Assembly: GCA_002419145.1 (NCBI GenBank)
Contig: DIFN01000035.1
Location: forward strand, 1 to 57,933
Length of the DNA: 57,933 bases
Origin: Mageeibacillus sp. UBA5747
GTDB taxonomy: Bacteria > Bacillota > Clostridia > Saccharofermentanales > UBA5734
Reading direction: 5' to 3'
A program made the position numbers and the translations under genes. Shown here piece by piece: positions 1 to 57,933 of the stretch (within the stretch, counting starts at the first letter, position 1; every line of letters starts with the position of its first letter). A model generated the notes under the pieces. It saw only the letters and a program-made list of their open reading frames with translations. It searched no databases and was not told where the DNA came from.

Positions 1-547
1 CATTGCTGGCGGCGGTTGCGGCCGCAGCCTCAGTCTTGATCTCACCCAAACGCGTGTATTTCTCCCGGACCAAGATCTGGATGTTGTTGTTATTGCCTTT
101 GAGTACCTCGAGAGCAGCCTGCTTGCTGCCAGCTCGGACCAGAATAGTCAGATTGTTAATGTTTTTCTCGTATTGATTGCGCAGATCGCGGATTTCTGCC
201 ACCAATTGAGCCCCTTCTTCCGAAATCAGAGAGATTTCAAGACGAGCCAGGGCAGCGTCAAATTCTGCAAAACGTTCCTTGATACGGCTTTCATAGTCTT
301 GGATTTCTTCTTCATCATAGGCCATGACGATATCCTTGGCATTGTTTCGGATGCGCTGGAAGGAGTCGACCATGATGACCAGATCTTCCATGGGCTGAGT
401 CATTTTGACGTACATTTCGGTATCCAGTTTGGCGATCGTTGCGATGTTAATCATGCCAATGGCTCCGATCGCACCAGCCACAAGGGCGACCAGCAGGAAG
501 CCGAGGATAATTTTGGTGCGGATGGTCTTGTTGTTAAACCAGTTCAT
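1..547 (-). CDS. Methyl-accepting chemotaxis protein, N-terminal part (runs off the left edge; not in the ORF track)
   Basis: Manual translation from ATG at 547: MNWFNNKTIRTKIILGFLLVALVAGAIGAIGMINIATIAKLDTEMY..., open to the window edge. N-terminal TM followed by a helical 4HB_MCP-like sensor; GGAGG RBS; directly downstream of cheA. Confidence 0.8.
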   Translation of the reverse strand, partial: MNWFNNKTIRTKIILGFLLVALVAGAIGAIGMINIATIAKLDTEMYVKMTQPMEDLVIMVDSFQRIRNNAKDIVMAYDEEEIQDYESRIKERFAEFDAALARLEISLISEEGAQLVAEIRDLRNQYEKNINNLTILVRAGSKQAALEVLKGNNNNIQILVREKYTRLGEIKTEAAAATAASN

Positions 548-628
548 GCTGCTGTTCCTCCCTGAACGTTTCATGAATTTTCAACCCGGCGTGTGCAATC
601 CGTTGCCTGGCCGGAAATGGATTGTTTG

Positions 629-2575
629 TCAGCCGGTCACCAGACCTGCGACATCGAGAATCAGGCTGATACTGCCATCCCCCAGAATCGTGCACCCTGC
701 CAGACCCTCCGACTTTTTCAGATACGTGGGCAGTGGCTTGACCACCACCTGCTGTTCACCAACCAGGCGGTCAGCAAACAGGCAATAGGTGCGCTCATCA
801 TCCTCCACCACAACCAAGATGCCCTGTGCAAGATCCTGGATCTCAGTTGCGACTTCATATTTACGGTGCAGCCGGACAACATTGCAGCATTCACCGCGGA
901 GCATGACCATTTCGTTGCCTTCGGGATCCGACAAGATCTTCTGACTGTCGACCCGGAAGGATTCGCGGATCGAAGTGATCGGGACAATGTAGTTTGCTTC
1001 GCCGACCGAGATCTGCATGCCGTTGATGATTGCCAGAGTCAGGGGAATCCGGATGCTGATGGTTGTACCCTGACCCGGGCTGCTGTCGAGGTTGATCAGT
1101 CCGCCGATCCGGCTGATTTTTTCCCGGACCACATCCATGCCGACCCCACGACCGGAGAACTCCGTTACAACCTCTTTGGTGGAAAAACCGGGCAATAGAA
1201 TAAACTGGAAAATCTCGCGGTCGGTGTACTCCTGCTCAGGCTTGGACAGCAAGTTAAGCGACCGCGCTTTAGCCAGGATTTTTTTGCGATCCAGGCCGCG
1301 CCCGTCATCCTGGATCGTAATCCAGACATCACCGCCGGCACTGCGGGCCGAAAGCTCCAGTAAGCCTCGGGCTGACTTGCCGGACGCAGCCCGTTCGTCC
1401 GGTGATTCTATGCCGTGGTCGAGGGCGTTGCGGATCAGGTGCATCAGGGGATCCGCCAAGGTGTCAATGATGCTCTTGTCGACTTCGGTCTCTTCGCCGG
1501 AAAGCTGCAGTTCGACATCTTTACCGAGCTTGCGGTTCATGTCGCGGACGATCCGCTGCATTTTCTGGAAAGTTGCCGCCACCGGAACCATCCGGATCGA
1601 CATGGCAAGGTCCTGAAGTTCGTTGGTCAGTTTAAACAGCTGGCGTGCTGCCTTCTGGAAGGATGGCAACTCCAACCCTTCGAGCTCAGGATTTTTGATC
1701 ACCATGGCTTCTGAAATCACCAGCTCTCCGACCAGATCCATCAGCTGGTCGAGTTTGCGCACCGGAACACTGATCAGGCTGCTGCCCGTCGCTGATTTTT
1801 CCACCAGATCCGGTGAGACGGCTGGGACTTCACCTGACCCGTCTGCGTCGCGCAAGGGTTTGGGCTGGAGCATCGTTTCGAATTCGAGGCGCTCCAGAAA
1901 TAAAGTCTGTTCCAGCGTGGACTGCAAAACGGACGGTTCAGCTGCCGAGGTGAAGCGGATGAGAAATCCTTGTTCCCGGATTAGGCTGGAGCTGTCTTCA
2001 TTGTCGGCAATATCAGCCGGGACATACGTCAGTTCCTCAGTCAAGGGCGTCAGGCTGTGAATAGCTGAAAAGGCGCGCAGGTTCTCCATCGCACAGCCTG
2101 GCTCAAACCAAAGCCGAGCCTGATAACGCTCCGGTTGCGTCCATGTTCCTGCGAGGGATTCCGTGACCACTGCGTCGGTGTAAAACGTCCTGATCTGCGT
2201 GATCAAATCATCTGGCTGGCCATCGAGGGGTTCCCCCCGTTCGATCTTGGCGATTTCCCCTTTACAGAAATCGACCGCCTTGAGCACGAGATCAGCCAGT
2301 TGACCACAATTGACACCCATGTCTGGCTGGCTGCGGTATTTCTCAAACAAGTCTTCCAGCGCGTGGGCCAGCTTGGCCAGAGTGTCAAATTCCATCATGG
2401 CCGACGATCCCTTGATCGTGTGCATGATGCGGAAAATGGCATCCACATGGGCGGCTGTCAAATGCTGGTTGCGCTCAATGTCGAGCAGCTGTTCCTCGAG
2501 TTGCTCGATCAGCTGGACACTCTCGAACAAAAACATCTCGAGGATCGGGTCACGATTTTGAATCTCACTGGCCAT
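629..2575 (-). CDS. cheA: Chemotaxis histidine kinase CheA
   Basis: Hpt motif FRIMHTIKGSS, H-box region KLDQLMDLVGELVI, N box HLIRNALDHG, G boxes DDGRG and GRGVGMDVV, C-terminal CheW-like domain. Confidence 0.97.
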   Translation of the reverse strand: MASEIQNRDPILEMFLFESVQLIEQLEEQLLDIERNQHLTAAHVDAIFRIMHTIKGSSAMMEFDTLAKLAHALEDLFEKYRSQPDMGVNCGQLADLVLKAVDFCKGEIAKIERGEPLDGQPDDLITQIRTFYTDAVVTESLAGTWTQPERYQARLWFEPGCAMENLRAFSAIHSLTPLTEELTYVPADIADNEDSSSLIREQGFLIRFTSAAEPSVLQSTLEQTLFLERLEFETMLQPKPLRDADGSGEVPAVSPDLVEKSATGSSLISVPVRKLDQLMDLVGELVISEAMVIKNPELEGLELPSFQKAARQLFKLTNELQDLAMSIRMVPVAATFQKMQRIVRDMNRKLGKDVELQLSGEETEVDKSIIDTLADPLMHLIRNALDHGIESPDERAASGKSARGLLELSARSAGGDVWITIQDDGRGLDRKKILAKARSLNLLSKPEQEYTDREIFQFILLPGFSTKEVVTEFSGRGVGMDVVREKISRIGGLINLDSSPGQGTTISIRIPLTLAIINGMQISVGEANYIVPITSIRESFRVDSQKILSDPEGNEMVMLRGECCNVVRLHRKYEVATEIQDLAQGILVVVEDDERTYCLFADRLVGEQQVVVKPLPTYLKKSEGLAGCTILGDGSISLILDVAGLVTG

Positions 2576-2592
2576 GCGCGTCTCCTTTTGCT

Positions 2593-2946
2593 TTAAAATT
2601 TGCTCAGGGCCTGGAGAACCGTATCTTCTTTAAACGGTTTGACGATGAAGCCTCGGGCGCCGGCCACAACCGCTTCCTTGACCATGGCTTGCTGACCCAT
2701 GGCCGTCATCATGACGATCTGGGCCTGAGGATTGATCTGGCGGATCGCCTTGAGCGCAGTCAGTCCATCGACCTCCGGCATGGTGATATCCATGGTCACA
2801 ATGTCAGGGTTCAAAGCATGGTATTTGGCGATGGCCACTTGGCCGTTTTCTGCTTCACCGACGACTTCGTAGCCGTTTTTCTCGAGCATGTTGCGAATGG
2901 TCAGGCGCATAAAAGCGGCATCGTCAACGATCAGTACTTTTTTCAT
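2593..2946 (-). CDS. cheY: Chemotaxis response regulator CheY (Bacillus type)
   Basis: MKKVLIVDDAAFMR, DIVTMDITMP and FIVKPF; 117-aa single receiver domain. Confidence 0.96.
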   Translation of the reverse strand: MKKVLIVDDAAFMRLTIRNMLEKNGYEVVGEAENGQVAIAKYHALNPDIVTMDITMPEVDGLTALKAIRQINPQAQIVMMTAMGQQAMVKEAVVAGARGFIVKPFKEDTVLQALSKF

Positions 2947-2996
2947 GGATACTCTCCCGGTTTGATAACTGTAGATGTTGGATCAAGCTTGCCTTT

Positions 2997-3422
2997 TCAG
3001 CCGATCTGGTCGAGGAAACGACCGCTGACCGGATAGACAGCTGCAGATGCCCGAGCTCCAGACGGAGCGTGGATTTTCCTCAAGTTATCCTGATACTGGT
3101 CACGCTTTTTCGTGGCTGCACGCTGCAGCTCCAAATCGAGTTCTGCGATCACATGCAGCAGATCCGAGATAAATGAGATTTCAGAATCGTCCAGAGCAGT
3201 GACAGTGGCCAAGCCTTTGTCGGAGCCTGACGCTTCCTGGATCTGGTCGATCTCCTCCATGCAGGCCCGGCGCCGGATCAGCCAGAAGCTCAGCTCGTCC
3301 AGCTCATCCTGGTCCACCAGCTGCAGGCAGTGAAGCGTCAAGTCACGCAAGTTTTTTAGCAATGTGAGGAGTTGCTTGCCTTCGGACTGGTGCGAGGTTA
3401 TCCGGCCTGTATAGGGGTTCAT
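2997..3422 (-). CDS. FliT/FlgN-like flagellar chaperone
   Basis: Helical ~141-aa protein immediately after fliS, the usual fliT position. Start moved to MNPY, which gives an ATGA overlap with the fliS stop. Confidence 0.55.
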   Translation of the reverse strand: MNPYTGRITSHQSEGKQLLTLLKNLRDLTLHCLQLVDQDELDELSFWLIRRRACMEEIDQIQEASGSDKGLATVTALDDSEISFISDLLHVIAELDLELQRAATKKRDQYQDNLRKIHAPSGARASAAVYPVSGRFLDQIG

Positions 3423-3814
3423 CCGCCCACCGCCCGGTTGAGGCTGCGGTAGCTGCGGACCACCTGTTCCCAAGTGGCGCGCAGTTCGCTGAGCATCTCT
3501 TCCACCTCCAGAGCCCGGTTTGCATCCTTGCTGATGTTGCTTGCGACCAGTTCGCGATTGAAAAACTCATAGAGCCTGAGCAGGTGTCCGGACAGGTCAT
3601 TGTCCAGATCGAGGCTGTCGATCAGGGCATCGATGATTTCCTGGGCTTTGACCAGGGCGATCCCTGCGTCACCTGGGTTCTGCTCAACGATAGCAGACCG
3701 GGCCAGGCGGATCTGGCGAATGGCACCGTCATACAGCATCAGGATCAGGTCGCCCGGGCTGGCGGTCAGGACTTGCTGCTCCCGGTATTGGTCATAGCCT
3801 TTGTATCTGTTCAT
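3419..3814 (-). CDS. fliS: Flagellin export chaperone FliS
   Basis: YREQQVLTASPGDLILMLYDGAIR and AQEIIDALIDSLD motifs; AAAGGAG RBS before the ATG at 3814. Confidence 0.95.
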   Translation of the reverse strand: MNRYKGYDQYREQQVLTASPGDLILMLYDGAIRQIRLARSAIVEQNPGDAGIALVKAQEIIDALIDSLDLDNDLSGHLLRLYEFFNRELVASNISKDANRALEVEEMLSELRATWEQVVRSYRSLNRAVGG

Positions 3815-3837
3815 GTGAGGGTCTCCTTTACTCATAC

Positions 3838-5337
3838 TCAGGAAAATTGCTGGGCCAGCCAGCTGCTCTGGGACTGCATCTGGCTCAGGGCTGTCTCCAT
3901 GGCGGTGAATTTGCGCCAGTATGCATCTTCTTTGTCAGCTAGCTTGTCGGTGAGGGTGGTGATCTGCTTGCTGTAGGTATCGAGGTCGCGCGAATAATTG
4001 GCCAGGCTAAAGGTTGCGCTGTAGGCAGTGAAGGCACTGATCAGGCGGTTTAAGAGGCCTGATTCGCCGTACTTGGTGGCGGCATCCGTGGCTGTGCTGG
4101 TCTTGGTAAAAACCTGCATCACCTCTTCCGGATTATTGGTCAAAGCCGAGCGTAGGGTTGTTTCATCGAGGGAGATTTTCCCTTTCTCGAGGTAGCTGCC
4201 GGTCTTCAGGCCGATGTCGGCCGGACTTTTGCCGATCCCGGCCACCGCGTCGTACAAGCTGCGGCGCAGATCCGTCAATAGGCGCTGGAGGTTGCGATCA
4301 TTTCTCAGCAGTCCGCTCTTGGCCTTCTCTTCCCAGAGTTTTATATCGGTCTCGCTCATCGATTCGCGCTGCTCAGTGGTCAGCGGAGCGTAGTCGCGAT
4401 TGATCTCCTCGCTTAGCTTGCCCTGGGCAAAATCGACCAGGTCGTTATAGAGGGTTACAAAGGACTGGATCTTCTTGAGTGCAGGTTCGATGTCGCGGGC
4501 AACGGTGAACGAGACGCTGGTCGCAGTCGGCTCAGACAGCTGGTAGCGCAGGCCATCGATGGTAAAAAAGTTGCTGCTGCGGGTGATGGCGGTGCCGTTG
4601 ATCGAGAGGCTGGCGTCCTGGCCAGGAGTGATGGCGGTGGCCGAGATGCCGAATGCAGAAGGGGTCACGCCGTCATGGCTCATCGCGTTGCCGCTGAGGT
4701 TTTCGATTGTAAGTCCGGATGCGGCGCCAGTGGTTCGTGAGGAGAGCGAGATCTTGTTGGTCAACTCGGAGTAGCTGATCAGGACATTGGCCGAGCTGGC
4801 GTTGATCTCATTGAACATCGTCTGCAAGGTATCCGTTTTTTGAAAGGTAAAGGCGACGTCGTTGATCTTGAATGAGATTTCGCCGTTGGCGTCGAACGTC
4901 AGGGGTGTGCTGAGGGTGAGGTTTTCCAGCGGCGTGCTCCGGCTAAGCGTGTCAGGCGCAATGGCTCCACTGCTGGAAACAGCGGCGGCTGTGGCCAGCC
5001 GGTCAATCCGGTCAATCGCAACCGTCCCAGCTGTGGCTGCTTCGGTGGCGGACAGGCCGACCGCAGTGCTGGTCGAGGCGGTCTTCACGGTATAGGTATT
5101 GTAGGCACTGGCGGATATCAGGTTGGTGTCAGGCGAGAGAACACTCATCGTCGCGCGGCGGAAATCGCTGATTTTCTGGTCCACGGCCTGCCGGGATTCC
5201 CGGGTCCATTCGAAGCGCGTTTTCTGCTGGATCACCCGGTCGACCTTGAGTTGCTCAACTTTCATCAGGCTCTGGACCATGGACTCGGTGTCGAAGCCCG
5301 AAACCAGACCAGAGAGGCGCAGATTGGAACTTGTCAT
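3838..5337 (-). CDS. fliD: Filament cap protein FliD
   Basis: LSGLVSGFDTESMVQSLM N-terminus, GQDASLSING..RSSNFFTIDG, C-terminal KFTAMETALSQMQSQSSWL. Confidence 0.96.
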   Translation of the reverse strand: MTSSNLRLSGLVSGFDTESMVQSLMKVEQLKVDRVIQQKTRFEWTRESRQAVDQKISDFRRATMSVLSPDTNLISASAYNTYTVKTASTSTAVGLSATEAATAGTVAIDRIDRLATAAAVSSSGAIAPDTLSRSTPLENLTLSTPLTFDANGEISFKINDVAFTFQKTDTLQTMFNEINASSANVLISYSELTNKISLSSRTTGAASGLTIENLSGNAMSHDGVTPSAFGISATAITPGQDASLSINGTAITRSSNFFTIDGLRYQLSEPTATSVSFTVARDIEPALKKIQSFVTLYNDLVDFAQGKLSEEINRDYAPLTTEQRESMSETDIKLWEEKAKSGLLRNDRNLQRLLTDLRRSLYDAVAGIGKSPADIGLKTGSYLEKGKISLDETTLRSALTNNPEEVMQVFTKTSTATDAATKYGESGLLNRLISAFTAYSATFSLANYSRDLDTYSKQITTLTDKLADKEDAYWRKFTAMETALSQMQSQSSWLAQQFS

Positions 5338-5470
5338 GGGAACACCTGCTTTCGGAAAAGATCAAGGCGCAGGAAACACAGCACCCGGCTGTCTGGACAC
5401 GCCAGGCAAAAGGGATCATGAACCGGATCTTGTGTGGTCTGCGGCTGGGAAAAGTCAGTCCAAGGGATTC

Positions 5471-5506
5471 TCCAGGCAGGAGGCGGCCATGTGCCCCCTG
5501 CCTGGA
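5471..5506 (-). terminator. 14-bp hairpin 3' of flagellin (terminator or stabilising stem, no clear U-tract)
   Basis: Minus-strand RNA UCCAGGCAGGGGGC-ACAUGGCC-GCCUCCUGCCUGGA pairs fully with one G-U; about 30 nt after the fliC stop. Confidence 0.55.
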
Positions 5507-5537
5507 TAGGTCCATTTAGTTAACCGTAAAGGAATGA

Positions 5538-6641
5538 TTAGCGGAGGAGTTGGAGGACACCCTGCGGCGCCTGGTTGGCCTGGGCCAGCATCGCCTGAGC
5601 GGCCTGCTGCAAGATGTTGTTCTTGGTGAACTCCATCATTTCCTTGGCCATATCAACGTCACGGATACGGGATTCGGAAGCCTGCAGGTTTTCGGCCGAG
5701 GTGTCGAGGTTCTTGATCGTGTGCTCGAGTCGGTTCTGCCAGGCGCCCAATTTGGCGCGCTGTTCGGAAACATCATTCAAAGCTGTTTCAACTGTTGTAA
5801 TGGCAGAATTGGAATTGGCATAAGTATCCACAAGAATTCCATCTACGCCAAGGCCAATGGCAGACATGTCACTGATGGTGATTGCCATTTCCTGGTTTTC
5901 ATTCGCGCCGATTTGCAAAGTTGCGCCTGAAGCAGCGCCTGTGACAACTGTCAATGTATCAAAGGCTGTGCCACCCACAGCGTAATCTGAATCTGTCTTG
6001 ATGGATACACCCAAAGAGTCGAAGTTGAATGTATCACCCGCAGCAAATCCGGTCTTGGAAATGGTTTGACTGTTCCCAGCGCCATCATCGAGTGTGATAT
6101 CCGTGGCAGTTTCATCAATGGTGTACGTTGAGCTGGCAGAAGCCCCGGAAACATTGATGTCGTTGATGCTTGAAAGTCCGACGACCGTGCTGTCCAGAGT
6201 ACCACCCGAGCGACTGACGCCAAGATTACCAGTCAAGAGTGCTTTTCCGTTGAATTGGGTCGTATCCGCAATGCGAGTGATCTCTTCTTTCAGAGCATTT
6301 ACTTCAGTTGAAATCGCATCGCGGTCAAGGCTTTCGTTCGTGTCATTGGCTGCCTGGACAGACAGTTCCCGCATGCGCTGCAGGATTGCCTGTGTCTCAT
6401 TCAGTGCGCCTTCAGCTGTCTGAATCAGCGAAATGCCATCCTGGGCATTGCGGGAAGCCTGGTTCAGACCGCGAATCTGACCGCGCATTTTTTCCGAGAT
6501 CGAGAGACCTGCGGCGTCATCGGCAGCAGAGTTGATTCGCATGCCCGAAGACAGCTTGCTCATCGATTTTGCACCGGCGGTGTTGGAAAGACCGAGTTGT
6601 CTGTGGGTGTTCATGGCCATGAGGTTGTTGTTAATACGCAT
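5538..6641 (-). CDS. fliC: Flagellin
   Basis: MRINNN...LSSGMRINSAADDAAGLSISEKMRGQIRGL and QNRLEHTIKNL...ASESRIRDVDMAKEM...AQANQAPQGVLQLLR. Confidence 0.98.
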   Translation of the reverse strand: MRINNNLMAMNTHRQLGLSNTAGAKSMSKLSSGMRINSAADDAAGLSISEKMRGQIRGLNQASRNAQDGISLIQTAEGALNETQAILQRMRELSVQAANDTNESLDRDAISTEVNALKEEITRIADTTQFNGKALLTGNLGVSRSGGTLDSTVVGLSSINDINVSGASASSTYTIDETATDITLDDGAGNSQTISKTGFAAGDTFNFDSLGVSIKTDSDYAVGGTAFDTLTVVTGAASGATLQIGANENQEMAITISDMSAIGLGVDGILVDTYANSNSAITTVETALNDVSEQRAKLGAWQNRLEHTIKNLDTSAENLQASESRIRDVDMAKEMMEFTKNNILQQAAQAMLAQANQAPQGVLQLLR

Positions 6642-6740
6642 AAAAAAGATCCTCCTTGAATTGTGTTTGGGCCGCGCGTCCGTGCGCTGCCTTTTATAGT
6701 TCGGGCGATCCGTCCGGCTGTTGTGGGGCGCCTCCGGTCG
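6642..6740 (-). promoter_or_regulatory. fliC 5' UTR with several CsrA-type GGA sites
   Basis: GCGC-ACGGAC-GCGC hairpin (6674-6687) matches CANGGANG. Further GGA in GCC-GACCGGA-GGC and CCGGACGGA, and in the SD AAGGAGGA. Confidence 0.7.
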
Positions 6741-6755
6741 GCTGGTCGAACCGCT

Positions 6756-6792
6756 CTTACTATCTATATCGCAGAATTTCGAGATAACTTAA
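6756..6792 (-). promoter_or_regulatory. Sigma-28 (FliA/SigD) promoter of fliC
   Basis: TTAA(6792-6789)-N15-TGCGATAT(6773-6766) versus consensus TAAA-N15-GCCGATAT; shares a 16-nt motif with the promoter at 12481-12517. Confidence 0.75.
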
Positions 6793-6815
6793 GTGTTTAT
6801 ATCGAAATTTATGAA

Positions 6816-7085
6816 TTATTTTTCCAATTCTGTCTGGCGGGACTCTGCTGCCTGTTCCGTCTGGCCGGTCACGGCACCCAACTGAGACAGCACAGAAACA
6901 TCTGACACATTGGCTTCCTGGTTGAGCGAACCAACTTCTTTCAAAAGCTCGGCGCGCAGGATTTTCAGCGAGCGCGGGGCTTCGATGCCGATTTTGACCC
7001 GCTCGGAATCGATATCGAGTATAACAATTTTGACATCCTCACCCAGAAAGAAAGCTTCGTTGATTTTACGGGTCACCACGAGCAT
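6816..7085 (-). CDS. csrA: Carbon storage regulator CsrA
   Basis: MLVVTRKINEAFFLGEDVKIVILDIDSERVKIGIEAPRSLKILRAEL; AAGGAGG RBS; C-terminal extension typical of FliW-regulated CsrA. Confidence 0.96.
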   Translation of the reverse strand: MLVVTRKINEAFFLGEDVKIVILDIDSERVKIGIEAPRSLKILRAELLKEVGSLNQEANVSDVSVLSQLGAVTGQTEQAAESRQTELEK

Positions 7086-7536
7086 GGTCGGAGTCCTCCT
7101 TGGGGCCGTTAAACACCGCTGTAAAAATCGGCTGGCGGATTGGGTAGCGGTCATCTTCGACGACGACTTGGCAGCCCTGGTTGTTTTTCATGTTGATCAG
7201 GACCGGGGCCGCCAGGTTGGCTGTCATGCGCGTGACGTCCGGCGGGATCACGACCACTGCATAGACCATCAGGTCCTCTTCACTCACCAGATCCAGTTGT
7301 GCAAGGGCGGCATCATCGATGTCCGGCGAATAGTCCGGCTGGATCATGAACGGGCTGATCAGCGGCAGGGCGACGTCCTGTTCGAGCGACTGGAGCCAGA
7401 TGAAGGGCCGGGTCTGCTCGAGATCCACCAGGGTAAAGCGCCGCAGCATCTCAAAACCAGGCAAGCCCTCTGCGAATTGGAGCACCTGATCCGCATTGAT
7501 CGTTATTTTACCAAAGATTCGCGTTAAAATGTCCAT
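7066..7536 (-). CDS. fliW: Flagellar assembly factor FliW
   Basis: FAEGLPGFE, PFIWLQS, ISPF and MTANLAAPVLIN motifs; adjacent to csrA. Confidence 0.95.
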   Translation of the reverse strand: MDILTRIFGKITINADQVLQFAEGLPGFEMLRRFTLVDLEQTRPFIWLQSLEQDVALPLISPFMIQPDYSPDIDDAALAQLDLVSEEDLMVYAVVVIPPDVTRMTANLAAPVLINMKNNQGCQVVVEDDRYPIRQPIFTAVFNGPKEDSDHARGDP

Positions 7537-7554
7537 TTCTCAATCTCCGCTCGT

Positions 7555-8496
7555 TTATTTCAGGAAATCGACCAGGGAGGGCTGGATCACTTGGTCGCCA
7601 ATCGCCAAGGCTGCCTGGTAGACGGCTTCGGCCATTTTCAGATTCATCACGACTTCGGCCAAATCAGCGTCTTCAACCTCGGATTTGACGGTTTCATAAT
7701 TGATCTGATCCTTCTCGTAGCGGTTCTTGACCAGGTCGATCCGGTTCATGCGGCCACCGAGATCCGTGGCCAGAGCCAGGACATCGACTTGCTTGTGTTT
7801 GAGCTTTTCAATGCTGTGCGAGATCTGGTCTGATGAACCGTCGCTCTCCAGGTTTGCTATCAGCTCGTCAAAAACCGCAAACAGGTTGTCCTCCCCGCTG
7901 CCCACCAGTTCAACGCCGTTGATTGAAATCTGAGTCGTCAGGTTGGTCCCGATCTGGTACTCGACCGCCTGACCCTTGAGCTTGACGAGGCTGGCAGGGT
8001 CGAGGGCCGGATCAGCCAGGTTCTCACCCTGGTATGTCACAGTCCCATCGGCTGCGACGGCGAAAGGCGGTTCGGTTGTGGTATGGCCGCCAAAGATGAA
8101 GGTGTTGCCATAGGACGCATTGGCCACCTGGACGAGATGGTCGCGCAGCTGGCGGACCTGGACAGCGATCGCCTTTTTATCCTCGGCGTCATTCGTACCG
8201 GTGGCACCCTGGACCGCCCGTTCATAGGCCGTCTTGATCACCTCATTGATCTCCAGCACAGCCGTCTCACTCTGGGTCAGCCAGGACTGGGCGTCGTTGA
8301 GGTTGCGCTGGTATTGCTCGAGCTTGGCGAGTTTGTCCCGGATGGCCAGGGCTCCCATCGCCGAGGCCGGGTCATCGGACAGGCGGACCAGTTTGCGGTT
8401 GGTTGCCATCTGGCTCTGAAACTGGTTCATCCGGCTCATGTTGCGCTGCAGGTTGTTCAGGTAATTGTCTGACATCATGGTGTTGGTCAGGCGCAT
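7555..8496 (-). CDS. flgL: Hook-associated protein FlgL
   Basis: MRLTNTMM.., LSDDPASA, NASYGNTFIFGG, YQAALAIGDQVIQPSLVDFLK. Confidence 0.96.
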   Translation of the reverse strand: MRLTNTMMSDNYLNNLQRNMSRMNQFQSQMATNRKLVRLSDDPASAMGALAIRDKLAKLEQYQRNLNDAQSWLTQSETAVLEINEVIKTAYERAVQGATGTNDAEDKKAIAVQVRQLRDHLVQVANASYGNTFIFGGHTTTEPPFAVAADGTVTYQGENLADPALDPASLVKLKGQAVEYQIGTNLTTQISINGVELVGSGEDNLFAVFDELIANLESDGSSDQISHSIEKLKHKQVDVLALATDLGGRMNRIDLVKNRYEKDQINYETVKSEVEDADLAEVVMNLKMAEAVYQAALAIGDQVIQPSLVDFLK

Positions 8497-8546
8497 GTGT
8501 TCATACCTCGCTGGGGATGCCAGTCCTGCCGGACATCCCGTTCATG

Positions 8547-10037
8547 TTATCGGCCGACGACGCCGGTGCGGTTGATCAGGACGTCGAGCATTTCGTCGAT
8601 TGCGGTCACCAGACGGGCTGCTGCGGCATAACTTTTTTCAAAACGAACCAGATTGGTCATTTCTTCATCCATCGAGACACCCGCGACTGATTCACGCTGC
8701 TGGTCGATGCTCTCGACCAGAATCTGCTGGCCCGAAAGCCGGCTGTCGGTGTGGGCCGTTTCGATCGCCAGCGAGCCGATGAAGGTCCCCAGATAGCCGG
8801 AGAAGCTGCCAATGTCCGGGATGGTCTGGCTGGTGAAAAGATTGCCCAGCCGGAGTGCATTGGTATTGTCGCCGAGGGCATCCGGGGTGCCGTTGTTGCT
8901 GAACGTGACCGAACTCCCGGCCAGGGCAATCAGGTTGATGTCGGCTAGAATGGCTGCATCCACAGCCAAGTCAGCCGCCCCGCTGCCGGAGAAAAAGCCT
9001 CCACCGGTAACGGAAGGATCGGTTAGGGTATAGCCAAGCTTGTGCTGCGTATTAAACTCTTTTGCGATCCCCTCCGCCAGGCGGTCCAGCTGGCTAGCCA
9101 GATAGGGCAGCCCGATCGTATCCGCTGCCGCACCATCGCGCAATTCGAACAGGCCCTTGAGGCTACCGCCGAAACTACTGCCGGAAAGGTCCAGGTTGGG
9201 CTCATCACTCCAGGTTACAGCCAAGAGCTGCGGTCCGGTGCTGCTCAGGGGGTTGGCCAGAGTCGCTGCGGCGGCCAAGGATCGGCTGGTTGTATGGTCA
9301 ACGAGCAATTGGCTGTTGTCACCGAGGTAGACCTGAAGCTTGCCATCGCCCGTCTCTACGGCGGTGAACTGAACCAGCCCGGACAATTCGTCGAGCAGGG
9401 CATTGCGCTTGTCGCGCAGATCGTTGGCCCGCTGGCCGGACAGCTCGTAGCGGGCGATCTGGCCATTGTAATCAGCCAGAGTCACGGCAATGTCATTGAC
9501 CTGGAGGACTTGGGCGGCGATCGTCTGGTCGAGATCGGCCTGCTTGTCCAGGAGCTGGCTGGCCGCATGGTTGAAGGTTTCGGTCAGGATCTGGGCGTTC
9601 TGGACCAAATTGGTCCGGAACTCCGGGCTGACCGGATTTTTTGCCGCTTCCTGGACACTGGCGGAGAACTTGGCCAGGGCATTGGACAGGCCGGTGCCGG
9701 AGAGCTCGTCAAACACACTCTCAACATAGGCCAGATGCTCGGACCGGGCGGTCAGCTCGCTGCTGGTAGCGTTTTCCCGCCAGTACTGGCGGTCGAGAAA
9801 GGCATTGCGGACTTGCTCCACAGTCACGGCCTCCACACCGCCGCCAACAGCGCCGCGTTCGGACACGGCAAAACGGCTCTGTGTCCCAGTCGCCTCCACC
9901 GAGGCGACAACCAGACGCTGACGCGTGTAGCCGGGGGTATTGGCATTGGCGATGTTGTGGCCAGTGGTCTCCATCGCCTTCTGGCTGACCGACAAGGCTT
10001 TGCGGGCGATATCAAAACCGGAGAATGTGCTGCTCAT
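8547..10037 (-). CDS. flgK: Hook-associated protein FlgK
   Basis: MSSTFSGFDIARKAL..TTGHNIANANTPGYTRQR and SVAGVSMDEEMTNLVRFEKSYAAAARLV; start moved to the ATG after GGTGAGG. Confidence 0.96.
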   Translation of the reverse strand: MSSTFSGFDIARKALSVSQKAMETTGHNIANANTPGYTRQRLVVASVEATGTQSRFAVSERGAVGGGVEAVTVEQVRNAFLDRQYWRENATSSELTARSEHLAYVESVFDELSGTGLSNALAKFSASVQEAAKNPVSPEFRTNLVQNAQILTETFNHAASQLLDKQADLDQTIAAQVLQVNDIAVTLADYNGQIARYELSGQRANDLRDKRNALLDELSGLVQFTAVETGDGKLQVYLGDNSQLLVDHTTSRSLAAAATLANPLSSTGPQLLAVTWSDEPNLDLSGSSFGGSLKGLFELRDGAAADTIGLPYLASQLDRLAEGIAKEFNTQHKLGYTLTDPSVTGGGFFSGSGAADLAVDAAILADINLIALAGSSVTFSNNGTPDALGDNTNALRLGNLFTSQTIPDIGSFSGYLGTFIGSLAIETAHTDSRLSGQQILVESIDQQRESVAGVSMDEEMTNLVRFEKSYAAAARLVTAIDEMLDVLINRTGVVGR

Positions 10038-10044
10038 GGTCACC

Positions 10045-10542
10045 TCACCATATTTTGTCAAACAGGCTCTGCACCTGGCTCTTCGTACGGCTGAGATGAC
10101 CGGCGGCATCATAGGCCGTAGTCTCGACCGTCTGGGTCATTGAATCCATGAGTTCATGGACATAGTCGAGATGCATCGTCAGCAGGCGGGAATTGACCTC
10201 GTTAACTTGCTGCAAGTCGCCCAGGATTTCGGCAAAATCTGCCTGTAGCTGTTCCATGGTCTGGCGCTGCTGCGCTGACTGCCAGGGCAGGTTTTGCCAG
10301 GAAAGTGCTGCCGGTTCCCATCCGAGCTGATCAGCCAGAGCTTGGCTGGCCTGAGACCGGCTTTGCTCGAGCTTACCCAGCTGGTGCAGCAGATTCGCTT
10401 CTGCAGCCAGGATCTCATCAAGCTGCTCGGTATCCCCGCGAACAATCGTCTCGCGCTTCGAGCGGGCCAGGCGAAGCAATTCGCCGTAAGCGTTTTTCTG
10501 CGCCGTGACTGCGGCTATCACCGGATCGATCGCCGGCGTCAC
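10045..10542 (-). CDS. flgN: Export chaperone FlgN
   Basis: Helical 165-aa protein between flgM and flgK; LQQVNEVNSRLLTMHLDYV..TAYD. Confidence 0.85.
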   Translation of the reverse strand: MTPAIDPVIAAVTAQKNAYGELLRLARSKRETIVRGDTEQLDEILAAEANLLHQLGKLEQSRSQASQALADQLGWEPAALSWQNLPWQSAQQRQTMEQLQADFAEILGDLQQVNEVNSRLLTMHLDYVHELMDSMTQTVETTAYDAAGHLSRTKSQVQSLFDKIW

Positions 10543-10850
10543 AGGGATTCACCATCGGCGTCTTCCTGCTGCACGTTCAAATCCAGACCGAGCATTTTGC
10601 CTGCCACTCGGTCCACTGAGATCGTGTATTGACCTGCGGCGAGGCGATTGATGATGCCATGGATTTTGTCGCTGGGCACCGGATCGCTCTCGCGTGCGGC
10701 GCCGACCAGGCTGGCGAACAGCTGGGCCCGATCGGAGATCTCGACCGTGTCGCTGGGTGTGGCCACCACACTCGGTGCAGCCTGCTTCTGGCTGACGACC
10801 TTCTCATAACGGTGGATGGCTGTCGAAGCAATGAGGGGATTGATTTTCAC
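10539..10850 (-). CDS. flgM: Anti-sigma-28 factor FlgM
   Basis: MKI..., DTVEISDRAQ, KIHGIINRLAAGQYTISVDRVAGKML; position before flgN. Confidence 0.85.
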   Translation of the reverse strand: MKINPLIASTAIHRYEKVVSQKQAAPSVVATPSDTVEISDRAQLFASLVGAARESDPVPSDKIHGIINRLAAGQYTISVDRVAGKMLGLDLNVQQEDADGESL

Positions 10851-10900
10851 ACGGATTCCTCCTTTTACATCTGGTGATGAGTCATCGTGCTGCAGCCCGA

Positions 10901-11665
10901 TCAGCGCCGGATGTCGTTCTCGGTGGCCCGCATCTGGTCGGCAGTGGTCAGAGCTCGGCTCATCAGGGAATAGGCGCGCTGGGCCTGCATCAGACGGGTC
11001 ATTTCATCGGCCAGGGAGACATTAGACCCTTCAAGGGCGCCCTGGCGAACGGTGGCTGTGGTGGCGGCAGGGTCGCCGGAGGCCACACTGGCTCCGTACA
11101 AGTTGCCGCCCAGGGACTCCAGGCTGGACGGATCAGCAAACTGGACGATGCCGAGCTGGGCGATCGGTATTCCGGCCGCCACCAGCTGGCCATCCGGAGT
11201 GATGGTCAGCGAGTCCAGGGGCTGGCTGGCTGATATGCGCTGACCGTCGGCAGCGAGGACAAACTGGCCGCCTGTGGTCACCAGGGAAAATTGTCCATTC
11301 ACCGCCACCTGGCCAAACGAACCATCGCGCGTATAGGCTCTGCTGCCGTCGGCTGCTTCCACCTGGAAAAAGCCCGGACCGTCGAGGGCCAGGTCCAAGG
11401 GCTGTCCGGTCACTTCCAGCGGTCCACTGCGGTCATTTTGGATCACGGACTGGCTGGTCACGCCATGGCCCAGCTGCAGGTTACCAGTCTGGCTGTCCGC
11501 CGGCTGGGCCGGATTTTGCAACGCCGTGTATAGAGCGTCCCCAAAATCAACGCGCTGGCTTTTGTATCCGGTGGTGTTGATGTTGGCGATGTTATTGGCG
11601 ATGGTGTCGATGCGCTGCTGCTGGGCCAGAAGGCCCGCAGTTGCTGTCCGCATGGTGTTTGACAT
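10901..11665 (-). CDS. flgG: Distal rod protein FlgG/FlhP
   Basis: QQQRIDTIANNIANINTTGYK, TGQPLDLALDGPGFF, YTRDGSF, QGALEGSNV; GGAGG RBS at MSNTM. Confidence 0.9.
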   Translation of the reverse strand: MSNTMRTATAGLLAQQQRIDTIANNIANINTTGYKSQRVDFGDALYTALQNPAQPADSQTGNLQLGHGVTSQSVIQNDRSGPLEVTGQPLDLALDGPGFFQVEAADGSRAYTRDGSFGQVAVNGQFSLVTTGGQFVLAADGQRISASQPLDSLTITPDGQLVAAGIPIAQLGIVQFADPSSLESLGGNLYGASVASGDPAATTATVRQGALEGSNVSLADEMTRLMQAQRAYSLMSRALTTADQMRATENDIRR

Positions 11666-11678
11666 GACGTCCTCCTGC

Positions 11679-12431
11679 TTAGAGCCGGCCGATCTCGTTG
11701 ACCGACTTGCCCAGTTTCTCATCAAAAATTTTGACCATCCGTTGGTTGATTTCGTGGCTGCGGTAGATTTCGATCATGCTGGCCATCTGGCTGGAAAGGT
11801 CGACATTCGAACTTTCGAGAAAGCCCTGGCGGACTTCGCTGGTCCCGGCTGTTTCCCGGATGGTCGCCTCGTAATTGCTGTAGAGATTAGCACCTTCCTT
11901 GCGCAGTCCCTGCGGATTGTCGAATGCAACCAGGCGCAGCTGGAAGTTGCCGGCCGGCGTCTGGACGCGTCCTGACGGACTGACCGCAAACCCGCCCTGG
12001 CCGATCGCCAGCAGGCCATCCGTCCCGAGCACGGGCCAGCCCTCCTGGGTGGTCAGGATTCCTGCGGCTGAAACTTTGAAATTGCCTGACCGAGTATAGC
12101 GCTCACCGGCTGGTGTAGCCACGGCAAAAAAAGCATCCCCACTCAGGGCCAGGTCCGTGGCCCGGCCGGTTTCTTCCAGCGCGCCCTGTTCAAACGAAGT
12201 CGCTACTTCATCAATGTGCACGCCCTGACTGAAAGTTCCGACTGGTGTGGCGCTGCCCATCAGCGCGGGATCATCCATTCGGCTAATCAGCTCCTCCTCA
12301 AACGAGCGGGAGAGCAGATCGTCCTGCTTGAATCCAGCTGTTGTCGCATTGGCCAGGTTATTGGTGACCACATCCATCCGCCTTTGCTGAGTCAGCATAC
12401 CGGTATGGGCCAGATAGAGTCCTCGTAACAT
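11679..12431 (-). CDS. flgF: Rod protein FlgF/FlhO
   Basis: MLRGLY..GM..NNLANATTAGFK, TGRATDLALSGDAFF, YTRSGNF, QGFLESSNV. Confidence 0.9.
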   Translation of the reverse strand: MLRGLYLAHTGMLTQQRRMDVVTNNLANATTAGFKQDDLLSRSFEEELISRMDDPALMGSATPVGTFSQGVHIDEVATSFEQGALEETGRATDLALSGDAFFAVATPAGERYTRSGNFKVSAAGILTTQEGWPVLGTDGLLAIGQGGFAVSPSGRVQTPAGNFQLRLVAFDNPQGLRKEGANLYSNYEATIRETAGTSEVRQGFLESSNVDLSSQMASMIEIYRSHEINQRMVKIFDEKLGKSVNEIGRL

Positions 12432-12480
12432 GGGCTTACCTCATTTCGCCAGTCCATCGTGTGCCCACGATTGCCACGGC

Positions 12481-12517
12481 CTTACTATATATATCGACAC
12501 TTTTTGCCATCACTTGA
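12481..12517 (-). promoter_or_regulatory. Sigma-28 promoter of the flhO-flhP-flgM-flgN-flgK-flgL-fliW-csrA block
   Basis: TCAA(12517-12514)-N15-GTCGATAT(12498-12491), immediately after the fliA stop. Confidence 0.75.
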
Positions 12518-12518
12518 G

Positions 12519-13331
12519 TCATTTCCGGATCACTTCGACCCGCATCAGACGATTCAGTCGGGTTCTCAATTTGAGCAGGACGCTGGAGTGGATCTGCGAG
12601 ATGCGGGACTCCGACAGTTTGAGCACCTGGCCGATTTCTTTCAGGGTCAACTCCTCGTCGTAGTACAACGACAAGACCAGTTGTTCTTTGTCTGACAGGG
12701 ACGCAATTTCTTCTCGCAGCAGCCGTTCAATTTCCTGCTTTTCAAACGCCGCATCGATCCGGTTATCCTCTGGGATGTCAGGGCCATCGTCCTGGGCGGT
12801 GCTGAGCAGCTCATCCAGGCGCAGTACATTAAGACAATAGGCCTCGCCCAGGATTTCCTGCAGCGTCGCCAGATCGAGCCGCAGATAGTCAGCCAACTCG
12901 GCATCACAAGGGGTCCGGCCGAGGCTGTGGCCCAGGCTGTCAATGGCCCGCTCAACCATCCGGATCTTGAGCCGCAAGTGGGTGGGAGCAAAGTCCTGGC
13001 GGCGCATGTAGTCGATGATTTCACCTCGGATCCGCAGCTGGGCATAGGACTCGAACGGGACGCCCCGCTTAAGGTCAAAGCGCTCGAAGGCATCCATCAG
13101 ACCGATGACGCCTGTGCTGATCAGGTCGTCGTAATCATGGTAGGACTGGGTCGAGGGATACAGGCGGTTGACAACCCGCTTGACCAGGCCGATGTAGTGC
13201 AGCAGCAACTCGTTGCGGCTCTCGAGGTCGCGGGTCTGGGCATAGGTCTGCCAGAGCACGTCGAGCGACGACTTGTCTGCCGGTGCCAAGCCGGCAGGCG
13301 GTTCGGTGGAAGGTGTGTGCGGCTGATTCAT
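12519..13331 (-). CDS. fliA: Flagellar sigma factor FliA/SigD
   Basis: DDLISTGVIGLMDAFERFD..GVPFESYAQLRIRGEIIDYMR; YYDEELTLKEIGQVLKLSESRISQIHS. Confidence 0.96.
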   Translation of the reverse strand: MNQPHTPSTEPPAGLAPADKSSLDVLWQTYAQTRDLESRNELLLHYIGLVKRVVNRLYPSTQSYHDYDDLISTGVIGLMDAFERFDLKRGVPFESYAQLRIRGEIIDYMRRQDFAPTHLRLKIRMVERAIDSLGHSLGRTPCDAELADYLRLDLATLQEILGEAYCLNVLRLDELLSTAQDDGPDIPEDNRIDAAFEKQEIERLLREEIASLSDKEQLVLSLYYDEELTLKEIGQVLKLSESRISQIHSSVLLKLRTRLNRLMRVEVIRK

Positions 13332-15367
13332 GCGTTCAGACTGACCATCCTTTCAGCAAGAATTTCGACCTGGTTGTCGATTTCGTTATAAGAGAGGACC
13401 GTCAGGTCCGGGATGATGGTCTCGGACAGTCGTTTGAAGTGGGGTCGGACTGAGGGTGCAGCTAAGACAACCGGGCTGCGTCCCTGGGCTGATTCGGCGG
13501 CCACCGCTTGCTTCAGGCTACCGAAAATCTGCCGGATCTGGTCGGGGGCCAGCGCGACAAAAGAACCATGTTCAGTCTGGCGGACTTTCTCCAAGATCAG
13601 CTGTTCCAGCGTTGGGTCGAGCGCTATGCCAAATAAGCGGTTGTCCTCGGCATGGCGGTGGGTGATCACCCGTTTCAGGCGCTGGCGGACCTGCTCGACC
13701 AGGAAATCGGGATGACGGTTGACCGCAGCCTGATCGGCCATGGTCTCGACAATGGTGCCCATGTCGCGGATCGGGACTCCTTCACGCAGCAGACCAGCCA
13801 GAACCTTTTGCAGGTCACCCAGGGACAATAGCTTAGGAAAGACTTCCTCGCACAGGACCGGCTGGGTCTTGCGCAGGTTGTCGACCAGGCTCTGGACTTG
13901 CTGGCGGTCGAGCAGTTCATGGCTGTGGCGTTTCAGAAGTTCGGACAGGTGGGTCGCGATGACCGAGGTCGGATCAATGATCGTACATTGCAGCAATTCG
14001 GCCTTGTCGCGGTCCTTTTTACTGATCCACCGTGCCGGCAGCCCAAAAGCTGGATCGACGGCCGCGATGCCCCGCAGATGGTCCAAAGGTTTGCCCTCCG
14101 GTTGCAAGGCCATCAGGTGGTCTGGCAGCACTTCGCCCTGTCCGATCGCTTCACCACGGATGCGCAGGATGTATTCATTGGCTTTGAGCAGAATGCTGTC
14201 GTGCAGGCGAATTCCGGGCAGGATCAGGCCCAGATCCGTGGCAAACTGGCGCCGGATCATGACAATCCGCTCCGACAGGTCGCCGCCCTGAGCCGGGTCG
14301 GCCAGAGCGATCAGGCCAAAACCTAATTCCAGTTCCACCGGATCGACACCTAATAAGTCGGTCAGATTATCCGAAGTCTGGCATTCACCAGGCACAGGTT
14401 CAGCTGCCCGGTCCGCGGCAGTTGTCCCTGCAGCGCGTCTCTGGCGCAGCAGGAATCCCAGACCGATCAGGAGGGTTGCGAGCGCAAAAATCGAAAGTTT
14501 GGGCAAACCGGGGATCAGAGCCAGGCCCATCAGCATGCTGCCGGCAAGGATCAGGAGCAGCGGCTGGGCTGACATCTGATCGATGATGTCGCGACCCAAG
14601 TTGCTTTCGGACTCCGAGCGAGTGACCAGAATACCAGTCGCTGTGGTGATCAGCAGCGCCGGCAGCTGGCTGACCAGGCCATCTCCGACGGTGGCCAGGG
14701 TATAAATCCGGATTACTTCGCCGATCGGCAAACCGGATGAGAGCATTCCGATGATGATGCCGCCAATGATGTTGATCACAGTGATCAGGATTCCGACGAT
14801 CGCATCACCTTTGACAAATTTGCTGGCGCCGTCCATCGAGCCATAGAAATCAGCCTCGCGCTGGATTTTTTCGCGGCGCTGCTTGGCTTTGACCTCATCG
14901 ATCAAGCCGGCATTGAGATCGGCATCGATCGCCATCTGCTTGCCTGGCATCGCATCGAGGGTGAATCGGGCCGCCACTTCGGCGACGCGTTCCGCACCCT
15001 TGGTGATGACCATGAACTGGATGACAATGATGATTACAAAAATGATCACACCGACAGCCAGGTTGCCACCAATGACAAAATTGCCAAAGGTCCGGATCAC
15101 CGCACCGGCTTCACCGCCATTGCCCAGGATCATGCGGGTCGATGAGATATTCAGGGATAGTCTGAACAACGTCAGGATCAACAACAGCGACGGGAAAACC
15201 GAGAATTCCAATGTTTCTTTGGTAAACATCGAGTATAAGAGGACGATGATCGACAGGCTGATGTTGATGATCAGGAAGAAGTCGAGCAGCATCGGATTCA
15301 CCGGAACCAGAATCAGGATGATGATTAAAAAGACACCACCACCCACCAGAAAATCCATCAGTTTCAT
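13328..15367 (-). CDS. flhA: Export apparatus FlhA
   Basis: FPSLLLILTLFRLSLN, AEVAARFTLDAMPGKQMAIDADLNAG, FYGSMDGASKFVKGD. Confidence 0.98.
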   Translation of the reverse strand: MKLMDFLVGGGVFLIIILILVPVNPMLLDFFLIINISLSIIVLLYSMFTKETLEFSVFPSLLLILTLFRLSLNISSTRMILGNGGEAGAVIRTFGNFVIGGNLAVGVIIFVIIIVIQFMVITKGAERVAEVAARFTLDAMPGKQMAIDADLNAGLIDEVKAKQRREKIQREADFYGSMDGASKFVKGDAIVGILITVINIIGGIIIGMLSSGLPIGEVIRIYTLATVGDGLVSQLPALLITTATGILVTRSESESNLGRDIIDQMSAQPLLLILAGSMLMGLALIPGLPKLSIFALATLLIGLGFLLRQRRAAGTTAADRAAEPVPGECQTSDNLTDLLGVDPVELELGFGLIALADPAQGGDLSERIVMIRRQFATDLGLILPGIRLHDSILLKANEYILRIRGEAIGQGEVLPDHLMALQPEGKPLDHLRGIAAVDPAFGLPARWISKKDRDKAELLQCTIIDPTSVIATHLSELLKRHSHELLDRQQVQSLVDNLRKTQPVLCEEVFPKLLSLGDLQKVLAGLLREGVPIRDMGTIVETMADQAAVNRHPDFLVEQVRQRLKRVITHRHAEDNRLFGIALDPTLEQLILEKVRQTEHGSFVALAPDQIRQIFGSLKQAVAAESAQGRSPVVLAAPSVRPHFKRLSETIIPDLTVLSYNEIDNQVEILAERMVSLNA

Positions 15368-16428
15368 ATGCGACCCTCCTTGAGCCGTGAGACATAGGCC
15401 AGGACTTCTGCCACAGCCCCGTACAATTCGACCGGGATCGCCCGGTCCAGTTCACAGGAAGCAAACAACATGCGGGCCAGTGGGCGGTTTTCAACCAGAG
15501 TCACCTGGTGTTCGCGGGCGATCGCTTTGATTTGTTGCGCCACCAAGTCCTTGCCCTTGGCCACCACGACCGGAGCTTTATCCTGGCCGGCTTCGTAGCG
15601 CAGGGCGACTGCAAAGTGCGTTGGATTGGTGATTACCACACTGGCTTCAGGTACCGCCTGCATCATGCGGCGCGCTGCCAGCTGGCGCTGGATCTGGCGG
15701 ATCCTCGACCGGGTTTGTGGATTACCTTCCATCTGCTTGAATTCTTCCTTGACCTCTTCCTTGGACATCATCTGATCCTTTTCGAAACGCCACCACTGAT
15801 AAACCAGGTCCACCCCGGCAATTCCCAGAAGGACCAGGGCACTGCGCAGGGCAATCTCTTCGATCAGGTCAAAAATGGTCTGGGTTGCCGTCGCCAGGTC
15901 ATTGGCCAGCAAAAAACCCAGGCGGAGCAGATTGATTTTCAGGACTGGGTAGGCCGCTGCGATGAGAATGATGATCTTGAGCAGCGCTTTGACCAGTTCC
16001 GCGACACTGCGCGAAGAAAACAGGCGTTTGAATCCCTCCAGCGGGTTGATCCGCTCAGGTTTGACCGCCAGAGCTTCTGTAGAAACGAGAAATTGCGTCT
16101 GAGCCAAGTTGATTCCGACCGCCAGGACCAGGGCCAGACCCATGACCGGGGCAAGCGCTTTGATCATCAGGAAGACACTCTGGCGATAAGCCAGCTGAGT
16201 CATCAGGATGGTCAGGGACTCGCCCTGCGGAATCCAGTCTTCATAGACCGTTACCAGCAGGCTTTTGATGGTAAGGCTCATCCACCCGAAAAGCAGACCA
16301 ATTGCCAGGACAAAAACCAGGATCTGAAACGAGCTGGAAAGATCCGTGCTCTTCATGACCTGACCGCGCTTCCGAGCATCCGCCTTCTTCTTGGCTGTGG
16401 CTTTTTCCGTCTTTTCACCGCCGCTCAT
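15364..16428 (-). CDS. flhB: Export switch FlhB
   Basis: EKTEKAT..K..DAR..GQV, MSKEEVKEEFKQMEGNP, autocleavage motif ITNPTH. Confidence 0.98.
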   Translation of the reverse strand: MSGGEKTEKATAKKKADARKRGQVMKSTDLSSSFQILVFVLAIGLLFGWMSLTIKSLLVTVYEDWIPQGESLTILMTQLAYRQSVFLMIKALAPVMGLALVLAVGINLAQTQFLVSTEALAVKPERINPLEGFKRLFSSRSVAELVKALLKIIILIAAAYPVLKINLLRLGFLLANDLATATQTIFDLIEEIALRSALVLLGIAGVDLVYQWWRFEKDQMMSKEEVKEEFKQMEGNPQTRSRIRQIQRQLAARRMMQAVPEASVVITNPTHFAVALRYEAGQDKAPVVVAKGKDLVAQQIKAIAREHQVTLVENRPLARMLFASCELDRAIPVELYGAVAEVLAYVSRLKEGRI

Positions 16429-17228
16429 GCCACACCCCCCAGCAGCTGAAGGGTCTGAGCCGACGCCGCAAAGAGCTGTTCGAACACCTGATCAGAAAAG
16501 GCGCCATACAAGGGTTGCATACCAAGCAGGACCACCATCCCCAACAGTGTTTTCATGGGGATGCCAATCATGTAGGCATGGATCTGGGGGACCGAGCGCA
16601 TCAGGATCCCGAGGAAAGCCTCGACCAGGAGCGAGGCCCCGATCATAGGCAGGCTCAGGCTGACAGCGAGGGAAAAGGAACTTGTGAACTGGGAGATAAC
16701 CAAGGGGGCTATGGCTGTCCAGGACAAAGCCGCGCCCACCGGAGCCAGCCGGAGTGATTGACTCAGGATGCGGATCAGGTGGAGATGGCCATTGTTGGCC
16801 AGAAAGTACAGCAAAAGGCCCATATTGAGAAAAACACCGCTCAGAGGCGCCTGGGTAGACGTCTGGGGATCGAGGACACTGCCGATGCCCAGCCCCAGCT
16901 CGACGTCTATGATCTGGCCAGCCACCTGAGTCAGGCTGACAAAGATCTGGCCGACAAAACCCAGGAGCAGGCCAATTCCAGTCTCCTGCAAGATCAGAAA
17001 AGCGTAGGTCACGACTGGGTAGTCGGCTGGTTCGACTGGCAGATCTTGTACGGGAACCAACAGCAGCGTCAGAAGCAAGCAGAAACCAACTTTAAACTGG
17101 ACAGGCAGGGTACGGCGGCCAAAGACCGGCGTTGCCAGGAAAAAGCCGCTCAGACGCAGAAAAATCAGAAAATAATGTGGCAGCAAGGCGGGGTCGGGCA
17201 GGGGTACCGTCCAAGTATTCATATTCAT
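16425..17228 (-). CDS. fliR: FliR
   Basis: FLRLSGFFLATPVFG, AGQIIDVELGLG, PQIHAYMIGIPMK. Confidence 0.95.
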   Translation of the reverse strand: MNMNTWTVPLPDPALLPHYFLIFLRLSGFFLATPVFGRRTLPVQFKVGFCLLLTLLLVPVQDLPVEPADYPVVTYAFLILQETGIGLLLGFVGQIFVSLTQVAGQIIDVELGLGIGSVLDPQTSTQAPLSGVFLNMGLLLYFLANNGHLHLIRILSQSLRLAPVGAALSWTAIAPLVISQFTSSFSLAVSLSLPMIGASLLVEAFLGILMRSVPQIHAYMIGIPMKTLLGMVVLLGMQPLYGAFSDQVFEQLFAASAQTLQLLGGVA

Positions 17229-17494
17229 TCCACCAGCGTTGCAATGCTCGCAAAGACCTGGAGCGTGAATTCAGTCAGGCGCGTCAGCATCCAGCTGCCA
17301 AAAAACAGCAGGGACAGCAGGATGCTGAGGATTTTCGGGATGAAGACCAAGGTTTGCTCATTGATCTGAGTCATGGCCTGGAAAATCGAGACAACCAGGC
17401 CAACCGCGAGGCCAATCAGCAGCACCGGTGCCGAAACTTCGATCACCACAGTGATGGCTTCTTTGAAAATTTGGAGGATGACGGCCTGGTCCAT
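17225..17494 (-). CDS. fliQ: FliQ
   Basis: GLAVGLVVSIFQAMTQINEQTLVFIPKI; start moved to MDQAV after ACAGGAG. Confidence 0.96.
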   Translation of the reverse strand: MDQAVILQIFKEAITVVIEVSAPVLLIGLAVGLVVSIFQAMTQINEQTLVFIPKILSILLSLLFFGSWMLTRLTEFTLQVFASIATLVE

Positions 17495-17564
17495 GATGGA
17501 TCTCCTGTCTGACTGATTTTGAAGTTGCTTTTGAGGTTGATTTTGGATCGGGCTGGCTTGGTTT

Positions 17565-18359
17565 TCAGTGGAAACTGTCAAACAAGGTTTTGATCACGAG
17601 GGTCCAGCCATCGACAAGAACGAAAAGCAGGATCTTGAAGGGCAGAGAGATGACCGTGGGTGGCAACATCATCATGCCCATCGACATCAGCGTGCTGGCG
17701 ACGATCATGTCGATCACCAGAAATGGAACAAAAATGAAAAAACCGATCTGAAAGGAGCGCTTGAGTTCACTGGTCACAAAGGCCGGAATCAGGACACGGG
17801 TGGGAATGTCTTCAAGGGTTGGGACCGATTCGATCTGGGCCAGATCCATGAACAATTCAAGATCTTTTGTGTACACCTGGCGCGTCATGAATGCACGCAA
17901 AGGCTTGATTGCCTCATCAATGGCCACCGACTGGGTGATTTCACCGGCCACATAAGGCTCATAGGCATTAGCTTGGATCTCGCTGATAAAAGGACCCATG
18001 AAAAAGAAGTTCAGGATCAGCGCCAGCCCGATCAGGATCTGGTTGGGTGGCATTTGCTGCAGACCCAGAGCATTTCTCACAAACGAGAGGACGATCAGGA
18101 TCCGGGTGAATCCAGTCGTCAGGATCAGGATCGAAGGCGCCAGGGCCAGAATGGTCAGGAGAACGAGCAGGTTGATGCCGTCGCCCTGGTCGGCCGGTAA
18201 CTGGATCGAAACCGCTGCAACGTTCTGTCCCCACAGGAGAGGGGCGAAAAGCCCCGTCGCCACCAGGCAGACTTTAGCCAGAACGTTTTTCCGGATCACA
18301 GGCTGTTCAGTTGTCTTTGTGGTCCGGCGGGCCAGAAGTCCTGCGTGTACAAGCGGCAT
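17565..18359 (-). CDS. fliP: FliP
   Basis: TGFTRILIVLSFVRNALGLQQMPPNQ, IPAFVTSELK, MGMMMLPPTVISLPFKILLFVLVDGW; start placed at MPLVH (uncertain). Confidence 0.96.
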   Translation of the reverse strand: MPLVHAGLLARRTTKTTEQPVIRKNVLAKVCLVATGLFAPLLWGQNVAAVSIQLPADQGDGINLLVLLTILALAPSILILTTGFTRILIVLSFVRNALGLQQMPPNQILIGLALILNFFFMGPFISEIQANAYEPYVAGEITQSVAIDEAIKPLRAFMTRQVYTKDLELFMDLAQIESVPTLEDIPTRVLIPAFVTSELKRSFQIGFFIFVPFLVIDMIVASTLMSMGMMMLPPTVISLPFKILLFVLVDGWTLVIKTLFDSFH

Positions 18360-18789
18360 GGATGAGATCCTTTCCTTGGGATATCCAGTGATTGATCTGT
18401 TGATACATGAGTGGGCGGGCACTGTTCGCTGCGCTGTCATGAGACGACTCCAGTGGTCCCTTTTCCCTGACCAGTGGGTCCAGCACCGTAGCGAATGCGG
18501 GCAGATCAACTGCCTCGCCCAGCGTGATGTGCTGGGGAGTCACACCAGCCAGATAAATTTTTTCGCCCACCTGGACCAGAAGCAACTGACGATCTCGGCC
18601 GAGACTGAGCCGCTCGATCACCTTGAGCTGGCTGGTGTGTCGGGTCAGATGCGGTCTTCGGGCCAGCAAGCGTGTCCCCCAGTAAGCCAGGGCAAAGACC
18701 AGTCCCATCAGAACCAGAGCGCCGATGTTTTGCAGCCAGCTGGGCGAGTTTTCTGGCGCAATCAGAGCGATCGTCACGCAACCATTCAT
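18307..18789 (-). CDS. fliO: FliO/FliZ
   Basis: One TM, then LKVIERLSLGRDRQLLLVQVGEKIYLAGVT; lies between fliY and fliP. Confidence 0.9.
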   Translation of the reverse strand: MNGCVTIALIAPENSPSWLQNIGALVLMGLVFALAYWGTRLLARRPHLTRHTSQLKVIERLSLGRDRQLLLVQVGEKIYLAGVTPQHITLGEAVDLPAFATVLDPLVREKGPLESSHDSAANSARPLMYQQINHWISQGKDLIHAACTRRTSGPPDHKDN

Positions 18790-19970
18790 ACGTTTGACCG
18801 CACTTTGCGGGCGCCGGAGAAAACCTCCGTGATCCGCACCCCATAGTTGTCATCGATCACGATGACCTCGCCTTTGGCCATGCTTTTGCCGTTCACGACC
18901 ACGTCAACCGGCTCGCCAGCCAAGCGGTCCAAGGCAACAATCGAGCCGATATTCAGCTCCAGGATTTCCTTGATTGGCCTTTTGCACTGCCCCAGTTCGA
19001 CGGTGATCTGCAATGGAACATCAAGGATCAGGTCCATGCCGCTTTCGGGCAGCTGGCTGGTAACTTGTTCCTGAGCATCGAAACTGACCAGTTCAATCGG
19101 CCTGGCCTCGATCGTCCGGACAGGTTCCGGAACCTGTTTGCCGGCCCGGCCAGGCATAGCAGGCGGGACGGAGCGGGCTACCGGGGCGGGTTCCTCTGCC
19201 GGCACCGGCAGAGGCGCAAGTGCCGGCCTGGCAGGGGTTGGCGCCGGCCTGGCAGAGGTTGGTGACGGCGTTGCCACCTGGATCGGACCCAAGACCCGCT
19301 CGACCAGCTGGCGGCCAAAATGCACCGGCATCAGCTGAATGATGTTGCTGCTCAAAAGACCTTCGATTTCCAGCTTGAACTGAGCCCGGATCAGTTCGGG
19401 CTGCATATTTTCGACCAGACCCGCCAAATGATCCTGAGTCAGTGTGACGATCTGGGTCCGCGGCGGCGAAATATTGACCGGATGGTTGAACATATCGGCC
19501 ATGGCTGTGGCCATGCCGCCCATCATCTGGTTCATCGCCTCACTGATGGCGCTCAAGTGCATGTCCGACAGCTCCTCATCGCGAACCACCCCGTTACCGC
19601 CCATCATGACATCGGTCATGATCTTGACGTCATCTATTTGAAGAATGAACAGGTTGTGGCCAACAAAGCCGCTGGCGTACTCCACATCGACCATGACATA
19701 GGGCACCTGATGCTGACTGGAAATATGCTCCATGGAAATGATCGCAACATCCGGGGTGGTGATGACAACTTTGCGGCCGAGGATGGCATGCAGGGCTGTG
19801 GCTGCGGCACCCATGCTGATGTTGCTGATCTCACCCAGTGCATCCATTTCAATCGCTGACAGGTCCGTCATGGCTTGGGATCTGCCAGTCTCCAGGCTGG
19901 ATTCGTGCTCACCGGCCAGCGCCTGCTGGAGCAATTCATCGATTTCGGTCTGGGACAATGTTTCAGACAT
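18786..19970 (-). CDS. fliY: Switch phosphatase FliY (CheC-like plus FliN domain)
   Basis: LSQTEIDELL CheY-binding peptide, two ExxN motifs (GEISN, SEAMN), C-terminal FliN domain ILDVPLQITVELG..GEPVDVVVNG..AKGEV. Confidence 0.95.
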   Translation of the reverse strand: MSETLSQTEIDELLQQALAGEHESSLETGRSQAMTDLSAIEMDALGEISNISMGAAATALHAILGRKVVITTPDVAIISMEHISSQHQVPYVMVDVEYASGFVGHNLFILQIDDVKIMTDVMMGGNGVVRDEELSDMHLSAISEAMNQMMGGMATAMADMFNHPVNISPPRTQIVTLTQDHLAGLVENMQPELIRAQFKLEIEGLLSSNIIQLMPVHFGRQLVERVLGPIQVATPSPTSARPAPTPARPALAPLPVPAEEPAPVARSVPPAMPGRAGKQVPEPVRTIEARPIELVSFDAQEQVTSQLPESGMDLILDVPLQITVELGQCKRPIKEILELNIGSIVALDRLAGEPVDVVVNGKSMAKGEVIVIDDNYGVRITEVFSGARKVRSNV

Positions 19971-20955
19971 GGGCAGCAGCCTCCTCATTGATTCCTGTGA
20001 TTTTGATGGCATAGCGGCGGTTTTTGGTGCCTAGTATGCCGGAAAGACGGGGAATATGACCGATGTTGAGCTGGATAGGGTCGCCGACCCGGTTATCGAG
20101 ATGGATCACGTCACCCACCTGGAGATTGACCAGGTCGCGGACTGTGAGCGTGGTTTCCGACAAAATACCCTTGATCGTGACCGGTGTCATGGCCAAAGAC
20201 TGGAGCAGGACATCCTGGCAGGAATTTTGAACAGGGACTTTGGCTCCCCGGGAGGCCAGAAGGCTGGTGTTCAAAGATTTGGCAACGGGTTCCAAGGCTA
20301 TCTGGGGCAGGCAGAAATTGAACAGGGATTCGACTTCACCAATCGTCAGTTTCAGCGTCAGGATCGCGATGGCTTCACTCGGTGGAGCGATCTGGGCATA
20401 TTGCAAGCTCGTTTCCAGAGCATCAAACCGGGTTTCGGTCTTGACAATTTTCTCCCAGGATTCATCGATCAGGGGCAGAATCTGGCGGATGATCCTTTCG
20501 AGGATGGCCAGATCGATTTCGGTATAAGGCCGCGCCTCGGGGCTTTGCACACATGTGCCTCCCAAGATGCTTTCGATGACCATGTTGGCCATTTCCGGAG
20601 AGATGCGCAGCAAGATCGGCCCTTGCAACGGTGGCATCCGGATCAGGACTAAAAGGCTCTGGGCTGCGATGGAGTTGGTGAATTCGTAGTGGGTCTGTTC
20701 TTCCACCGAGGCCAGGACGCAGTCACAAAACGTGCCGAGAATACCTGTCAGGCGCGTGGACAGTAAACGGGCATATGTTTCAAATACATGGCCCAGGGTA
20801 CGGATCTGGTCACGCGGGATCCGGTTGGCTGTGCGAAAGTCATAATTGCGGATTCGGCCCCGCTTCTCGGTTTTGCTTTCCAGGGTAGGTTCCTCACCGG
20901 AAGTCAAGGCCAAGAGCAGCTGGTCTATTTCGTTCTGGGACAAGATATCTGCCAT
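19963..20955 (-). CDS. fliM: Switch protein FliM
   Basis: MADILSQNEIDQLL, YDFR, LQVGDVI. Confidence 0.96.
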   Translation of the reverse strand: MADILSQNEIDQLLLALTSGEEPTLESKTEKRGRIRNYDFRTANRIPRDQIRTLGHVFETYARLLSTRLTGILGTFCDCVLASVEEQTHYEFTNSIAAQSLLVLIRMPPLQGPILLRISPEMANMVIESILGGTCVQSPEARPYTEIDLAILERIIRQILPLIDESWEKIVKTETRFDALETSLQYAQIAPPSEAIAILTLKLTIGEVESLFNFCLPQIALEPVAKSLNTSLLASRGAKVPVQNSCQDVLLQSLAMTPVTIKGILSETTLTVRDLVNLQVGDVIHLDNRVGDPIQLNIGHIPRLSGILGTKNRRYAIKITGINEEAAAHV

Positions 20956-20970
20956 GTGTCCTCTCCCGGC

Positions 20971-21363
20971 TTACTGGATTACAAAGGTGTTGAAGTAGAT
21001 TTTGAGGAAATCATCGGTGTCAAATTCAGAGTTGAGGCGCTCGAGAATCTCTTCATCGAGATGGCCCTCGATCCTTTCCTGTTTGAGATCTTCTTCTGTC
21101 TTGCTGCGCAAAATGGCATTGATGGCATTCCTGATCACATGATTGTTTTCAACATAAAAAGCTTCCTTTTCACTGTCAGCGAGTTTGAAAACAATATCTG
21201 TACAGAGCAGGCGCCGGCTGTCCGCAATGTCGGTGACAAATTGCTCCCCTGGATCCAGGGTAAAGCTCATGTCAATAGGTTCTTGCGGCATGAAAAAGAA
21301 ATAGTAGCCGGCTGCGCCGCCCAGAACCAAAAGGATGAGAATGATTGGGATGATTTTTTTCAT
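20971..21363 (-). CDS. fliL: FliL
   Basis: N-terminal TM, FVTDIAD, IRNAINAILRSKT, KIYFNTFVIQ. Confidence 0.93.
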   Translation of the reverse strand: MKKIIPIILILLVLGGAAGYYFFFMPQEPIDMSFTLDPGEQFVTDIADSRRLLCTDIVFKLADSEKEAFYVENNHVIRNAINAILRSKTEEDLKQERIEGHLDEEILERLNSEFDTDDFLKIYFNTFVIQ

Positions 21364-21384
21364 AGGGTGTCTAAGTGATTCCTT

Positions 21385-22281
21385 TCAGCTCACGATGATG
21401 ACATCGACCCGGTTGTTCAGGTCCTGTCCCTGGGTCGTCTCATCACTGGCGACCGGTCGTGCGCTGCCATAACCAATCGTGCAGGCAAGGTCCTGGGCCA
21501 GTCCGCTGCTGGCCATGATCCGTTGCAGGACTTTCGCCGAGCGGCGTGCAGCCAGTTCCCATTTGCTTTCGATATCTCCCTCCGGCGGTGTAACGCCATC
21601 GGTGTGGCCTTCTGTGCGCAGCGATTTGACTTGCGGAGTGTAATTGCGGATGATCTGTGCCGCCCCATCGAGTACCGCTGCCGCATCTGGTTTGAGCTGG
21701 TCACTGCCGGATTCAAAGATGACCGATGCAACCAAACGGATCAGCAGCTGTGAGTTCTTGGTTTCGACAGACAGGCTTCCCCCGATTGCAGATCCCTGTA
21801 TGTAAGCCTTCAAGTCATCCTGTAACTGGCGGACCTTTGGGTCTTCAGTCGGTTTGGGTTTAGCTGTGGTCGCCTGGGTCGTTTCCTTGGTGGTTTCCTC
21901 AGTGGTTTCCTGGACCGTTGGGCTGGCTGCAGAAGCTTTCACAGATTCAGACGGTTCGGTGACTGTTGGTGTCAGGTTTTCTGTGATGATATCGGCTTCA
22001 TCTTCAGGGTCGCGCAATGTCTCAGCCGGGAAACCACGTGGAATGGTATTGGCCAGCGGGTTAACGCTCTGGATTTTACCGTTGCTGGTGGCAGCGACCG
22101 GCTGGGGCGAACCGGAAAAGGAGCTGACAAAGGCTTGCCATTTGGCTGCATCCAGGGATGAGAAGGAATACAAGAGGACGAAAAAGGTCAGCAACAAGGT
22201 GACCAGGTCGCCATAGGTGTCCATCCAGTTGGCCCCACCCGGAACATCATCATTCGGTCGCCGTCTGCCCATCGATTCCAT
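21385..22281 (-). CDS. motB: Stator subunit MotB/MotS
   Basis: WMDTYGDLVTLLLTFFVLL TM with the conserved Asp; OmpA-like domain EGHTD..WELAARRS..NNRVDVII. Confidence 0.95.
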   Translation of the reverse strand: MESMGRRRPNDDVPGGANWMDTYGDLVTLLLTFFVLLYSFSSLDAAKWQAFVSSFSGSPQPVAATSNGKIQSVNPLANTIPRGFPAETLRDPEDEADIITENLTPTVTEPSESVKASAASPTVQETTEETTKETTQATTAKPKPTEDPKVRQLQDDLKAYIQGSAIGGSLSVETKNSQLLIRLVASVIFESGSDQLKPDAAAVLDGAAQIIRNYTPQVKSLRTEGHTDGVTPPEGDIESKWELAARRSAKVLQRIMASSGLAQDLACTIGYGSARPVASDETTQGQDLNNRVDVIIVS

Positions 22282-23068
22282 CCATGCTTTCTTCTAAAGT
22301 TGATTCGCTGCTGACCTTACTTGTCCGCAAATCTTCCGGGACATACGAGATCAGTTTTTCCCGAATGATCCGCGGATTGCTGCCCTGCTGGATCATCAGG
22401 ATCCCCTGGAGCAGCATCTCGCAGCGGGCCAGGCGCAAGGCATTGGCGGCGCGCAGTTTAGTGGCCATCGGTGTGAAAATCAGGTTGGCCAGGATGACGC
22501 CGTAAAAGGTCGTGATCAGGGCGGTGGCCATAGCAGGGCCCAATGCGGCACTGTCCGACAGAAACATCAGCATGTTGATCAGGCCGATCAGCGTGCCGAC
22601 CATACCAAACGCGGGTGCCAGGCCTGCCATGCTCAGGAGAATTTTAACCGGGACCTGGTCATGCTCCTCAGTAAGGGCTATCTCCCCTTCGAGGATTTCG
22701 CGGACCAGTTCCGAATCCGTGCCATCAACGATCAGTTCAATCCCCTTTTTCAGGAAAGGATCCTGAAATTCCATCCCGTCCAAGGCCAGCATCCCTTCCC
22801 GGCGGGCTTTATTGGCCAGATCCAGCACGTTGTCAAGATCGCCCATGAGGTCAATTTCACTGCCCTGGAAGACTTCACGCAGACTTTTGAGCAGCTGCCT
22901 GAAATTTGCGGTCGGATAAGATGCCAGAGCAGCAGCAAACACACCGCCAAAGACAATCAGCACGCTGGGCAAATCAACATACCGCTTGAGGTCACCACCC
23001 AGCAAGATGCTGAACACGATCAGGACGAAACCGATCAGGATGCCTGGCAAAGTTGTGGTCTTCATCAC
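22250..23068 (-). CDS. motA: Stator subunit MotA/MotP
   Basis: ARREGMLALD, FLKKGIELIVDG, APAFGMVGTLIGLI, ALITTFYG, NPRIIREKL. Confidence 0.96.
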   Translation of the reverse strand: MMKTTTLPGILIGFVLIVFSILLGGDLKRYVDLPSVLIVFGGVFAAALASYPTANFRQLLKSLREVFQGSEIDLMGDLDNVLDLANKARREGMLALDGMEFQDPFLKKGIELIVDGTDSELVREILEGEIALTEEHDQVPVKILLSMAGLAPAFGMVGTLIGLINMLMFLSDSAALGPAMATALITTFYGVILANLIFTPMATKLRAANALRLARCEMLLQGILMIQQGSNPRIIREKLISYVPEDLRTSKVSSESTLEESMDGIDGQTATE

Positions 23069-23295
23069 ACAACCTCACAGCCTGTTTCGTGGGGGGCCTG
23101 TCCAGCCCAGGCCAGACCGGAGCACCGGTTACGGTACTCGATGATTTTTTCGAGAATGCAGTTCGAGCTTTCCTCGACCAGGATCCGCTTGCCATTGGTC
23201 ATGGTGATGATCGTGTCAGGCCGTTCTTCGATCAGCTCGATCAGGTCACAATTGAGAATAAAAGGTGTGTTATTGAGACGGGTCAGCTGGATCAT
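23065..23295 (-). CDS. flbD: FlbD/SwrD family protein
   Basis: MIQLTRLN..FILNCDLIELIEERPDTIITMTNGKRILVEES. Confidence 0.93.
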   Translation of the reverse strand: MIQLTRLNNTPFILNCDLIELIEERPDTIITMTNGKRILVEESSNCILEKIIEYRNRCSGLAWAGQAPHETGCEVV

Positions 23296-23317
23296 GGTTC
23301 ACCTGCCAGTTTAAGAT

Positions 23318-24124
23318 TTAGCGTTTGAGGTTGACCAGCTCTTCAAGCAGCTGGTCGGAAGTCGTGATCACGCGCGAGTTGGCCTGGAAGCCGCGCTGGG
23401 TGATGATCATGTCGGTAAATTCCTTGGCCAGGTCGACATTGGACATCTCAAGTGAAGATGGATTGAGGAAAGGTGCCCCATTGGCACCGGGGAGGTTGAC
23501 AACGGCCGGGCCAGAGTTCTGGCTTGCGCTGTACAAGCTCTCCCCCAGTTTTTCCAGGCCGCCCTGGTTGTTGAAATTGGCCACTGCAATCGTGGCAATC
23601 GTTTCCTTGGCCTCGGTTGTGGAATTGATGCCGATCACGTCACCATTTCGTGTCACGGCAATGTTGTAGTAATTTTGCCCAATCGTGATGTTGCCAAGGG
23701 CTCCTGGTGGGATCTGTCCTTGCACCATAAGCCCGCCTGAGGTGACCAGATTGCTGTTGCTGTCGAGGAAGAAATTGCCAGCACGCGTGTACAGCTCACG
23801 GTTGCCATCTTTAACCACGAAAAAGCCGTCGCCATCGATGCTCAGGTCCAGCGGAGCGCCGGTGTATTCGATCGCCGCCCGAGTCTGCATGACATCGATC
23901 GATCCGAGTGCGACACCGAGACCGACTTGCTGGGGATTGGTACCGCCAAAATCTGTTGTCGGGGCTGATGCCGGAGCCAGCGTCTGGCTGTAGATATCCT
24001 GGAAAGTGACGCGGCTGCTCTTAAAGCCGATCGTGTTGACATTGGCGATGTTATTGCCGACAACGTCCATTTTGGTCTGATGGTTTTTCAGGCCGGATAC
24101 ACCGGCGTACAGGGATCGCAGCAT
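23318..24124 (-). CDS. flgE: Hook protein FlgE (short, Bacillus type)
   Basis: MLRSLYAGVSGLKNHQTKMDVVGNNIANVNT, LEMSNVDLAKEFTDMIITQRGFQANSR; follows flgD. Confidence 0.93.
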   Translation of the reverse strand: MLRSLYAGVSGLKNHQTKMDVVGNNIANVNTIGFKSSRVTFQDIYSQTLAPASAPTTDFGGTNPQQVGLGVALGSIDVMQTRAAIEYTGAPLDLSIDGDGFFVVKDGNRELYTRAGNFFLDSNSNLVTSGGLMVQGQIPPGALGNITIGQNYYNIAVTRNGDVIGINSTTEAKETIATIAVANFNNQGGLEKLGESLYSASQNSGPAVVNLPGANGAPFLNPSSLEMSNVDLAKEFTDMIITQRGFQANSRVITTSDQLLEELVNLKR

Positions 24125-24172
24125 GGTTGTTTACCTCCGTTTGTCTAATGGTTTCCTTCAGATATTTCTTGG

Positions 24173-24658
24173 TTACACATACACGGTTTCGGTGTCGCTG
24201 GCTGTGTCTGCTGGCTTTTGGTCTGAGATCAGGGCCACAGGCACATCCGGCAGGAAGACACTCAGCCCGGTGTTAAAGGGCAACTGTCTCCCATCGACCT
24301 CGAGGTAGGCTTCACCGTTTTTCAGGAAAGCCCGCGTCACCTGGCCGACAACGGTTTCGGCATTGCCACTGTCATTCGTCAAAGTGGTTGCAATCGATTG
24401 GCCGACGAGTCCGAATGCCTGGGCGGACTGGAAGGATTGATTCAGACTCTGCATCTGTTCCAAGGAACTGAACTGGGCCATCTGGCTGATGAATTCTTTG
24501 TCCTCGAGCGGCTGCATGGGATCCTGGTTCTTGAGCTGAGCCACCAGGATCTTGAGGAAAGCGTCCTGGTCCAGTGTCTGCGTCGTGGCCCGAGTCAGCG
24601 TGCTGACAGTAGCCGTACTGCTGGTATTCTGCAGGGATGAAATTGCTTCGATAGCCAT
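24173..24658 (-). CDS. flgD: Hook cap FlgD
   Basis: LDQDAFLKILVAQLKNQDPMQP..EFISQMAQFSSLEQM. Confidence 0.96.
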   Translation of the reverse strand: MAIEAISSLQNTSSTATVSTLTRATTQTLDQDAFLKILVAQLKNQDPMQPLEDKEFISQMAQFSSLEQMQSLNQSFQSAQAFGLVGQSIATTLTNDSGNAETVVGQVTRAFLKNGEAYLEVDGRQLPFNTGLSVFLPDVPVALISDQKPADTASDTETVYV

Positions 24659-24669
24659 GGTTGATCCTT

Positions 24670-25812
24670 TCAAGTCCATCGGTCGATGTAGCTGGAGACG
24701 GGATGCCGGAGCGGCGGACGGATTTCTCTGCCTCCGGTGTCCTGCTGGCTGGGGATTGATTGGCTCCCCTGTCCCTGATCATGCTTGTTGGGGGGCTCTT
24801 GTGGTGATGATTGTCCCTGATGCTGCTGAAAGGGATGATCCTGAGTGAAAGCGCTTTGCTCATAGACCACTGCGATGCTGGCGCAGGCGATTCCTTTGTC
24901 CGCCAGGGCTGACTGCAAAGTCTGAACTTGGCTGCCCAGCAATTGGGTCGTCTCAGGGTTGTCGGCAACAATCCGGGCGCTCAGTCCTTGTTCTGACTGC
25001 TCAAACAAGATCTCCAGCTGACCCATCGTGTCGGGCCGCAACCGGACAGTCAGCCGTTGGCCGTCCGGCTGCTTCTCAAGCACAATCGCAGCCACCAGAT
25101 GTTCCCAGTCCAGCCCTGGTTTCGAAAGACTCTGACTGGCCGTGCTTTCTGACTGGCTTTGCTCCGGGACTGCCATTTCCAGGGCTGGCTGGTCTGATGT
25201 CCAGACTGGCCCTGGTTCAAACTGCTCATCTGCCGTTTTCTCTATTCTTCCCCGATGCGACAAGCTGCCCGCTTCGGCGTCTGATTGCTCAGAATTTTCT
25301 GGTTGCTCAGAATTTGAGGTGTCCGCTCCAGATGTGATGACGGATACCTGGTGAGGCTCAATTGCCGTGGCAGAGGGCTCCCCTGCCAGCACAGGGTCTG
25401 CCATGGGTTCCGGTTTGACAGCCAGGGCAGCAGGATCGGAAAGATTCTCAACGGATGCGAGTTGCATCAGCTGTTGATTCTGAAGGGACGGTCCATTGTT
25501 GCTGGTCGGGGGATCGGCCGGTGGGGCAATCGCTCCTAATTGTCCCTGGCTCGTGCCGGGCATCTCCTGTCCCCGTACAACAGGCCGGGCCAGCACGGTC
25601 CAGATCTGGGCAGCCATGCTTGTTTCAAGTTCAGCTGGATCAGCCTGGATCAGGGGCGGTTCCTGACCTGGAAGTCCAGTGAGTGCCTGGATGAGAGCGA
25701 CAGCAAAAGAGCAATCCTCCGGCTGGATCTTCTTGATGTCCTCTGGTGCGGGTCCGTGGCCTGGACCTGAGACTTTGACCGGCAGTGCTTGCATGGCGAT
25801 GGGTGCGCTCAT
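24670..25812 (-). CDS. fliK: Hook-length control protein FliK
   Basis: Low-complexity N-terminus; C-terminal LTVRLRPDTMGQLEI..LSARIVADNPET..LQSAL; lies between fliJ and flgD. Confidence 0.88.
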   Translation of the reverse strand: MSAPIAMQALPVKVSGPGHGPAPEDIKKIQPEDCSFAVALIQALTGLPGQEPPLIQADPAELETSMAAQIWTVLARPVVRGQEMPGTSQGQLGAIAPPADPPTSNNGPSLQNQQLMQLASVENLSDPAALAVKPEPMADPVLAGEPSATAIEPHQVSVITSGADTSNSEQPENSEQSDAEAGSLSHRGRIEKTADEQFEPGPVWTSDQPALEMAVPEQSQSESTASQSLSKPGLDWEHLVAAIVLEKQPDGQRLTVRLRPDTMGQLEILFEQSEQGLSARIVADNPETTQLLGSQVQTLQSALADKGIACASIAVVYEQSAFTQDHPFQQHQGQSSPQEPPNKHDQGQGSQSIPSQQDTGGREIRPPLRHPVSSYIDRWT

Positions 25813-26270
25813 GCGCGACTGCCCATCTGGACGGCGCGGTGGGAAGTGCTGGAGACAAATTCGTCCATCACCTTGTCCTGCTCCCGGGCATCTTCGGCCA
25901 GATAGGCTTCGTGTTGCTGATCGCGCAAGGTTTTCAACGATTTAACCTCCGTGAAAATCTCACGCAGCTGTTCCTGACACAGGTTTCTGGCCTGCCAAGC
26001 TTGTTCGGTGGCCTTGTGCTGCAGTTCGATCTGCTCGCGCAAGGCATTGATGTGATGGACTTCCTGGAGAAGCGATTGGGAGCGAAATCCATTTTGCACC
26101 AGCTCGTACCAGCTGTTGAGGGCGTGATCCTTCTCCTTGTTCAACGCATCTTGCCGCTGCTGTTCCTGGGCTAACCGCTCTTCCGCATGGGCCAGGTTTT
26201 TCTTGGCTTCCTGTTCCAGCAGGCGTTTGGCAGCAAGGACGGATTCGAGGGGAAAAACAAATTTTTTCAT
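25809..26270 (-). CDS. fliJ: FliJ
   Basis: [12 protein letters not shown], coiled coil, EQDKVMDE. Confidence 0.92.
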
Positions 26271-27589
26271 GACTGGCCTCCCATGATCTGGATCATTTTC
26301 CTGACGGTGTCAGATAGGGGAACAGATTCCTGAATGTCTTGTTGCAGCAGCTGGTTGATCTGAGGCCGCAGCAACAAGGCGGCATCGATTTCCGGATTGG
26401 AACCCTTTTTGTATGCTCCAATGTTGATCATGTCTGCAGCTTCCTTGTACACACTCATTTGGGTTCGGATGAATCCGGCGGCTTGGCGATGGCTCTCCGG
26501 GACAATGGCGTTCATGCTCCGGCTGATGCTCGCCAGAATGTCGATGGCCGGAAAATGATTGCGATGAGCCAGGGATCGCGACAGGACAATATGGCCGTCG
26601 AGTATGCCGCGCACGGTGTCGGCAACAGGTTCATTCATGTCATCACCTTCGACCAGGACTGTGTAAAGCGCGGTGATTGTCCCCTTTTCGGCACTGCCAC
26701 TGCGTTCTAAAAGGCGTGGCAGCACATTGAACACGGACGGTGTATAGCCTCTGGAAACGGGCGGTTCGCCAACAGACATACCGATCTCCCGCTGGGCCAT
26801 GGCAAAGCGGGTCAGGGAGTCCATCAGCAACAGCACTTGGTTGCCCTGGTCGCGAAAATACTCCGCAATTGCTGTGCCGAGGAGGGCTGATTTCTGGCGC
26901 ACGATGGCCGGCTGATCCGAGGTGGCCACCACGAGGACTGATTTCGCCAGGCCTTCTGCTTTCAAGTCATTTTCGATAAATTCCCGAACTTCGCGACCTC
27001 GCTCACCAATCAGGGTGATGACATTGATGTCAGCCTGGGCATTTCTGGCAATCATGCCGAGCAGCGTGCTTTTGCCAACACCGCTGCCGGCAAAAATCCC
27101 CATGCGCTGACCCTGGCCGCAGGTCAGAAGACCGTCGATGGCCGAGATCCCCAGGGAAAGTGGTTGCTCGATCCGCTGCCTGGCCAGAGGATTGGGCGGT
27201 GGGTTGTCTGACTGATAATGGGTTTCCGGTATGATCGGTCCGAGATCGTCCATGGGTTCACCCAAGCCATTGAGTATGCGGCCTCGCAAGGCTTCACCGA
27301 CTGGAACCTGGAGGGATGTGCCCAGCCCGACCACCTTGCTGCCCGATCCAATTCCGGACACCGGACCAAAAGGCATGAGCAGGTTGTGGTGGCCCTTGAA
27401 TCCGACCACCTCGGCGATCACCGGCTGACCGTCGGTCTGGGGATAGATCCGGCACAGGTCACCTATTTTGGCCAGCGGACCAATCGATTCGATGGTCAGG
27501 CCAATCACCTGGCAGACCGTACCTGTATACTCAAAGGTATCCATGTGCTGGAAAACCGGCAAATATCTGTCTGCTGCAAAAGGGATCAT
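26267..27589 (-). CDS. fliI: Export ATPase FliI
   Basis: Walker [26 protein letters not shown], Walker [23 protein letters not shown]. Confidence 0.98.
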
Positions 27590-28314
27590 CGGCTCACCGC
27601 CGTCATCAGCTGCCTGATTTTATCCAGCTGCACCGAAGTGCTGGCATCGATCATCCCGGATTCACTTGCCACAATCAGGCTGCCCGGCTCAAGGGACGGA
27701 TCCGCCTTGAATGAGAGAACTTGCCCATTATTCTGGAAGTTATAACCAAATTCAGCTGTCAAATACGCCAGATCCGTCTCATGGACCCGACAGTCAATTT
27801 TGATGCTGGCTTTTAATTTGGATAAGGCCTGGCGGGTCAGGGCTACAAAAGCTTGATCGTTTCTTTTGAGTTCCAGATTGAGAATTTTCTCTGCAATCGA
27901 AACACTCAGCTCGACCAGTTGTGGTTCGATCTGGTCCAGCTGTTCCTGAGTGCTGGCCTGGATGTCGGACAAAGCCGCCTGGAAGACCTCCTGCAGATTT
28001 TGGGCTTTAAGCTCGTAATCAGCCTTGGCTTCCTGAATTCCAGTAGCGAATCCACGGGCGAACGCGTCCTGCTCAATGCTTTCTGCCTGCTGGCGTGCCT
28101 CTTGGAGTATTGCTTCGGCTTGCAGACTGGCCTGTTCGATCAGCCGTTCGGCAGCGCTCCGCCGCTCGGCCTGATGCTGCTCATCAGAAAGCGCCCGCGC
28201 AAGCGCGCCGGTCTGGTGCAGCCAGGGTCCTGCGGTTTCCAAATCCACCGCGGGCCGGATCACCGGCCGGACGTCACCATAAGTGACGCTGTGAGATTTA
28301 TGGATCTTAGTCAA
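27586..28314 (-). CDS. fliH: FliH
   Basis: [13 protein letters not shown] (AxxxG repeats), [21 protein letters not shown]; likely TTG start at 28314 after AGGAGG. Confidence 0.9.
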
Positions 28315-29323
28315 TGAGCTCCTCCTTACCGCGAGCCATAATGATTTCACCGGCTTCATCGAGCCGGCGGATGGCCATCACGATTTTCTGTTGCGCTTCT
28401 TCAACGTCACGGAGTTTGACCGGGCCTTTGATCGACATCTCGTCTTTGATCATTTCCTGCAAGCGTTTCGACATGTTTTCAAAAATGTATTCAGACACTT
28501 GTGGTTTAACCCCTTTGAGGGCCAGGACCAGTTCATCGTTGTTGACCTCCTTGAGCACACGCTGGATTGAAAGCTTGTCCAGCTTGACAATGTCTTCAAA
28601 GAGGAACATCTTGCTCCTGATTTCTTCCACCAACGCTTCATCACGGGATTCCAAACTCTCCAGGATGAATTTTTCCGTGCTGCGGTCAATGGAATTGAGG
28701 ATGTTGACCGTAGTCTCGATGCCCCCGACATGGGTCAGGTCGTTGAAACCGAGCGAGGTTAGTTTCTTTTCCAGGATTTTCTCGATCTCCCGGATATGTT
28801 CGGGTGACGTTTTACCCATGTGGGCAATTTTGCTGACCACTTCAGTCTGGATGGCATGCGGCAGAGCACTCAGGATTTCCGCAGACTGGTGCGCTGCCAG
28901 ATACGAGAGGATCAGGGCAATGGTCTGAGTCTGTTCGTTCTTGATGATGTTGAGGATCTGGGTCGAATCGAGGCGGCGGGCAAAATCAAATGGGCGTACT
29001 TGCAGGGATGTCGAGAGTTTGCCGATCAATTCACAGGCCTTCTGCTGGCCGACGGCATGATTCAAAATGTCACGGGCATATTCGATCCCGCCCTCCAGGA
29101 TGTAGTTCTGGGCCAGGCAGGCTTCGCCAAATTCGCGCAGGACTTCGCTTTTAGTCTGGTTGTCGATGCGCCGGACATTGGCGATTTCAACCGTCAATTG
29201 TTCGATTTCTTCTTCAGACATTTGCTGCAGGACTTTGGACGAATAGTCGCGGCCCATAGATATCAGCAAAATCGCAGCTTTTTCCCGAGCTGTCCGAGTC
29301 CTGTTTTCTGCCATGCCACTCAT
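28307..29323 (-). CDS. fliG: Rotor protein FliG
   Basis: KAAILLISMG, EGGIEYARDIL, EQTQTIALILSYL, MFLFEDI, GPVKLRDVEEAQ. Confidence 0.98.
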   Translation of the reverse strand: MSGMAENRTRTAREKAAILLISMGRDYSSKVLQQMSEEEIEQLTVEIANVRRIDNQTKSEVLREFGEACLAQNYILEGGIEYARDILNHAVGQQKACELIGKLSTSLQVRPFDFARRLDSTQILNIIKNEQTQTIALILSYLAAHQSAEILSALPHAIQTEVVSKIAHMGKTSPEHIREIEKILEKKLTSLGFNDLTHVGGIETTVNILNSIDRSTEKFILESLESRDEALVEEIRSKMFLFEDIVKLDKLSIQRVLKEVNNDELVLALKGVKPQVSEYIFENMSKRLQEMIKDEMSIKGPVKLRDVEEAQQKIVMAIRRLDEAGEIIMARGKEELID

Positions 29324-31002
29324 CGGGATTCCTCAGCCATCCAGCCACGGATGATATTGGCTGCCAGTTCCGGATTCTCCCGGACATAACGTTCTGCAAC
29401 TGCTTTGTCATCGGTCAGATGCATGGTGTGATCTGGTTCCAGGCTGACCGAAAAATGGGAGTCGACCTGTTTTTCTGTCCGCTGGTTCGGATTGAGTGAC
29501 GGGAACATCTCATACACTTCATCAGTCTTATCCAGTTTGACCCGCTTGGCATTGGACCCCATCTTCTTTTCCTTGTGCCCTGCAGCGGTCTGGCTTTTTG
29601 CTCTGGCCGGCTTTTCTTTGCGGAAAATGCTGGCAATCAGACCCAGGATAACCAGCGCGACCAGCAAGGCTGCGCCCATCATCACAAAAAACTGGGTTTG
29701 CTGCCATTTTTGGGCCTGCTGCTCAATCAGGTTGTACGATGTCCAGCTGTCGGTCATGGAGCTCTGGCCATTGAAGGGCAGCGCCGTAACCTGGATCGAG
29801 GTCGCCGGCACACCAACAGCACTGGCAATCATGTTCGCCACATCCTGTGAATAATCGATGCCCTGGATGGCGTTCTGGTCCAGAACAACCGACACACTCA
29901 AGTCTGCAAGGGTGCCCTTGGCCTTGACCAGGCTTTCCTTGATCGAAGACACTTCATAGCTGATTCGTTCGGAATTTTTCTCATAGGCGGTGCTATCAGC
30001 TGCTGCAACAGGATACACTGGGGCTGCTGCTCCATTGGCATCCGCACCGGCTGCCTGGTTAGCTGCATCGGCCTGGCTGGCACTGTCCAGGATCTTCTCA
30101 ATCGACTTGATCACACCGGTATTGTCTGCTGAAGCAGGTTCAAACGTCATGCTTTCCACAACTTGTTCATCAAAATTGAGTCGGACACTGACCTCAGCCA
30201 GGACTTGTTCCATTCCAAAAACGGGCTGCAACAAGGCCAGGACCTGCTTTTTCAGGCGTTCTTCCACCTGCTGTTCCAGTCCAATCTGATCTGCAGTCAG
30301 CATCTGTCCCTCGTCTTGATCCACGGAAAGGACATTCATGTTACTGTCGATGATCGTGATTCCCTCGGGCAACATGCCTGGAACACTTTTCTCAATCAAG
30401 GACGCAATGGCCTGGACGTTGGTGGCATCGAGCACAGTCCCTGGGCGCAAGGTCAAAAGCACCGCGGCCGTGGCCGGATCAGCCTGATTTTCAATGAGAA
30501 AGCTGCTTTTTTCCGGAATGTTTAGGGAAACCCGGGCTTTGACCACACTGTCAAAGGTTTCGATCGCGTTTTCCAAATCTTTCTGCAGCTGATAGCGGCG
30601 ATAGATCTGCTTGTCAGACTCTGTCATGCCAAAGCCTGTGCCTTGCTGGAGGATATCGAGGGTTTCGCCATCCTGGGGGAAGCCCTCCGCGGCCAGATCC
30701 ATGCGCAGGGCATCGACCTGGTCCTTGGGTACAAGAATGGTATCTGTTCCTTTAGGCTTGGCTTCGATTTTGCGTTCTTCCAGCTGTTGTAAAATGACCC
30801 CGGCTTCCGATGCAGTCAAGCCTGAATAGAGCACAGCATATTGGGTCTGGTTCAAGATCCAAACCATGATCCCAGACACCAGCAGCAGCAAAACCACCAG
30901 GAGCACCAGCAGCTTGCGGCGTGCAGCCGACAAATTCCGCCAGAACTCGCTGATTGGCTTGAACAGACCCGATATGAATTTTGGCACAGTTGTTGTACTC
31001 AT
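29320..31002 (-). CDS. fliF: MS-ring protein FliF
   Basis: Two TMs, YAVLYSGL, GFGMTESDKQIYRRYQLQKDLENAI, ARVSLNIPEKS. Confidence 0.96.
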   Translation of the reverse strand: MSTTTVPKFISGLFKPISEFWRNLSAARRKLLVLLVVLLLLVSGIMVWILNQTQYAVLYSGLTASEAGVILQQLEERKIEAKPKGTDTILVPKDQVDALRMDLAAEGFPQDGETLDILQQGTGFGMTESDKQIYRRYQLQKDLENAIETFDSVVKARVSLNIPEKSSFLIENQADPATAAVLLTLRPGTVLDATNVQAIASLIEKSVPGMLPEGITIIDSNMNVLSVDQDEGQMLTADQIGLEQQVEERLKKQVLALLQPVFGMEQVLAEVSVRLNFDEQVVESMTFEPASADNTGVIKSIEKILDSASQADAANQAAGADANGAAAPVYPVAAADSTAYEKNSERISYEVSSIKESLVKAKGTLADLSVSVVLDQNAIQGIDYSQDVANMIASAVGVPATSIQVTALPFNGQSSMTDSWTSYNLIEQQAQKWQQTQFFVMMGAALLVALVILGLIASIFRKEKPARAKSQTAAGHKEKKMGSNAKRVKLDKTDEVYEMFPSLNPNQRTEKQVDSHFSVSLEPDHTMHLTDDKAVAERYVRENPELAANIIRGWMAEESR

Positions 31003-31017
31003 TCGTCTGGCAGATCC

Positions 31018-31314
31018 TTACAGTTGCATACGCATGATTTCGTTGTAGGCATCCAAGGCTTTGTTGCGGATCTGCACGGTCATTTGCAGAGCAAGATCAG
31101 CTTTTTCCGCCGCCAAGACCACTTGGTGGACCGAAGTAGCCTGACCCGTCAACAGGCCGATGCTCTCTGCCTGAGCGGCAGCCTGAGCTTCCCGGGCTGG
31201 CTGCAGTGCCTGGCCTAGCCAGCTGGAAAAATCACTGGCAGGATCCTGAACACGCTCGATGGATGGCGCTGCGGCAGACTGGAGTGCGGAAACTGACGAA
31301 AGTGCTTGTACCAT
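31018..31314 (-). CDS. fliE: FliE
   Basis: VHQVVLAAEKADLALQMTVQIRNKALDAYNEIMRMQL. Confidence 0.96.
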   Translation of the reverse strand: MVQALSSVSALQSAAAPSIERVQDPASDFSSWLGQALQPAREAQAAAQAESIGLLTGQATSVHQVVLAAEKADLALQMTVQIRNKALDAYNEIMRMQL

Positions 31315-31323
31315 GACTATCTC

Positions 31324-31764
31324 TTACCTTCCCATATCCAATGCTTTGAGGGCCATGCGTTTGGACGCATTCATAACGGTGATATTCGCTTCATAGGCTC
31401 TGGTCGCAGCGATCATGTCGACATATTCCCGGGCTATATCCACATTGGGCAACTGGACATAGCCGTTTTCGCCGGCGTCCGGATGAGACGGGTCGAACAC
31501 CATCTGAAAGGGTGTCTGGTCTGCCTCTGTGGCCGAAACAACAACCCCGCTGGCTGTTGACTGGCCGCTGTGCTCCAGTTGGCTCAGTCGTTCCGCAAAG
31601 CTGGGTTCCTGCTGTGCCAGGACCACGGATTTTCTCTGGTACGGTCCGCCTTCAGCGGTCCGTGTTGTCTCGGCATTGGCGACATTCTGGGCGATGACAT
31701 CCATGCGCAGGCTTTGGGCGGTCAGTCCGGAAGCGCTGATCTCCAGGGTTTTGAACAGGTTCAT
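31324..31764 (-). CDS. flgC: Rod protein FlgC
   Basis: ISASGLTAQSLRMDVIAQNVANAET..GGPYQRK, FDPSHPDA, ATRAYEAN. Confidence 0.97.
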   Translation of the reverse strand: MNLFKTLEISASGLTAQSLRMDVIAQNVANAETTRTAEGGPYQRKSVVLAQQEPSFAERLSQLEHSGQSTASGVVVSATEADQTPFQMVFDPSHPDAGENGYVQLPNVDIAREYVDMIAATRAYEANITVMNASKRMALKALDMGR

Positions 31765-31767
31765 GGC

Positions 31768-32187
31768 TTATTTCCCCTCATTGAGGATCATTTTGATCCG
31801 GCCTAGTTCCTTGGAAACGGCATATGTCAGGGTATCGTAAAGGATCGAATTCTCGGCCAGATCGGTCATTTCCCGGTCAAGATCCACCGTATTGCCATCG
31901 AGTTTTTGGGAGATTGCCTGGTTTTCGGATATCTTTGCTTTCAGGTCATCCAGATCGAGTGTGCGGCTCAAGGCAGAGCCAAAAGAGCTGTCCGTCCTGT
32001 CAGCTGCAAAAAGACCCCCTGTCTGCAGCACCTGGCTGAAAACAGATTCAAAATCAACCGTCTTGCTTTTGTATCCGGGGGTATCGGCATTGGCAATGTT
32101 GGCAGCCAGGACCTCGTTTTTAGTCCAGACAGCATCAAGTCCCTTTTCCAGAATCGAGGTGTTCAGCGTCAGTCGTTCCAGCATCAT
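31768..32187 (-). CDS. flgB: Rod protein FlgB
   Basis: EVLAANIANADTPGYKSKTVDF, DGNTVDLDREM; start moved to MMLERL after GTGAGG. Confidence 0.96.
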   Translation of the reverse strand: MMLERLTLNTSILEKGLDAVWTKNEVLAANIANADTPGYKSKTVDFESVFSQVLQTGGLFAADRTDSSFGSALSRTLDLDDLKAKISENQAISQKLDGNTVDLDREMTDLAENSILYDTLTYAVSKELGRIKMILNEGK

Positions 32188-32368
32188 TTTCCTCACATCT
32201 CTGGATCCAGCAACTTTCCAAGGAGCTGAATCCTGTTCAAAAAATGACGTCCCTGTCGGCACATTCGCATCCATGCGATGGTTTCACGCGCGCAAAAATT
32301 GACAGCTCTTTCGAGCATTCTTTCATTTTTTATTCAATTGTCCGATCAGCTGATTTGCAGTGGCTGGG

Positions 32369-32397
32369 AAAAGAAAAAGGCTCCTTGCGGCGCCCTC
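32369..32397 (-). terminator. Intrinsic terminator (riboswitch expression platform)
   Basis: GAGGGCGCC-GCAA-GGAGCCUUU stem (one mismatch, GNRA loop) followed by UUCUUUU, about 35 nt 3' of the aptamer. Confidence 0.8.
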
Positions 32398-32433
32398 CGT
32401 ACACTGAACAATGCAGAAATAGATCTCTGCATG

Positions 32434-32518
32434 AACCGGTAACTGGCTGCCATGGAATTGCTTCTTTAGGCCCTAAGCTTTGCGTAACAGGTTTTCACCT
32501 GCTCTGCCTTGATCGGTT
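32434..32518 (-). ncRNA. c-di-GMP-I (GEMM) riboswitch aptamer
   Basis: AACCGAUCAA-GGCAGA-GCAGGU-GAAA-ACCUGU-U-ACGCAAAGCUUAGGGCCUAA...CAUGGCAGCCAGUUAC-CGGUU. P1 AACCG/CGGUU, GAAA tetraloop and CCUAA..AUGG receptor are present, as are the G20 (32508), A47 (32481) and C92 (32439) equivalents in Vc2 numbering. Confidence 0.95.
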
Positions 32519-32544
32519 TGTAATTATTGATAGCATTTACGGTA

Positions 32545-32573
32545 ATTATATGGAGGTTCTGTTAAGCTGTCAA
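32545..32573 (-). promoter_or_regulatory. Sigma-A promoter of the flgB operon
   Basis: Perfect TTGACA(32573-32568)-N17-TATAAT(32550-32545), about 25 nt 5' of the aptamer. Confidence 0.92.
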
Positions 32574-32602
32574 TCGGATCCAGATTAAAAATCACACTCT
32601 TT

Positions 32603-32650
32603 TTGTCATTTTTGTAAACATCCTTGATCCATATTGCGCAAAAATGACAA
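32603..32650. repeat. 12-bp perfect inverted repeat with a 24-bp spacer (candidate operator)
   Basis: TTGTCATTTTTG (32603-32614) and CAAAAATGACAA (32639-32650). Confidence 0.6.
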
Positions 32651-32871
32651 GGCAGTTTATAAAACCGTTGCCCGGACAACATGAATAAAGAAATCTCGTT
32701 TTAGTTTTTATATATGATCTATTTTGACAAAGCATCTGTGGCCTCGGTCCAATTGCACAAATGTTCAAAATGAAAGTTTAATAATGAGATTATTCATTTT
32801 AAGCCAACCTGCGTTTCCCGACCCATATGCCAAAATATGATGTCTGATCAAGCTCCGCTTGCAAGATGAAT

Positions 32872-33909
32872 TCAACAGATCCGCGGCAGTCCTTCATACC
32901 AGGGCGTCGTCAGAAGACGACGGCCACCGATTTGGGTTCGCAGCACGATCCCTTTGTCTGACGTGATCTGGCCGATTTGAATGGCACCGGCAGATTCAGG
33001 AAATTGATTCAGGCTGTTTAGGGCCGCTGTTGCAGCTTCCTGAGCCACAATCGCAACAAATTTCCCTTCATTGGCCATGTTCAGAGGATCAAGGCCTAGT
33101 ACGGCGCAGAGTGCTTGCGTTTCATGGTGCACAGGGATAGCCGCCTCATCTAATTCTGCGCCGCAGTCTGATGACTGAACCAGCTCATTCAACACGGTTG
33201 CCAACCCCCCGCGCGTGATGTCCCGCAGACAATGCACCGGCAGACCTTGGTCCAGTAAAGCACGCACAGGGCGGTGCAAGGGCGTGACATCGCTCAGGAT
33301 CGCATTGTGAACGCCCATCCTCTGGCTCATGATGCAGGCCTGATGATCACCAAGCGGTCCTGAAACCAGAATAGCATCCCCCGGCCTGGCCTGGTCTGCT
33401 CCAAGGGGATTTTGACAATCCACAACGCCAAGGCCGGTGGTGTTGATCATCATGCCACCTTTGCCTTCCACAACTTTAGTGTCTGCCGCGACCAGCTCAA
33501 TTCCTGTCTGAGCAGCAACCTGGGCCATGCTATCGACGATTCGTTCGAGATCGGCGATCAGCAAACCTTCTTCGAGAATAAAGCCAGCTGTCAGGTAACG
33601 AGGCCGAGCCCCCATCATCAGAAGGTCATTGACCGTGCCGGAGATGGCCAGGCGACCGATATCACCACCCGGAAAAAACAACGGAGAGATAACGAAACTG
33701 TCCGTTGTCAGCGCCAGATGCTCATGCTGGAGCAAATCTGATTTAGAATGACTCATTCCGGACCAAAGATCTGTTATGGAGAAAACAGCGGCATCTTCCT
33801 GCCGGCGTAAATATCGATTGCCAAGTCTGCTCGTAAATACCGACTGGATCAGCTGGGCGGTAGCCCCGCCACCGCCGCCGTGGCTTAATTGGATGACTGT
33901 ATCAGGCAT
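32872..33909 (-). CDS. hypE: Hydrogenase maturation protein HypE
   Basis: IQLSHGGGG, TTDSFVISPLFFPGGDIGRLAISGTVNDL, DITRGGLA, C-terminal LPRIC. Confidence 0.98.
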   Translation of the reverse strand: MPDTVIQLSHGGGGGATAQLIQSVFTSRLGNRYLRRQEDAAVFSITDLWSGMSHSKSDLLQHEHLALTTDSFVISPLFFPGGDIGRLAISGTVNDLLMMGARPRYLTAGFILEEGLLIADLERIVDSMAQVAAQTGIELVAADTKVVEGKGGMMINTTGLGVVDCQNPLGADQARPGDAILVSGPLGDHQACIMSQRMGVHNAILSDVTPLHRPVRALLDQGLPVHCLRDITRGGLATVLNELVQSSDCGAELDEAAIPVHHETQALCAVLGLDPLNMANEGKFVAIVAQEAATAALNSLNQFPESAGAIQIGQITSDKGIVLRTQIGGRRLLTTPWYEGLPRIC

Positions 33910-33927
33910 ATTCTCAGATCCTCCCGC

Positions 33928-35040
33928 CTAAAGCGCCTGGTTTGCCAGATACCGGAAATGGATTCCGCAGGCGCCTTCTGTAGAAACCATACACGGACCA
34001 ACTGGATTTTCCGGCCGACAGGTCCGACCGAACAGTGGGCAGTCCTCGGGTTCGAGCTTGCCGAGCATCAGCTCACCACAGCGGCAGCCGGGCAGCTCCT
34101 CATCTTCAATGGCCGCAGCCGGTCCGGCATCGAAAGCCGCATAGGGTCCCCTGAGGCGGTAGCCTGATTCCGGCAGAACACCCAGACCGCGCCAGGCCGC
34201 AGACTCGTATTCGAAAACTTCAGTCAGGACGGCCTGAGCTTTCTGGTTTCCGTCCGGCCGCACAATCGCTGGATATGCATTCTCCACCACACCTCGCGCA
34301 GGCATTTCACGGCGGCAAAGCTGGACCAGACGGGCGATCGCGCCGAGAACATCCTCAGCTTTAAAGCCGGCAACGACAAACGGTTTGCAGTAGGTCAAGG
34401 CATAGGATTCATAAGCCCGGCTGCCGATGATTGCACTGACATGGCCTGGCGCCAGAAAGCCATCGATGCCGGACTCAGGTGAGCAGAGCAGGTCAAGGGC
34501 CGGCGGCATGCGCCGCAGAGCAGTCAGCAGGCGCAAATTACCGATTGAGGCCTGGAGGGCTCGTTTGACCAGCAGGGCATAGGAAGGCGCGGTCGTCTCA
34601 AAGCCTACGGCGGCCAGCACGATGGTCTGTTCAGGATGCGTCCGGCAAATCTCGAGGGCATCGAGTGGTGAGTAAATCATCCGGACCTGGCCACCCCTGG
34701 CCATGGCCTGGCCCAGGCTGCCCCTGTGGCCCGGCACCCGGATCAGGTCACCAAAACACAAGACCAGGTGGCCGGGTTGCTGAGCCAAGTCACATAATTG
34801 GTCGATGTAGGCGGATGGAGTCACGCAGACTGGACAGCCGGGGCCGGATACCAGCCGGATCTGCGGCGGCAGCAGGGAGCGTAAGCCACTCTGGGCAATG
34901 GCTGCCGTATGCGTACCGCAGACCTCCATCAAGTTCAGGCGAGGTCCTTGGTCCTTTTCCAGTATGGCCCTGGCCTCGGCAATCGAGCGGGGGGCTTTGG
35001 CTGGCGCGGCCTGACCAGCCTTCTGGTCTCCCGGGCTCAT
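33928..35040 (-). CDS. hypD: HypD
   Basis: MEVCGTHT, GPGCPVCVTP, GFETTAP, PGHVS, GPCMVSTEGAC. Confidence 0.98.
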   Translation of the reverse strand: MSPGDQKAGQAAPAKAPRSIAEARAILEKDQGPRLNLMEVCGTHTAAIAQSGLRSLLPPQIRLVSGPGCPVCVTPSAYIDQLCDLAQQPGHLVLCFGDLIRVPGHRGSLGQAMARGGQVRMIYSPLDALEICRTHPEQTIVLAAVGFETTAPSYALLVKRALQASIGNLRLLTALRRMPPALDLLCSPESGIDGFLAPGHVSAIIGSRAYESYALTYCKPFVVAGFKAEDVLGAIARLVQLCRREMPARGVVENAYPAIVRPDGNQKAQAVLTEVFEYESAAWRGLGVLPESGYRLRGPYAAFDAGPAAAIEDEELPGCRCGELMLGKLEPEDCPLFGRTCRPENPVGPCMVSTEGACGIHFRYLANQAL

Positions 35041-35249
35041 GGTCCCAGCTCCGCCAGGATTTCAAAAATATCGGCTGCCATGGCCGGATCGATCCGTTCC
35101 ACCGCACAGCCAGCATGGATCAGCACATAGTCGCCGACGGTGGCAGCGACCAGCCCCATTTCCACGGTCATCTGGTTGCCATTGTATTCGGCCACTGCGA
35201 GGTGGTCTTCTTTCAGTTGTTTGATCCGGGCAGGTATGGCCAGGCACAT
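35037..35249 (-). CDS. hypC: HypC
   Basis: MCLAIPA.., VGDYVLIHAGCA. Confidence 0.97.
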   Translation of the reverse strand: MCLAIPARIKQLKEDHLAVAEYNGNQMTVEMGLVAATVGDYVLIHAGCAVERIDPAMAADIFEILAELGP

Positions 35250-35251
35250 GT

Positions 35252-37693
35252 TCACGGTTCCTTTCCAGTCAAAAGCCCCAGCCAGGCTTGGCCGAGACAG
35301 ATACCGCCATCATGGGGCGGCACTTGTTCATTCCAGTACAGCTTGAATCCTTGAGGGGGCAAGTGTCGATCGAGCAGGGTCACCAGCAGGCCATTCTGGA
35401 AAACACCACCAGAAAGCGCCAGCCGGGTGATGCCAGTCTCATCTCGGATGGTGCAGGCAACCGTTGCGATCACATCGACCAGAGCCTGATGGAAGCCCAA
35501 GGCCAGCCGGGCCATGGTTTCTTCGTCGCGCCTTTGCTGCAGCACTCGGACCAACTCCCGGAAAACAGGGGCGGGATCGATCCTGATCAGAGTGTCCCTG
35601 CCCTGTCCCTTGGATCCGCCCGCCAGGTCAAAAGCCAGCGGCCAGGCCGCCCAGCCCTTTGCCCAGGCCTTTTGAGCCTGCCATTCGAGCAGGCTGCCGC
35701 ATTCACCCTCGTAATGGTTGACGAGTGCCAGGCCTAGGCAGGCGCAAACCGCATCAAACAGGCGCCCGGTGCTGCTATTAGGCATGGTGTTGATACCGGA
35801 TCGGATTGCAGTCCGGACGAGCTCAAAACTGACGCGGCTTACCTCTTGTCTGACTTCATCAGTCCGGGACTCGGCCAGCAGCCAGTCTGGGCTGTCCAGG
35901 CCTGCCGCCTCGAGATAGCCAGCCAGGCTGCGCCAGGCATCGCGCATGCCGCTGTCGCCGCCCGGCAGAGGAACCGGGCTGAAATGAGCCACCCGCCGGT
36001 AGGACCGGTCCTCACACAGCAGGAATTCTCCACCCCAGACTGTGCCGTCGGTACCGAATCCGGTACCGTCAAAGGCAATCCCGAGAACAGGGTCCTCGAG
36101 ATGATGCTCAGCCAGGACAGAAGCAATATGGGCGTGGTGGTGCTGGATCCTGTGGATTTTTCCGTCTGCAGACACCCATGGGGCAGCCTGGCCGCTGATG
36201 TAGCCCGGATGCAGATCAATCATGATCCGGTCGGGCTTTTGCCCCAGCAGATGGCCCAAGTGATTCAGCTGGTCCTGCCAGGCGTGCTGGATATCAAGCA
36301 CGGAGAGGTCGCCTGCCGGTTGCGTTGGCCAGGCAAATCCAGCCGTGGCGAAAGCAGCAGTTGCCTTGAGATCACCGCCCAGGGCCAGCACCGTCAGGTC
36401 GTTCCCTGTCGGTCCGGCCGATGTCTTACTTGCGATATCGATGGCCAGTGGCACATAGCCCCGCGCCCGGCGCAGCAGCTGCAGCCGGCCGGTCCAGCGC
36501 ACAACCGAGTCATCGAGCCCGGTCAGGATCAGCCGATCGTGAGTCAGAAGACCCGCCAGCAAGGGCTGTTGCCGGGCGAAAGCCAGCATCGCAGCATCCT
36601 CAAAAATCAGCTGATCGCCAGTCCGGTTGGCACTGGTCATGACCAAGGGGCCGCAGGCCCGTGCCAGCAGGGCCTGGATCGGGGTCGAAGGCAGCAGGGC
36701 GCCGAGAAATGGGCTGCTCCTGGCAGTTGATGGAGCCAGGTCTTGCGCCGGCTGGCCTGGCATCTGGTCTGGTTCAGGCCTCTGGCCTTGTCGCCGAGGT
36801 CGCACCAGGACAACAGGGCGTTCCTGGCCCTGCAGCAAACGAGCTTCCGGCTCTGAAATCTCCGCATAGGTCGACAAGGCGGCAAGATCCGCAAATAGGA
36901 CCGCGAACGGCTTTTGCTCGCGACCTTTTATCTGCCGGCAGACAGCGACAGCAGTCTCCCGGGTCGCCGCGCAGACCAGGTGAAAGCCGCTGTTGGCCTT
37001 GACGGCTATCACTTCGCCGCGCTGGATGGCTTGGATCGCCTGTTGGAGCGGATTCCCGCCTGCTTGTCCAGCGGATGCCTGCGCAGGCTCGTTTGCCGTT
37101 GGACCATCCAGGGCCACACGATCCAGATAGGACAGGACAGGACCGCACTCGGGACAGGCAATGGTCTGGGCATGATAACGCCGGTCGGTTTCAGTCCTGT
37201 ATTCGGCAGCACAGGCCGAACAGAGTGGGAATCCAGCCATGGTAGTCTGTTCCCGGTCATACGGCAGCCGTTCCAGGATGCTGTAGCGCGGCCCGCAGTG
37301 CATGCAGCTGATGAAAGGATGGTCCTGGCGGCGGTTCGTATCGGATCGCAGTTCCTCTGCGCAGGCATCACACATAGCCAGGTCTGGAGCCGGAAAGCAA
37401 AGACCATCCTCTGCGCAACTGGCAGCAATGGCAAAGCCCGCTTGCGTCCACGCCGCCATATTTTCCCGTGTCACTCGGATGAAGACGGCCGGTTGCGGCT
37501 TTTCTGCCACCAACCGGCTGGCAAAACGGTCCAGCTCAGCCGCAGGGCCGCTGACCACAATTTCCACATGACCACCCGCATTGAGGACTTGGCCAGAAAG
37601 GCCGAGGCTTCTGGCCAGGCGGGCGACAAAAGGCCGCATCCCCACCCCTTGGACGATACCCCAGATTCGGATGCGTTCCGTTTTCATGCCCAT
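35252..37693 (-). CDS. hypF: Carbamoyltransferase HypF
   Basis: GIVQGVGMRPF acylphosphatase domain, Zn fingers CDAC/CMHCGPRY/CSAC/CPECGP, HHHAH, FDGTGFGTDGTVWGGE, SSTGRLFD, PPHDGGICLGQ. Confidence 0.98.
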   Translation of the reverse strand: MGMKTERIRIWGIVQGVGMRPFVARLARSLGLSGQVLNAGGHVEIVVSGPAAELDRFASRLVAEKPQPAVFIRVTRENMAAWTQAGFAIAASCAEDGLCFPAPDLAMCDACAEELRSDTNRRQDHPFISCMHCGPRYSILERLPYDREQTTMAGFPLCSACAAEYRTETDRRYHAQTIACPECGPVLSYLDRVALDGPTANEPAQASAGQAGGNPLQQAIQAIQRGEVIAVKANSGFHLVCAATRETAVAVCRQIKGREQKPFAVLFADLAALSTYAEISEPEARLLQGQERPVVLVRPRRQGQRPEPDQMPGQPAQDLAPSTARSSPFLGALLPSTPIQALLARACGPLVMTSANRTGDQLIFEDAAMLAFARQQPLLAGLLTHDRLILTGLDDSVVRWTGRLQLLRRARGYVPLAIDIASKTSAGPTGNDLTVLALGGDLKATAAFATAGFAWPTQPAGDLSVLDIQHAWQDQLNHLGHLLGQKPDRIMIDLHPGYISGQAAPWVSADGKIHRIQHHHAHIASVLAEHHLEDPVLGIAFDGTGFGTDGTVWGGEFLLCEDRSYRRVAHFSPVPLPGGDSGMRDAWRSLAGYLEAAGLDSPDWLLAESRTDEVRQEVSRVSFELVRTAIRSGINTMPNSSTGRLFDAVCACLGLALVNHYEGECGSLLEWQAQKAWAKGWAAWPLAFDLAGGSKGQGRDTLIRIDPAPVFRELVRVLQQRRDEETMARLALGFHQALVDVIATVACTIRDETGITRLALSGGVFQNGLLVTLLDRHLPPQGFKLYWNEQVPPHDGGICLGQAWLGLLTGKEP

Positions 37694-38508
37694 CAAGGCA
37701 ACAATAGGTCAGCCCGCTGCCGGATCCATTCCGCCACCGGTTCAAAGCCCATCCTGTTGCGGGCACTGACCTCAAGCACAGGCGCCGTCGGATTGAGTGC
37801 CCGGACCCCAGCCATGAAAAACGCCCGGTCAAAATCGACATATGGCAGCAGATCGGCCTTGTTGATCAGGATCAGGTCGGCTTTTTCAAAGGCCAGGGGG
37901 TATTTGTAGGGTTTGTCGCTGCCATCCGTGGTCGTGACGATCAAAAGCTTGACATGTTCGCCAATGACCATTTCCGCCGGACAGACCAGATTGCCAATAT
38001 TTTCAATCAGCATCAGGCCGGGACCGCAAAAATCGAAGTCAGACATGACCTGGTCGATCTGATGCGATTCGAGATGACAGGCACCATGCGTATTGATTTG
38101 CAGAGTTTCCACACCGAGCTGACGCAAGGTCCGGGTGTCGATATCGGACTCAATGTCCCCCTCGACAACATAATGGTGCCAATCCGGCAAGTGCTCCGTC
38201 AGGGCAATGATGGTAGAGGTTTTGCCAACACCGGGGGCTCCCATGACATTGACGCTCAGGATGCCGGACTGGGTCAGGCGATCCTGCGTGGCTTGGGCCA
38301 GACGGTCATTTTCGGCATAGATCGATGCCATGACCTGGATTTTATCGGCCGGCACATAGCCGGAGACATCACGAGTGCCATCCAGGGCAACAGGATCAGG
38401 ATCCATTTCCGGGCCATGGCGATGATCCGGATCATGGTCGAGTCCATGGCCACGATGGCCACGGAGTGGAAAGGGCAGGATTTGTCTCAAAGCTTTAGAT
38501 TGGAACAT
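37693..38508 (-). CDS. hypB: Nickel GTPase HypB with His-rich N-terminus
   Basis: MGAPGVGKTS, EGDIES, GACHL, ENIGNLVCP, KPYKYP, INKADL. Confidence 0.97.
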   Translation of the reverse strand: MFQSKALRQILPFPLRGHRGHGLDHDPDHRHGPEMDPDPVALDGTRDVSGYVPADKIQVMASIYAENDRLAQATQDRLTQSGILSVNVMGAPGVGKTSTIIALTEHLPDWHHYVVEGDIESDIDTRTLRQLGVETLQINTHGACHLESHQIDQVMSDFDFCGPGLMLIENIGNLVCPAEMVIGEHVKLLIVTTTDGSDKPYKYPLAFEKADLILINKADLLPYVDFDRAFFMAGVRALNPTAPVLEVSARNRMGFEPVAEWIRQRADLLLP

Positions 38509-38887
38509 GGTCTATTCTCCAGGGATCTGATCCGGCAGGGCCGGCCGGTTCAAGGGTCAGGCTTTCAATGTAAAACTCCTTGCCGATCGCCGTGGGGTGG
38601 CCGTTGACCCCGCAGGTCGGGCAGGCAAAGGTGAAGGGGCGTCGTTCAAAGTGCAGGCCGCAGGCTGGGCACTGCAGCTGGGGCCGGATGTGCCGGATCT
38701 TAAGCACAGCTCCGGCACAGAGGGTATTTTCCGCGATCAGGTCAAAGTACAGCTGGATGGTATCCCCGACATAGCCGGCATCATCTCCCACGACCAGGTC
38801 AATAGCCCGGACCTTGCGCTGGCCATGGCTGGCGGCTTCACGGCAGGCGACCTGGACGATGCGTTCGGTGATCGGGTACTCATGCAT
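38495..38887 (-). CDS. hypA: Nickel chaperone HypA
   Basis: MHEYPI N-terminus, CPAC and CPTC Zn motifs, GKEFYIESL. Confidence 0.96.
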   Translation of the reverse strand: MHEYPITERIVQVACREAASHGQRKVRAIDLVVGDDAGYVGDTIQLYFDLIAENTLCAGAVLKIRHIRPQLQCPACGLHFERRPFTFACPTCGVNGHPTAIGKEFYIESLTLEPAGPAGSDPWRIDHVPI

Positions 38888-39215
38888 GGAAGGTGTCAAC
38901 CACCTTGCCCGGCGCTGGGCGGGTATACTGCTGGTCCATGTTAAGGCACTTTTTCGGGCAGACTTCGACACAACTGTTGCACTGGATGCACCGCATGCGT
39001 TCAATCGACCATCCCTTGTCGGCCTTGGTCACCGTGATTGCATGCGTCGGGCATTTGCGGTCACACAGGCCGCAGAATATGCACTGCTGGATATCGATCT
39101 CAATATGGCCGCGAGTCCGGTCGAAAGGCTTACGTGCGGTAACCGGATACAACCGCGTCGCTGGTTTCGATACCAGGTTTTTGAATATGGTCTTGGCAAA
39201 AGGTACGAATGCCAT
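38880..39215 (-). CDS. echF: Ech hydrogenase subunit F (2x[4Fe-4S])
   Basis: KPATRLYP, CIFCGLCDRKCP and CIQCNSCVEVCP. Confidence 0.95.
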   Translation of the reverse strand: MAFVPFAKTIFKNLVSKPATRLYPVTARKPFDRTRGHIEIDIQQCIFCGLCDRKCPTHAITVTKADKGWSIERMRCIQCNSCVEVCPKKCLNMDQQYTRPAPGKVVDTFHA

Positions 39216-39220
39216 GGTGC

Positions 39221-40300
39221 TTACCTCTCCGTACAGCTGATGCAGGGATCGATGGTCAGGACCTGCAACGGAACATCGGCCAGCTCGGAGCCAGGCAGGA
39301 TTTTCAGGAGTGACGCCAGATTGGCAAAGGTTGGTGTACGGACCCGCATCCGGTCGAGGAATTTGCTGCCATTGCCACGGGTATAATAGATGACCTCACC
39401 GCGCGGTTGTTCAAGCCGGGCAAAAAATTCGCCATTGGGCGTGCCGGTCACTTTGATGTCGATCGCACCCTGCGGCATGCGCGTAAAGCACTGGCGGATC
39501 AGGTCAATCGATTGGAGGATCTCCTCGGCCCGCACCACGCAACGGGCATAACCGTCACCTTCCGTCCGGACAACAGGTGAAAAGTCGAGCTGGCCATAGG
39601 CTGCATAGCCGAGTAAGCGGCTGTCATAGGCAATGCCGCTGGCCCGCATCATCGGTCCGACAGCTCCCAGCAAGTGGGCATCTTCCTTGCTCAGAAGACC
39701 GACGCCGACCAGACGATGGCGCACCGTGGGGTCGTTGAAGAAGGTGTTGTTGATTTCCCGGATCCCACTTTCGACCTCTGCCAGCGTATCAAGAAAGCGC
39801 TTTTCCTGTTCGGAATCAATATCTTTGCGGACACCACCAATCTTGCAGACTGAAAAGATGACGCGGCCTCCGGTGGTCAGGTCGAACAGGTCGAGCACCA
39901 GCTCGCGCAGGCGCCAGCTCTGCATGAAGAGGCTTTCAAAGCCGAAGGCGTCTGCCAGAAGGCCGAGCCACATCGTATGGCTGTGAATGCGCGACAGTTC
40001 CGCCCAGATGGTACGCAGGAATTTCGATCGTTCGGGAATCTCCAGATTCATGATGCCTTCGACTGACTGGCAATAACCCATGCCATGGATGAAAGAACAG
40101 ATGCCACAGATCCGTTCGGCGACATAGACATACTCCTGAAAATCTTTCTTCTCCACCAGTTTCTCAAGACCGCGGTGAATGAAGCCAATCGAGGGAATCG
40201 CCTCGATGACGCGCTCATCCTCGAGCACGAGGTCGAGGTGGATGGGTTCTGGCAGGACCGGGTGCTGGGGTCCGAAAGGGACAATCGTTCGCTTGCCCAT
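39221..40300 (-). CDS. echE: Ech hydrogenase large [NiFe] subunit
   Basis: PFGPQHPVLPEP, L1 motif ERICGICS, L2 motif DPCISCTER at the extreme C-terminus. Confidence 0.97.
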   Translation of the reverse strand: MGKRTIVPFGPQHPVLPEPIHLDLVLEDERVIEAIPSIGFIHRGLEKLVEKKDFQEYVYVAERICGICSFIHGMGYCQSVEGIMNLEIPERSKFLRTIWAELSRIHSHTMWLGLLADAFGFESLFMQSWRLRELVLDLFDLTTGGRVIFSVCKIGGVRKDIDSEQEKRFLDTLAEVESGIREINNTFFNDPTVRHRLVGVGLLSKEDAHLLGAVGPMMRASGIAYDSRLLGYAAYGQLDFSPVVRTEGDGYARCVVRAEEILQSIDLIRQCFTRMPQGAIDIKVTGTPNGEFFARLEQPRGEVIYYTRGNGSKFLDRMRVRTPTFANLASLLKILPGSELADVPLQVLTIDPCISCTER

Positions 40301-40302
40301 GG

Positions 40303-40674
40303 TTATGCCTCCTTTTCAGTCTGGCCAGCAGACGGCGCGAAAGGAGTTTTCTGGGCGATCCGGTAGAAATTGCCCTGATAGTCGAGATTGATGTCTGTAA
40401 AAAAGACCCCGAACAGATCGTGGATTTCATTTTCATAAAAGGCTGCACCCGGAAAATAGGTGCTGATGCTCGGCAGCATGTCGTTGCGCTCCAAGACAAG
40501 CCGGATTGTGTTCAGGGCTCCACCAAGGACCAGCGAGTAATTCATCTCGATCCGGTCATCCTTGAGGGTCGTCGCGTGCATCTGGACCAGGCGGTAGTTT
40601 TCACCGCGGCATTGCTGGATCAGGGGCAGCAATTCAGCCAGGGTCAGGTTAATGATGCGTTGTTCGTCTTTCAT
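40303..40674 (-). CDS. echD: Ech subunit D (NuoC-like)
   Basis: LPSISTYFPGAAFYENEIHDLFGV. Confidence 0.93.
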   Translation of the reverse strand: MKDEQRIINLTLAELLPLIQQCRGENYRLVQMHATTLKDDRIEMNYSLVLGGALNTIRLVLERNDMLPSISTYFPGAAFYENEIHDLFGVFFTDINLDYQGNFYRIAQKTPFAPSAGQTEKEA

Positions 40675-41123
40675 ACTTGGCGGCGCGCCTCCTTGCGGTC
40701 TTTTTTCATTTGAGCCGATTTCTGGTCGAGCAAGGCAACTGCCTGGACCACGCCATCGATGATCGCTTCCGGCCGGGCGGCACAGCCTGGGACATAAATA
40801 TCAACTGGCACAATCTTGTCGATCCCACCTATGATGTTGTAGCATTCGCGGAATATGCCGCCAGACGTGGCGCAGATTCCGACCGCAACGACCACCTTGG
40901 GATTTGGCATCTGCTCGTAGAGCTGCAAGATGACTGGCCGGTTCTGTTCATTGACTGAACCGGTGACCAAGAGAATGTCGGCGTGCTTGGGATTGCCGGT
41001 ATTGATCACACCGAAACGCTCGACGTCATACAGCGGCGTCAGGCAGGCCAGGACCTCGATGTCGCAGCCATTGCAGCTGGATCCATCGTAATGGAGAATC
41101 CAGGGGGATCTTGAAACTTTCAT
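40671..41123 (-). CDS. echC: Ech small subunit C
   Basis: SPWILHYDGSSCNGCDIE, GNPKHADILLVTG, GICA, YVPGCAARPE. Confidence 0.96.
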   Translation of the reverse strand: MKVSRSPWILHYDGSSCNGCDIEVLACLTPLYDVERFGVINTGNPKHADILLVTGSVNEQNRPVILQLYEQMPNPKVVVAVGICATSGGIFRECYNIIGGIDKIVPVDIYVPGCAARPEAIIDGVVQAVALLDQKSAQMKKDRKEARRQV

Positions 41124-41139
41124 TCGTTTACCTCACACA

Positions 41140-42021
41140 TCAGGAATGCAGGGACAGGATCAGCAGGTTGAGCATGCCTGCTACGGCAGCAACCAACCAA
41201 GATCCAATCACAACGACCGGCCATTTGACACGGGCAAACGTATTGTCAATGACGATTTCCAGAAAATAGACCAGCACGGTCACCCCCAGTCCGATCAGGA
41301 CCCAGGTCAACGACTGGCTGGCAAAGAACAGGAAGACCATGCCCAGGAGCAGGATGGTTTCGTACCAGTGGGCGATCTCGACCAGGGCCAGGTTCTTGCC
41401 GGCAAATTCGGTAGTCAGGCCCTTGACGATTTCCTGGTGACCATGGTGGGACGTGCTCAAGTCGAAGGGGGATTTCCGAAACTTGATGGTCAGAATGTAA
41501 ACAAAGGCCAGAAAAATACCGGGGAGTTTCAGAATGGCTGGCTGGGCAACCTGGACCAGATCGCTGACCACAAAGGTGCCGGAGGCAAGGTAGAAGCCGA
41601 CAGCCGTCAGCAGAATGGCCGGCTCGTCGGCAAGCATCATCAGAAGCTCCCGGTCAGCTCCGATGATGCTGTAAGGTGAATTGACGACATTGGCCGCCAG
41701 GACCAGGAAAATACCAGCCAGGGTGAGGGCAAAGATGGTCAGCAGCAAGTCACTGCCGAGGAAAAAAATCGCACCGGTGAACACGGAGAAAACGAGGTAG
41801 ATCAGGACAAAAAAATTCTGGGAGTGATTGATGACCGCCGTCTCTTTCTGCCAGAGTTTGGCGATGTCGTAGAAGGGCTGCAGCAGAGGCGGGCCGACTC
41901 GGCCCTGCATCCGGGCCGTGATCCGGCGATCGATACCATTGATCAGGCCAGCCAGAAAGGGCCCGGCCACCAGATAGAGAAGCAGCGCAAGGATCTTGAT
42001 TTGTGTTTCCGTGAGCATCAC
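41140..42021 (-). CDS. echB: Ech membrane subunit B (NuoH-like)
   Basis: DRRITARMQGRVGPPLLQPFYDIAKL, KSPFDLSTSHHGHQEIVKG, FARVKW. Confidence 0.95.
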   Translation of the reverse strand: MMLTETQIKILALLLYLVAGPFLAGLINGIDRRITARMQGRVGPPLLQPFYDIAKLWQKETAVINHSQNFFVLIYLVFSVFTGAIFFLGSDLLLTIFALTLAGIFLVLAANVVNSPYSIIGADRELLMMLADEPAILLTAVGFYLASGTFVVSDLVQVAQPAILKLPGIFLAFVYILTIKFRKSPFDLSTSHHGHQEIVKGLTTEFAGKNLALVEIAHWYETILLLGMVFLFFASQSLTWVLIGLGVTVLVYFLEIVIDNTFARVKWPVVVIGSWLVAAVAGMLNLLILSLHS

Positions 42022-43925
42022 AGGTTGCCTCCGATCAGATAGGCTGACAGCACGAGCATAAAAGCGGCAGTCAGGTAGATCGTGTTCATCAGGAGAACCT
42101 TTTCACCCAAATAGCGGTTCAGGTACCAGTTAGACATGAAGACCTTGGATTCGCCTCCGAAGGAGTTTGTGAAATTGCGATTGTCACCGCGGTTGATGCC
42201 CGACATGTAGACGGATGTGATCTTGGTGTCCATGCCGGAAAACAGGCGCAAGCCAAAAGGAAGGATGGCAATCATCGCCAGCATCAGGAGCATGATGACC
42301 TGGTTGCCGCCACTGATGATGTCCACGGGCGTAACAGCAAAGGTGTCCACCAGGTAAGGAACGACAATCCGGCTCGAAACGATGGGGAATGTGATGCAGA
42401 GTATGACGACCAGGGCAGCATGGATGAAAAGAGCGACCCATTCGAAGGTGTCAATCTTGCCCTCGAAGGTCGATTCATGGTGGAGCACAGCCACCAGGCG
42501 GGACAGCCATTTGGTCCAGTACATCAGCGTTGCAGCACTGCCGTAGGCCAGGAGCAGGACCACATAGAGATTTCCGGAATCGATGAAGGCCTTGAGCGCT
42601 GCCCATTTGGCGATCAGCATGCCAAACGGGGCGAGGAACATACCGGCAATGCCAATAACCATGACCAGGCCCAGACTCGGCGCCTTGACGACCAGACCGT
42701 GCATATCCTCGATGTCACGGCTGCCCAAGGATTGTTCGGTTGTGCCGACCGCCAGGAACAGAAGGGATTTGGATACGGCATGGAACAGGATCAGCATCAC
42801 TGCCGCCCAGAGGGATTCATAGGAGCCGATACCGGCACAGACAACAATCAGACCCAGGTTGGCGATGGTGGAATAAGCCAGGACCTTCTTGGCATCGGAT
42901 TGAGTGATCGCCAGCAAGGAGGTGGACAGGAAGGTCACACCCCCGAGGACGATGACCAAAAGGCCGGCATAGTTGCCTGCTAAAAGGGGACTGATCCGGA
43001 TCAACAGATAGACACCTGCCTTAACCATTGTCGAAGAGTGCAAGAGGGCTGAGGAGGGCGTCGGTGCCACCATGGCTCCCAGCAGCCAGCGCGAAAAGGG
43101 CATCTGGGCCGATTTCGTCAGGCCGGCGATCGCCAGCAACGTGGCCGGCACGATCAGCTTGGCAGAACCAACCAGATTCAAGATGACGGTCAGTTCAGTC
43201 GCACCAAACTCGACCCCCAGGTAAACGATGGCCAGGATGAAACAGACACCGCCCAGCAGATTGAGATTGAGGGCCCGCAAGGCATTCGTCTGTGCCTCCG
43301 GCGAATCTGGATAGCGGATCAGAAGATACGAGCACAACGTGGTCAGTTCCCAGAAAAAGTAAATCCAGACCAGGTCATTGCTGAGCATGATGCCATACAT
43401 CGCGGTCAGGAAGGCAAACAGCAGGGCCAGGAATTTCTGAATCCGCTCAGGCTGCTCGGGATGATGGTGGTGGTGCTTGTGCATGTAGGGCACACTGTAC
43501 ACGATGATCAGGCTGCCCACAATTGAAATGATCGCAATCATCATCAGGTTGAGTTTGTCGATGAAAAGATGGTGCGACATTTCACCGCTGCGATGGGATC
43601 CGCCGAGCTCAAACCAGACCAGGGCCACGGTCTGGATCACGGAGAAAATGACAATCAGCGGCTGTTTGCGTCTGATACCGATGCTGATGATGTAGCCAGT
43701 CATCACAAGTTCGATGCCCAGCATGACCAGGTTGATCCATTCTGAACGGACCAGATAGTAGATGGTGGGATCTGCATAGTACTGGAACACCGTCGCCAGG
43801 GTACCGCCAATCAGTAGCACCGAGGCGACCGTTGCCAGGACCTTCTGGGCGGTCTGATTACGGACCAACAGCATCAGGATCGCAAAAACCAGAGGGACGA
43901 TCATGAGGCAGAGGATGTTTGTCAT
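42018..43925 (-). CDS. echA: Ech membrane subunit A (antiporter-like)
   Basis: FFWELTTLCSYLLI, TKSAQMPFSRWLLGAMVAPTPSSALLHSSTMVKAGVYL, KKVLAYSTIANLG; GAGGAG RBS at MTNIL. Confidence 0.96.
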   Translation of the reverse strand: MTNILCLMIVPLVFAILMLLVRNQTAQKVLATVASVLLIGGTLATVFQYYADPTIYYLVRSEWINLVMLGIELVMTGYIISIGIRRKQPLIVIFSVIQTVALVWFELGGSHRSGEMSHHLFIDKLNLMMIAIISIVGSLIIVYSVPYMHKHHHHHPEQPERIQKFLALLFAFLTAMYGIMLSNDLVWIYFFWELTTLCSYLLIRYPDSPEAQTNALRALNLNLLGGVCFILAIVYLGVEFGATELTVILNLVGSAKLIVPATLLAIAGLTKSAQMPFSRWLLGAMVAPTPSSALLHSSTMVKAGVYLLIRISPLLAGNYAGLLVIVLGGVTFLSTSLLAITQSDAKKVLAYSTIANLGLIVVCAGIGSYESLWAAVMLILFHAVSKSLLFLAVGTTEQSLGSRDIEDMHGLVVKAPSLGLVMVIGIAGMFLAPFGMLIAKWAALKAFIDSGNLYVVLLLAYGSAATLMYWTKWLSRLVAVLHHESTFEGKIDTFEWVALFIHAALVVILCITFPIVSSRIVVPYLVDTFAVTPVDIISGGNQVIMLLMLAMIAILPFGLRLFSGMDTKITSVYMSGINRGDNRNFTNSFGGESKVFMSNWYLNRYLGEKVLLMNTIYLTAAFMLVLSAYLIGGNL

Positions 43926-43965
43926 AAAACATCTCCTCTCTGTTGTATTTGATAACCGAATAGAA

Positions 43966-43994
43966 ATTATAGACCCATTTTTTTGCAACTACAA
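43966..43994 (-). promoter_or_regulatory. Candidate sigma-A promoter of ech
   Basis: TTGTAG-N17-TATAAT (perfect -10, weak -35), 40 nt before the echA start. Confidence 0.6.
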
Positions 43995-44054
43995 TGAAAG
44001 GAAAGGGTGAATGGACTCAGCAAATACGTTTACGAAGGAACGTTAACGTTTCCG

Positions 44055-44072
44055 GTGTGAAACTTTTCACAA
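44055..44072. promoter_or_regulatory. Rex-type operator
   Basis: TTGTGAA-AAGT-TTCACAC (minus strand) versus Rex consensus TTGTGAA-N4-TTCACAA; 13 of 14 positions match. Confidence 0.8.
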
Positions 44073-44136
44073 GTTACACAAACAGTGGTTCGTTCCATAC
44101 AAGTTGCCTGGTTTATGAGGCCAATCCTCGCTGCTT

Positions 44137-45696
44137 TCACTCGATCATGGCATCAGCCAGAGCGTCCAGCAAGGTGCCGTTGTCCTGGGTGATCTGCCAG
44201 AACATCGCACCACCCAGACCACGATCCTGGATGTAGTTGACCTTCCAGTCAACCGACTCCGGATCGTCATAGCTGATGAAGGTTGAGCCATCAAACAACC
44301 AAGGCACTTTGGCCTGGGGATGGAAATAACGTTTATAGTTGGGGTTGGTCAGATATTTCTCAGCAATATCCTTGTACGAAATCGCCCAGCCACCGCTGTA
44401 GGTCTGATACCAGCCATTCTGATCAGAGCTGTTTACTTGGGTGTATTTCATGCCATAAAAAGGGATGCCAACGACAATTTTCTCGGCTGGCATGCCGGCG
44501 TTGAGCCAAAGATTGACCGTCTTGTCGACCGACCAGTTAAGTTGCTCAACCGTTGACCGGTCCGGGGGATACAAAGGTGCGTTAAAATCAGTCCGGACAT
44601 CCCAGGTACCATGCATGTCATAAGTCATCAGGTTGGCAAAATCGACCATCTCGCCCAGTTCGCCCAGTTCGGTGTTCTTGATGTACGTCGTATAGCAGCC
44701 ACCGGCAAAGGTCAGCAAATAGGATTTTCCATCAGCCGCCGAGCGCTCATCCAGTTTCTGGCGCAGTGTTTTTATCAGCAGGGTGAAATTCTCCCGGTCT
44801 TCCGGCCGCCTCACATTGTCTGAGGCGCCGCCCTGAACAGGATATTCCCAGTCAAGATCGACCCCGTCAAAGCCGTGTTCAATCACGAAAGCCACGCAAC
44901 TGTCGGCAAATGTCTTGCGCGATTCCTCGGTCAGAGCTGCGTCGGAAAAGCGTTCTGACCAGTCCCAGCCACCGACAGCAATGAGCGTTTTCAAATCTGG
45001 TTTTTGCTTTTTCAACTGGCGGAGCGCGGCAAAATTCTGAGGATCATATTGGGGGTACCCCATGATGATCTTGTTGTGAGAATCGATCTTAGCAAAGGCG
45101 TAGTTGATATGGGTCAGCTTGGATACATCGATTTGGTCCGGGTCAAATCCTTCGGCGCTTTTCCAGCCGGCAAAATAGCCGACAATCCTCGCTGTTGAAG
45201 AGGCTGCCCGGACCGGTGCAACCGGAGCAGGCGTCGGGGTCGGCACGGGTGTCGGCGTGGGCGTGGGTGTTGGCGTGGGCGTTGGAGTGGGTGTTGGAGT
45301 GGGTGTGGCCGTGGGCGTGGGTGTTGGAGTCGGGGACGGCGTCGGACTGGGTGTGGGGGTTGGAGAAGGCGCCGGTGATGGGGTCGGACTCGGGGACGGC
45401 GTCATGGCACTCGTGCTGGTCTGGCTGGGAAGCGATGTGATGTCAGAAACAGCCGCTGGCGCTGACTGCACTGGTTGACTGGCAGGTGCTTTGACCAGTT
45501 TTCGTGCAAAATCGGCCCGGCTGGCATAATCCTGGACCATCGGGAATCCAATGATCACACAAGCCAGGATGACAACAAAAACCAGACCCAGCCCGAGACG
45601 CTTCAGTCTACGCATTTGTCTGGCTGGCCGCATGGCGAGAGGAGCACTTTCCCTGTGCGGCAGGGATTCATTTCGTTCCTGTACGGTCTTTTTCAT
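44137..45696 (-). CDS. Membrane-anchored GH18 glycosidase (chitinase-like) with Pro/Thr linker
   Basis: Basic N-tail, TM ([18 protein letters not shown]), PT repeats, LTHINYAFA, catalytic [31 protein letters not shown]. Confidence 0.92.
45223..45402 (-). repeat. Degenerate 6-nt tandem repeat encoding a ~60-aa (P-T/S)n linker
   Basis: ACGCCC/ACACCA/ACTCCA-type units inside the GH18 CDS. Confidence 0.9.
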
Positions 45697-45857
45697 ATGA
45701 GCGCTGCCATTTCTATGGTCTCTTGTCCGCCCCATTCAGTGGAAAGGGGTCTGCTGACTCCCATGTGACCAAGCATGCTTAGCATACCAAAGCCATGTTT
45801 CAGATGGATGACCAACACCGCTACAATTCAGTTGCAGGATACCTGAACATCCAGATT

Positions 45858-45886
45858 TTGCCTTCACCAGAATTCTATACTATGAT
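45858..45886 (+). promoter_or_regulatory. Candidate sigma-A promoter of mscS
   Basis: TTGCCT-N17-TATGAT, 32 nt before the ATG. Confidence 0.55.
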
Positions 45887-45918
45887 GTTGGACAGATTCG
45901 TTTTCACAGGAGATCGTC

Positions 45919-46740
45919 ATGGCACAAGAAATCCTCGCTCAAGTCAAAACATTTGCCACAACAACTGGCCTGAATCTGGTTCTGGCCTTGCTTCTGGTGA
46001 TCATCGGCTACCAGCTGATCCAATTCATGTCCAAACGGATGGGCCGCTCACCCGCCTTTTCCCGGATAGATCCCGGAGCTCAGAGCTTCATCCGCAGCTT
46101 TCTCAAAATCGTCCTGATCGTCATCCTGATCCTGACCGCCGCCAGCATGATTGGCGTCCCGATGACCTCGATCCTGGCCTTACTCGGTTCAGCAGGCTTG
46201 GCCATTGGTCTGGCATTGCAAGGCGCCCTGGGCAACCTCGCAGGTGGTCTGATCATCCTGATTTTCAAGCCCTTCCGGGTCGGTGACTATGTTGACACCA
46301 AGGATGGATCCGGAACCGTGCGCGAAATCAATGTGTTTTACACCATCCTCGTGACGCCCGACAACCAGATCATCACCCTTCCCAACTCTATTTTGACCAA
46401 TGCGGCCATCACCAATTACTCCAGCGAAAAAACTCGCCGCCTCAATCTGGAAATTTCTGTTGGTTATACGTCAGACATCGAACTCGTCAAACAGGTTTTA
46501 CTTGAACAGGTCCAGAACCATCCCGCTGTCCTGTCAGAACCTGAGCTGCCTTTCTGCCGCCTGGTCCAGCACGGGGATCATGCACTCGTCTTTGCCCTGA
46601 GGGCCTGGTGCCTGACTGAGAATTATTGGACAACCCGCTTTGACATCCTGGAGAACGTTAAAATTGCCATGGACGCGCATGGTATTGAAATCCCCTATCC
46701 ACAGCGTACGATCCATCTGCTCCAGAGCAAGGATGTTTAG
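45919..46740 (+). CDS. mscS: Small-conductance mechanosensitive channel
   Basis: LGSAGLAIGLALQGALGNLAGG, FKPFRVGDYV, DNQIITLPNS, IEIPYPQRTIH. Confidence 0.96.
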   Translation: MAQEILAQVKTFATTTGLNLVLALLLVIIGYQLIQFMSKRMGRSPAFSRIDPGAQSFIRSFLKIVLIVILILTAASMIGVPMTSILALLGSAGLAIGLALQGALGNLAGGLIILIFKPFRVGDYVDTKDGSGTVREINVFYTILVTPDNQIITLPNSILTNAAITNYSSEKTRRLNLEISVGYTSDIELVKQVLLEQVQNHPAVLSEPELPFCRLVQHGDHALVFALRAWCLTENYWTTRFDILENVKIAMDAHGIEIPYPQRTIHLLQSKDV

Positions 46741-47156
46741 GACAATCCGACCCAAGTAATCACTTTCGGTCCAAAAATTTGCAGGCCGACGATCACGGAA
46801 CCAATGGCCGTGACCAGGACTGCGCCGGCTGCCAGGTCTTTGATCTGTTTAGCCAGAGGATGATATTCCGGTGTGACCAGATCCACCATCCGCTCGAGTG
46901 CGCTATTGAGACATTCAGCTGACAAAACCAGCGTCATGCAAATCGTCAGGACTGCACCTTCGATCCCGCTGACCTTGAAAATGACGCCCGCAACGCTAAC
47001 CACAAGGGCGGCCAGCAGCTCAATGGTAAAGACTCGCTCATGGAGAAAGGCGATCCAGATACCTTCTGCCGCATAACGGAAACTGTCAGCCAGATGCTTG
47101 TTCCTCAGATGGGATTTCAGAGACGGACGATGATGCTTTTTCTGTGGAATATTCAT
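46737..47156 (-). CDS. dgkA: Diacylglycerol/undecaprenol kinase family protein
   Basis: SFRYAAEGI..HERVF, VLSAECLNSALERMVDLVTPEYHPLAKQIKDLAAGAVL. Confidence 0.93.
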   Translation of the reverse strand: MNIPQKKHHRPSLKSHLRNKHLADSFRYAAEGIWIAFLHERVFTIELLAALVVSVAGVIFKVSGIEGAVLTICMTLVLSAECLNSALERMVDLVTPEYHPLAKQIKDLAAGAVLVTAIGSVIVGLQIFGPKVITWVGLS

Positions 47157-47377
47157 GCCTCAGACCTGCTTTCTCAGGCTGCCAGATCCATGATCTTGAG
47201 CGAAGATGCATTGAACCAGCGTTTAAGCTGCTCAGATGTGCCATGCGTGAAACGGTCCGGTTCCGCATCGACAGCACCGGAACAGATTGGACCATGGCCC
47301 CGGGAGAAAATGAGGCCAGCTCCTCTTCGCAGATGCCTGATCCCATTTTAGAACTTTTGCTGCACCAAAAGAACCGC

Positions 47378-47406
47378 TTGCCAGTCAGATTTATTAATCT
47401 TAAAAT
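47378..47406 (+). promoter_or_regulatory. Candidate sigma-A promoter
   Basis: TTGCCA-N17-TAAAAT, 40 nt before the ATG at 47447. Confidence 0.6.
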
Positions 47407-47446
47407 CAATCTGATATCAAAATGTCCTGCAAGAGGAGGTACCGCG

Positions 47447-48049
47447 ATGAGTCGAATCAAACAAAACGCCAAAAGCAAGGGTCCTCTGGCCCGCATCCTG
47501 ATTTCACTGCTTGGCGTGGCCATGATCCTTCTCGGCGTCAGTCGTTTTGCCCTGTTTTTCGTAGGCGAAACCACCTCAGCCGATGTCAATACGCGTCGGG
47601 TTGGCGGCGCAGATAATCAATATCCGGCCGACAGCCGCTATGAATGGTCGATTGACTACACGTTTACCGATGCGGATGGTGAAATCCATAGCGGACATAC
47701 CACCCGCCGTGGTGGAGACATGGGCGTTAAAGTTGAAAGCATGGTCTATTACTGGCCGTCTGCTCCTTTCATCAACGGCCTGAGAAGCGAAGTGGAGCCC
47801 AACCTGGGCCAGCTGGTCTTAGTCGGACTGGGCATTTTACTGATTGTACTCATGAACCGAAAGTCCAGCCGTCAGCCCGTACGGCTATCCGTGCCACAGT
47901 CCCACGAACCCCAAATAGATGACTATGACGATTCAGTGGAAGAACAGTTTCATCAGTCTGCTTCGGGCACCCATTTCTGCGCCGAGTGCGGCACACCCCT
48001 CTCTGCCAATGCCCGATTTTGTCCCACATGCGGCACGGCTGTGAAATGA
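47447..48049 (+). CDS. Two-TM membrane protein with C-terminal zinc ribbon
   Basis: GAGGAGG RBS before MSRIKQ; two hydrophobic segments flank a beta-rich loop; acidic DDYDDSVEE; CAECG..CPTCG. Confidence 0.85.
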   Translation: MSRIKQNAKSKGPLARILISLLGVAMILLGVSRFALFFVGETTSADVNTRRVGGADNQYPADSRYEWSIDYTFTDADGEIHSGHTTRRGGDMGVKVESMVYYWPSAPFINGLRSEVEPNLGQLVLVGLGILLIVLMNRKSSRQPVRLSVPQSHEPQIDDYDDSVEEQFHQSASGTHFCAECGTPLSANARFCPTCGTAVK

Positions 48050-48149
48050 GGTTTTCAATGCTCCTGCCTTGAATCGAAAGTCAAAGCCTGATTTGGGTCG
48101 ATCGCTCATCATTTCGCAATACTTGAAATTGGCAGAATATCCAACGGAC

Positions 48150-50093
48150 TCAGGCCCGCTCCTCAAGTACGCCTGATCGATAAGCCTGGATCAGGTCTTG
48201 CAGCTCTTCGACCTGGCGAGCCATTTCCTTGCCTTCGTCGGTATCGGCCACAGTGACCCGCTGGGGCATGTTTTCGATAATCCTGACAACCGGAGATAGG
48301 TCGACCGGCCTTTTTTCATCATCCACATGGAAGGGTAAATGTTCTGCCAGAGCCAGATACCGGGAGTTGAAAATCAGGGAATACCCGCCAATCCCCGTGG
48401 TTGTCTGGTAAGCCTTGGAGATGCCGCCATCGATGACATAGAGCAAGCCGCCGCCCTTGACCGGGTTTTCGCCCGCCTTGAGCTTGACCGGCACATGGCC
48501 GTTGATGATGTGGGCACGGGCAGGGTCGAGATCAAATTCGCGCAGAATTTTTTCACAGACATCCCTATTGTCCTGCAGTTTGTAGTAGGCGTTCATCTGC
48601 TCTTTGTGGGTCGTTTTATCTGACAGGAAATACCGCTCGAAGGTAGCCATGCGGTTTTTGCCGAACAGTGGAGAGTGCGGACCGCACCAGAGATACCACA
48701 TGAAATCGCGGGCATCATAACGCTCCTGGGAGTGCGGTGGCGCAAAATAGCCGCGGCGCACGACAGCATCGATGTAATCCAGATAAGCCTTGCCCGCATA
48801 ACGTTCAGCACCAAAGGTGACGCTTTCGAATTCGCCCTCTGGGGTCATCAGGATACAGCCATGATAGAGCAAATTGTGGTTGATTCGCTTGTATGTGCCG
48901 CCCTGCAGGTAGAGGAAGCGAATATGACGCTGCAATTTCTCACTGTGCCGGAACGAGGCAGCTAGCGTCTTCATCAGATCTTCTTCCTCAGGCATCAGGC
49001 GGAGCGGATCGTTCGGGTCGATGGTCGGAAAGCGGGTGTCTTTCAAGGTATGCACGGTGCCGTCGATCGTCAGCGAGCCCTGAGTAAAATCAATTTTCTC
49101 CAGCAGACGGCGGTCTTCCATCTGGTATTCCGGATGTCGGGCAATCAGCTGGCTTTCCAATTTGAACTGGATCACCGCCATCGCCTTGTGCATCTTGGCC
49201 GCCAAATGGACATCGACCGGGTCGTACTTGTTCTCGTCCAGGATATGGGGCGTAAAGATCTTGCACGGGTCGTCGCGGTAAACCTGGGCTGCAAACACCG
49301 ACAGCGGGCGAAGGTTGATCCCATAACCATCCTCAAGCACATCAAAGCTGTTGTAGCTGATGCCGAGGCGGATCACATTGGCCATGCAGGCCAGATTGCC
49401 CGCTGCCGCACCCATCCAGAGAATATCGTGGTTGCCCCACTGGACATCCACTTGATGGAAATCGATCAGGGCATTCATGATCGCATCCGCACGCGGTCCC
49501 CGATCGAAAATATCGCCAATGATGTGCAGCTTGTCGATCGCCAGCTGCTGGATCAGGCCGCATAAGCTGGCGATGAAATCCTTCATCATGCCCGTCTCGA
49601 CGATCGAGCGGACTCCAGCCTCATAAAACTGTGCCTTACTGGCCGAATCCACATGCAAGAGTTCATCCATGATCGCCGCAAACTGCGGCGGCAGTTTTTT
49701 CCGGACCTGCTGGCGCGTGTATTTGGCTGAGACCGTCTTACTGACCTCGAGCAGACGATAAATGGTGATCCGGCACCAGTCCAGCAAATCCTGACCCTCA
49801 AGATCGAGGCGCTCGAGCTCTTTTTCCGGATAATAGATCAAATTGGATAGATCGACCCGCTCAGCCTTGGACACCGATTTGATGAACAAATCATCGATTT
49901 TATTACGGATAAAACCCGAAGCACTGCGCAGCAGATGGATGAAGGCTTCGTGCTCCCCATGCAGGTCACTGAAGAAAAACTCCGTGCCCTTGGGCAGGCT
50001 CATGATCGCCTGGATCCTGATCGCCTCCGCTGCAGCCGTCTGGATTGTTGGATAATCGCGGGAAAGCAATTTGAGGTAGGAATAGTCCAGCAT
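48150..50093 (-). CDS. fbp: Fructose-1,6-bisphosphatase class III (Firmicute type)
   Basis: LPKGTEFFFSDLHGEHEAF, LHIIGDIFDRGP, DVQWGNHD, INGHVPVK, IDGGISKAYQ; GGAGG RBS at MLDY. Confidence 0.96.
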   Translation of the reverse strand: MLDYSYLKLLSRDYPTIQTAAAEAIRIQAIMSLPKGTEFFFSDLHGEHEAFIHLLRSASGFIRNKIDDLFIKSVSKAERVDLSNLIYYPEKELERLDLEGQDLLDWCRITIYRLLEVSKTVSAKYTRQQVRKKLPPQFAAIMDELLHVDSASKAQFYEAGVRSIVETGMMKDFIASLCGLIQQLAIDKLHIIGDIFDRGPRADAIMNALIDFHQVDVQWGNHDILWMGAAAGNLACMANVIRLGISYNSFDVLEDGYGINLRPLSVFAAQVYRDDPCKIFTPHILDENKYDPVDVHLAAKMHKAMAVIQFKLESQLIARHPEYQMEDRRLLEKIDFTQGSLTIDGTVHTLKDTRFPTIDPNDPLRLMPEEEDLMKTLAASFRHSEKLQRHIRFLYLQGGTYKRINHNLLYHGCILMTPEGEFESVTFGAERYAGKAYLDYIDAVVRRGYFAPPHSQERYDARDFMWYLWCGPHSPLFGKNRMATFERYFLSDKTTHKEQMNAYYKLQDNRDVCEKILREFDLDPARAHIINGHVPVKLKAGENPVKGGGLLYVIDGGISKAYQTTTGIGGYSLIFNSRYLALAEHLPFHVDDEKRPVDLSPVVRIIENMPQRVTVADTDEGKEMARQVEELQDLIQAYRSGVLEERA

Positions 50094-50136
50094 GGTTACC
50101 TCCGGCACGGAATATTTCTGAGTCATTCAATAAATG

Positions 50137-50145
50137 ATTATATCA
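50137..50145 (-). promoter_or_regulatory. Extended -10 promoter of fbp
   Basis: TGATATAAT (TGnTATAAT) about 45 nt before the start; no good -35. Confidence 0.55.
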
Positions 50146-50178
50146 GAGTCTATCCCTTGCTCTGCTGGCTCTTCTTGC

Positions 50179-50937
50179 TCAAACCATGGATTTAATCAGC
50201 ACTTTGGTATAGTCATGCTGCGGATGGTTCAAGACCTGTCTGGTTGCACCGTTCTCCACCAGGATGCCATCTTGCATGACATACGTCCGGTCGCAGAAAC
50301 CACTGACCAGAGCCAGGTCATGGGAAATAAACAGAAACGACATGTCGTGTTTCTGGCGCAACTTGCTGAGCAACTCCATGATCTGAGCCTGGACGGATAC
50401 ATCCAGCGCACTGGTGGCCTCATCACAGATGAGTAGTTTCGGCTGGGCAGCGATGGCACGGGCAATTGCAGCCCGCTGACACTCCCCGCCACTGACACCA
50501 TGCGGTTTAGCCGCGAAAAACGAGGCGGAGAGGCCTACTTCGCCAAGCAGCTTCTCAGCTTGTGCCCTGCGCTTGGATCTGGGGACCCCTGCCGCTTTGA
50601 GTGTTTCCAGAATACTCGCTCCCAAGGTCAGCCTGGGATCAAAGGATGACCTTGGGTCCTGGAAGATCATTTTCAGATTGGCATAGGCCCGACGCAAGGC
50701 TTGACCTTTTTTTTGCGAAATGTCTTCGCCGCACAGGATAACCTGGCCGCTGTCCAGAAAATCGAGGCGCGCAATCAGGCGAGCCAAGGTCGATTTGCCG
50801 CAGCCTGATTCGCCAACAAGACCAACCGTCTCTCTGGCTCCAACGGTCAAGCTGACATCGCGCACGGCCTCAATCGCCTTGCCGCCTGCCCGGTACCTTT
50901 TGCTCACCCCTCTGAGTTGCAGGATATCACTGGTCAT
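50179..50937 (-). CDS. Opp/Nik ABC ATPase (OppF/NikE-like)
   Basis: GESGCGKST, IFQDPRSSFDP, VSGGECQRAAIA, LICDEATSALDVSVQ, SHD. Confidence 0.93.
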   Translation of the reverse strand: MTSDILQLRGVSKRYRAGGKAIEAVRDVSLTVGARETVGLVGESGCGKSTLARLIARLDFLDSGQVILCGEDISQKKGQALRRAYANLKMIFQDPRSSFDPRLTLGASILETLKAAGVPRSKRRAQAEKLLGEVGLSASFFAAKPHGVSGGECQRAAIARAIAAQPKLLICDEATSALDVSVQAQIMELLSKLRQKHDMSFLFISHDLALVSGFCDRTYVMQDGILVENGATRQVLNHPQHDYTKVLIKSMV

Positions 50938-51787
50938 GTCGTACCTCAACTTCGAATTGTTCTGGTCCGAAACATCCAGAGCCGCAGCGTGCTGCATGAC
51001 AGGTCCGTTCGAACTTGGGCACAGCCGCCAGGAGCGACTGTGTGTACGGATGAGAGGGTGAACCAAGCACGTTGTCCCGGGCACCGTATTCCACAATTTT
51101 CCCCCCGACCATCACCACAACGGTATCTGCCAATTGGTTTACTACACTCATGTTGTGGGTGACGACCAGAATGCTGGTACCAAACTGAGCGCGCATTTTT
51201 TTTAATTCAGCGACAATTTGGGCTTGGACTGTCACATCCAGGGCGCTGGTTGGTTCATCGGCAAGCAAAACAGCCGGTTCCAGTGCCATTGCCAGCGCAA
51301 TAGCCACCCTCTGGTTCATGCCGCCGGACAACTGTACCGGACAGCTCCTGAGGATGCGCTCTGGGTCAGCCAGATCGAGACAGGATAGCAGACGATGGGC
51401 CTTTTCTGCCGCCTGGCGGCGACTGATGGGGCCATGAGCCCGCAACGTTTCAAAAAATTGTACACCAATTTTTCTGATCGGGTTCAGGGATGCTCCAGGT
51501 TCCTGGAAAACCATTCCGATCCCTTTGCCACGAACACGGCGCAGAGCCTCCCCCTGCAGCGCGCACAAATCCTGGCCGGCAAACAGGACCTCGCCCCGGG
51601 TGATTTCAACTTTGCCCGGCAGGCGCAAGATCGTCTGCAGCAGCGTTGATTTGCCACTGCCGGATTCACCGATCACACACATGATTTCCCGCTTCTGCAA
51701 GCTTATAGACACGTCTTGCAGAACCTCCTTACCGCAGGGATACTGCACAAAAAGATGCTGGATATCTAAAAGACTGGTTTGATCCAT
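50927..51787 (-). CDS. Opp/Nik ABC ATPase (OppD/NikD-like)
   Basis: GESGSGKST, VFQEPGASLNP, LSGGMNQRVAIA, LADEPTSALDV, HPYTQSLL. Confidence 0.93.
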   Translation of the reverse strand: MDQTSLLDIQHLFVQYPCGKEVLQDVSISLQKREIMCVIGESGSGKSTLLQTILRLPGKVEITRGEVLFAGQDLCALQGEALRRVRGKGIGMVFQEPGASLNPIRKIGVQFFETLRAHGPISRRQAAEKAHRLLSCLDLADPERILRSCPVQLSGGMNQRVAIALAMALEPAVLLADEPTSALDVTVQAQIVAELKKMRAQFGTSILVVTHNMSVVNQLADTVVVMVGGKIVEYGARDNVLGSPSHPYTQSLLAAVPKFERTCHAARCGSGCFGPEQFEVEVRHDQ

Positions 51788-51817
51788 GGGGTGCCTCTGT
51801 CCGTTCAACCGCCGGCT

Positions 51818-53407
51818 CTATTCCAAGGCCGTTCTGGCTGTAATCTGATAATAATCAACTGGACTCTGCTTGATGCCTGTCACTCCTTTTTTTGTCACCA
51901 TGAACATATTGAGATGGAACAGGTAGCTGTAGGCACAGTCGCTGGTCACGATTTGCTGGATCTCGGTGGCCAGGTCGGCTCGCTTGTCCCTGTCAAACTC
52001 GAGTGACAACTCATGAAGCAGTGAATCCACTTGGGGGTTGCTGTAATTGCCATAATTGCCCCCATTGCCAGTGCCAGTGGTATAGCTCAGGTACGACAGA
52101 GGATCGCCGGTAGGGGTGGTGACATAGGCATAGGCACAGATATCGAAATCACCGGCTTTCAAGACGGTGTCGATGCTCTCGAACTGTTCATAAGTGGCAG
52201 CGATTCCAATCTCCTGCAGCGCAGACTGAAGCGCCTGAGCGGACTGGGGCAGGCCAGTCCGGCCATAAGTGACGATTCTCAGAGATACTTCTTTGCCATC
52301 CTTTGCGATGAAACCATCACCGTCTTCATCCCTGTAGCCGCTTTCGGCTAGCAAGGTCCGGGCACCTTCCGGATTATAATCCGGCACGTCAGTCATTTGG
52401 CTGTCATCGCCATACCTCAAAGCCGAGGGGAAAGCCGATTTGGTTGCAGTTCCGGCACCGTTGAGCAGGACTGAGCCGTAGCTCTCCTTGTCAACAGCCA
52501 TGCAGATAGCCCGCCGGAAGTTCTCGTCCGCCATGAAGGTGCGTTCCAGATTGAAGTACAGCATGTAGACCCGGGTCGTGGCCGCCTGACTGACAACGAA
52601 CGAATCATCAGGGCCAAATAAATCGAGTGTATCGTAGGACAATCCATAAGCCGCGTCGATTTCACCATTTTGCATCGCCAGAGCCAGGGTATCGACATCT
52701 GAAATAGCCTTGATGGTGATGCTCTTGCTGGCAGGCGTACCGCCCCAGTAAGCCGCAAAAGGCTCCAGGGTGGCTGATACATCTTCCACGTAGTTTCGCA
52801 CGCGATAAGGTCCTGTACCAACTGGGTATTGGTTGAAATCCACAGTGCCATCATCCGCAGCGGCGTCGATGATGCAGGCAGAGGGATCACACAGGGAATT
52901 GAGCAGGGTTGGATTGGGCTCTGCCGTTGAGATAGCCACAGAAAGGCCAGTGGCTGTAATCGAGGCAATCTTCAGATCAGACGCAGCCCGTTCATTCTTT
53001 GCGATCAGGCGTTCGAGGCTAGCCTTGACCGCCAGGCCATCCATCGCTTTGCCATTGTGGAATTTGACATCGTCGCGCAGCTGGAATGTCCACGTCTTGT
53101 TATCTTCAGACAGCACCACCTCGGTGACAAGAACTGGGACAACCTCCAGCTTGTCATCGAGGTTGAACAACGTTTCGCCGACACCATAGCGGATGGTCCC
53201 CCAGCCGTTGTAGCTGTCAGCCGGGTCCAGTTTCGAGAAATTGTACACCCCAAAGACGAAATCCTGCCGTTCCGAAGAATTCCCGCTTGTCTGAGGCTGG
53301 ATCACAGCACTGGTAGCAGCAGGTTCTGAATGCGCTGTGCTCCCGCAGGCGACCAGCAGACTCAAGGCAAGCCACATGGTAAGAATTGTGAGCGTCGTCT
53401 TTTTCAT
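51818..53407 (-). CDS. Family-5 substrate-binding lipoprotein (NikA/OppA-like)
   Basis: Lipobox LLVAC, GVGETLF, WTFQLRDDVKFHNG, PVGTGPY, NYGNYSNPQVD. Confidence 0.92.
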   Translation of the reverse strand: MKKTTLTILTMWLALSLLVACGSTAHSEPAATSAVIQPQTSGNSSERQDFVFGVYNFSKLDPADSYNGWGTIRYGVGETLFNLDDKLEVVPVLVTEVVLSEDNKTWTFQLRDDVKFHNGKAMDGLAVKASLERLIAKNERAASDLKIASITATGLSVAISTAEPNPTLLNSLCDPSACIIDAAADDGTVDFNQYPVGTGPYRVRNYVEDVSATLEPFAAYWGGTPASKSITIKAISDVDTLALAMQNGEIDAAYGLSYDTLDLFGPDDSFVVSQAATTRVYMLYFNLERTFMADENFRRAICMAVDKESYGSVLLNGAGTATKSAFPSALRYGDDSQMTDVPDYNPEGARTLLAESGYRDEDGDGFIAKDGKEVSLRIVTYGRTGLPQSAQALQSALQEIGIAATYEQFESIDTVLKAGDFDICAYAYVTTPTGDPLSYLSYTTGTGNGGNYGNYSNPQVDSLLHELSLEFDRDKRADLATEIQQIVTSDCAYSYLFHLNMFMVTKKGVTGIKQSPVDYYQITARTALE

Positions 53408-54264
53408 AGATTTCGTTTCCTTTTCGTTTTCTGAAAAAAATTGTGGGAATCATGCGGGTCAAGGGCATCCCGCACACTGTCACCGAGGAGATTGAACAGG
53501 ATGGAAGTCAAAAGGATAGCCAAGCCGGGATAAAGCACGATCCAAGGATGTTGCTGCATCAGGCCCCGTCCATCCGCGATCATGCTCCCCCACTCAGCCA
53601 GCGGTGGCTGTGGGCCGAGCCCCAGGAAGGAAAGGCCAGCCAAGGAGAGGATCGTCCCGCCGATGCTCAGCGAAGCGGTGACGACAATAGGGCGCAGCGC
53701 ATTCGGCAGGATATGCAGGAATAAGATACTCACCGTGGTTTGGCCATTCAGTTTGGCTGCATGGACGAAATTTTTTTCTTTCAGGGTCAGCACCTGGCCG
53801 CGCATGAGCCGTGCATAGGGTGGCCAACCAGTGGCCGCGAGCGCGATCACAGCATTGTTCAGGCCTTTGCCCAGCAACCCGGCCACTGCCAGAGCCAGCA
53901 CCATGCCAGGAAAAGCCAGAAAAATATCCACAATGCGCATCAAAATCGAATCCAGCTTGCCGCCCCAATAGCCGCAAGCGATCCCGACCGCGCTGCCAGC
54001 CATCAAAGTCAGGCCAACAATCACGAGGGCAGAAAAAACGGACACGGGAGCCGCAGCCAGAACTCTGGAGAACACACAGCGCCCCAGCCAGTCCGTGCCC
54101 CATGGATATGCCTCATTGGGCGCCTGCTTTGCATCAGCCAGATTGACATGGTTCGGGTCGTTGGGCATGAACAGCGGGGCCAGGATGCTCAAAATTAAAA
54201 AAATAACGGTCAAAGCCAGCAGAACGGCAAGCTGAATCCGGGTTTTGTTTGTAGATCGATTCAT
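53404..54264 (-). CDS. ABC permease (NikC/OppC-like)
   Basis: YPWGTDWLGRCVFSRV, FVHAAKLNG, HILPN, LSFLGLGPQPPLAEWGSM, FNLLGDSVRDALDP. Confidence 0.93.
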   Translation of the reverse strand: MNRSTNKTRIQLAVLLALTVIFLILSILAPLFMPNDPNHVNLADAKQAPNEAYPWGTDWLGRCVFSRVLAAAPVSVFSALVIVGLTLMAGSAVGIACGYWGGKLDSILMRIVDIFLAFPGMVLALAVAGLLGKGLNNAVIALAATGWPPYARLMRGQVLTLKEKNFVHAAKLNGQTTVSILFLHILPNALRPIVVTASLSIGGTILSLAGLSFLGLGPQPPLAEWGSMIADGRGLMQQHPWIVLYPGLAILLTSILFNLLGDSVRDALDPHDSHNFFQKTKRKRNL

Positions 54265-54265
54265 G

Positions 54266-55234
54266 TCAGTTCGCCTCTTCGCCTTGCCGTAAGCGCGGAT
54301 CAAGCAGGTGGCAGGACAGATCTACCAGGAGATTGATCAGGACGTAGATCAGTGCCATCCAGACAACAAACGCCTGGATCATTGGGTAATCCCGCTTCAG
54401 AATGGCATCCATGACCAGAAAGCCCATCCCGCGCCAGACGAAAATCATTTCTACAGCTGCAGTCCCGCCCAAAAGCGAGCCAACCGACAAGGACATCCAA
54501 GTAATGATGGTCATCAAGGCATTGCGCAGGACATCTCGGACCAGGACTGCCCCCGGTTTGATGCCGCGAGAAAGGGCACCATCCACATAGCTCTGCCCCA
54601 GCTGCTCCAGAATCGCCGCCCGCACCTGGCGGATGTGTTTTCCCGTCATGGGAATCGCCAGAGCCAAAGTCGGGAGGATAAGTCCTTTGGCTGTGTTGGC
54701 TGCGAGCACCGGTAGCCAGCGCCATTTCAGCGCAACCACGTACAGCAGGAGCAGCGAGACAAAAAAGCTCGGCATGGAATGGCCGAGGAAACTTAGCAGG
54801 CGGATCAAATAGTCTGAGAACCGGTTTTGCCGCACGGCAGTCAGGATGCCAAGCGGCACAGACAGGACCATCGTCACGATCATCGAAGTCAGTGTAAGGA
54901 GCAGTGTCCTGGGCAGAGCGGCCTGCAAAGCCTTGGCTACAGACTGTCCATCGACCAGAGACTGACCCATGTCACCGCGGCAGAAATTGCCCAGCCATGA
55001 AACATACTGCACGAGAAAGGGCCGGTTTAGGCCGGCCTTCTGTTTCAGGGCCAGAACAACCTCTTCAGACACTGGAATGCCCTGCGCCTGCAAGAGCATT
55101 TCTACCGGATCGGACGGCGACAGGTACATCAGCCCGTAAGTCAGAAAGGTCACACCCAGCAGCACTACAACCAGTGAGACCAGTCGTCTGACTATAAAGT
55201 GCAGGATTGGTTCTTGGCAAATCCGCTTTTTCAT
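54266..55234 (-). CDS. ABC permease (NikB/OppB-like)
   Basis: GLNRPFLVQYVSWL..GDMGQS, EQLGQSYVDGALSRG, IFVWRGMG, RDYPMIQ, NLLVDL..LDPRL. Confidence 0.93.
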   Translation of the reverse strand: MKKRICQEPILHFIVRRLVSLVVVLLGVTFLTYGLMYLSPSDPVEMLLQAQGIPVSEEVVLALKQKAGLNRPFLVQYVSWLGNFCRGDMGQSLVDGQSVAKALQAALPRTLLLTLTSMIVTMVLSVPLGILTAVRQNRFSDYLIRLLSFLGHSMPSFFVSLLLLYVVALKWRWLPVLAANTAKGLILPTLALAIPMTGKHIRQVRAAILEQLGQSYVDGALSRGIKPGAVLVRDVLRNALMTIITWMSLSVGSLLGGTAAVEMIFVWRGMGFLVMDAILKRDYPMIQAFVVWMALIYVLINLLVDLSCHLLDPRLRQGEEAN

Positions 55235-55253
55235 TCGACAATTTCTCGCTTAC

Positions 55254-55379
55254 TCATTTGACAGCCCGGATCATGAACATCGGGGTAGCCCCATAAAAGA
55301 TTTTTTCCTTGTCATCCCACAGATCTGCAATGATCCGGTCGTAATGGTCGGAGGATTGAGTCCAGACGTCTTCAGCCAT
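55254..55379 (-). pseudogene. 41-aa ORF resembling the fused N- and C-termini of a class I methyltransferase (internal deletion remnant) or a small protein
   Basis: GAGGA RBS, then MAEDVWTQSSDHYDRIIADLWDDKEKIFYGATPMFMIRAVK; overlaps the upstream methyltransferase stop and ends 19 nt before the permease start. Confidence 0.55.
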
Positions 55380-56148
55380 CTGTGTCCTCAATCCTTTCGG
55401 AAAGCCACCTTTCTTCGGCAGGCTTTTCCACACCCAGAGCAAAATCCGTGATCAAACTCCTTTGCTGGCCGCTTTGCCGTTCGATAAAGCTTTTCCTTAG
55501 CACTTGAACCTCTAAATGATCCACATCTTGGCTCAGGAACCAATCGATGTCCCATTTCGGTCTGAGCACGCGGGATAGCGGCAAGTCCCGGGCAATTTCA
55601 TTCATTGGGGTCGGATCAACGCCGTAACACGCAGAATGTCTGGACAAGGCGTCCATTCCCTTGGCTGCCTGATAGTCCTCGTCATATTCGTGCAGATAAT
55701 GGTTACCATCCACGATCAGAATCCGGCCGCCAGGTCGCAGGACACGGAGCCATTCCCAGTAAGCCTGTTCTGGTTGTTCCAAATTCCAGACCAGATTGCG
55801 CGAGACAAGGTAATCAAAACTGTCATTTGCAAAAGACAAGCTCTGAGCATCACCCTGCAGGGTCGCAACCGCCACGCCAGCCTCATGGAAATGCTGCTTG
55901 GCATGCTCAAGCATGCCCTGCGAATAATCCATAGCCGTCACCTGATGGCCAGCCTGAGCCAGGAGAATTGAAAAAAAGCCCGGTCCACAACCAATGTCGA
56001 GGCATCTGAGGGATTTCCCAGCTGGAGCTTGGTTTCGCAACAGCCTTTGGAAAAAATCGCGTTCCTGTCCAGACAGCTGTTCCTGGATGGTTTTGGCATA
56101 TCCGTGGGCCCGTCTGTCCCAATAATGGGCGATTTGATCCAGATACAT
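55372..56148 (-). CDS. Class I SAM-dependent methyltransferase
   Basis: Motif I CLDIGCGPGFFS, MDYSQGML, QGDAQSLSF..SFDYLVSRNLVWNL, LRVLRPGG. Confidence 0.94.
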   Translation of the reverse strand: MYLDQIAHYWDRRAHGYAKTIQEQLSGQERDFFQRLLRNQAPAGKSLRCLDIGCGPGFFSILLAQAGHQVTAMDYSQGMLEHAKQHFHEAGVAVATLQGDAQSLSFANDSFDYLVSRNLVWNLEQPEQAYWEWLRVLRPGGRILIVDGNHYLHEYDEDYQAAKGMDALSRHSACYGVDPTPMNEIARDLPLSRVLRPKWDIDWFLSQDVDHLEVQVLRKSFIERQSGQQRSLITDFALGVEKPAEERWLSERIEDTDG

Positions 56149-56166
56149 CGTTTACCTCGCTGACAC

Positions 56167-56206
56167 AAAAAAACTACCTGGCTTGTCTTTCTGACAATCC
56201 AAGTAG
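56167..56206 (-). terminator. Intrinsic terminator inside the methyltransferase leader
   Basis: CUACUUGG-A-UUGUC-AGAAA-GACAA-G-CCAGGUAG followed by U7, ending 18 nt before the ATG. Confidence 0.85.
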
Positions 56207-56317
56207 CCTGCATGACTACAGTTAGTCGCTCCCTGTTACAAGTACACAAAACTAGAACACATTTTTAACTTTGACAGCTACAACCATCGTGCCCTGCCTT
56301 CTGGCAGGACTGAACTG

Positions 56318-56346
56318 ATTGTATTAAAATGCTGGTGCAGCGTCAA
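56318..56346 (-). promoter_or_regulatory. Sigma-A promoter of the methyltransferase/ABC operon
   Basis: TTGACG(56346-56341)-N17-TACAAT(56323-56318). Confidence 0.75.
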
Positions 56347-56475
56347 TCCGAATCTGGTCAACGGTATGAATCCTGGCTATCCTGGATCATTCTCAAAGAT
56401 TACCCGAAATTCAGGATCGTCTCTTTCACGAGACATTCTTCGTTAACTTTTCAACACACAACCATTATTCAGTGC

Positions 56476-57895
56476 CTACATTTTCATACTCGCCAAATAC
56501 TCGAACATCATTCCGCCATCAGCGGAAATAGACTGAGCAAACGCTTTTACAGCCAAGGGCGACGCTTCTCTGTCAAAAACAAACTCCATTTTGGTGTTAT
56601 CTTGATCGAACGAGGCAACACCCGTTTGGCTGTCATAATTTAGTTCTATAGCTGAATCTTCATACCCGACACGGTAAAAGGTTGCTTTTGCTCCATTCAC
56701 TTTAATCACAAAAGCAAACGGCTTCGGCTCCTGTGTCTCCAGAATATTTCCGTCAGCATCCAAGCTTGACACTTGTGACGTACCCTCATACGTTCCGCTC
56801 ACATCAACAGCTGCGTCGGAATCGTTTTCCTCGGTTGTCTGAGCATCATCGGCATTCTGACCTTGAGAAGTGTCGGTCACCCCCGAAATTGTCACTGCCA
56901 TTTGAGAAACCAGCGCATCAAGTATTGCCATCGAATCCACAGGGTCAATCTCATAACCACTTAATAGTTTGGCAATCGATTTGTTGTTTCCAGGTGCAGA
57001 AAAAACCGCTGCCTTCAACACCGCTTCTAGCGAAGCTACGACTTGTCCTGCGGTCTCCATGACCTGAGCGCTGATCGTTTTACCGTTCTTCTCATGGACC
57101 ACTTTTATACCAAGAATCTTTCCCTTGTAAAACAGGTCTGCCAGTGAGTCACCAATATATGAGAGCTGTTCACCGGTTTTTTCCGTCACGGATCCCAATT
57201 TTGCAGGCTCGAAGGTAAGAAGGCCAGTCACAGCAGTTACTGGGGCCAGCTTATCCTTAACATCGTTTAATCCTACCGTTACCTGATGATTTTCTCCCAG
57301 AATGATGGTACTGCCCGTGGTAGCAACATCCACTATGCAGTCAGCGCCGCCTACAACGACAACACCTGCCTCACCCAGTGTTGAGACACTTGTAGATAGT
57401 GCTGACAAGCTGACCCCACCGCTGACAATCGTTGTGGTTACAAACAGCCCCTCTTTACTGGTTGTCTTAATTCCTTGCAGGTAGTTTATTTTCTCTGTCC
57501 AGGCATTGACAACAGCTTCCGCTTCCTCGAGTTCCGCCGCGTCATGGATGATTTTTTGTGCCAAGGCCATCTGTGCGCAGACTGTCTTCGTATCAGTCCC
57601 CAGTTGCTCTGCGAGTTGCTTGTATTTCTGCGCGCCCTTGATCGCATCAAATTGTTTTGTGAGGCTCTCCGCCCAAGTCTGGGGGGTCAAGTTTCCTTTC
57701 ACTCCCGGTTGCAAGTGTCATCGTGGAAAAGCCACCCGGCTTTGTCTCAAGGGTCATCAAGGTTGAACCAGATTGTTTCAGAACAACCGTCTGCTTCACC
57801 GAAGGAGCATCAAGCGCTGTTAATGCTTGATCTGAAACTTGCACCGCACCTAGAGCCAGTAAATTTGCTGTTTCCCAGACTTGATTGATTTCCAT
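56476..57895 (-). pseudogene. Hypothetical protein split by an apparent frameshift at a C6 run
   Basis: ORFs 57647-57895 and 56476-57714 overlap out of frame. Removing one C from the run at 57681-57686 fuses them into 472 aa (..ERKLD|PQTWAES..). Lower GC than the rest of the window. Confidence 0.6.
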
Positions 57896-57933
57896 AAACC
57901 AATAATATACAAGTCAAGTCCTAAAAGTTGGTG

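Follow-up and report, generated by a model that had tools for sequence, protein, structure and literature searches.

A class I c-di-GMP riboswitch upstream of flgB that probably switches off transcription of the flgB-fliA early flagellar operon in an oil-field Clostridia genome

Introduction

In C. difficile, the early flagellar operon is preceded by Cd1 (Cdi-1-3), a class I c-di-GMP riboswitch in which the terminator can form together with the aptamer, and a transient antiterminator competes with both (PMC9262584; PMC6366702). Cd1 has been shown experimentally to be an OFF switch, in which c-di-GMP raises termination of the flgB operon, which also encodes SigD (PMC9262584; PMC6366702). A first-pass annotation of the DNA analyzed here, made from the sequence alone, had referred to this C. 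difficile OFF switch upstream of flgB, in agreement with both sources. Class I c-di-GMP riboswitches can also be ON switches, as exemplified by Bc2 (PMC6366702), and those of Vibrio do not control transcription termination according to a review (PMC6366702). Further, the pilM-type 3',3'-cGAMP riboswitches of Geobacter (GEMM-Ib) work as ON switches, with an aptamer and a terminator that are mutually exclusive (PMC9262584).

Here we describe the leader of a flagellar operon located in a stretch of 57.9 kb of Clostridia DNA, which was analyzed as a whole (hereafter, the window). The first-pass annotation had interpreted this leader as placing the flagellar unit under the control of c-di-GMP, and our analysis supports this interpretation. 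The leader is a further example of Cd1-type c-di-GMP-I control of flgB operons, which is already well known. As in Cd1, an aptamer of the same Rfam family is found in the leader of an early flagellar operon that encodes the flagellar sigma factor. Further, a terminator apart from the aptamer, an antiterminator that uses the 3' part of the aptamer and OFF logic are predicted here, as described for Cd1. Unlike Cd1, the leader of approximately 350 nt carries family-specific twin GGA hairpins and a predicted anti-SD helix and, unlike the host of Cd1, the organism is an environmental Clostridia bacterium of oil fields, represented by a MAG. Within the leader, novelty might be found in the twin GGA module alone.

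Results and Discussion

The flgB-fliA unit and its genome

According to Pfam assignments, the genes from flgB to fliA form a contiguous unit of 19.7 kb on the minus strand (12519..32187). The order of the genes is flgB, flgC, fliE, fliF, fliG, fliH, fliI, fliJ, fliK, flgD, flgE, flbD, motA, motB, fliL, fliM, fliY, an unassigned ORF, fliP, fliQ, fliR, flhB, flhA and fliA. The only gap of the unit is filled by the flbD-like ORF (23065-23295, minus strand), and the start of fliA (13331-12519, minus strand), which encodes a sigma-70-family protein by Pfam, overlaps the stop of flhA. The flgB-fliA unit of approximately 20 kb proposed in the first-pass annotation was therefore recovered on a single strand without significant gaps. 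Terminator-like sites inside the unit were at the level expected by chance (19 found, 20.1 expected). Sigma-28-type promoters of the form CTYAAG-N14-(G/T)(T/C)CGATAT were found after fliA and before fliC, and the late genes flgF/G, flgM, flgN, flgK, flgL, fliW, csrA, fliC, fliD, fliS, cheY and cheA are located downstream. Upstream of the leader, the same strand carries the genes of an Ech-type hydrogenase together with hypA, hypB, hypF, hypD and hypE, which end at 32872.

The genome assembly is 2.3 Mb in size and 96% complete. It contains three RF01051 aptamers, as well as 13-14 GGDEF domains, which indicate that c-di-GMP is made. Among named relatives, uncultured Eubacteriales and 'Mageeibacillus sp.' MAGs are the closest, and DNA of this genome occurs in hydrocarbon and oil-field metagenomes.

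Promoter and aptamer of the flgB leader

All elements of the leader are located on the minus strand; the strand was absent from the first-pass description. A promoter scan detected a sigma-A-type promoter at 32545..32573, which consists of a -35 element TTGACA (32573-32568), a 17-nt spacer and a -10 element TATAAT (32550-32545). The match to the consensus is 12 of 12, and the perfect TTGACA-N17-TATAAT that had been read by eye is present. This promoter is the sole site with one mismatch or fewer in the window, for which shuffled sequences predict 0.04 such sites, and transcription would start near 32538. The orthologous leaders of other genera keep TTGACA followed, after approximately 17 nt, by a -10-like hexamer. 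In the same genus, three genomes possess an orthologous leader with 77-86% identity, in which the promoter hexamers, aptamer, spacer hairpin and terminator are almost invariant; indels were found in the flanking leader sequence.

The start codon of flgB is ATG 32187 (minus strand), with the SD sequence GAGGA at 32194-32190. A longer flgB ORF in the ORF list, starting from ATG 32274, is an artefact in which an open frame runs through the leader. ATG 32274 is not the start of flgB, because it is part of a conserved RNA hairpin and because another genus does not have this frame open. The leader element escapes ORF-based annotation and is now annotated.

The first-pass annotation had suggested a cmscan search with the Rfam c-di-GMP-I model, and the result of this search was clearly positive. 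With Rfam 15, RF01051 matched 32518-32435 at 65.8 bits (E 1e-10; the gathering score is 35 bits), covering model positions 1-87 of 87, and no other match in the whole window exceeded the threshold; repeated scans reproduced the RF01051 match. When 32150-32700 was scanned permissively against Rfam, everything besides RF01051 was noise. We placed the c-di-GMP-I (GEMM-I) aptamer at 32434..32518 on the minus strand.

When 32518 is counted as position 10 in Vc2-style numbering, G20 corresponds to 32508, C44 to 32484 and A47 to 32481, and the GAAA tetraloop (positions 32-35) of the first arm corresponds to 32496-32493. The tetraloop receptor CCUAAA/CAUGG in the second arm aligns to the CUAA/AuG columns of the model. 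The equivalent of C92 falls at C32439, because the second arm lacks 3 nt relative to Vc2. P1 comprises 5 bp between AACCG (32518-32514) and CGGUU (32438-32434). A complete GEMM aptamer with Vc2-like spacing and a 5-bp P1 had been claimed; the model match is full-length, both strands of P1 are present and the landmarks are exactly where they had been placed. The ligand-contact nucleotides equivalent to G20, A47 and C92 of Vc2 are all intact. The spacing from P1 to A47 (G20, GAAA 32-35, C44, A47) is identical to that of Vc2 of Vibrio cholerae, and the two elements have the tetraloop/receptor architecture and a C92 equivalent in common; besides its shorter second arm, the present aptamer differs from Vc2 in J1/2, which is GGCAGA here.

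GGCAGA had been read correctly in the first-pass annotation, which had emphasized it as a departure from the usual sequence. This emphasis did not hold: the position in question is A, G or U among the flgB riboswitches of the family, and GGCAGA is therefore ordinary variation. A role of GGCAGA as a mimic of the 5' arm of the spacer hairpin (AUGCAGAGA), which would let the 3' arm of the hairpin invade the aptamer, was rejected, because the hairpin is altered (GGG/CCC) with J1/2 unchanged in the sister species G005, and J1/2 is altered (GGCAUA) with the hairpin unchanged in G004 and G001.

P1 of the family orthologues is 3-5 bp long and covaries (ACCG/CGGU, UCCG/CGGA, UUCG/UGAA), with compensatory changes from A-U to U-A and from C-G to U-A. 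As judged from its sequence, the element is a genuine class I c-di-GMP riboswitch, which would be expected to bind c-di-GMP.

Spacer hairpin and predicted terminator

Between the aptamer and the terminator, a spacer hairpin is located at 32411..32432 on the minus strand (AUGCAGAGA-UCUA-UUUCUGCAU). Its core is 7 bp, or 9 bp when the outer A-U and U-A pairs are included, and the 7-bp hairpin of the first-pass annotation was found at 32432-32411. The hairpin forms at every step of co-transcriptional folding, and in G005 a compensatory change from AGA/UCU to GGG/CCC preserves the stem.

A predicted intrinsic terminator is located at 32369..32398 on the minus strand (GGAGGGC-G-CC, GCAA loop, GG-A-GCCUUUU). 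It is located 40 nt past the aptamer and has zero nucleotides in common with it, and therefore both structures can coexist. The GNRA-capped hairpin occupies 32398-32375 and is followed by the U-tract UUUUUCUUUU (9 U in 10 nt), which reaches 32369. The local fold has an energy of -11.4 kcal/mol (ViennaRNA). The flgB start codon lies 182 nt past the U-tract, in line with the U-tailed terminator approximately 180 nt before flgB that had been noticed previously. The stem is short, and a consensus terminator scanner made no call at this hairpin, because the stem (GGC-G-CC/GG-A-GCC) holds a conserved 1x1 G.A mismatch.

A terminator that is weak and mismatched would leave room for another route, in which c-di-GMP is bound and control is exerted via Rho, RNA stability or an SD-sequestering helix, the U-tailed hairpin being incidental or a pause site. 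The approximately 180 nt of conserved, structured leader that follow the terminator, including the anti-SD helix and the GGA hairpins (see below), are consistent with this route, as is the action of Rho in the flgB leader of C. difficile (PMC7446863). We nevertheless consider it unlikely, because a hairpin and a U-run, 48-76 nt past the aptamer, recur at the same position in five genera although their sequences in the other genera are unrelated. Further, the density of U in the U-tract and the changes of the stem within the genus argue for a terminator: hardly any position varies there, and one change, from G.U to A-U, suits the stem and keeps the pairing.

Direction of the switch

The first-pass annotation had left open whether the riboswitch is ON or OFF. 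We folded the transcript stepwise. In the nascent transcript up to 32398, the MFE structure consisted of the Rfam aptamer fold and the spacer hairpin. At transcript ends 32386-32380, the MFE structure was an alternative, antiterminator fold, in which the aptamer 3' strand (UUCC-A-UGGC-A-GCC; 32445..32457, minus strand) is the partner of terminator positions 32394-32381; in the terminator region, GGC, GCCG and GGAG are the segments that pair with UUCC (32457-54), UGGC (32452-49) and GCC (32447-45). From 32377 on, and also at full length, the MFE structure comprised the aptamer, the spacer hairpin and the terminator.

The aptamer/terminator state and the antiterminator state are less than 1 kcal/mol apart. 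In the free RNA ending at 32379, at which the U-tract would still sit in the hybrid, the occupancy of the terminator was 0.33 and that of the antiterminator was 0.52. When the aptamer was enforced as a proxy for bound ligand, these values were 0.77 and 0, respectively. When the U-tract was allowed to pair, the terminator was predicted to dominate even without ligand. Given this dominance and the small energy gap, switching would have to be kinetic.

In G063, G022 and G012, the complementarity between the aptamer 3' strand and the terminator 5' arm exceeds that of shuffles (p about 0.01); in G063, for example, GGCAACCG matches CGGUUGCC, and in G022 UGGCUGC matches GCAGCCA. In the genus of the present genome, the match between aptamer and terminator (GGC-GCC with a bulged A) was no better than that of shuffles (p 0.33); the statistical support for the antiterminator comes from the other genera, and in this genus the support comes from the folding series. 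A search with the leader, flgB and flgC as the query found no RNA runs, and a wastewater metatranscriptome, found with a fliC query, contained nothing on the flgB leader stretch.

Because enforcing the aptamer raises the occupancy of the terminator, binding of the ligand should favor termination, as in an OFF switch. The anatomy and the folding models both point to OFF, which we regard as the probable direction.

We propose that the leader of the flgB-fliA early flagellar operon contains a class I c-di-GMP riboswitch that most probably acts as a transcriptional OFF switch, in the following way. Transcription would begin at the consensus sigma-A promoter, and the aptamer would be made first. 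At high c-di-GMP, the ligand would lock P1 and both aptamer helices, and the downstream GGAGGGCGCC would be freed to pair with GGAGCCUUUU. The resulting hairpin, together with the U-tract, would release RNA polymerase approximately 165-170 nt into the transcript. At low c-di-GMP, the aptamer 3' strand (UUCC-UGGC-GCC) would pair with the terminator 5' arm to form the antiterminator, and the polymerase would continue past the leader into flgB and as far as fliA. As the unit ends with fliA (sigma-28), the late genes (flgM, flgK, flgL, fliW, csrA, fliC and others) would follow indirectly. The prediction is that motility in this oil-reservoir lineage of Clostridia is shut off by c-di-GMP at one point, which would govern the early flagellar genes (approximately 20 kb) and, by way of FliA, the late genes as well.

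The same aptamer might instead work as an ON switch, in which c-di-GMP prevents termination and raises flagellar expression. Class I riboswitches can work either way, as illustrated by Bc2 and the Vibrio examples (PMC6366702), and in the present leader the competing states differ little in folding energy. For an ON design, however, part of the aptamer would have to be taken up in the terminator, and the terminator here is not built in this way: it lies separately downstream and forms alongside the folded aptamer, and its occupancy rises rather than falls when the aptamer is enforced. In this respect the leader differs from the pilM-type ON switches of Geobacter, which it resembles in the aptamer fold and in having a transcriptional expression platform; the terminator here is independent of the aptamer, unlike the mutually exclusive arrangement in Geobacter (PMC9262584). 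Further, Cd1, which is located at the orthologous flgB, is OFF, and high c-di-GMP generally represses motility. An ON switch is quite unlikely on these grounds.

A C. difficile-type invertible flagellar switch, in which a segment flanked by inverted repeats lies between riboswitch and flgB and occurs in populations in both orientations, was also rejected for this locus. No suitable pair of inverted repeats was found inside the leader, and no strand-changing inversion joints were found in four metagenome runs, in which contigs can miss rare variants.

Distribution of the riboswitch and identity of the ligand

FlgB is present in 17 of the 54 genomes of the family. In 15 of these 17 genomes, the present one counted, an RF01051 aptamer is located upstream of flgB on the same strand. 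Among 20 unrelated flgB loci, eight have a c-di-GMP-I aptamer or a GGC variant before flgB, and these belong to Sedimentibacter, Tissierellia, uncultured Clostridia and Bacillota MAGs; the loci of Bacillus and of non-Bacillota among the 20 have no aptamer before flgB. The arrangement of aptamer and flgB goes back to the ancestor of the family and is widespread in Clostridia, a distribution that supports the generality of the Cd1 paradigm and leaves the paradigm itself unchanged.

The family orthologues also bear on the ligand, which might be a cyclic dinucleotide other than c-di-GMP, for example 3',3'-cGAMP. Sequence models hardly separate GEMM-I aptamers for cGAMP from those for c-di-GMP, and position 20 is a factor in selectivity and not a hard filter (PMC9262584). 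Nevertheless, position 20 is G and position 92 is C in 15/15 family orthologues, many GGDEF proteins are encoded in the genome, and the context of motility genes is typical of c-di-GMP. The Geobacter GEMM-Ib cGAMP riboswitches carry A at position 20, in contrast to the G found here. Further, cGAMP riboswitches are known from Geobacter-type bacteria (PMC9262584). Such a ligand is very improbable in the present case, and c-di-GMP is the expected one.

It is equally improbable that the aptamer is a non-functional relic, although some c-di-GMP riboswitches of C. difficile are non-functional (PMC6366702) and the relatives G001 and G069 retain remnants of the leader without flgB, because the near invariance of the aptamer, hairpin and terminator across the genus stands against the indels in the flanking leader, none of the contact nucleotides is altered and the flagellar regulon to which the element is linked is itself intact.

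Twin GGA hairpins and the lower leader

Downstream of the terminator, the leader contains twin GGA-loop hairpins at 32278-32246 on the minus strand, which form a candidate docking module for CsrA annotated at 32246..32276. Hairpin 1 is UCGCA-UGGA-UGCGA (32278-32265) and hairpin 2 is GACA-GGGA-CGUC (32257-32246), and the two GGA motifs are 20 nt apart. Of the 54 family genomes, 11 contain the pattern GCANGGAWGC-N6-14-GAYANGGANGTC, each of them exactly once; it was found in 0 of 247 other genomes of the order, and none was found in the reversed-pattern controls. In all 10 pattern genomes with flgB, the pattern is located 78-100 nt before the flgB start codon, and in G069, which is without flgB, no gene follows the pattern, which is a relic there.

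The SELEX consensus of CsrA is RUACARGGAUGU, in which ACA, GGA and GU are invariant or nearly so (PMC7652899). Hairpin 2 holds ACA, GGA and GU of this consensus, and hairpin 1 deviates from it (GCA for ACA). The spacing of 19-21 nt between the GGA sites suits a CsrA dimer that bridges two sites (PMC7652899). We defined a CsrA site pair by GGA in a short hairpin loop, a core of ACA..GGA..GU, a distance of 10-63 nt between the sites and the presence of csrA in the genome. On sequence and predicted fold, the twin GGA module agrees with this description of a candidate pair, and both csrA and fliW are located in the window. The module resembles the CsrA sites of the B. subtilis hag and E. coli flhDC leaders in the presentation of GGA in short-hairpin loops, in the ACA-GGA-GU core, in the distance of approximately 20 nt between two sites and in the presence of csrA and fliW in the same flagellar cluster. 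Unlike these sites, the candidate module is located in the leader of an early operon (flgB), 55-90 nt upstream of the SD sequence and after a riboswitch terminator.

A search of the literature gave no account of CsrA sites in the flgB leaders of Bacillota. To our knowledge, CsrA control in Bacillota has been established for flagellin only. If the twin GGA module binds CsrA, the FliW-CsrA circuit would be extended to the early flagellar genes. The twin GGA region was also considered as a sigma-28 promoter, and this was rejected: its CCGACA differs from the CGATAT -10 element of the two sigma-28-like promoters in the window, and it has no CTYAAG -35 element.

In the MFE folds, a long-range anti-SD helix is predicted at 32183..32248 on the minus strand, in which GUCAUUUUUU (32248-32239) pairs with AGGAAAAUGAU (32193-32183). 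The helix encloses an inner hairpin (32233-32203) and would sequester the SD sequence and the start codon of flgB. Analogous anti-SD pairings were found in four other genomes of two further genera and involve different sequences, for example CAUCUUG/CAAGAUG in G063 and GUCAU(C)/(G)AUGAC in G022 and G068. The p-values of the duplex were 0.01-0.09 in 7 of 10 leaders, which we regard as moderate support, and the pairing was without support in the other three (G056, G053 and G023).

Because the flank of the twin GGA module is predicted to pair with the SD sequence and the start codon of flgB, binding of CsrA could open or close the helix. We tentatively suggest that the flgB leader might be a two-layer integrator, in which the c-di-GMP OFF riboswitch would set transcription and the twin GGA module would dock CsrA, tuned by FliW and flagellin export; we regard this as possible rather than probable. 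If this is true, the state of filament assembly would feed back onto the expression of basal-body genes.

Lastly, a second, weak terminator-like hairpin is located between the terminator and the twin GGA hairpins, at 32294..32316 on the minus strand (GCUC-GAAA-GAGC followed by UGUCAAUUUUU). Its folding energy is -9.2 kcal/mol here and, with a longer stem, -10 to -13 kcal/mol in G005 and G004.

A twin GGA-hairpin module in the flgB leader

Between the riboswitch terminator and flgB, the leader contains twin GGA-loop hairpins (window 32246-32278, minus strand), which match the CsrA consensus. The 3' flank of these hairpins is predicted to pair with the partner strand at 32183-32193, which comprises the Shine-Dalgarno sequence and start codon of flgB. 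The module was detected as one copy per genome in 11 of the 54 genomes of the family and in none of the 247 other genomes of the order. The twin GGA module is thus specific to the flgB leaders of this family.

GGA also recurred within or beside the terminator hairpin loop of the riboswitch, both in the genome that contains the window (32381-32388; GCAAGGAGCC) and in four other genomes, in which the loops read AAGGAU (G010), AGGA (G023) and AGGAUAC (G021 and G008). These motifs may have arisen by chance or may provide an additional CsrA contact.

Leader elements retained in genomes without flgB

Genome G001 of the same genus lacks flgB throughout its assembly, which is 100% complete. Its locus L007 nevertheless retains the promoter and riboswitch together with the terminator and a portion of the leader (1501-1785 and downstream), now joined to the middle part (TM2-HAMP onward) of a gene for a methyl-accepting chemotaxis protein. 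This leader looks like a remnant that stayed behind when the flagellar locus was lost. Further, in G069, a family member that also lacks flgB, the twin GGA module persists behind a TTGACA-type promoter (L072, around 1500-1530, minus strand). Because no same-strand gene follows the module in L072, we regard it as a relic.

The fliC leader and sigma-28-type promoters

The leader of the flagellin gene fliC (6650-6720, minus strand) combines a GCGC-ACGGAC-GCGC hairpin with the Shine-Dalgarno sequence AAGGAGGA, which we take to be the two-site layout of CsrA repression at B. subtilis hag. Sigma-28-type promoters were found on the minus strand before fliC (6756-6795; CTTAAG-N14-TGCGATAT) and directly after fliA (12480-12510; CTCAAG-N14-GTCGATAT), and ATAGTAAG is common to both, located 3' of each.

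Region upstream of the flgB promoter

The -35 element of the flgB promoter is closely preceded by a perfect 12-nt inverted repeat, TTGTCATTTTTG / CAAAAATGACAA (32603-32614 and 32639-32650), the arms of which are 24 nt apart. The proximal arm, AAAATGACAAAAA, is kept within the genus, and the flgB promoters of G008, G021 and G022 are preceded by AATGACAAA-like motifs. The repeat may be a transcription factor operator. Farther upstream, contigs of two independent metagenome runs (X1 and X2) carry a 21-nt intergenic insertion, TGGCCTCGGTCCAATTGCATT, after position 32738, which is a near-tandem duplication of the adjoining sequence.

Other c-di-GMP-I aptamers

The genome that contains the window possesses two further c-di-GMP-I aptamers, each ahead of a different gene (L001, contig C82:8872-8956, plus strand; L003, contig C80:2566-2661, minus strand). 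One precedes a gene for a secreted protein, the C-terminus of which is putatively CAP/SCP-like as judged by eye, and the other precedes genes for a small DsrE-like protein and then a C_GCAxxG_C_C-like protein. In the flgB leaders of two distant Bacillota MAGs (L022 and L041), the c-di-GMP-I-GGC variant (RF03167, 70.7 bits) takes the place of the standard class I aptamer.

Follow-up and report, generated by a model that had tools for sequence, protein, structure and literature searches.

Upstream of a methyltransferase gene and a set of NikBCADE-like importer genes, the window (the whole 57,933-nt stretch of DNA that was analysed) carries a leader that, judged by its sequence, is a real and selected attenuator leader of an uncatalogued kind. 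We read it as a conditional, factor-dependent transcription attenuator of the methyltransferase-nikBCADE operon, which is related to the ACGAA/AAGAA-loop leaders of nickel and cobalt uptake genes described below, is probably read by a protein, and has nickel or cobalt limitation as its signal. To this reading as a whole we give roughly even odds (about 0.5). The transcription start, the termination, the regulation and its direction, and the signal are all predicted; among the sequencing runs searched for the locus, no RNA run holds it. All features of the leader are on the minus strand, and positions are those of the whole 57,933-nt stretch:

56318..56346, minus strand: sigma-A-type promoter, with TTGACG at 56346-56341, a 17-nt spacer and TACAAT at 56323-56318 (consensus scan, 10/12 matches)
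56291..56310, minus strand: P1, a 5'-terminal 8-bp hairpin, GUCCUGCC-AGAA-GGCAGGGC, with its loop closed by C-G (-14.1 kcal/mol)
56273..56288, minus strand: P2, a 6-bp hairpin, GAUGGU-UGUA-GCUGUC (-2.7 kcal/mol)
56224..56272, minus strand: variable spacer of about 47-49 nt (identity between orthologs 0.62)
56203..56219, minus strand: hairpin B, GUAGUC-AUGCA-GGCUAC, with 6 bp and a 5-nt loop (-5.4 kcal/mol)
56208-56174, minus strand: intrinsic terminator, with lower stem GGCUACUUGG/CCAGGUAG and upper stem UUGUC-AGAAA-GACAA, followed by U7 at 56173-56167 (-16.1 kcal/mol)
56146..56158, minus strand: ribosome-binding site GAGG (56158-56155) and methyltransferase ATG (56148-56146), from the sequence
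55372..56148, minus strand: class I SAM-dependent methyltransferase gene, 258 aa (Pfam Methyltransf_11/25)
50179..55234, minus strand: genes of a NikB, NikC, NikA-like binding protein, NikD and NikE-like ABC importer (Pfam and NCBIfam)

The first-pass annotation had proposed a near-consensus TTGACG-N17-TACAAT promoter, a 5' hairpin with an AGAA loop, and a leader that runs for about 160 nt from this promoter and contains a strong terminator whose U7 ends 18 nt before the ATG. All of these were confirmed, and both promoter hexamers are unchanged across 5/5 orthologs. P1 begins about 7 nt past TACAAT, and transcription is predicted to start near 56311. The loops of P1, P2 and B (AGAA, UGUA and AUGCA) share the pattern (N)N-G-N-A, in which only the G at the third-last and the A at the last position are kept in all three. 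The spacer holds a pyrimidine-rich copy of the P1 5' arm (GUUUUGU, 56252-56246) that is able to pair with the P1 3' arm. The whole leader folds with a minimum free energy (MFE) of -56.3 kcal/mol (z = -2.9), and 0/200 shuffles fold as well. At its downstream end, GGCUAC (56208-56203) doubles as the 3' arm of B and as the first six bases of the terminator 5' arm, so that only one of the two folds can exist at a time. B is less stable than the terminator by about 11 kcal/mol and is present in the MFE structure of the nascent transcript in 5/7 sequences. A simple terminator scanner overlooked the terminator because of its internal 1x1 loop. A weak internal promoter that had also been noted, TTGTCA-N15-TAGTTT, was rejected, as its -10 element is not conserved in the orthologs.

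The distance of only 18 nt from the U-tract to the ATG leaves no room for a second promoter, so the six downstream genes would depend on read-through of the terminator. The best NCBIfam matches of the importer genes are Opp2B/NikB, NikC, Opp5A_nikA, NikD/CntF and NikE, all of them under the equivalog cut-offs. The methyltransferase derives by deletion from a 500-aa double-methyltransferase of relatives: in a tblastn search with the 500-aa protein of ortholog L004, the last 28 codons of the double-domain gene were found to persist as a remnant at about 55257-55340.

Orthologs of the leader were sought by DNA, protein-guided and metagenome searches, and the comparison that the first-pass annotation had called for could be made with five distinct leaders: that of the window (with L025 identical), L004, L007 (variant L035), L027 (variant L033) and L026. 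All five precede the same methyltransferase-nik operon, and all fall within one genus-level clade. A covariance model built on the leader itself (R1) found no second copy in this genome and, in 54 family genomes and 301 order genomes, nothing outside three congeners; a match in genome G003 turned out to be an ordinary terminator after a sugar isomerase gene. The operon is present in 4/8 genomes of the genus and in 0 genomes elsewhere in the family. In operon versions at 40-65% protein identity the leader is missing, and a C5-6-N0-3-G4-6 inverted repeat is found instead, joined directly to the -35 element. With the leader in one lineage and the inverted repeat at -35 in others, the same cargo appears to be controlled by different devices.

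Conservation within the leader is concentrated in its hairpins. Between orthologs, overall identity of the methyltransferase genes is 82%, falling to 64% at four-fold degenerate sites. Pairwise identity is 0.91 in P1, 0.89 in P2 and 0.87 in the block from just before B through the terminator 5' arm; the spacer is at the neutral level. By this comparison, P1, P2 and B together with the terminator 5' arm are under sequence-level purifying selection (0.87-0.91 against 0.64 neutral). The terminator 5' arm is unchanged across the orthologs, whereas the 3' arm (75% identity) drifts through G-U- and A-U-compatible substitutions; a fixed 5' arm facing a drifting 3' arm argues for a second function of the 5' arm. 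Stem energies of the terminator range from -15 to -29 kcal/mol in the orthologs, with U-tracts of U5-U7. Changes in the 5' arm of P1 place U or C opposite G, with one C.A mismatch in L007. In P2, 6/6 pairs are kept in 7/7 sequences, with variation in the stem confined to one position, where C or U faces G; L007 and L026 differ by a U/A change in the loop, which there reads UGAA. A scan of all column pairs found the B stem GUAGUC/GGCUAC fixed in 7/7 sequences, and every substitution in the B block falls in the loop, which reads AUGCA, GUGCA or, in L026, ACGAA. The only two-sided compensatory change in the leader (GCAAAGC/GCUUUGC in L007) belongs to the 7-bp pairing between the spacer and the P1 3' arm. 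This pairing is also strengthened by a strain polymorphism at 56249 (U to C), the only polymorphism obtained from DNA runs. As there are five distinct sequences and the covariation is almost all of the wobble type, the terminator is the one helix that is statistically established.

The same alignment bears on the pairings proposed earlier. The small hairpin GACUA-ACUG-UAGUC (56227-56214) can form in the window, but its 5' arm is kept in no ortholog. The proposed antiterminator, GUAGCUGU (56281-56274) with GCAGGCUAC (56211-56203), is likewise possible in the window but meets an uncompensated U-to-A mismatch in L007 and L026, at a position that falls in the loop of the conserved P2. A mutually exclusive antiterminator is thus retained in a different form: of the structures that compete with the terminator, the best conserved is hairpin B, the local GUAGUC-N5-GGCUAC (56219-56203), rather than the proposed pairing. 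Through this overlap, B is the putative antiterminator. A CUGUA/UGCAG hairpin drawn by RNAalifold is broken in the orthologs.

We compared the sequence with all 4227 Rfam 15 models using cmscan. At gathering scores nothing in the whole window matched at the leader, the sole match being a c-di-GMP-I riboswitch at 32435-32518, and at E<=10 nothing was found on the minus strand between 56050 and 56520. The tested families that the leader does not match include cobalamin, SAM-I to VI, NiCo, T-box, yybP-ykoY, Moco, guanidine-II and PyrR. The leader thus belongs to no Rfam family, in line with the earlier judgement by eye that it lacks the signatures of cobalamin, SAM-I, NiCo, T-box, yybP-ykoY and Moco RNAs.

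The leader does resemble a wider and equally uncatalogued set of leaders of Ni/Co uptake genes, whose hallmark is C-ACGAA/AAGAA-G hairpins overlapping a terminator. Their canonical layout is a promoter, a hairpin A, a spacer, and a hairpin B that overlaps the terminator. Verified canonical examples are G006 (L305), L159, L161, L203, L248, L106, L157 and L309-L312, of which the following six make up the family covariance model (R2):

L106 (Desulfosarcina): before DUF3842 and CooT genes
L157: before an FmdE-like gene and a SAM methyltransferase gene
L159: before NikDE-like ATPase genes
L161: before an SBP_bac_5 lipoprotein gene
L203: from Caloramator
L248 (Thermodesulfovibrio): before a TonB receptor gene

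A gene for an ECF-S-like protein is also among the cargo of canonical leaders. No Rfam 15 model matches the canonical leaders, and our literature searches on DUF3842 and on nickel attenuators found nothing relevant, nor any paper on ACGAA/AAGAA-loop leaders. A search with R2 added more leaders to the set, their loops being AAGAA or ACGAA, ahead of FmdE-like, NikA-like and CbiM/NikM genes. It also detected a fully canonical copy in the congener G006, where AAAACC-ACGAA-GGUUUU, a spacer and UGACCC-ACGAA-GGG inside a terminator are followed by genes for NikMN, DUF3842 and FeoAB. The other R2 matches at the order level are located in coding sequence, and exact-pattern scans for GCCACGAAGG pairs were dominated by matches in GC-rich coding sequence and in unrelated tandem CACGAAGG repeats. 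A search for a canonical ACGAA/AAGAA-loop leader in this genome found none.

When R2 was run against the window and its orthologs (85 kb), it gave two matches, both on hairpin B: L026 at 15.8 bits (E=0.046), the only significant one, and L033 at 13.6 bits (E=0.18). On the window's own leader the best local match is again hairpin B, at 5.8 bits, followed by P1 at 4.2 bits; with E of 0.17-0.44 in only 701 nt, these are not significant. In L026, hairpin B reads GUAGUC-ACGAA-GGCUAC in the same place as B of the window, and the loops of both P1 and P2 end in GAA. Since this ortholog carries the exact ACGAA loop, homology of the window leader to the family is plausible by way of its orthology with L026, though for the window itself it is not demonstrated.

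Further likenesses lie in layout and cargo. Canonical leaders and the window leader alike have a sigma-A promoter, a proximal C-G-closed hairpin with a GAA-ending loop, a spacer, a second hairpin of which the 3' half or the entire hairpin makes up the terminator 5' arm, and a ribosome-binding site. Bases are shared between B and the terminator 5' arm in the window as well as in L159, L203 and L248, and the B stem core GUC...GGC is common to the window and the canonical leaders. The cargo is also similar: canonical leaders precede Nik-type ABC, NikM or TonB importers and sometimes a SAM methyltransferase, while the window has NikBCADE-like genes and a methyltransferase. There are also differences. 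Although P1 of the window is promoter-proximal and C-G-closed, its AGAA loop is one base short of the A(C/A)GAA pentaloop, and the same is true in 5/5 orthologs; because loop A of canonical leaders itself alternates between ACGAA and AAGAA, a loop that ends in GAA, like AGAA, is not far removed from the family. The second C-ACGAA-G hairpin of the canonical leaders is not found in the window, where the loop is AUGCA, and among the orthologs it occurs only in L026. Neither the B loop AUGCA nor the P2 loop UGUA of the window is of the GAA type seen in canonical leaders. The hairpins are about 80 nt apart in the window, with an extra hairpin between them, compared with 8-50 nt in canonical leaders, and the window-type leader is confined to one genus whereas the ACGAA/AAGAA-loop leaders are widespread. 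The leader is probably a diverged, one-genus relative of the ACGAA/AAGAA-loop leaders. The element that the first-pass annotation had singled out as undescribed is thus indeed uncatalogued, but it is not a stand-alone new class.

In the mechanism we propose, transcription would start from the sigma-A promoter, the first 20 nt of the RNA would fold into P1, and P2, the spacer and B would follow. B would be transcribed before the terminator, and by default the terminator would displace it, stopping transcription after about 145 nt. If a trans-acting factor clamped B, probably along with the look-alike P1 and P2, only the upper terminator stem could form, 5 nt off the U-tract, and polymerase would read through into the importer genes. 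For intrinsic terminators, a stem set 5 nt from the U-tract should abolish termination. We infer a factor because B shares GGCUAC with a terminator that is about 11 kcal/mol stronger, and read-through is needed for expression of the operon. P1 may serve both as a co-recognition hairpin and as a 5' stabiliser of the mRNA. The factor would more likely be an RNA-binding protein than a small molecule; by analogy, two to four mini-hairpins with similar loops are more typical of protein-read attenuators. The signal would most likely be limitation for nickel (or cobalt). The earlier annotation had suggested a ligand- or protein-responsive attenuator sensing Ni/Co or SAM. The attenuator layout is supported, but nothing demonstrates a ligand-binding aptamer, as there is no multi-helix junction with covariation; likewise a nickel link is plausible from the NikBCADE-like genes and the related leaders, but SAM is without support.

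Direct binding of a ligand by the RNA deserves weighing all the same. In a true riboswitch, Ni2+/Co2+, a metal chelate or a metabolite linked to the methyltransferase would shift the balance between B and the terminator, possibly through loop-loop contacts as in guanidine-II. The sequence of P1, P2 and B is conserved beyond structural need, the palindrome UGCA in the B loop could pair with the P2 loop UGUA, and canonical relatives have two identical pentaloops holding a self-complementary CG; with no Rfam match, such an RNA would be a new class. We nevertheless consider it unlikely. The leader has no conserved multi-helix junction or pocket-like core, its middle 47 nt evolve neutrally, and the ortholog loops AUGCA, GUGCA and ACGAA differ without matching changes elsewhere. 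The leader is also single-copy per genome and confined to one genus, and hairpins stabilised by metal would turn the operon ON with metal, which is the wrong direction for uptake genes unless the logic is inverted. Quite improbable, in our estimate, is that the leader is unregulated, with P1 merely a 5' stabiliser and the terminator always active but leaky, keeping basal expression of the operon low. P1 does start at the predicted +1, like 5' stabilisers, condition-dependent read-through is without proof, and the methyltransferase gene, already a deletion derivative, hints at relaxed selection on the locus. A plain terminator, however, needs neither a fixed 5' arm beside a drifting 3' arm nor a fixed B stem. 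With a stem of -16 to -29 kcal/mol and U5-U7 immediately ahead of its sole start codon, an intact importer of six genes would be left almost without expression, and the same layout recurs ahead of nickel-uptake genes elsewhere.

Control could also act on the DNA, with the perfect inverted repeat CTGCC-AGAA-GGCAG at +4 to +17 binding a repressor and the terminator working independently. This core palindrome is unchanged in all orthologs, and the distant operon versions are evidently under DNA-level control, their C5-6/G4-6 inverted repeat abutting the -35 element. We regard such an operator as very unlikely here, given that the outer three pairs of P1 are kept only as RNA pairs (U.G) and not as a DNA palindrome, that the C-AGAA-G loop of P1 resembles RNA hairpins of canonical leaders, and that no regulator gene is conserved beside the operon in the five loci. 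The least credible reading, which we rejected, is a ribosome-mediated attenuator with a leader peptide encoded by a short ORF from the AUG inside P2 (56287-56285). The AUG and the following GCU/GUU-GUA-GCU-GUC are conserved, and ORFs of 6-16 codons are found in all orthologs. Past residue 5, however, the peptides diverge in length and sequence, so that the uORF is conserved only where it overlaps P2 and not as a peptide. One non-synonymous change replaces V with E, P1 sequesters the putative Shine-Dalgarno sequence, which is also just 4 nt away from the AUG, and the stop codons have no fixed relation to B or the terminator.

If the leader is read by a protein, as we prefer, the best candidate reader, and a weak one, is DUF3842. 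A DUF3842 gene is present in 7/7 class-sample genomes with a canonical leader, plus G006 (8/8), against 133/399 sampled class genomes overall; the naive hypergeometric p of this co-occurrence is ~4e-4, but with only four families involved it is phylogenetically weak. The gene adjoins the leader in G006, G086 and L106. This genome has a stand-alone DUF3842 gene (C4:10206-10616), while a search of it for NikM found none. Conversely, no DUF3842 was found in G005, a leader-bearing congener that is 98% complete, and two operon-less congeners have it. The AlphaFold model of DUF3842, a confident one (pLDDT 88.6), shows a small, generic Rossmann-like fold, in which a GQGGG loop is invariant; structure comparison of this model returned only generic Rossmann-like matches and no RNA-binding relatives, and is uninformative on RNA binding. 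Given this generic fold and the distribution among the congeners, DUF3842 may just as well belong to the regulon as be its reader. CooT was rejected as a reader, being absent from the genus of the window and from 8/8 leader-bearing Clostridia. A more specific picture, which we hold to be rather unlikely, is that DUF3842 in its metal- or cofactor-free form clamps two or three G-N-A-ending mini-hairpins and so holds the terminator open before importers in many anaerobes, the window leader being a specificity variant (AGAA, UGUA, AUGCA) read by its own DUF3842 paralogue. If true, one genus would contain a cognate RNA/protein variant pair, canonical in G006 and divergent in this genome. As the genus also has a canonical copy adjoining DUF3842, the reader hypothesis is directly testable, and the loop variants on fixed stems provide a natural mutational series.

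DNA-binding repressors such as NikR are known regulators of nickel import. If the leader and its canonical relatives are real attenuators, Nik, NikM and TonB nickel uptake in Clostridia and other anaerobes would also be under RNA-level control, a layer that is absent from Rfam and, as far as we searched, from the literature. The same operon would then have two alternative control devices by lineage, either an RNA leader or a C5-6/G4-6 operator at -35. To our knowledge, the NiCo riboswitch (czcD motif, RF02683) is the only described Ni2+/Co2+-sensing RNA, and it is also found in Clostridia. It has a four-way-junction aptamer and turns ON efflux genes. The leader has no sequence or structural likeness to it and no cmscan match, and it precedes an importer. 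Guanidine-II (mini-ykkC, RF01068) controls guanidine exporters at the level of translation and has ACGR tetraloops. With it the leader type shares tandem mini-hairpins, near-identical short, C-G-closed loops that begin with AC-G, and the lack of an elaborate aptamer; it differs in its longer loops of mixed sequence, its use of transcription termination, its metal-uptake cargo, and the absence of an Rfam match even at E<=10.

Protein-read attenuators are the other point of comparison. In the hairpins targeted by ANTAR proteins, the loop is a hexaloop whose first nucleotide is A and whose fourth is G. Ramesh et al. are said to have described, in 2012, ANTAR-regulated dual-hairpin antiterminators among the targets of EutV, NasR and AmiR. 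Like the window leader, ANTAR targets contain at least two small hairpins whose loops resemble each other; the last hairpin overlaps the terminator 5' arm and, being much less stable than the terminator, must be held by a protein. The hexaloop feature is not found in the window, where the loops have 4-5 nt with G third-last and A last. In the PyrR, HutP and BglG/LicT attenuators of Bacillus, a protein on a short leader hairpin or repeat chooses between antiterminator and terminator. Recognition is through ARUCCAGAGAGGYU for PyrR, which promotes termination, UAG triplets for HutP, and the 29-nt RAT hairpin for BglG/LicT. While these recognition sequences differ from that of the leader and the regulons are unrelated, the principle of a small RNA element read by a protein would be the same.

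The spacer of the leader (56272-56224) contains, at 56246-56252 on the minus strand, a pyrimidine-rich near-copy of the 5' arm of hairpin P1 that can pair with the P1 3' arm at 56291-56297. In L007, one of the five distinct orthologous leaders, a perfect GCUUUGCC partner in the spacer matches a GG-to-AA change of the P1 3' arm, and this is the sole two-sided compensatory change in the leader. At 56249, a U-to-C strain polymorphism (run X5) makes this pairing stronger as well.

The leader is flanked in the window by the following features:
55257-55340, minus strand, remnant of the ancestral methyltransferase gene
55372-56148, minus strand, methyltransferase (258 aa)
56476-57714, minus strand, 412-aa ORF, upstream of the leader promoter

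The 258-aa methyltransferase has lost the second methyltransferase domain that is kept in its 500-aa relatives, while the 3' end of the ancestral gene, 28 codons long and 79% identical, is still present in the 138-nt gap ahead of nikB. The 412-aa ORF matched no Pfam or NCBIfam family, and its neighbourhood with the operon is not kept in other loci. Elsewhere in the window, a full-length c-di-GMP-I riboswitch (Rfam RF01051, 65.8 bits) lies at 32435-32518 on the minus strand.

A canonical leader, of the uncatalogued hairpin-versus-terminator type that precedes Ni/Co uptake genes, is found in the congener genome G006, and the window's own genome (G000) encodes DUF3842, a weak candidate reader of such leaders:
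L305 (G006:C5:103800-108500), about 590-700, canonical leader
G000 C4:10206-10616, plus strand, DUF3842 gene

The congener leader forms AAAACC-ACGAA-GGUUUU first and then UGACCC-ACGAA-GGG within a terminator, and is followed 3' by genes for a NikMN-like protein, DUF3842, FeoA and FeoB, the last of which has a His-rich insert. DUF3842 proteins are very conserved (~136 aa; >5000 homologues, 60-65% identical throughout Clostridia and Bacilli), with an invariant N-terminal V-x-D-G-Q-G-G-G-x-G and a predicted small, Rossmann-like fold; sequence comparison detects no relative of solved structure.

Tandem CACGAAGG(N)CACGAAG(NN)CACGAAGG repeats, often preceded by a T-run, occur at dozens of loci among L181-L257 (e.g. 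L207, L213, L224, L232), in Planctomycetota, Acidobacteriota, Chloroflexota, Bacteroidota and others. They are a repeated element distinct from the nickel leaders.

The RNA leader is absent from the methyltransferase-nik operons at 40-65% protein identity, which instead have (T)ATCCCCC(C)-N0-3-GGGG(G)CTTG, a repeat whose G-run is fused to the -35 hexamer:
L006, ~225-250, C-run/G-run repeat
L008, L031 and L032, ~2880-2900, C-run/G-run repeat
L009, ~2915-2935, C-run/G-run repeat
L011, ~1215-1235, C-run/G-run repeat
L028, ~360-380, C-run/G-run repeat
L030, ~835-855, C-run/G-run repeat
L036, 2620-2640 and 2895-2915, C-run/G-run repeat, two copies

The second copy in L036 is divergent and stands ahead of a MatE gene and another double methyltransferase. 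The repeat looks like an operator, putatively for a metalloregulator of the CsoR/RcnR type or similar.
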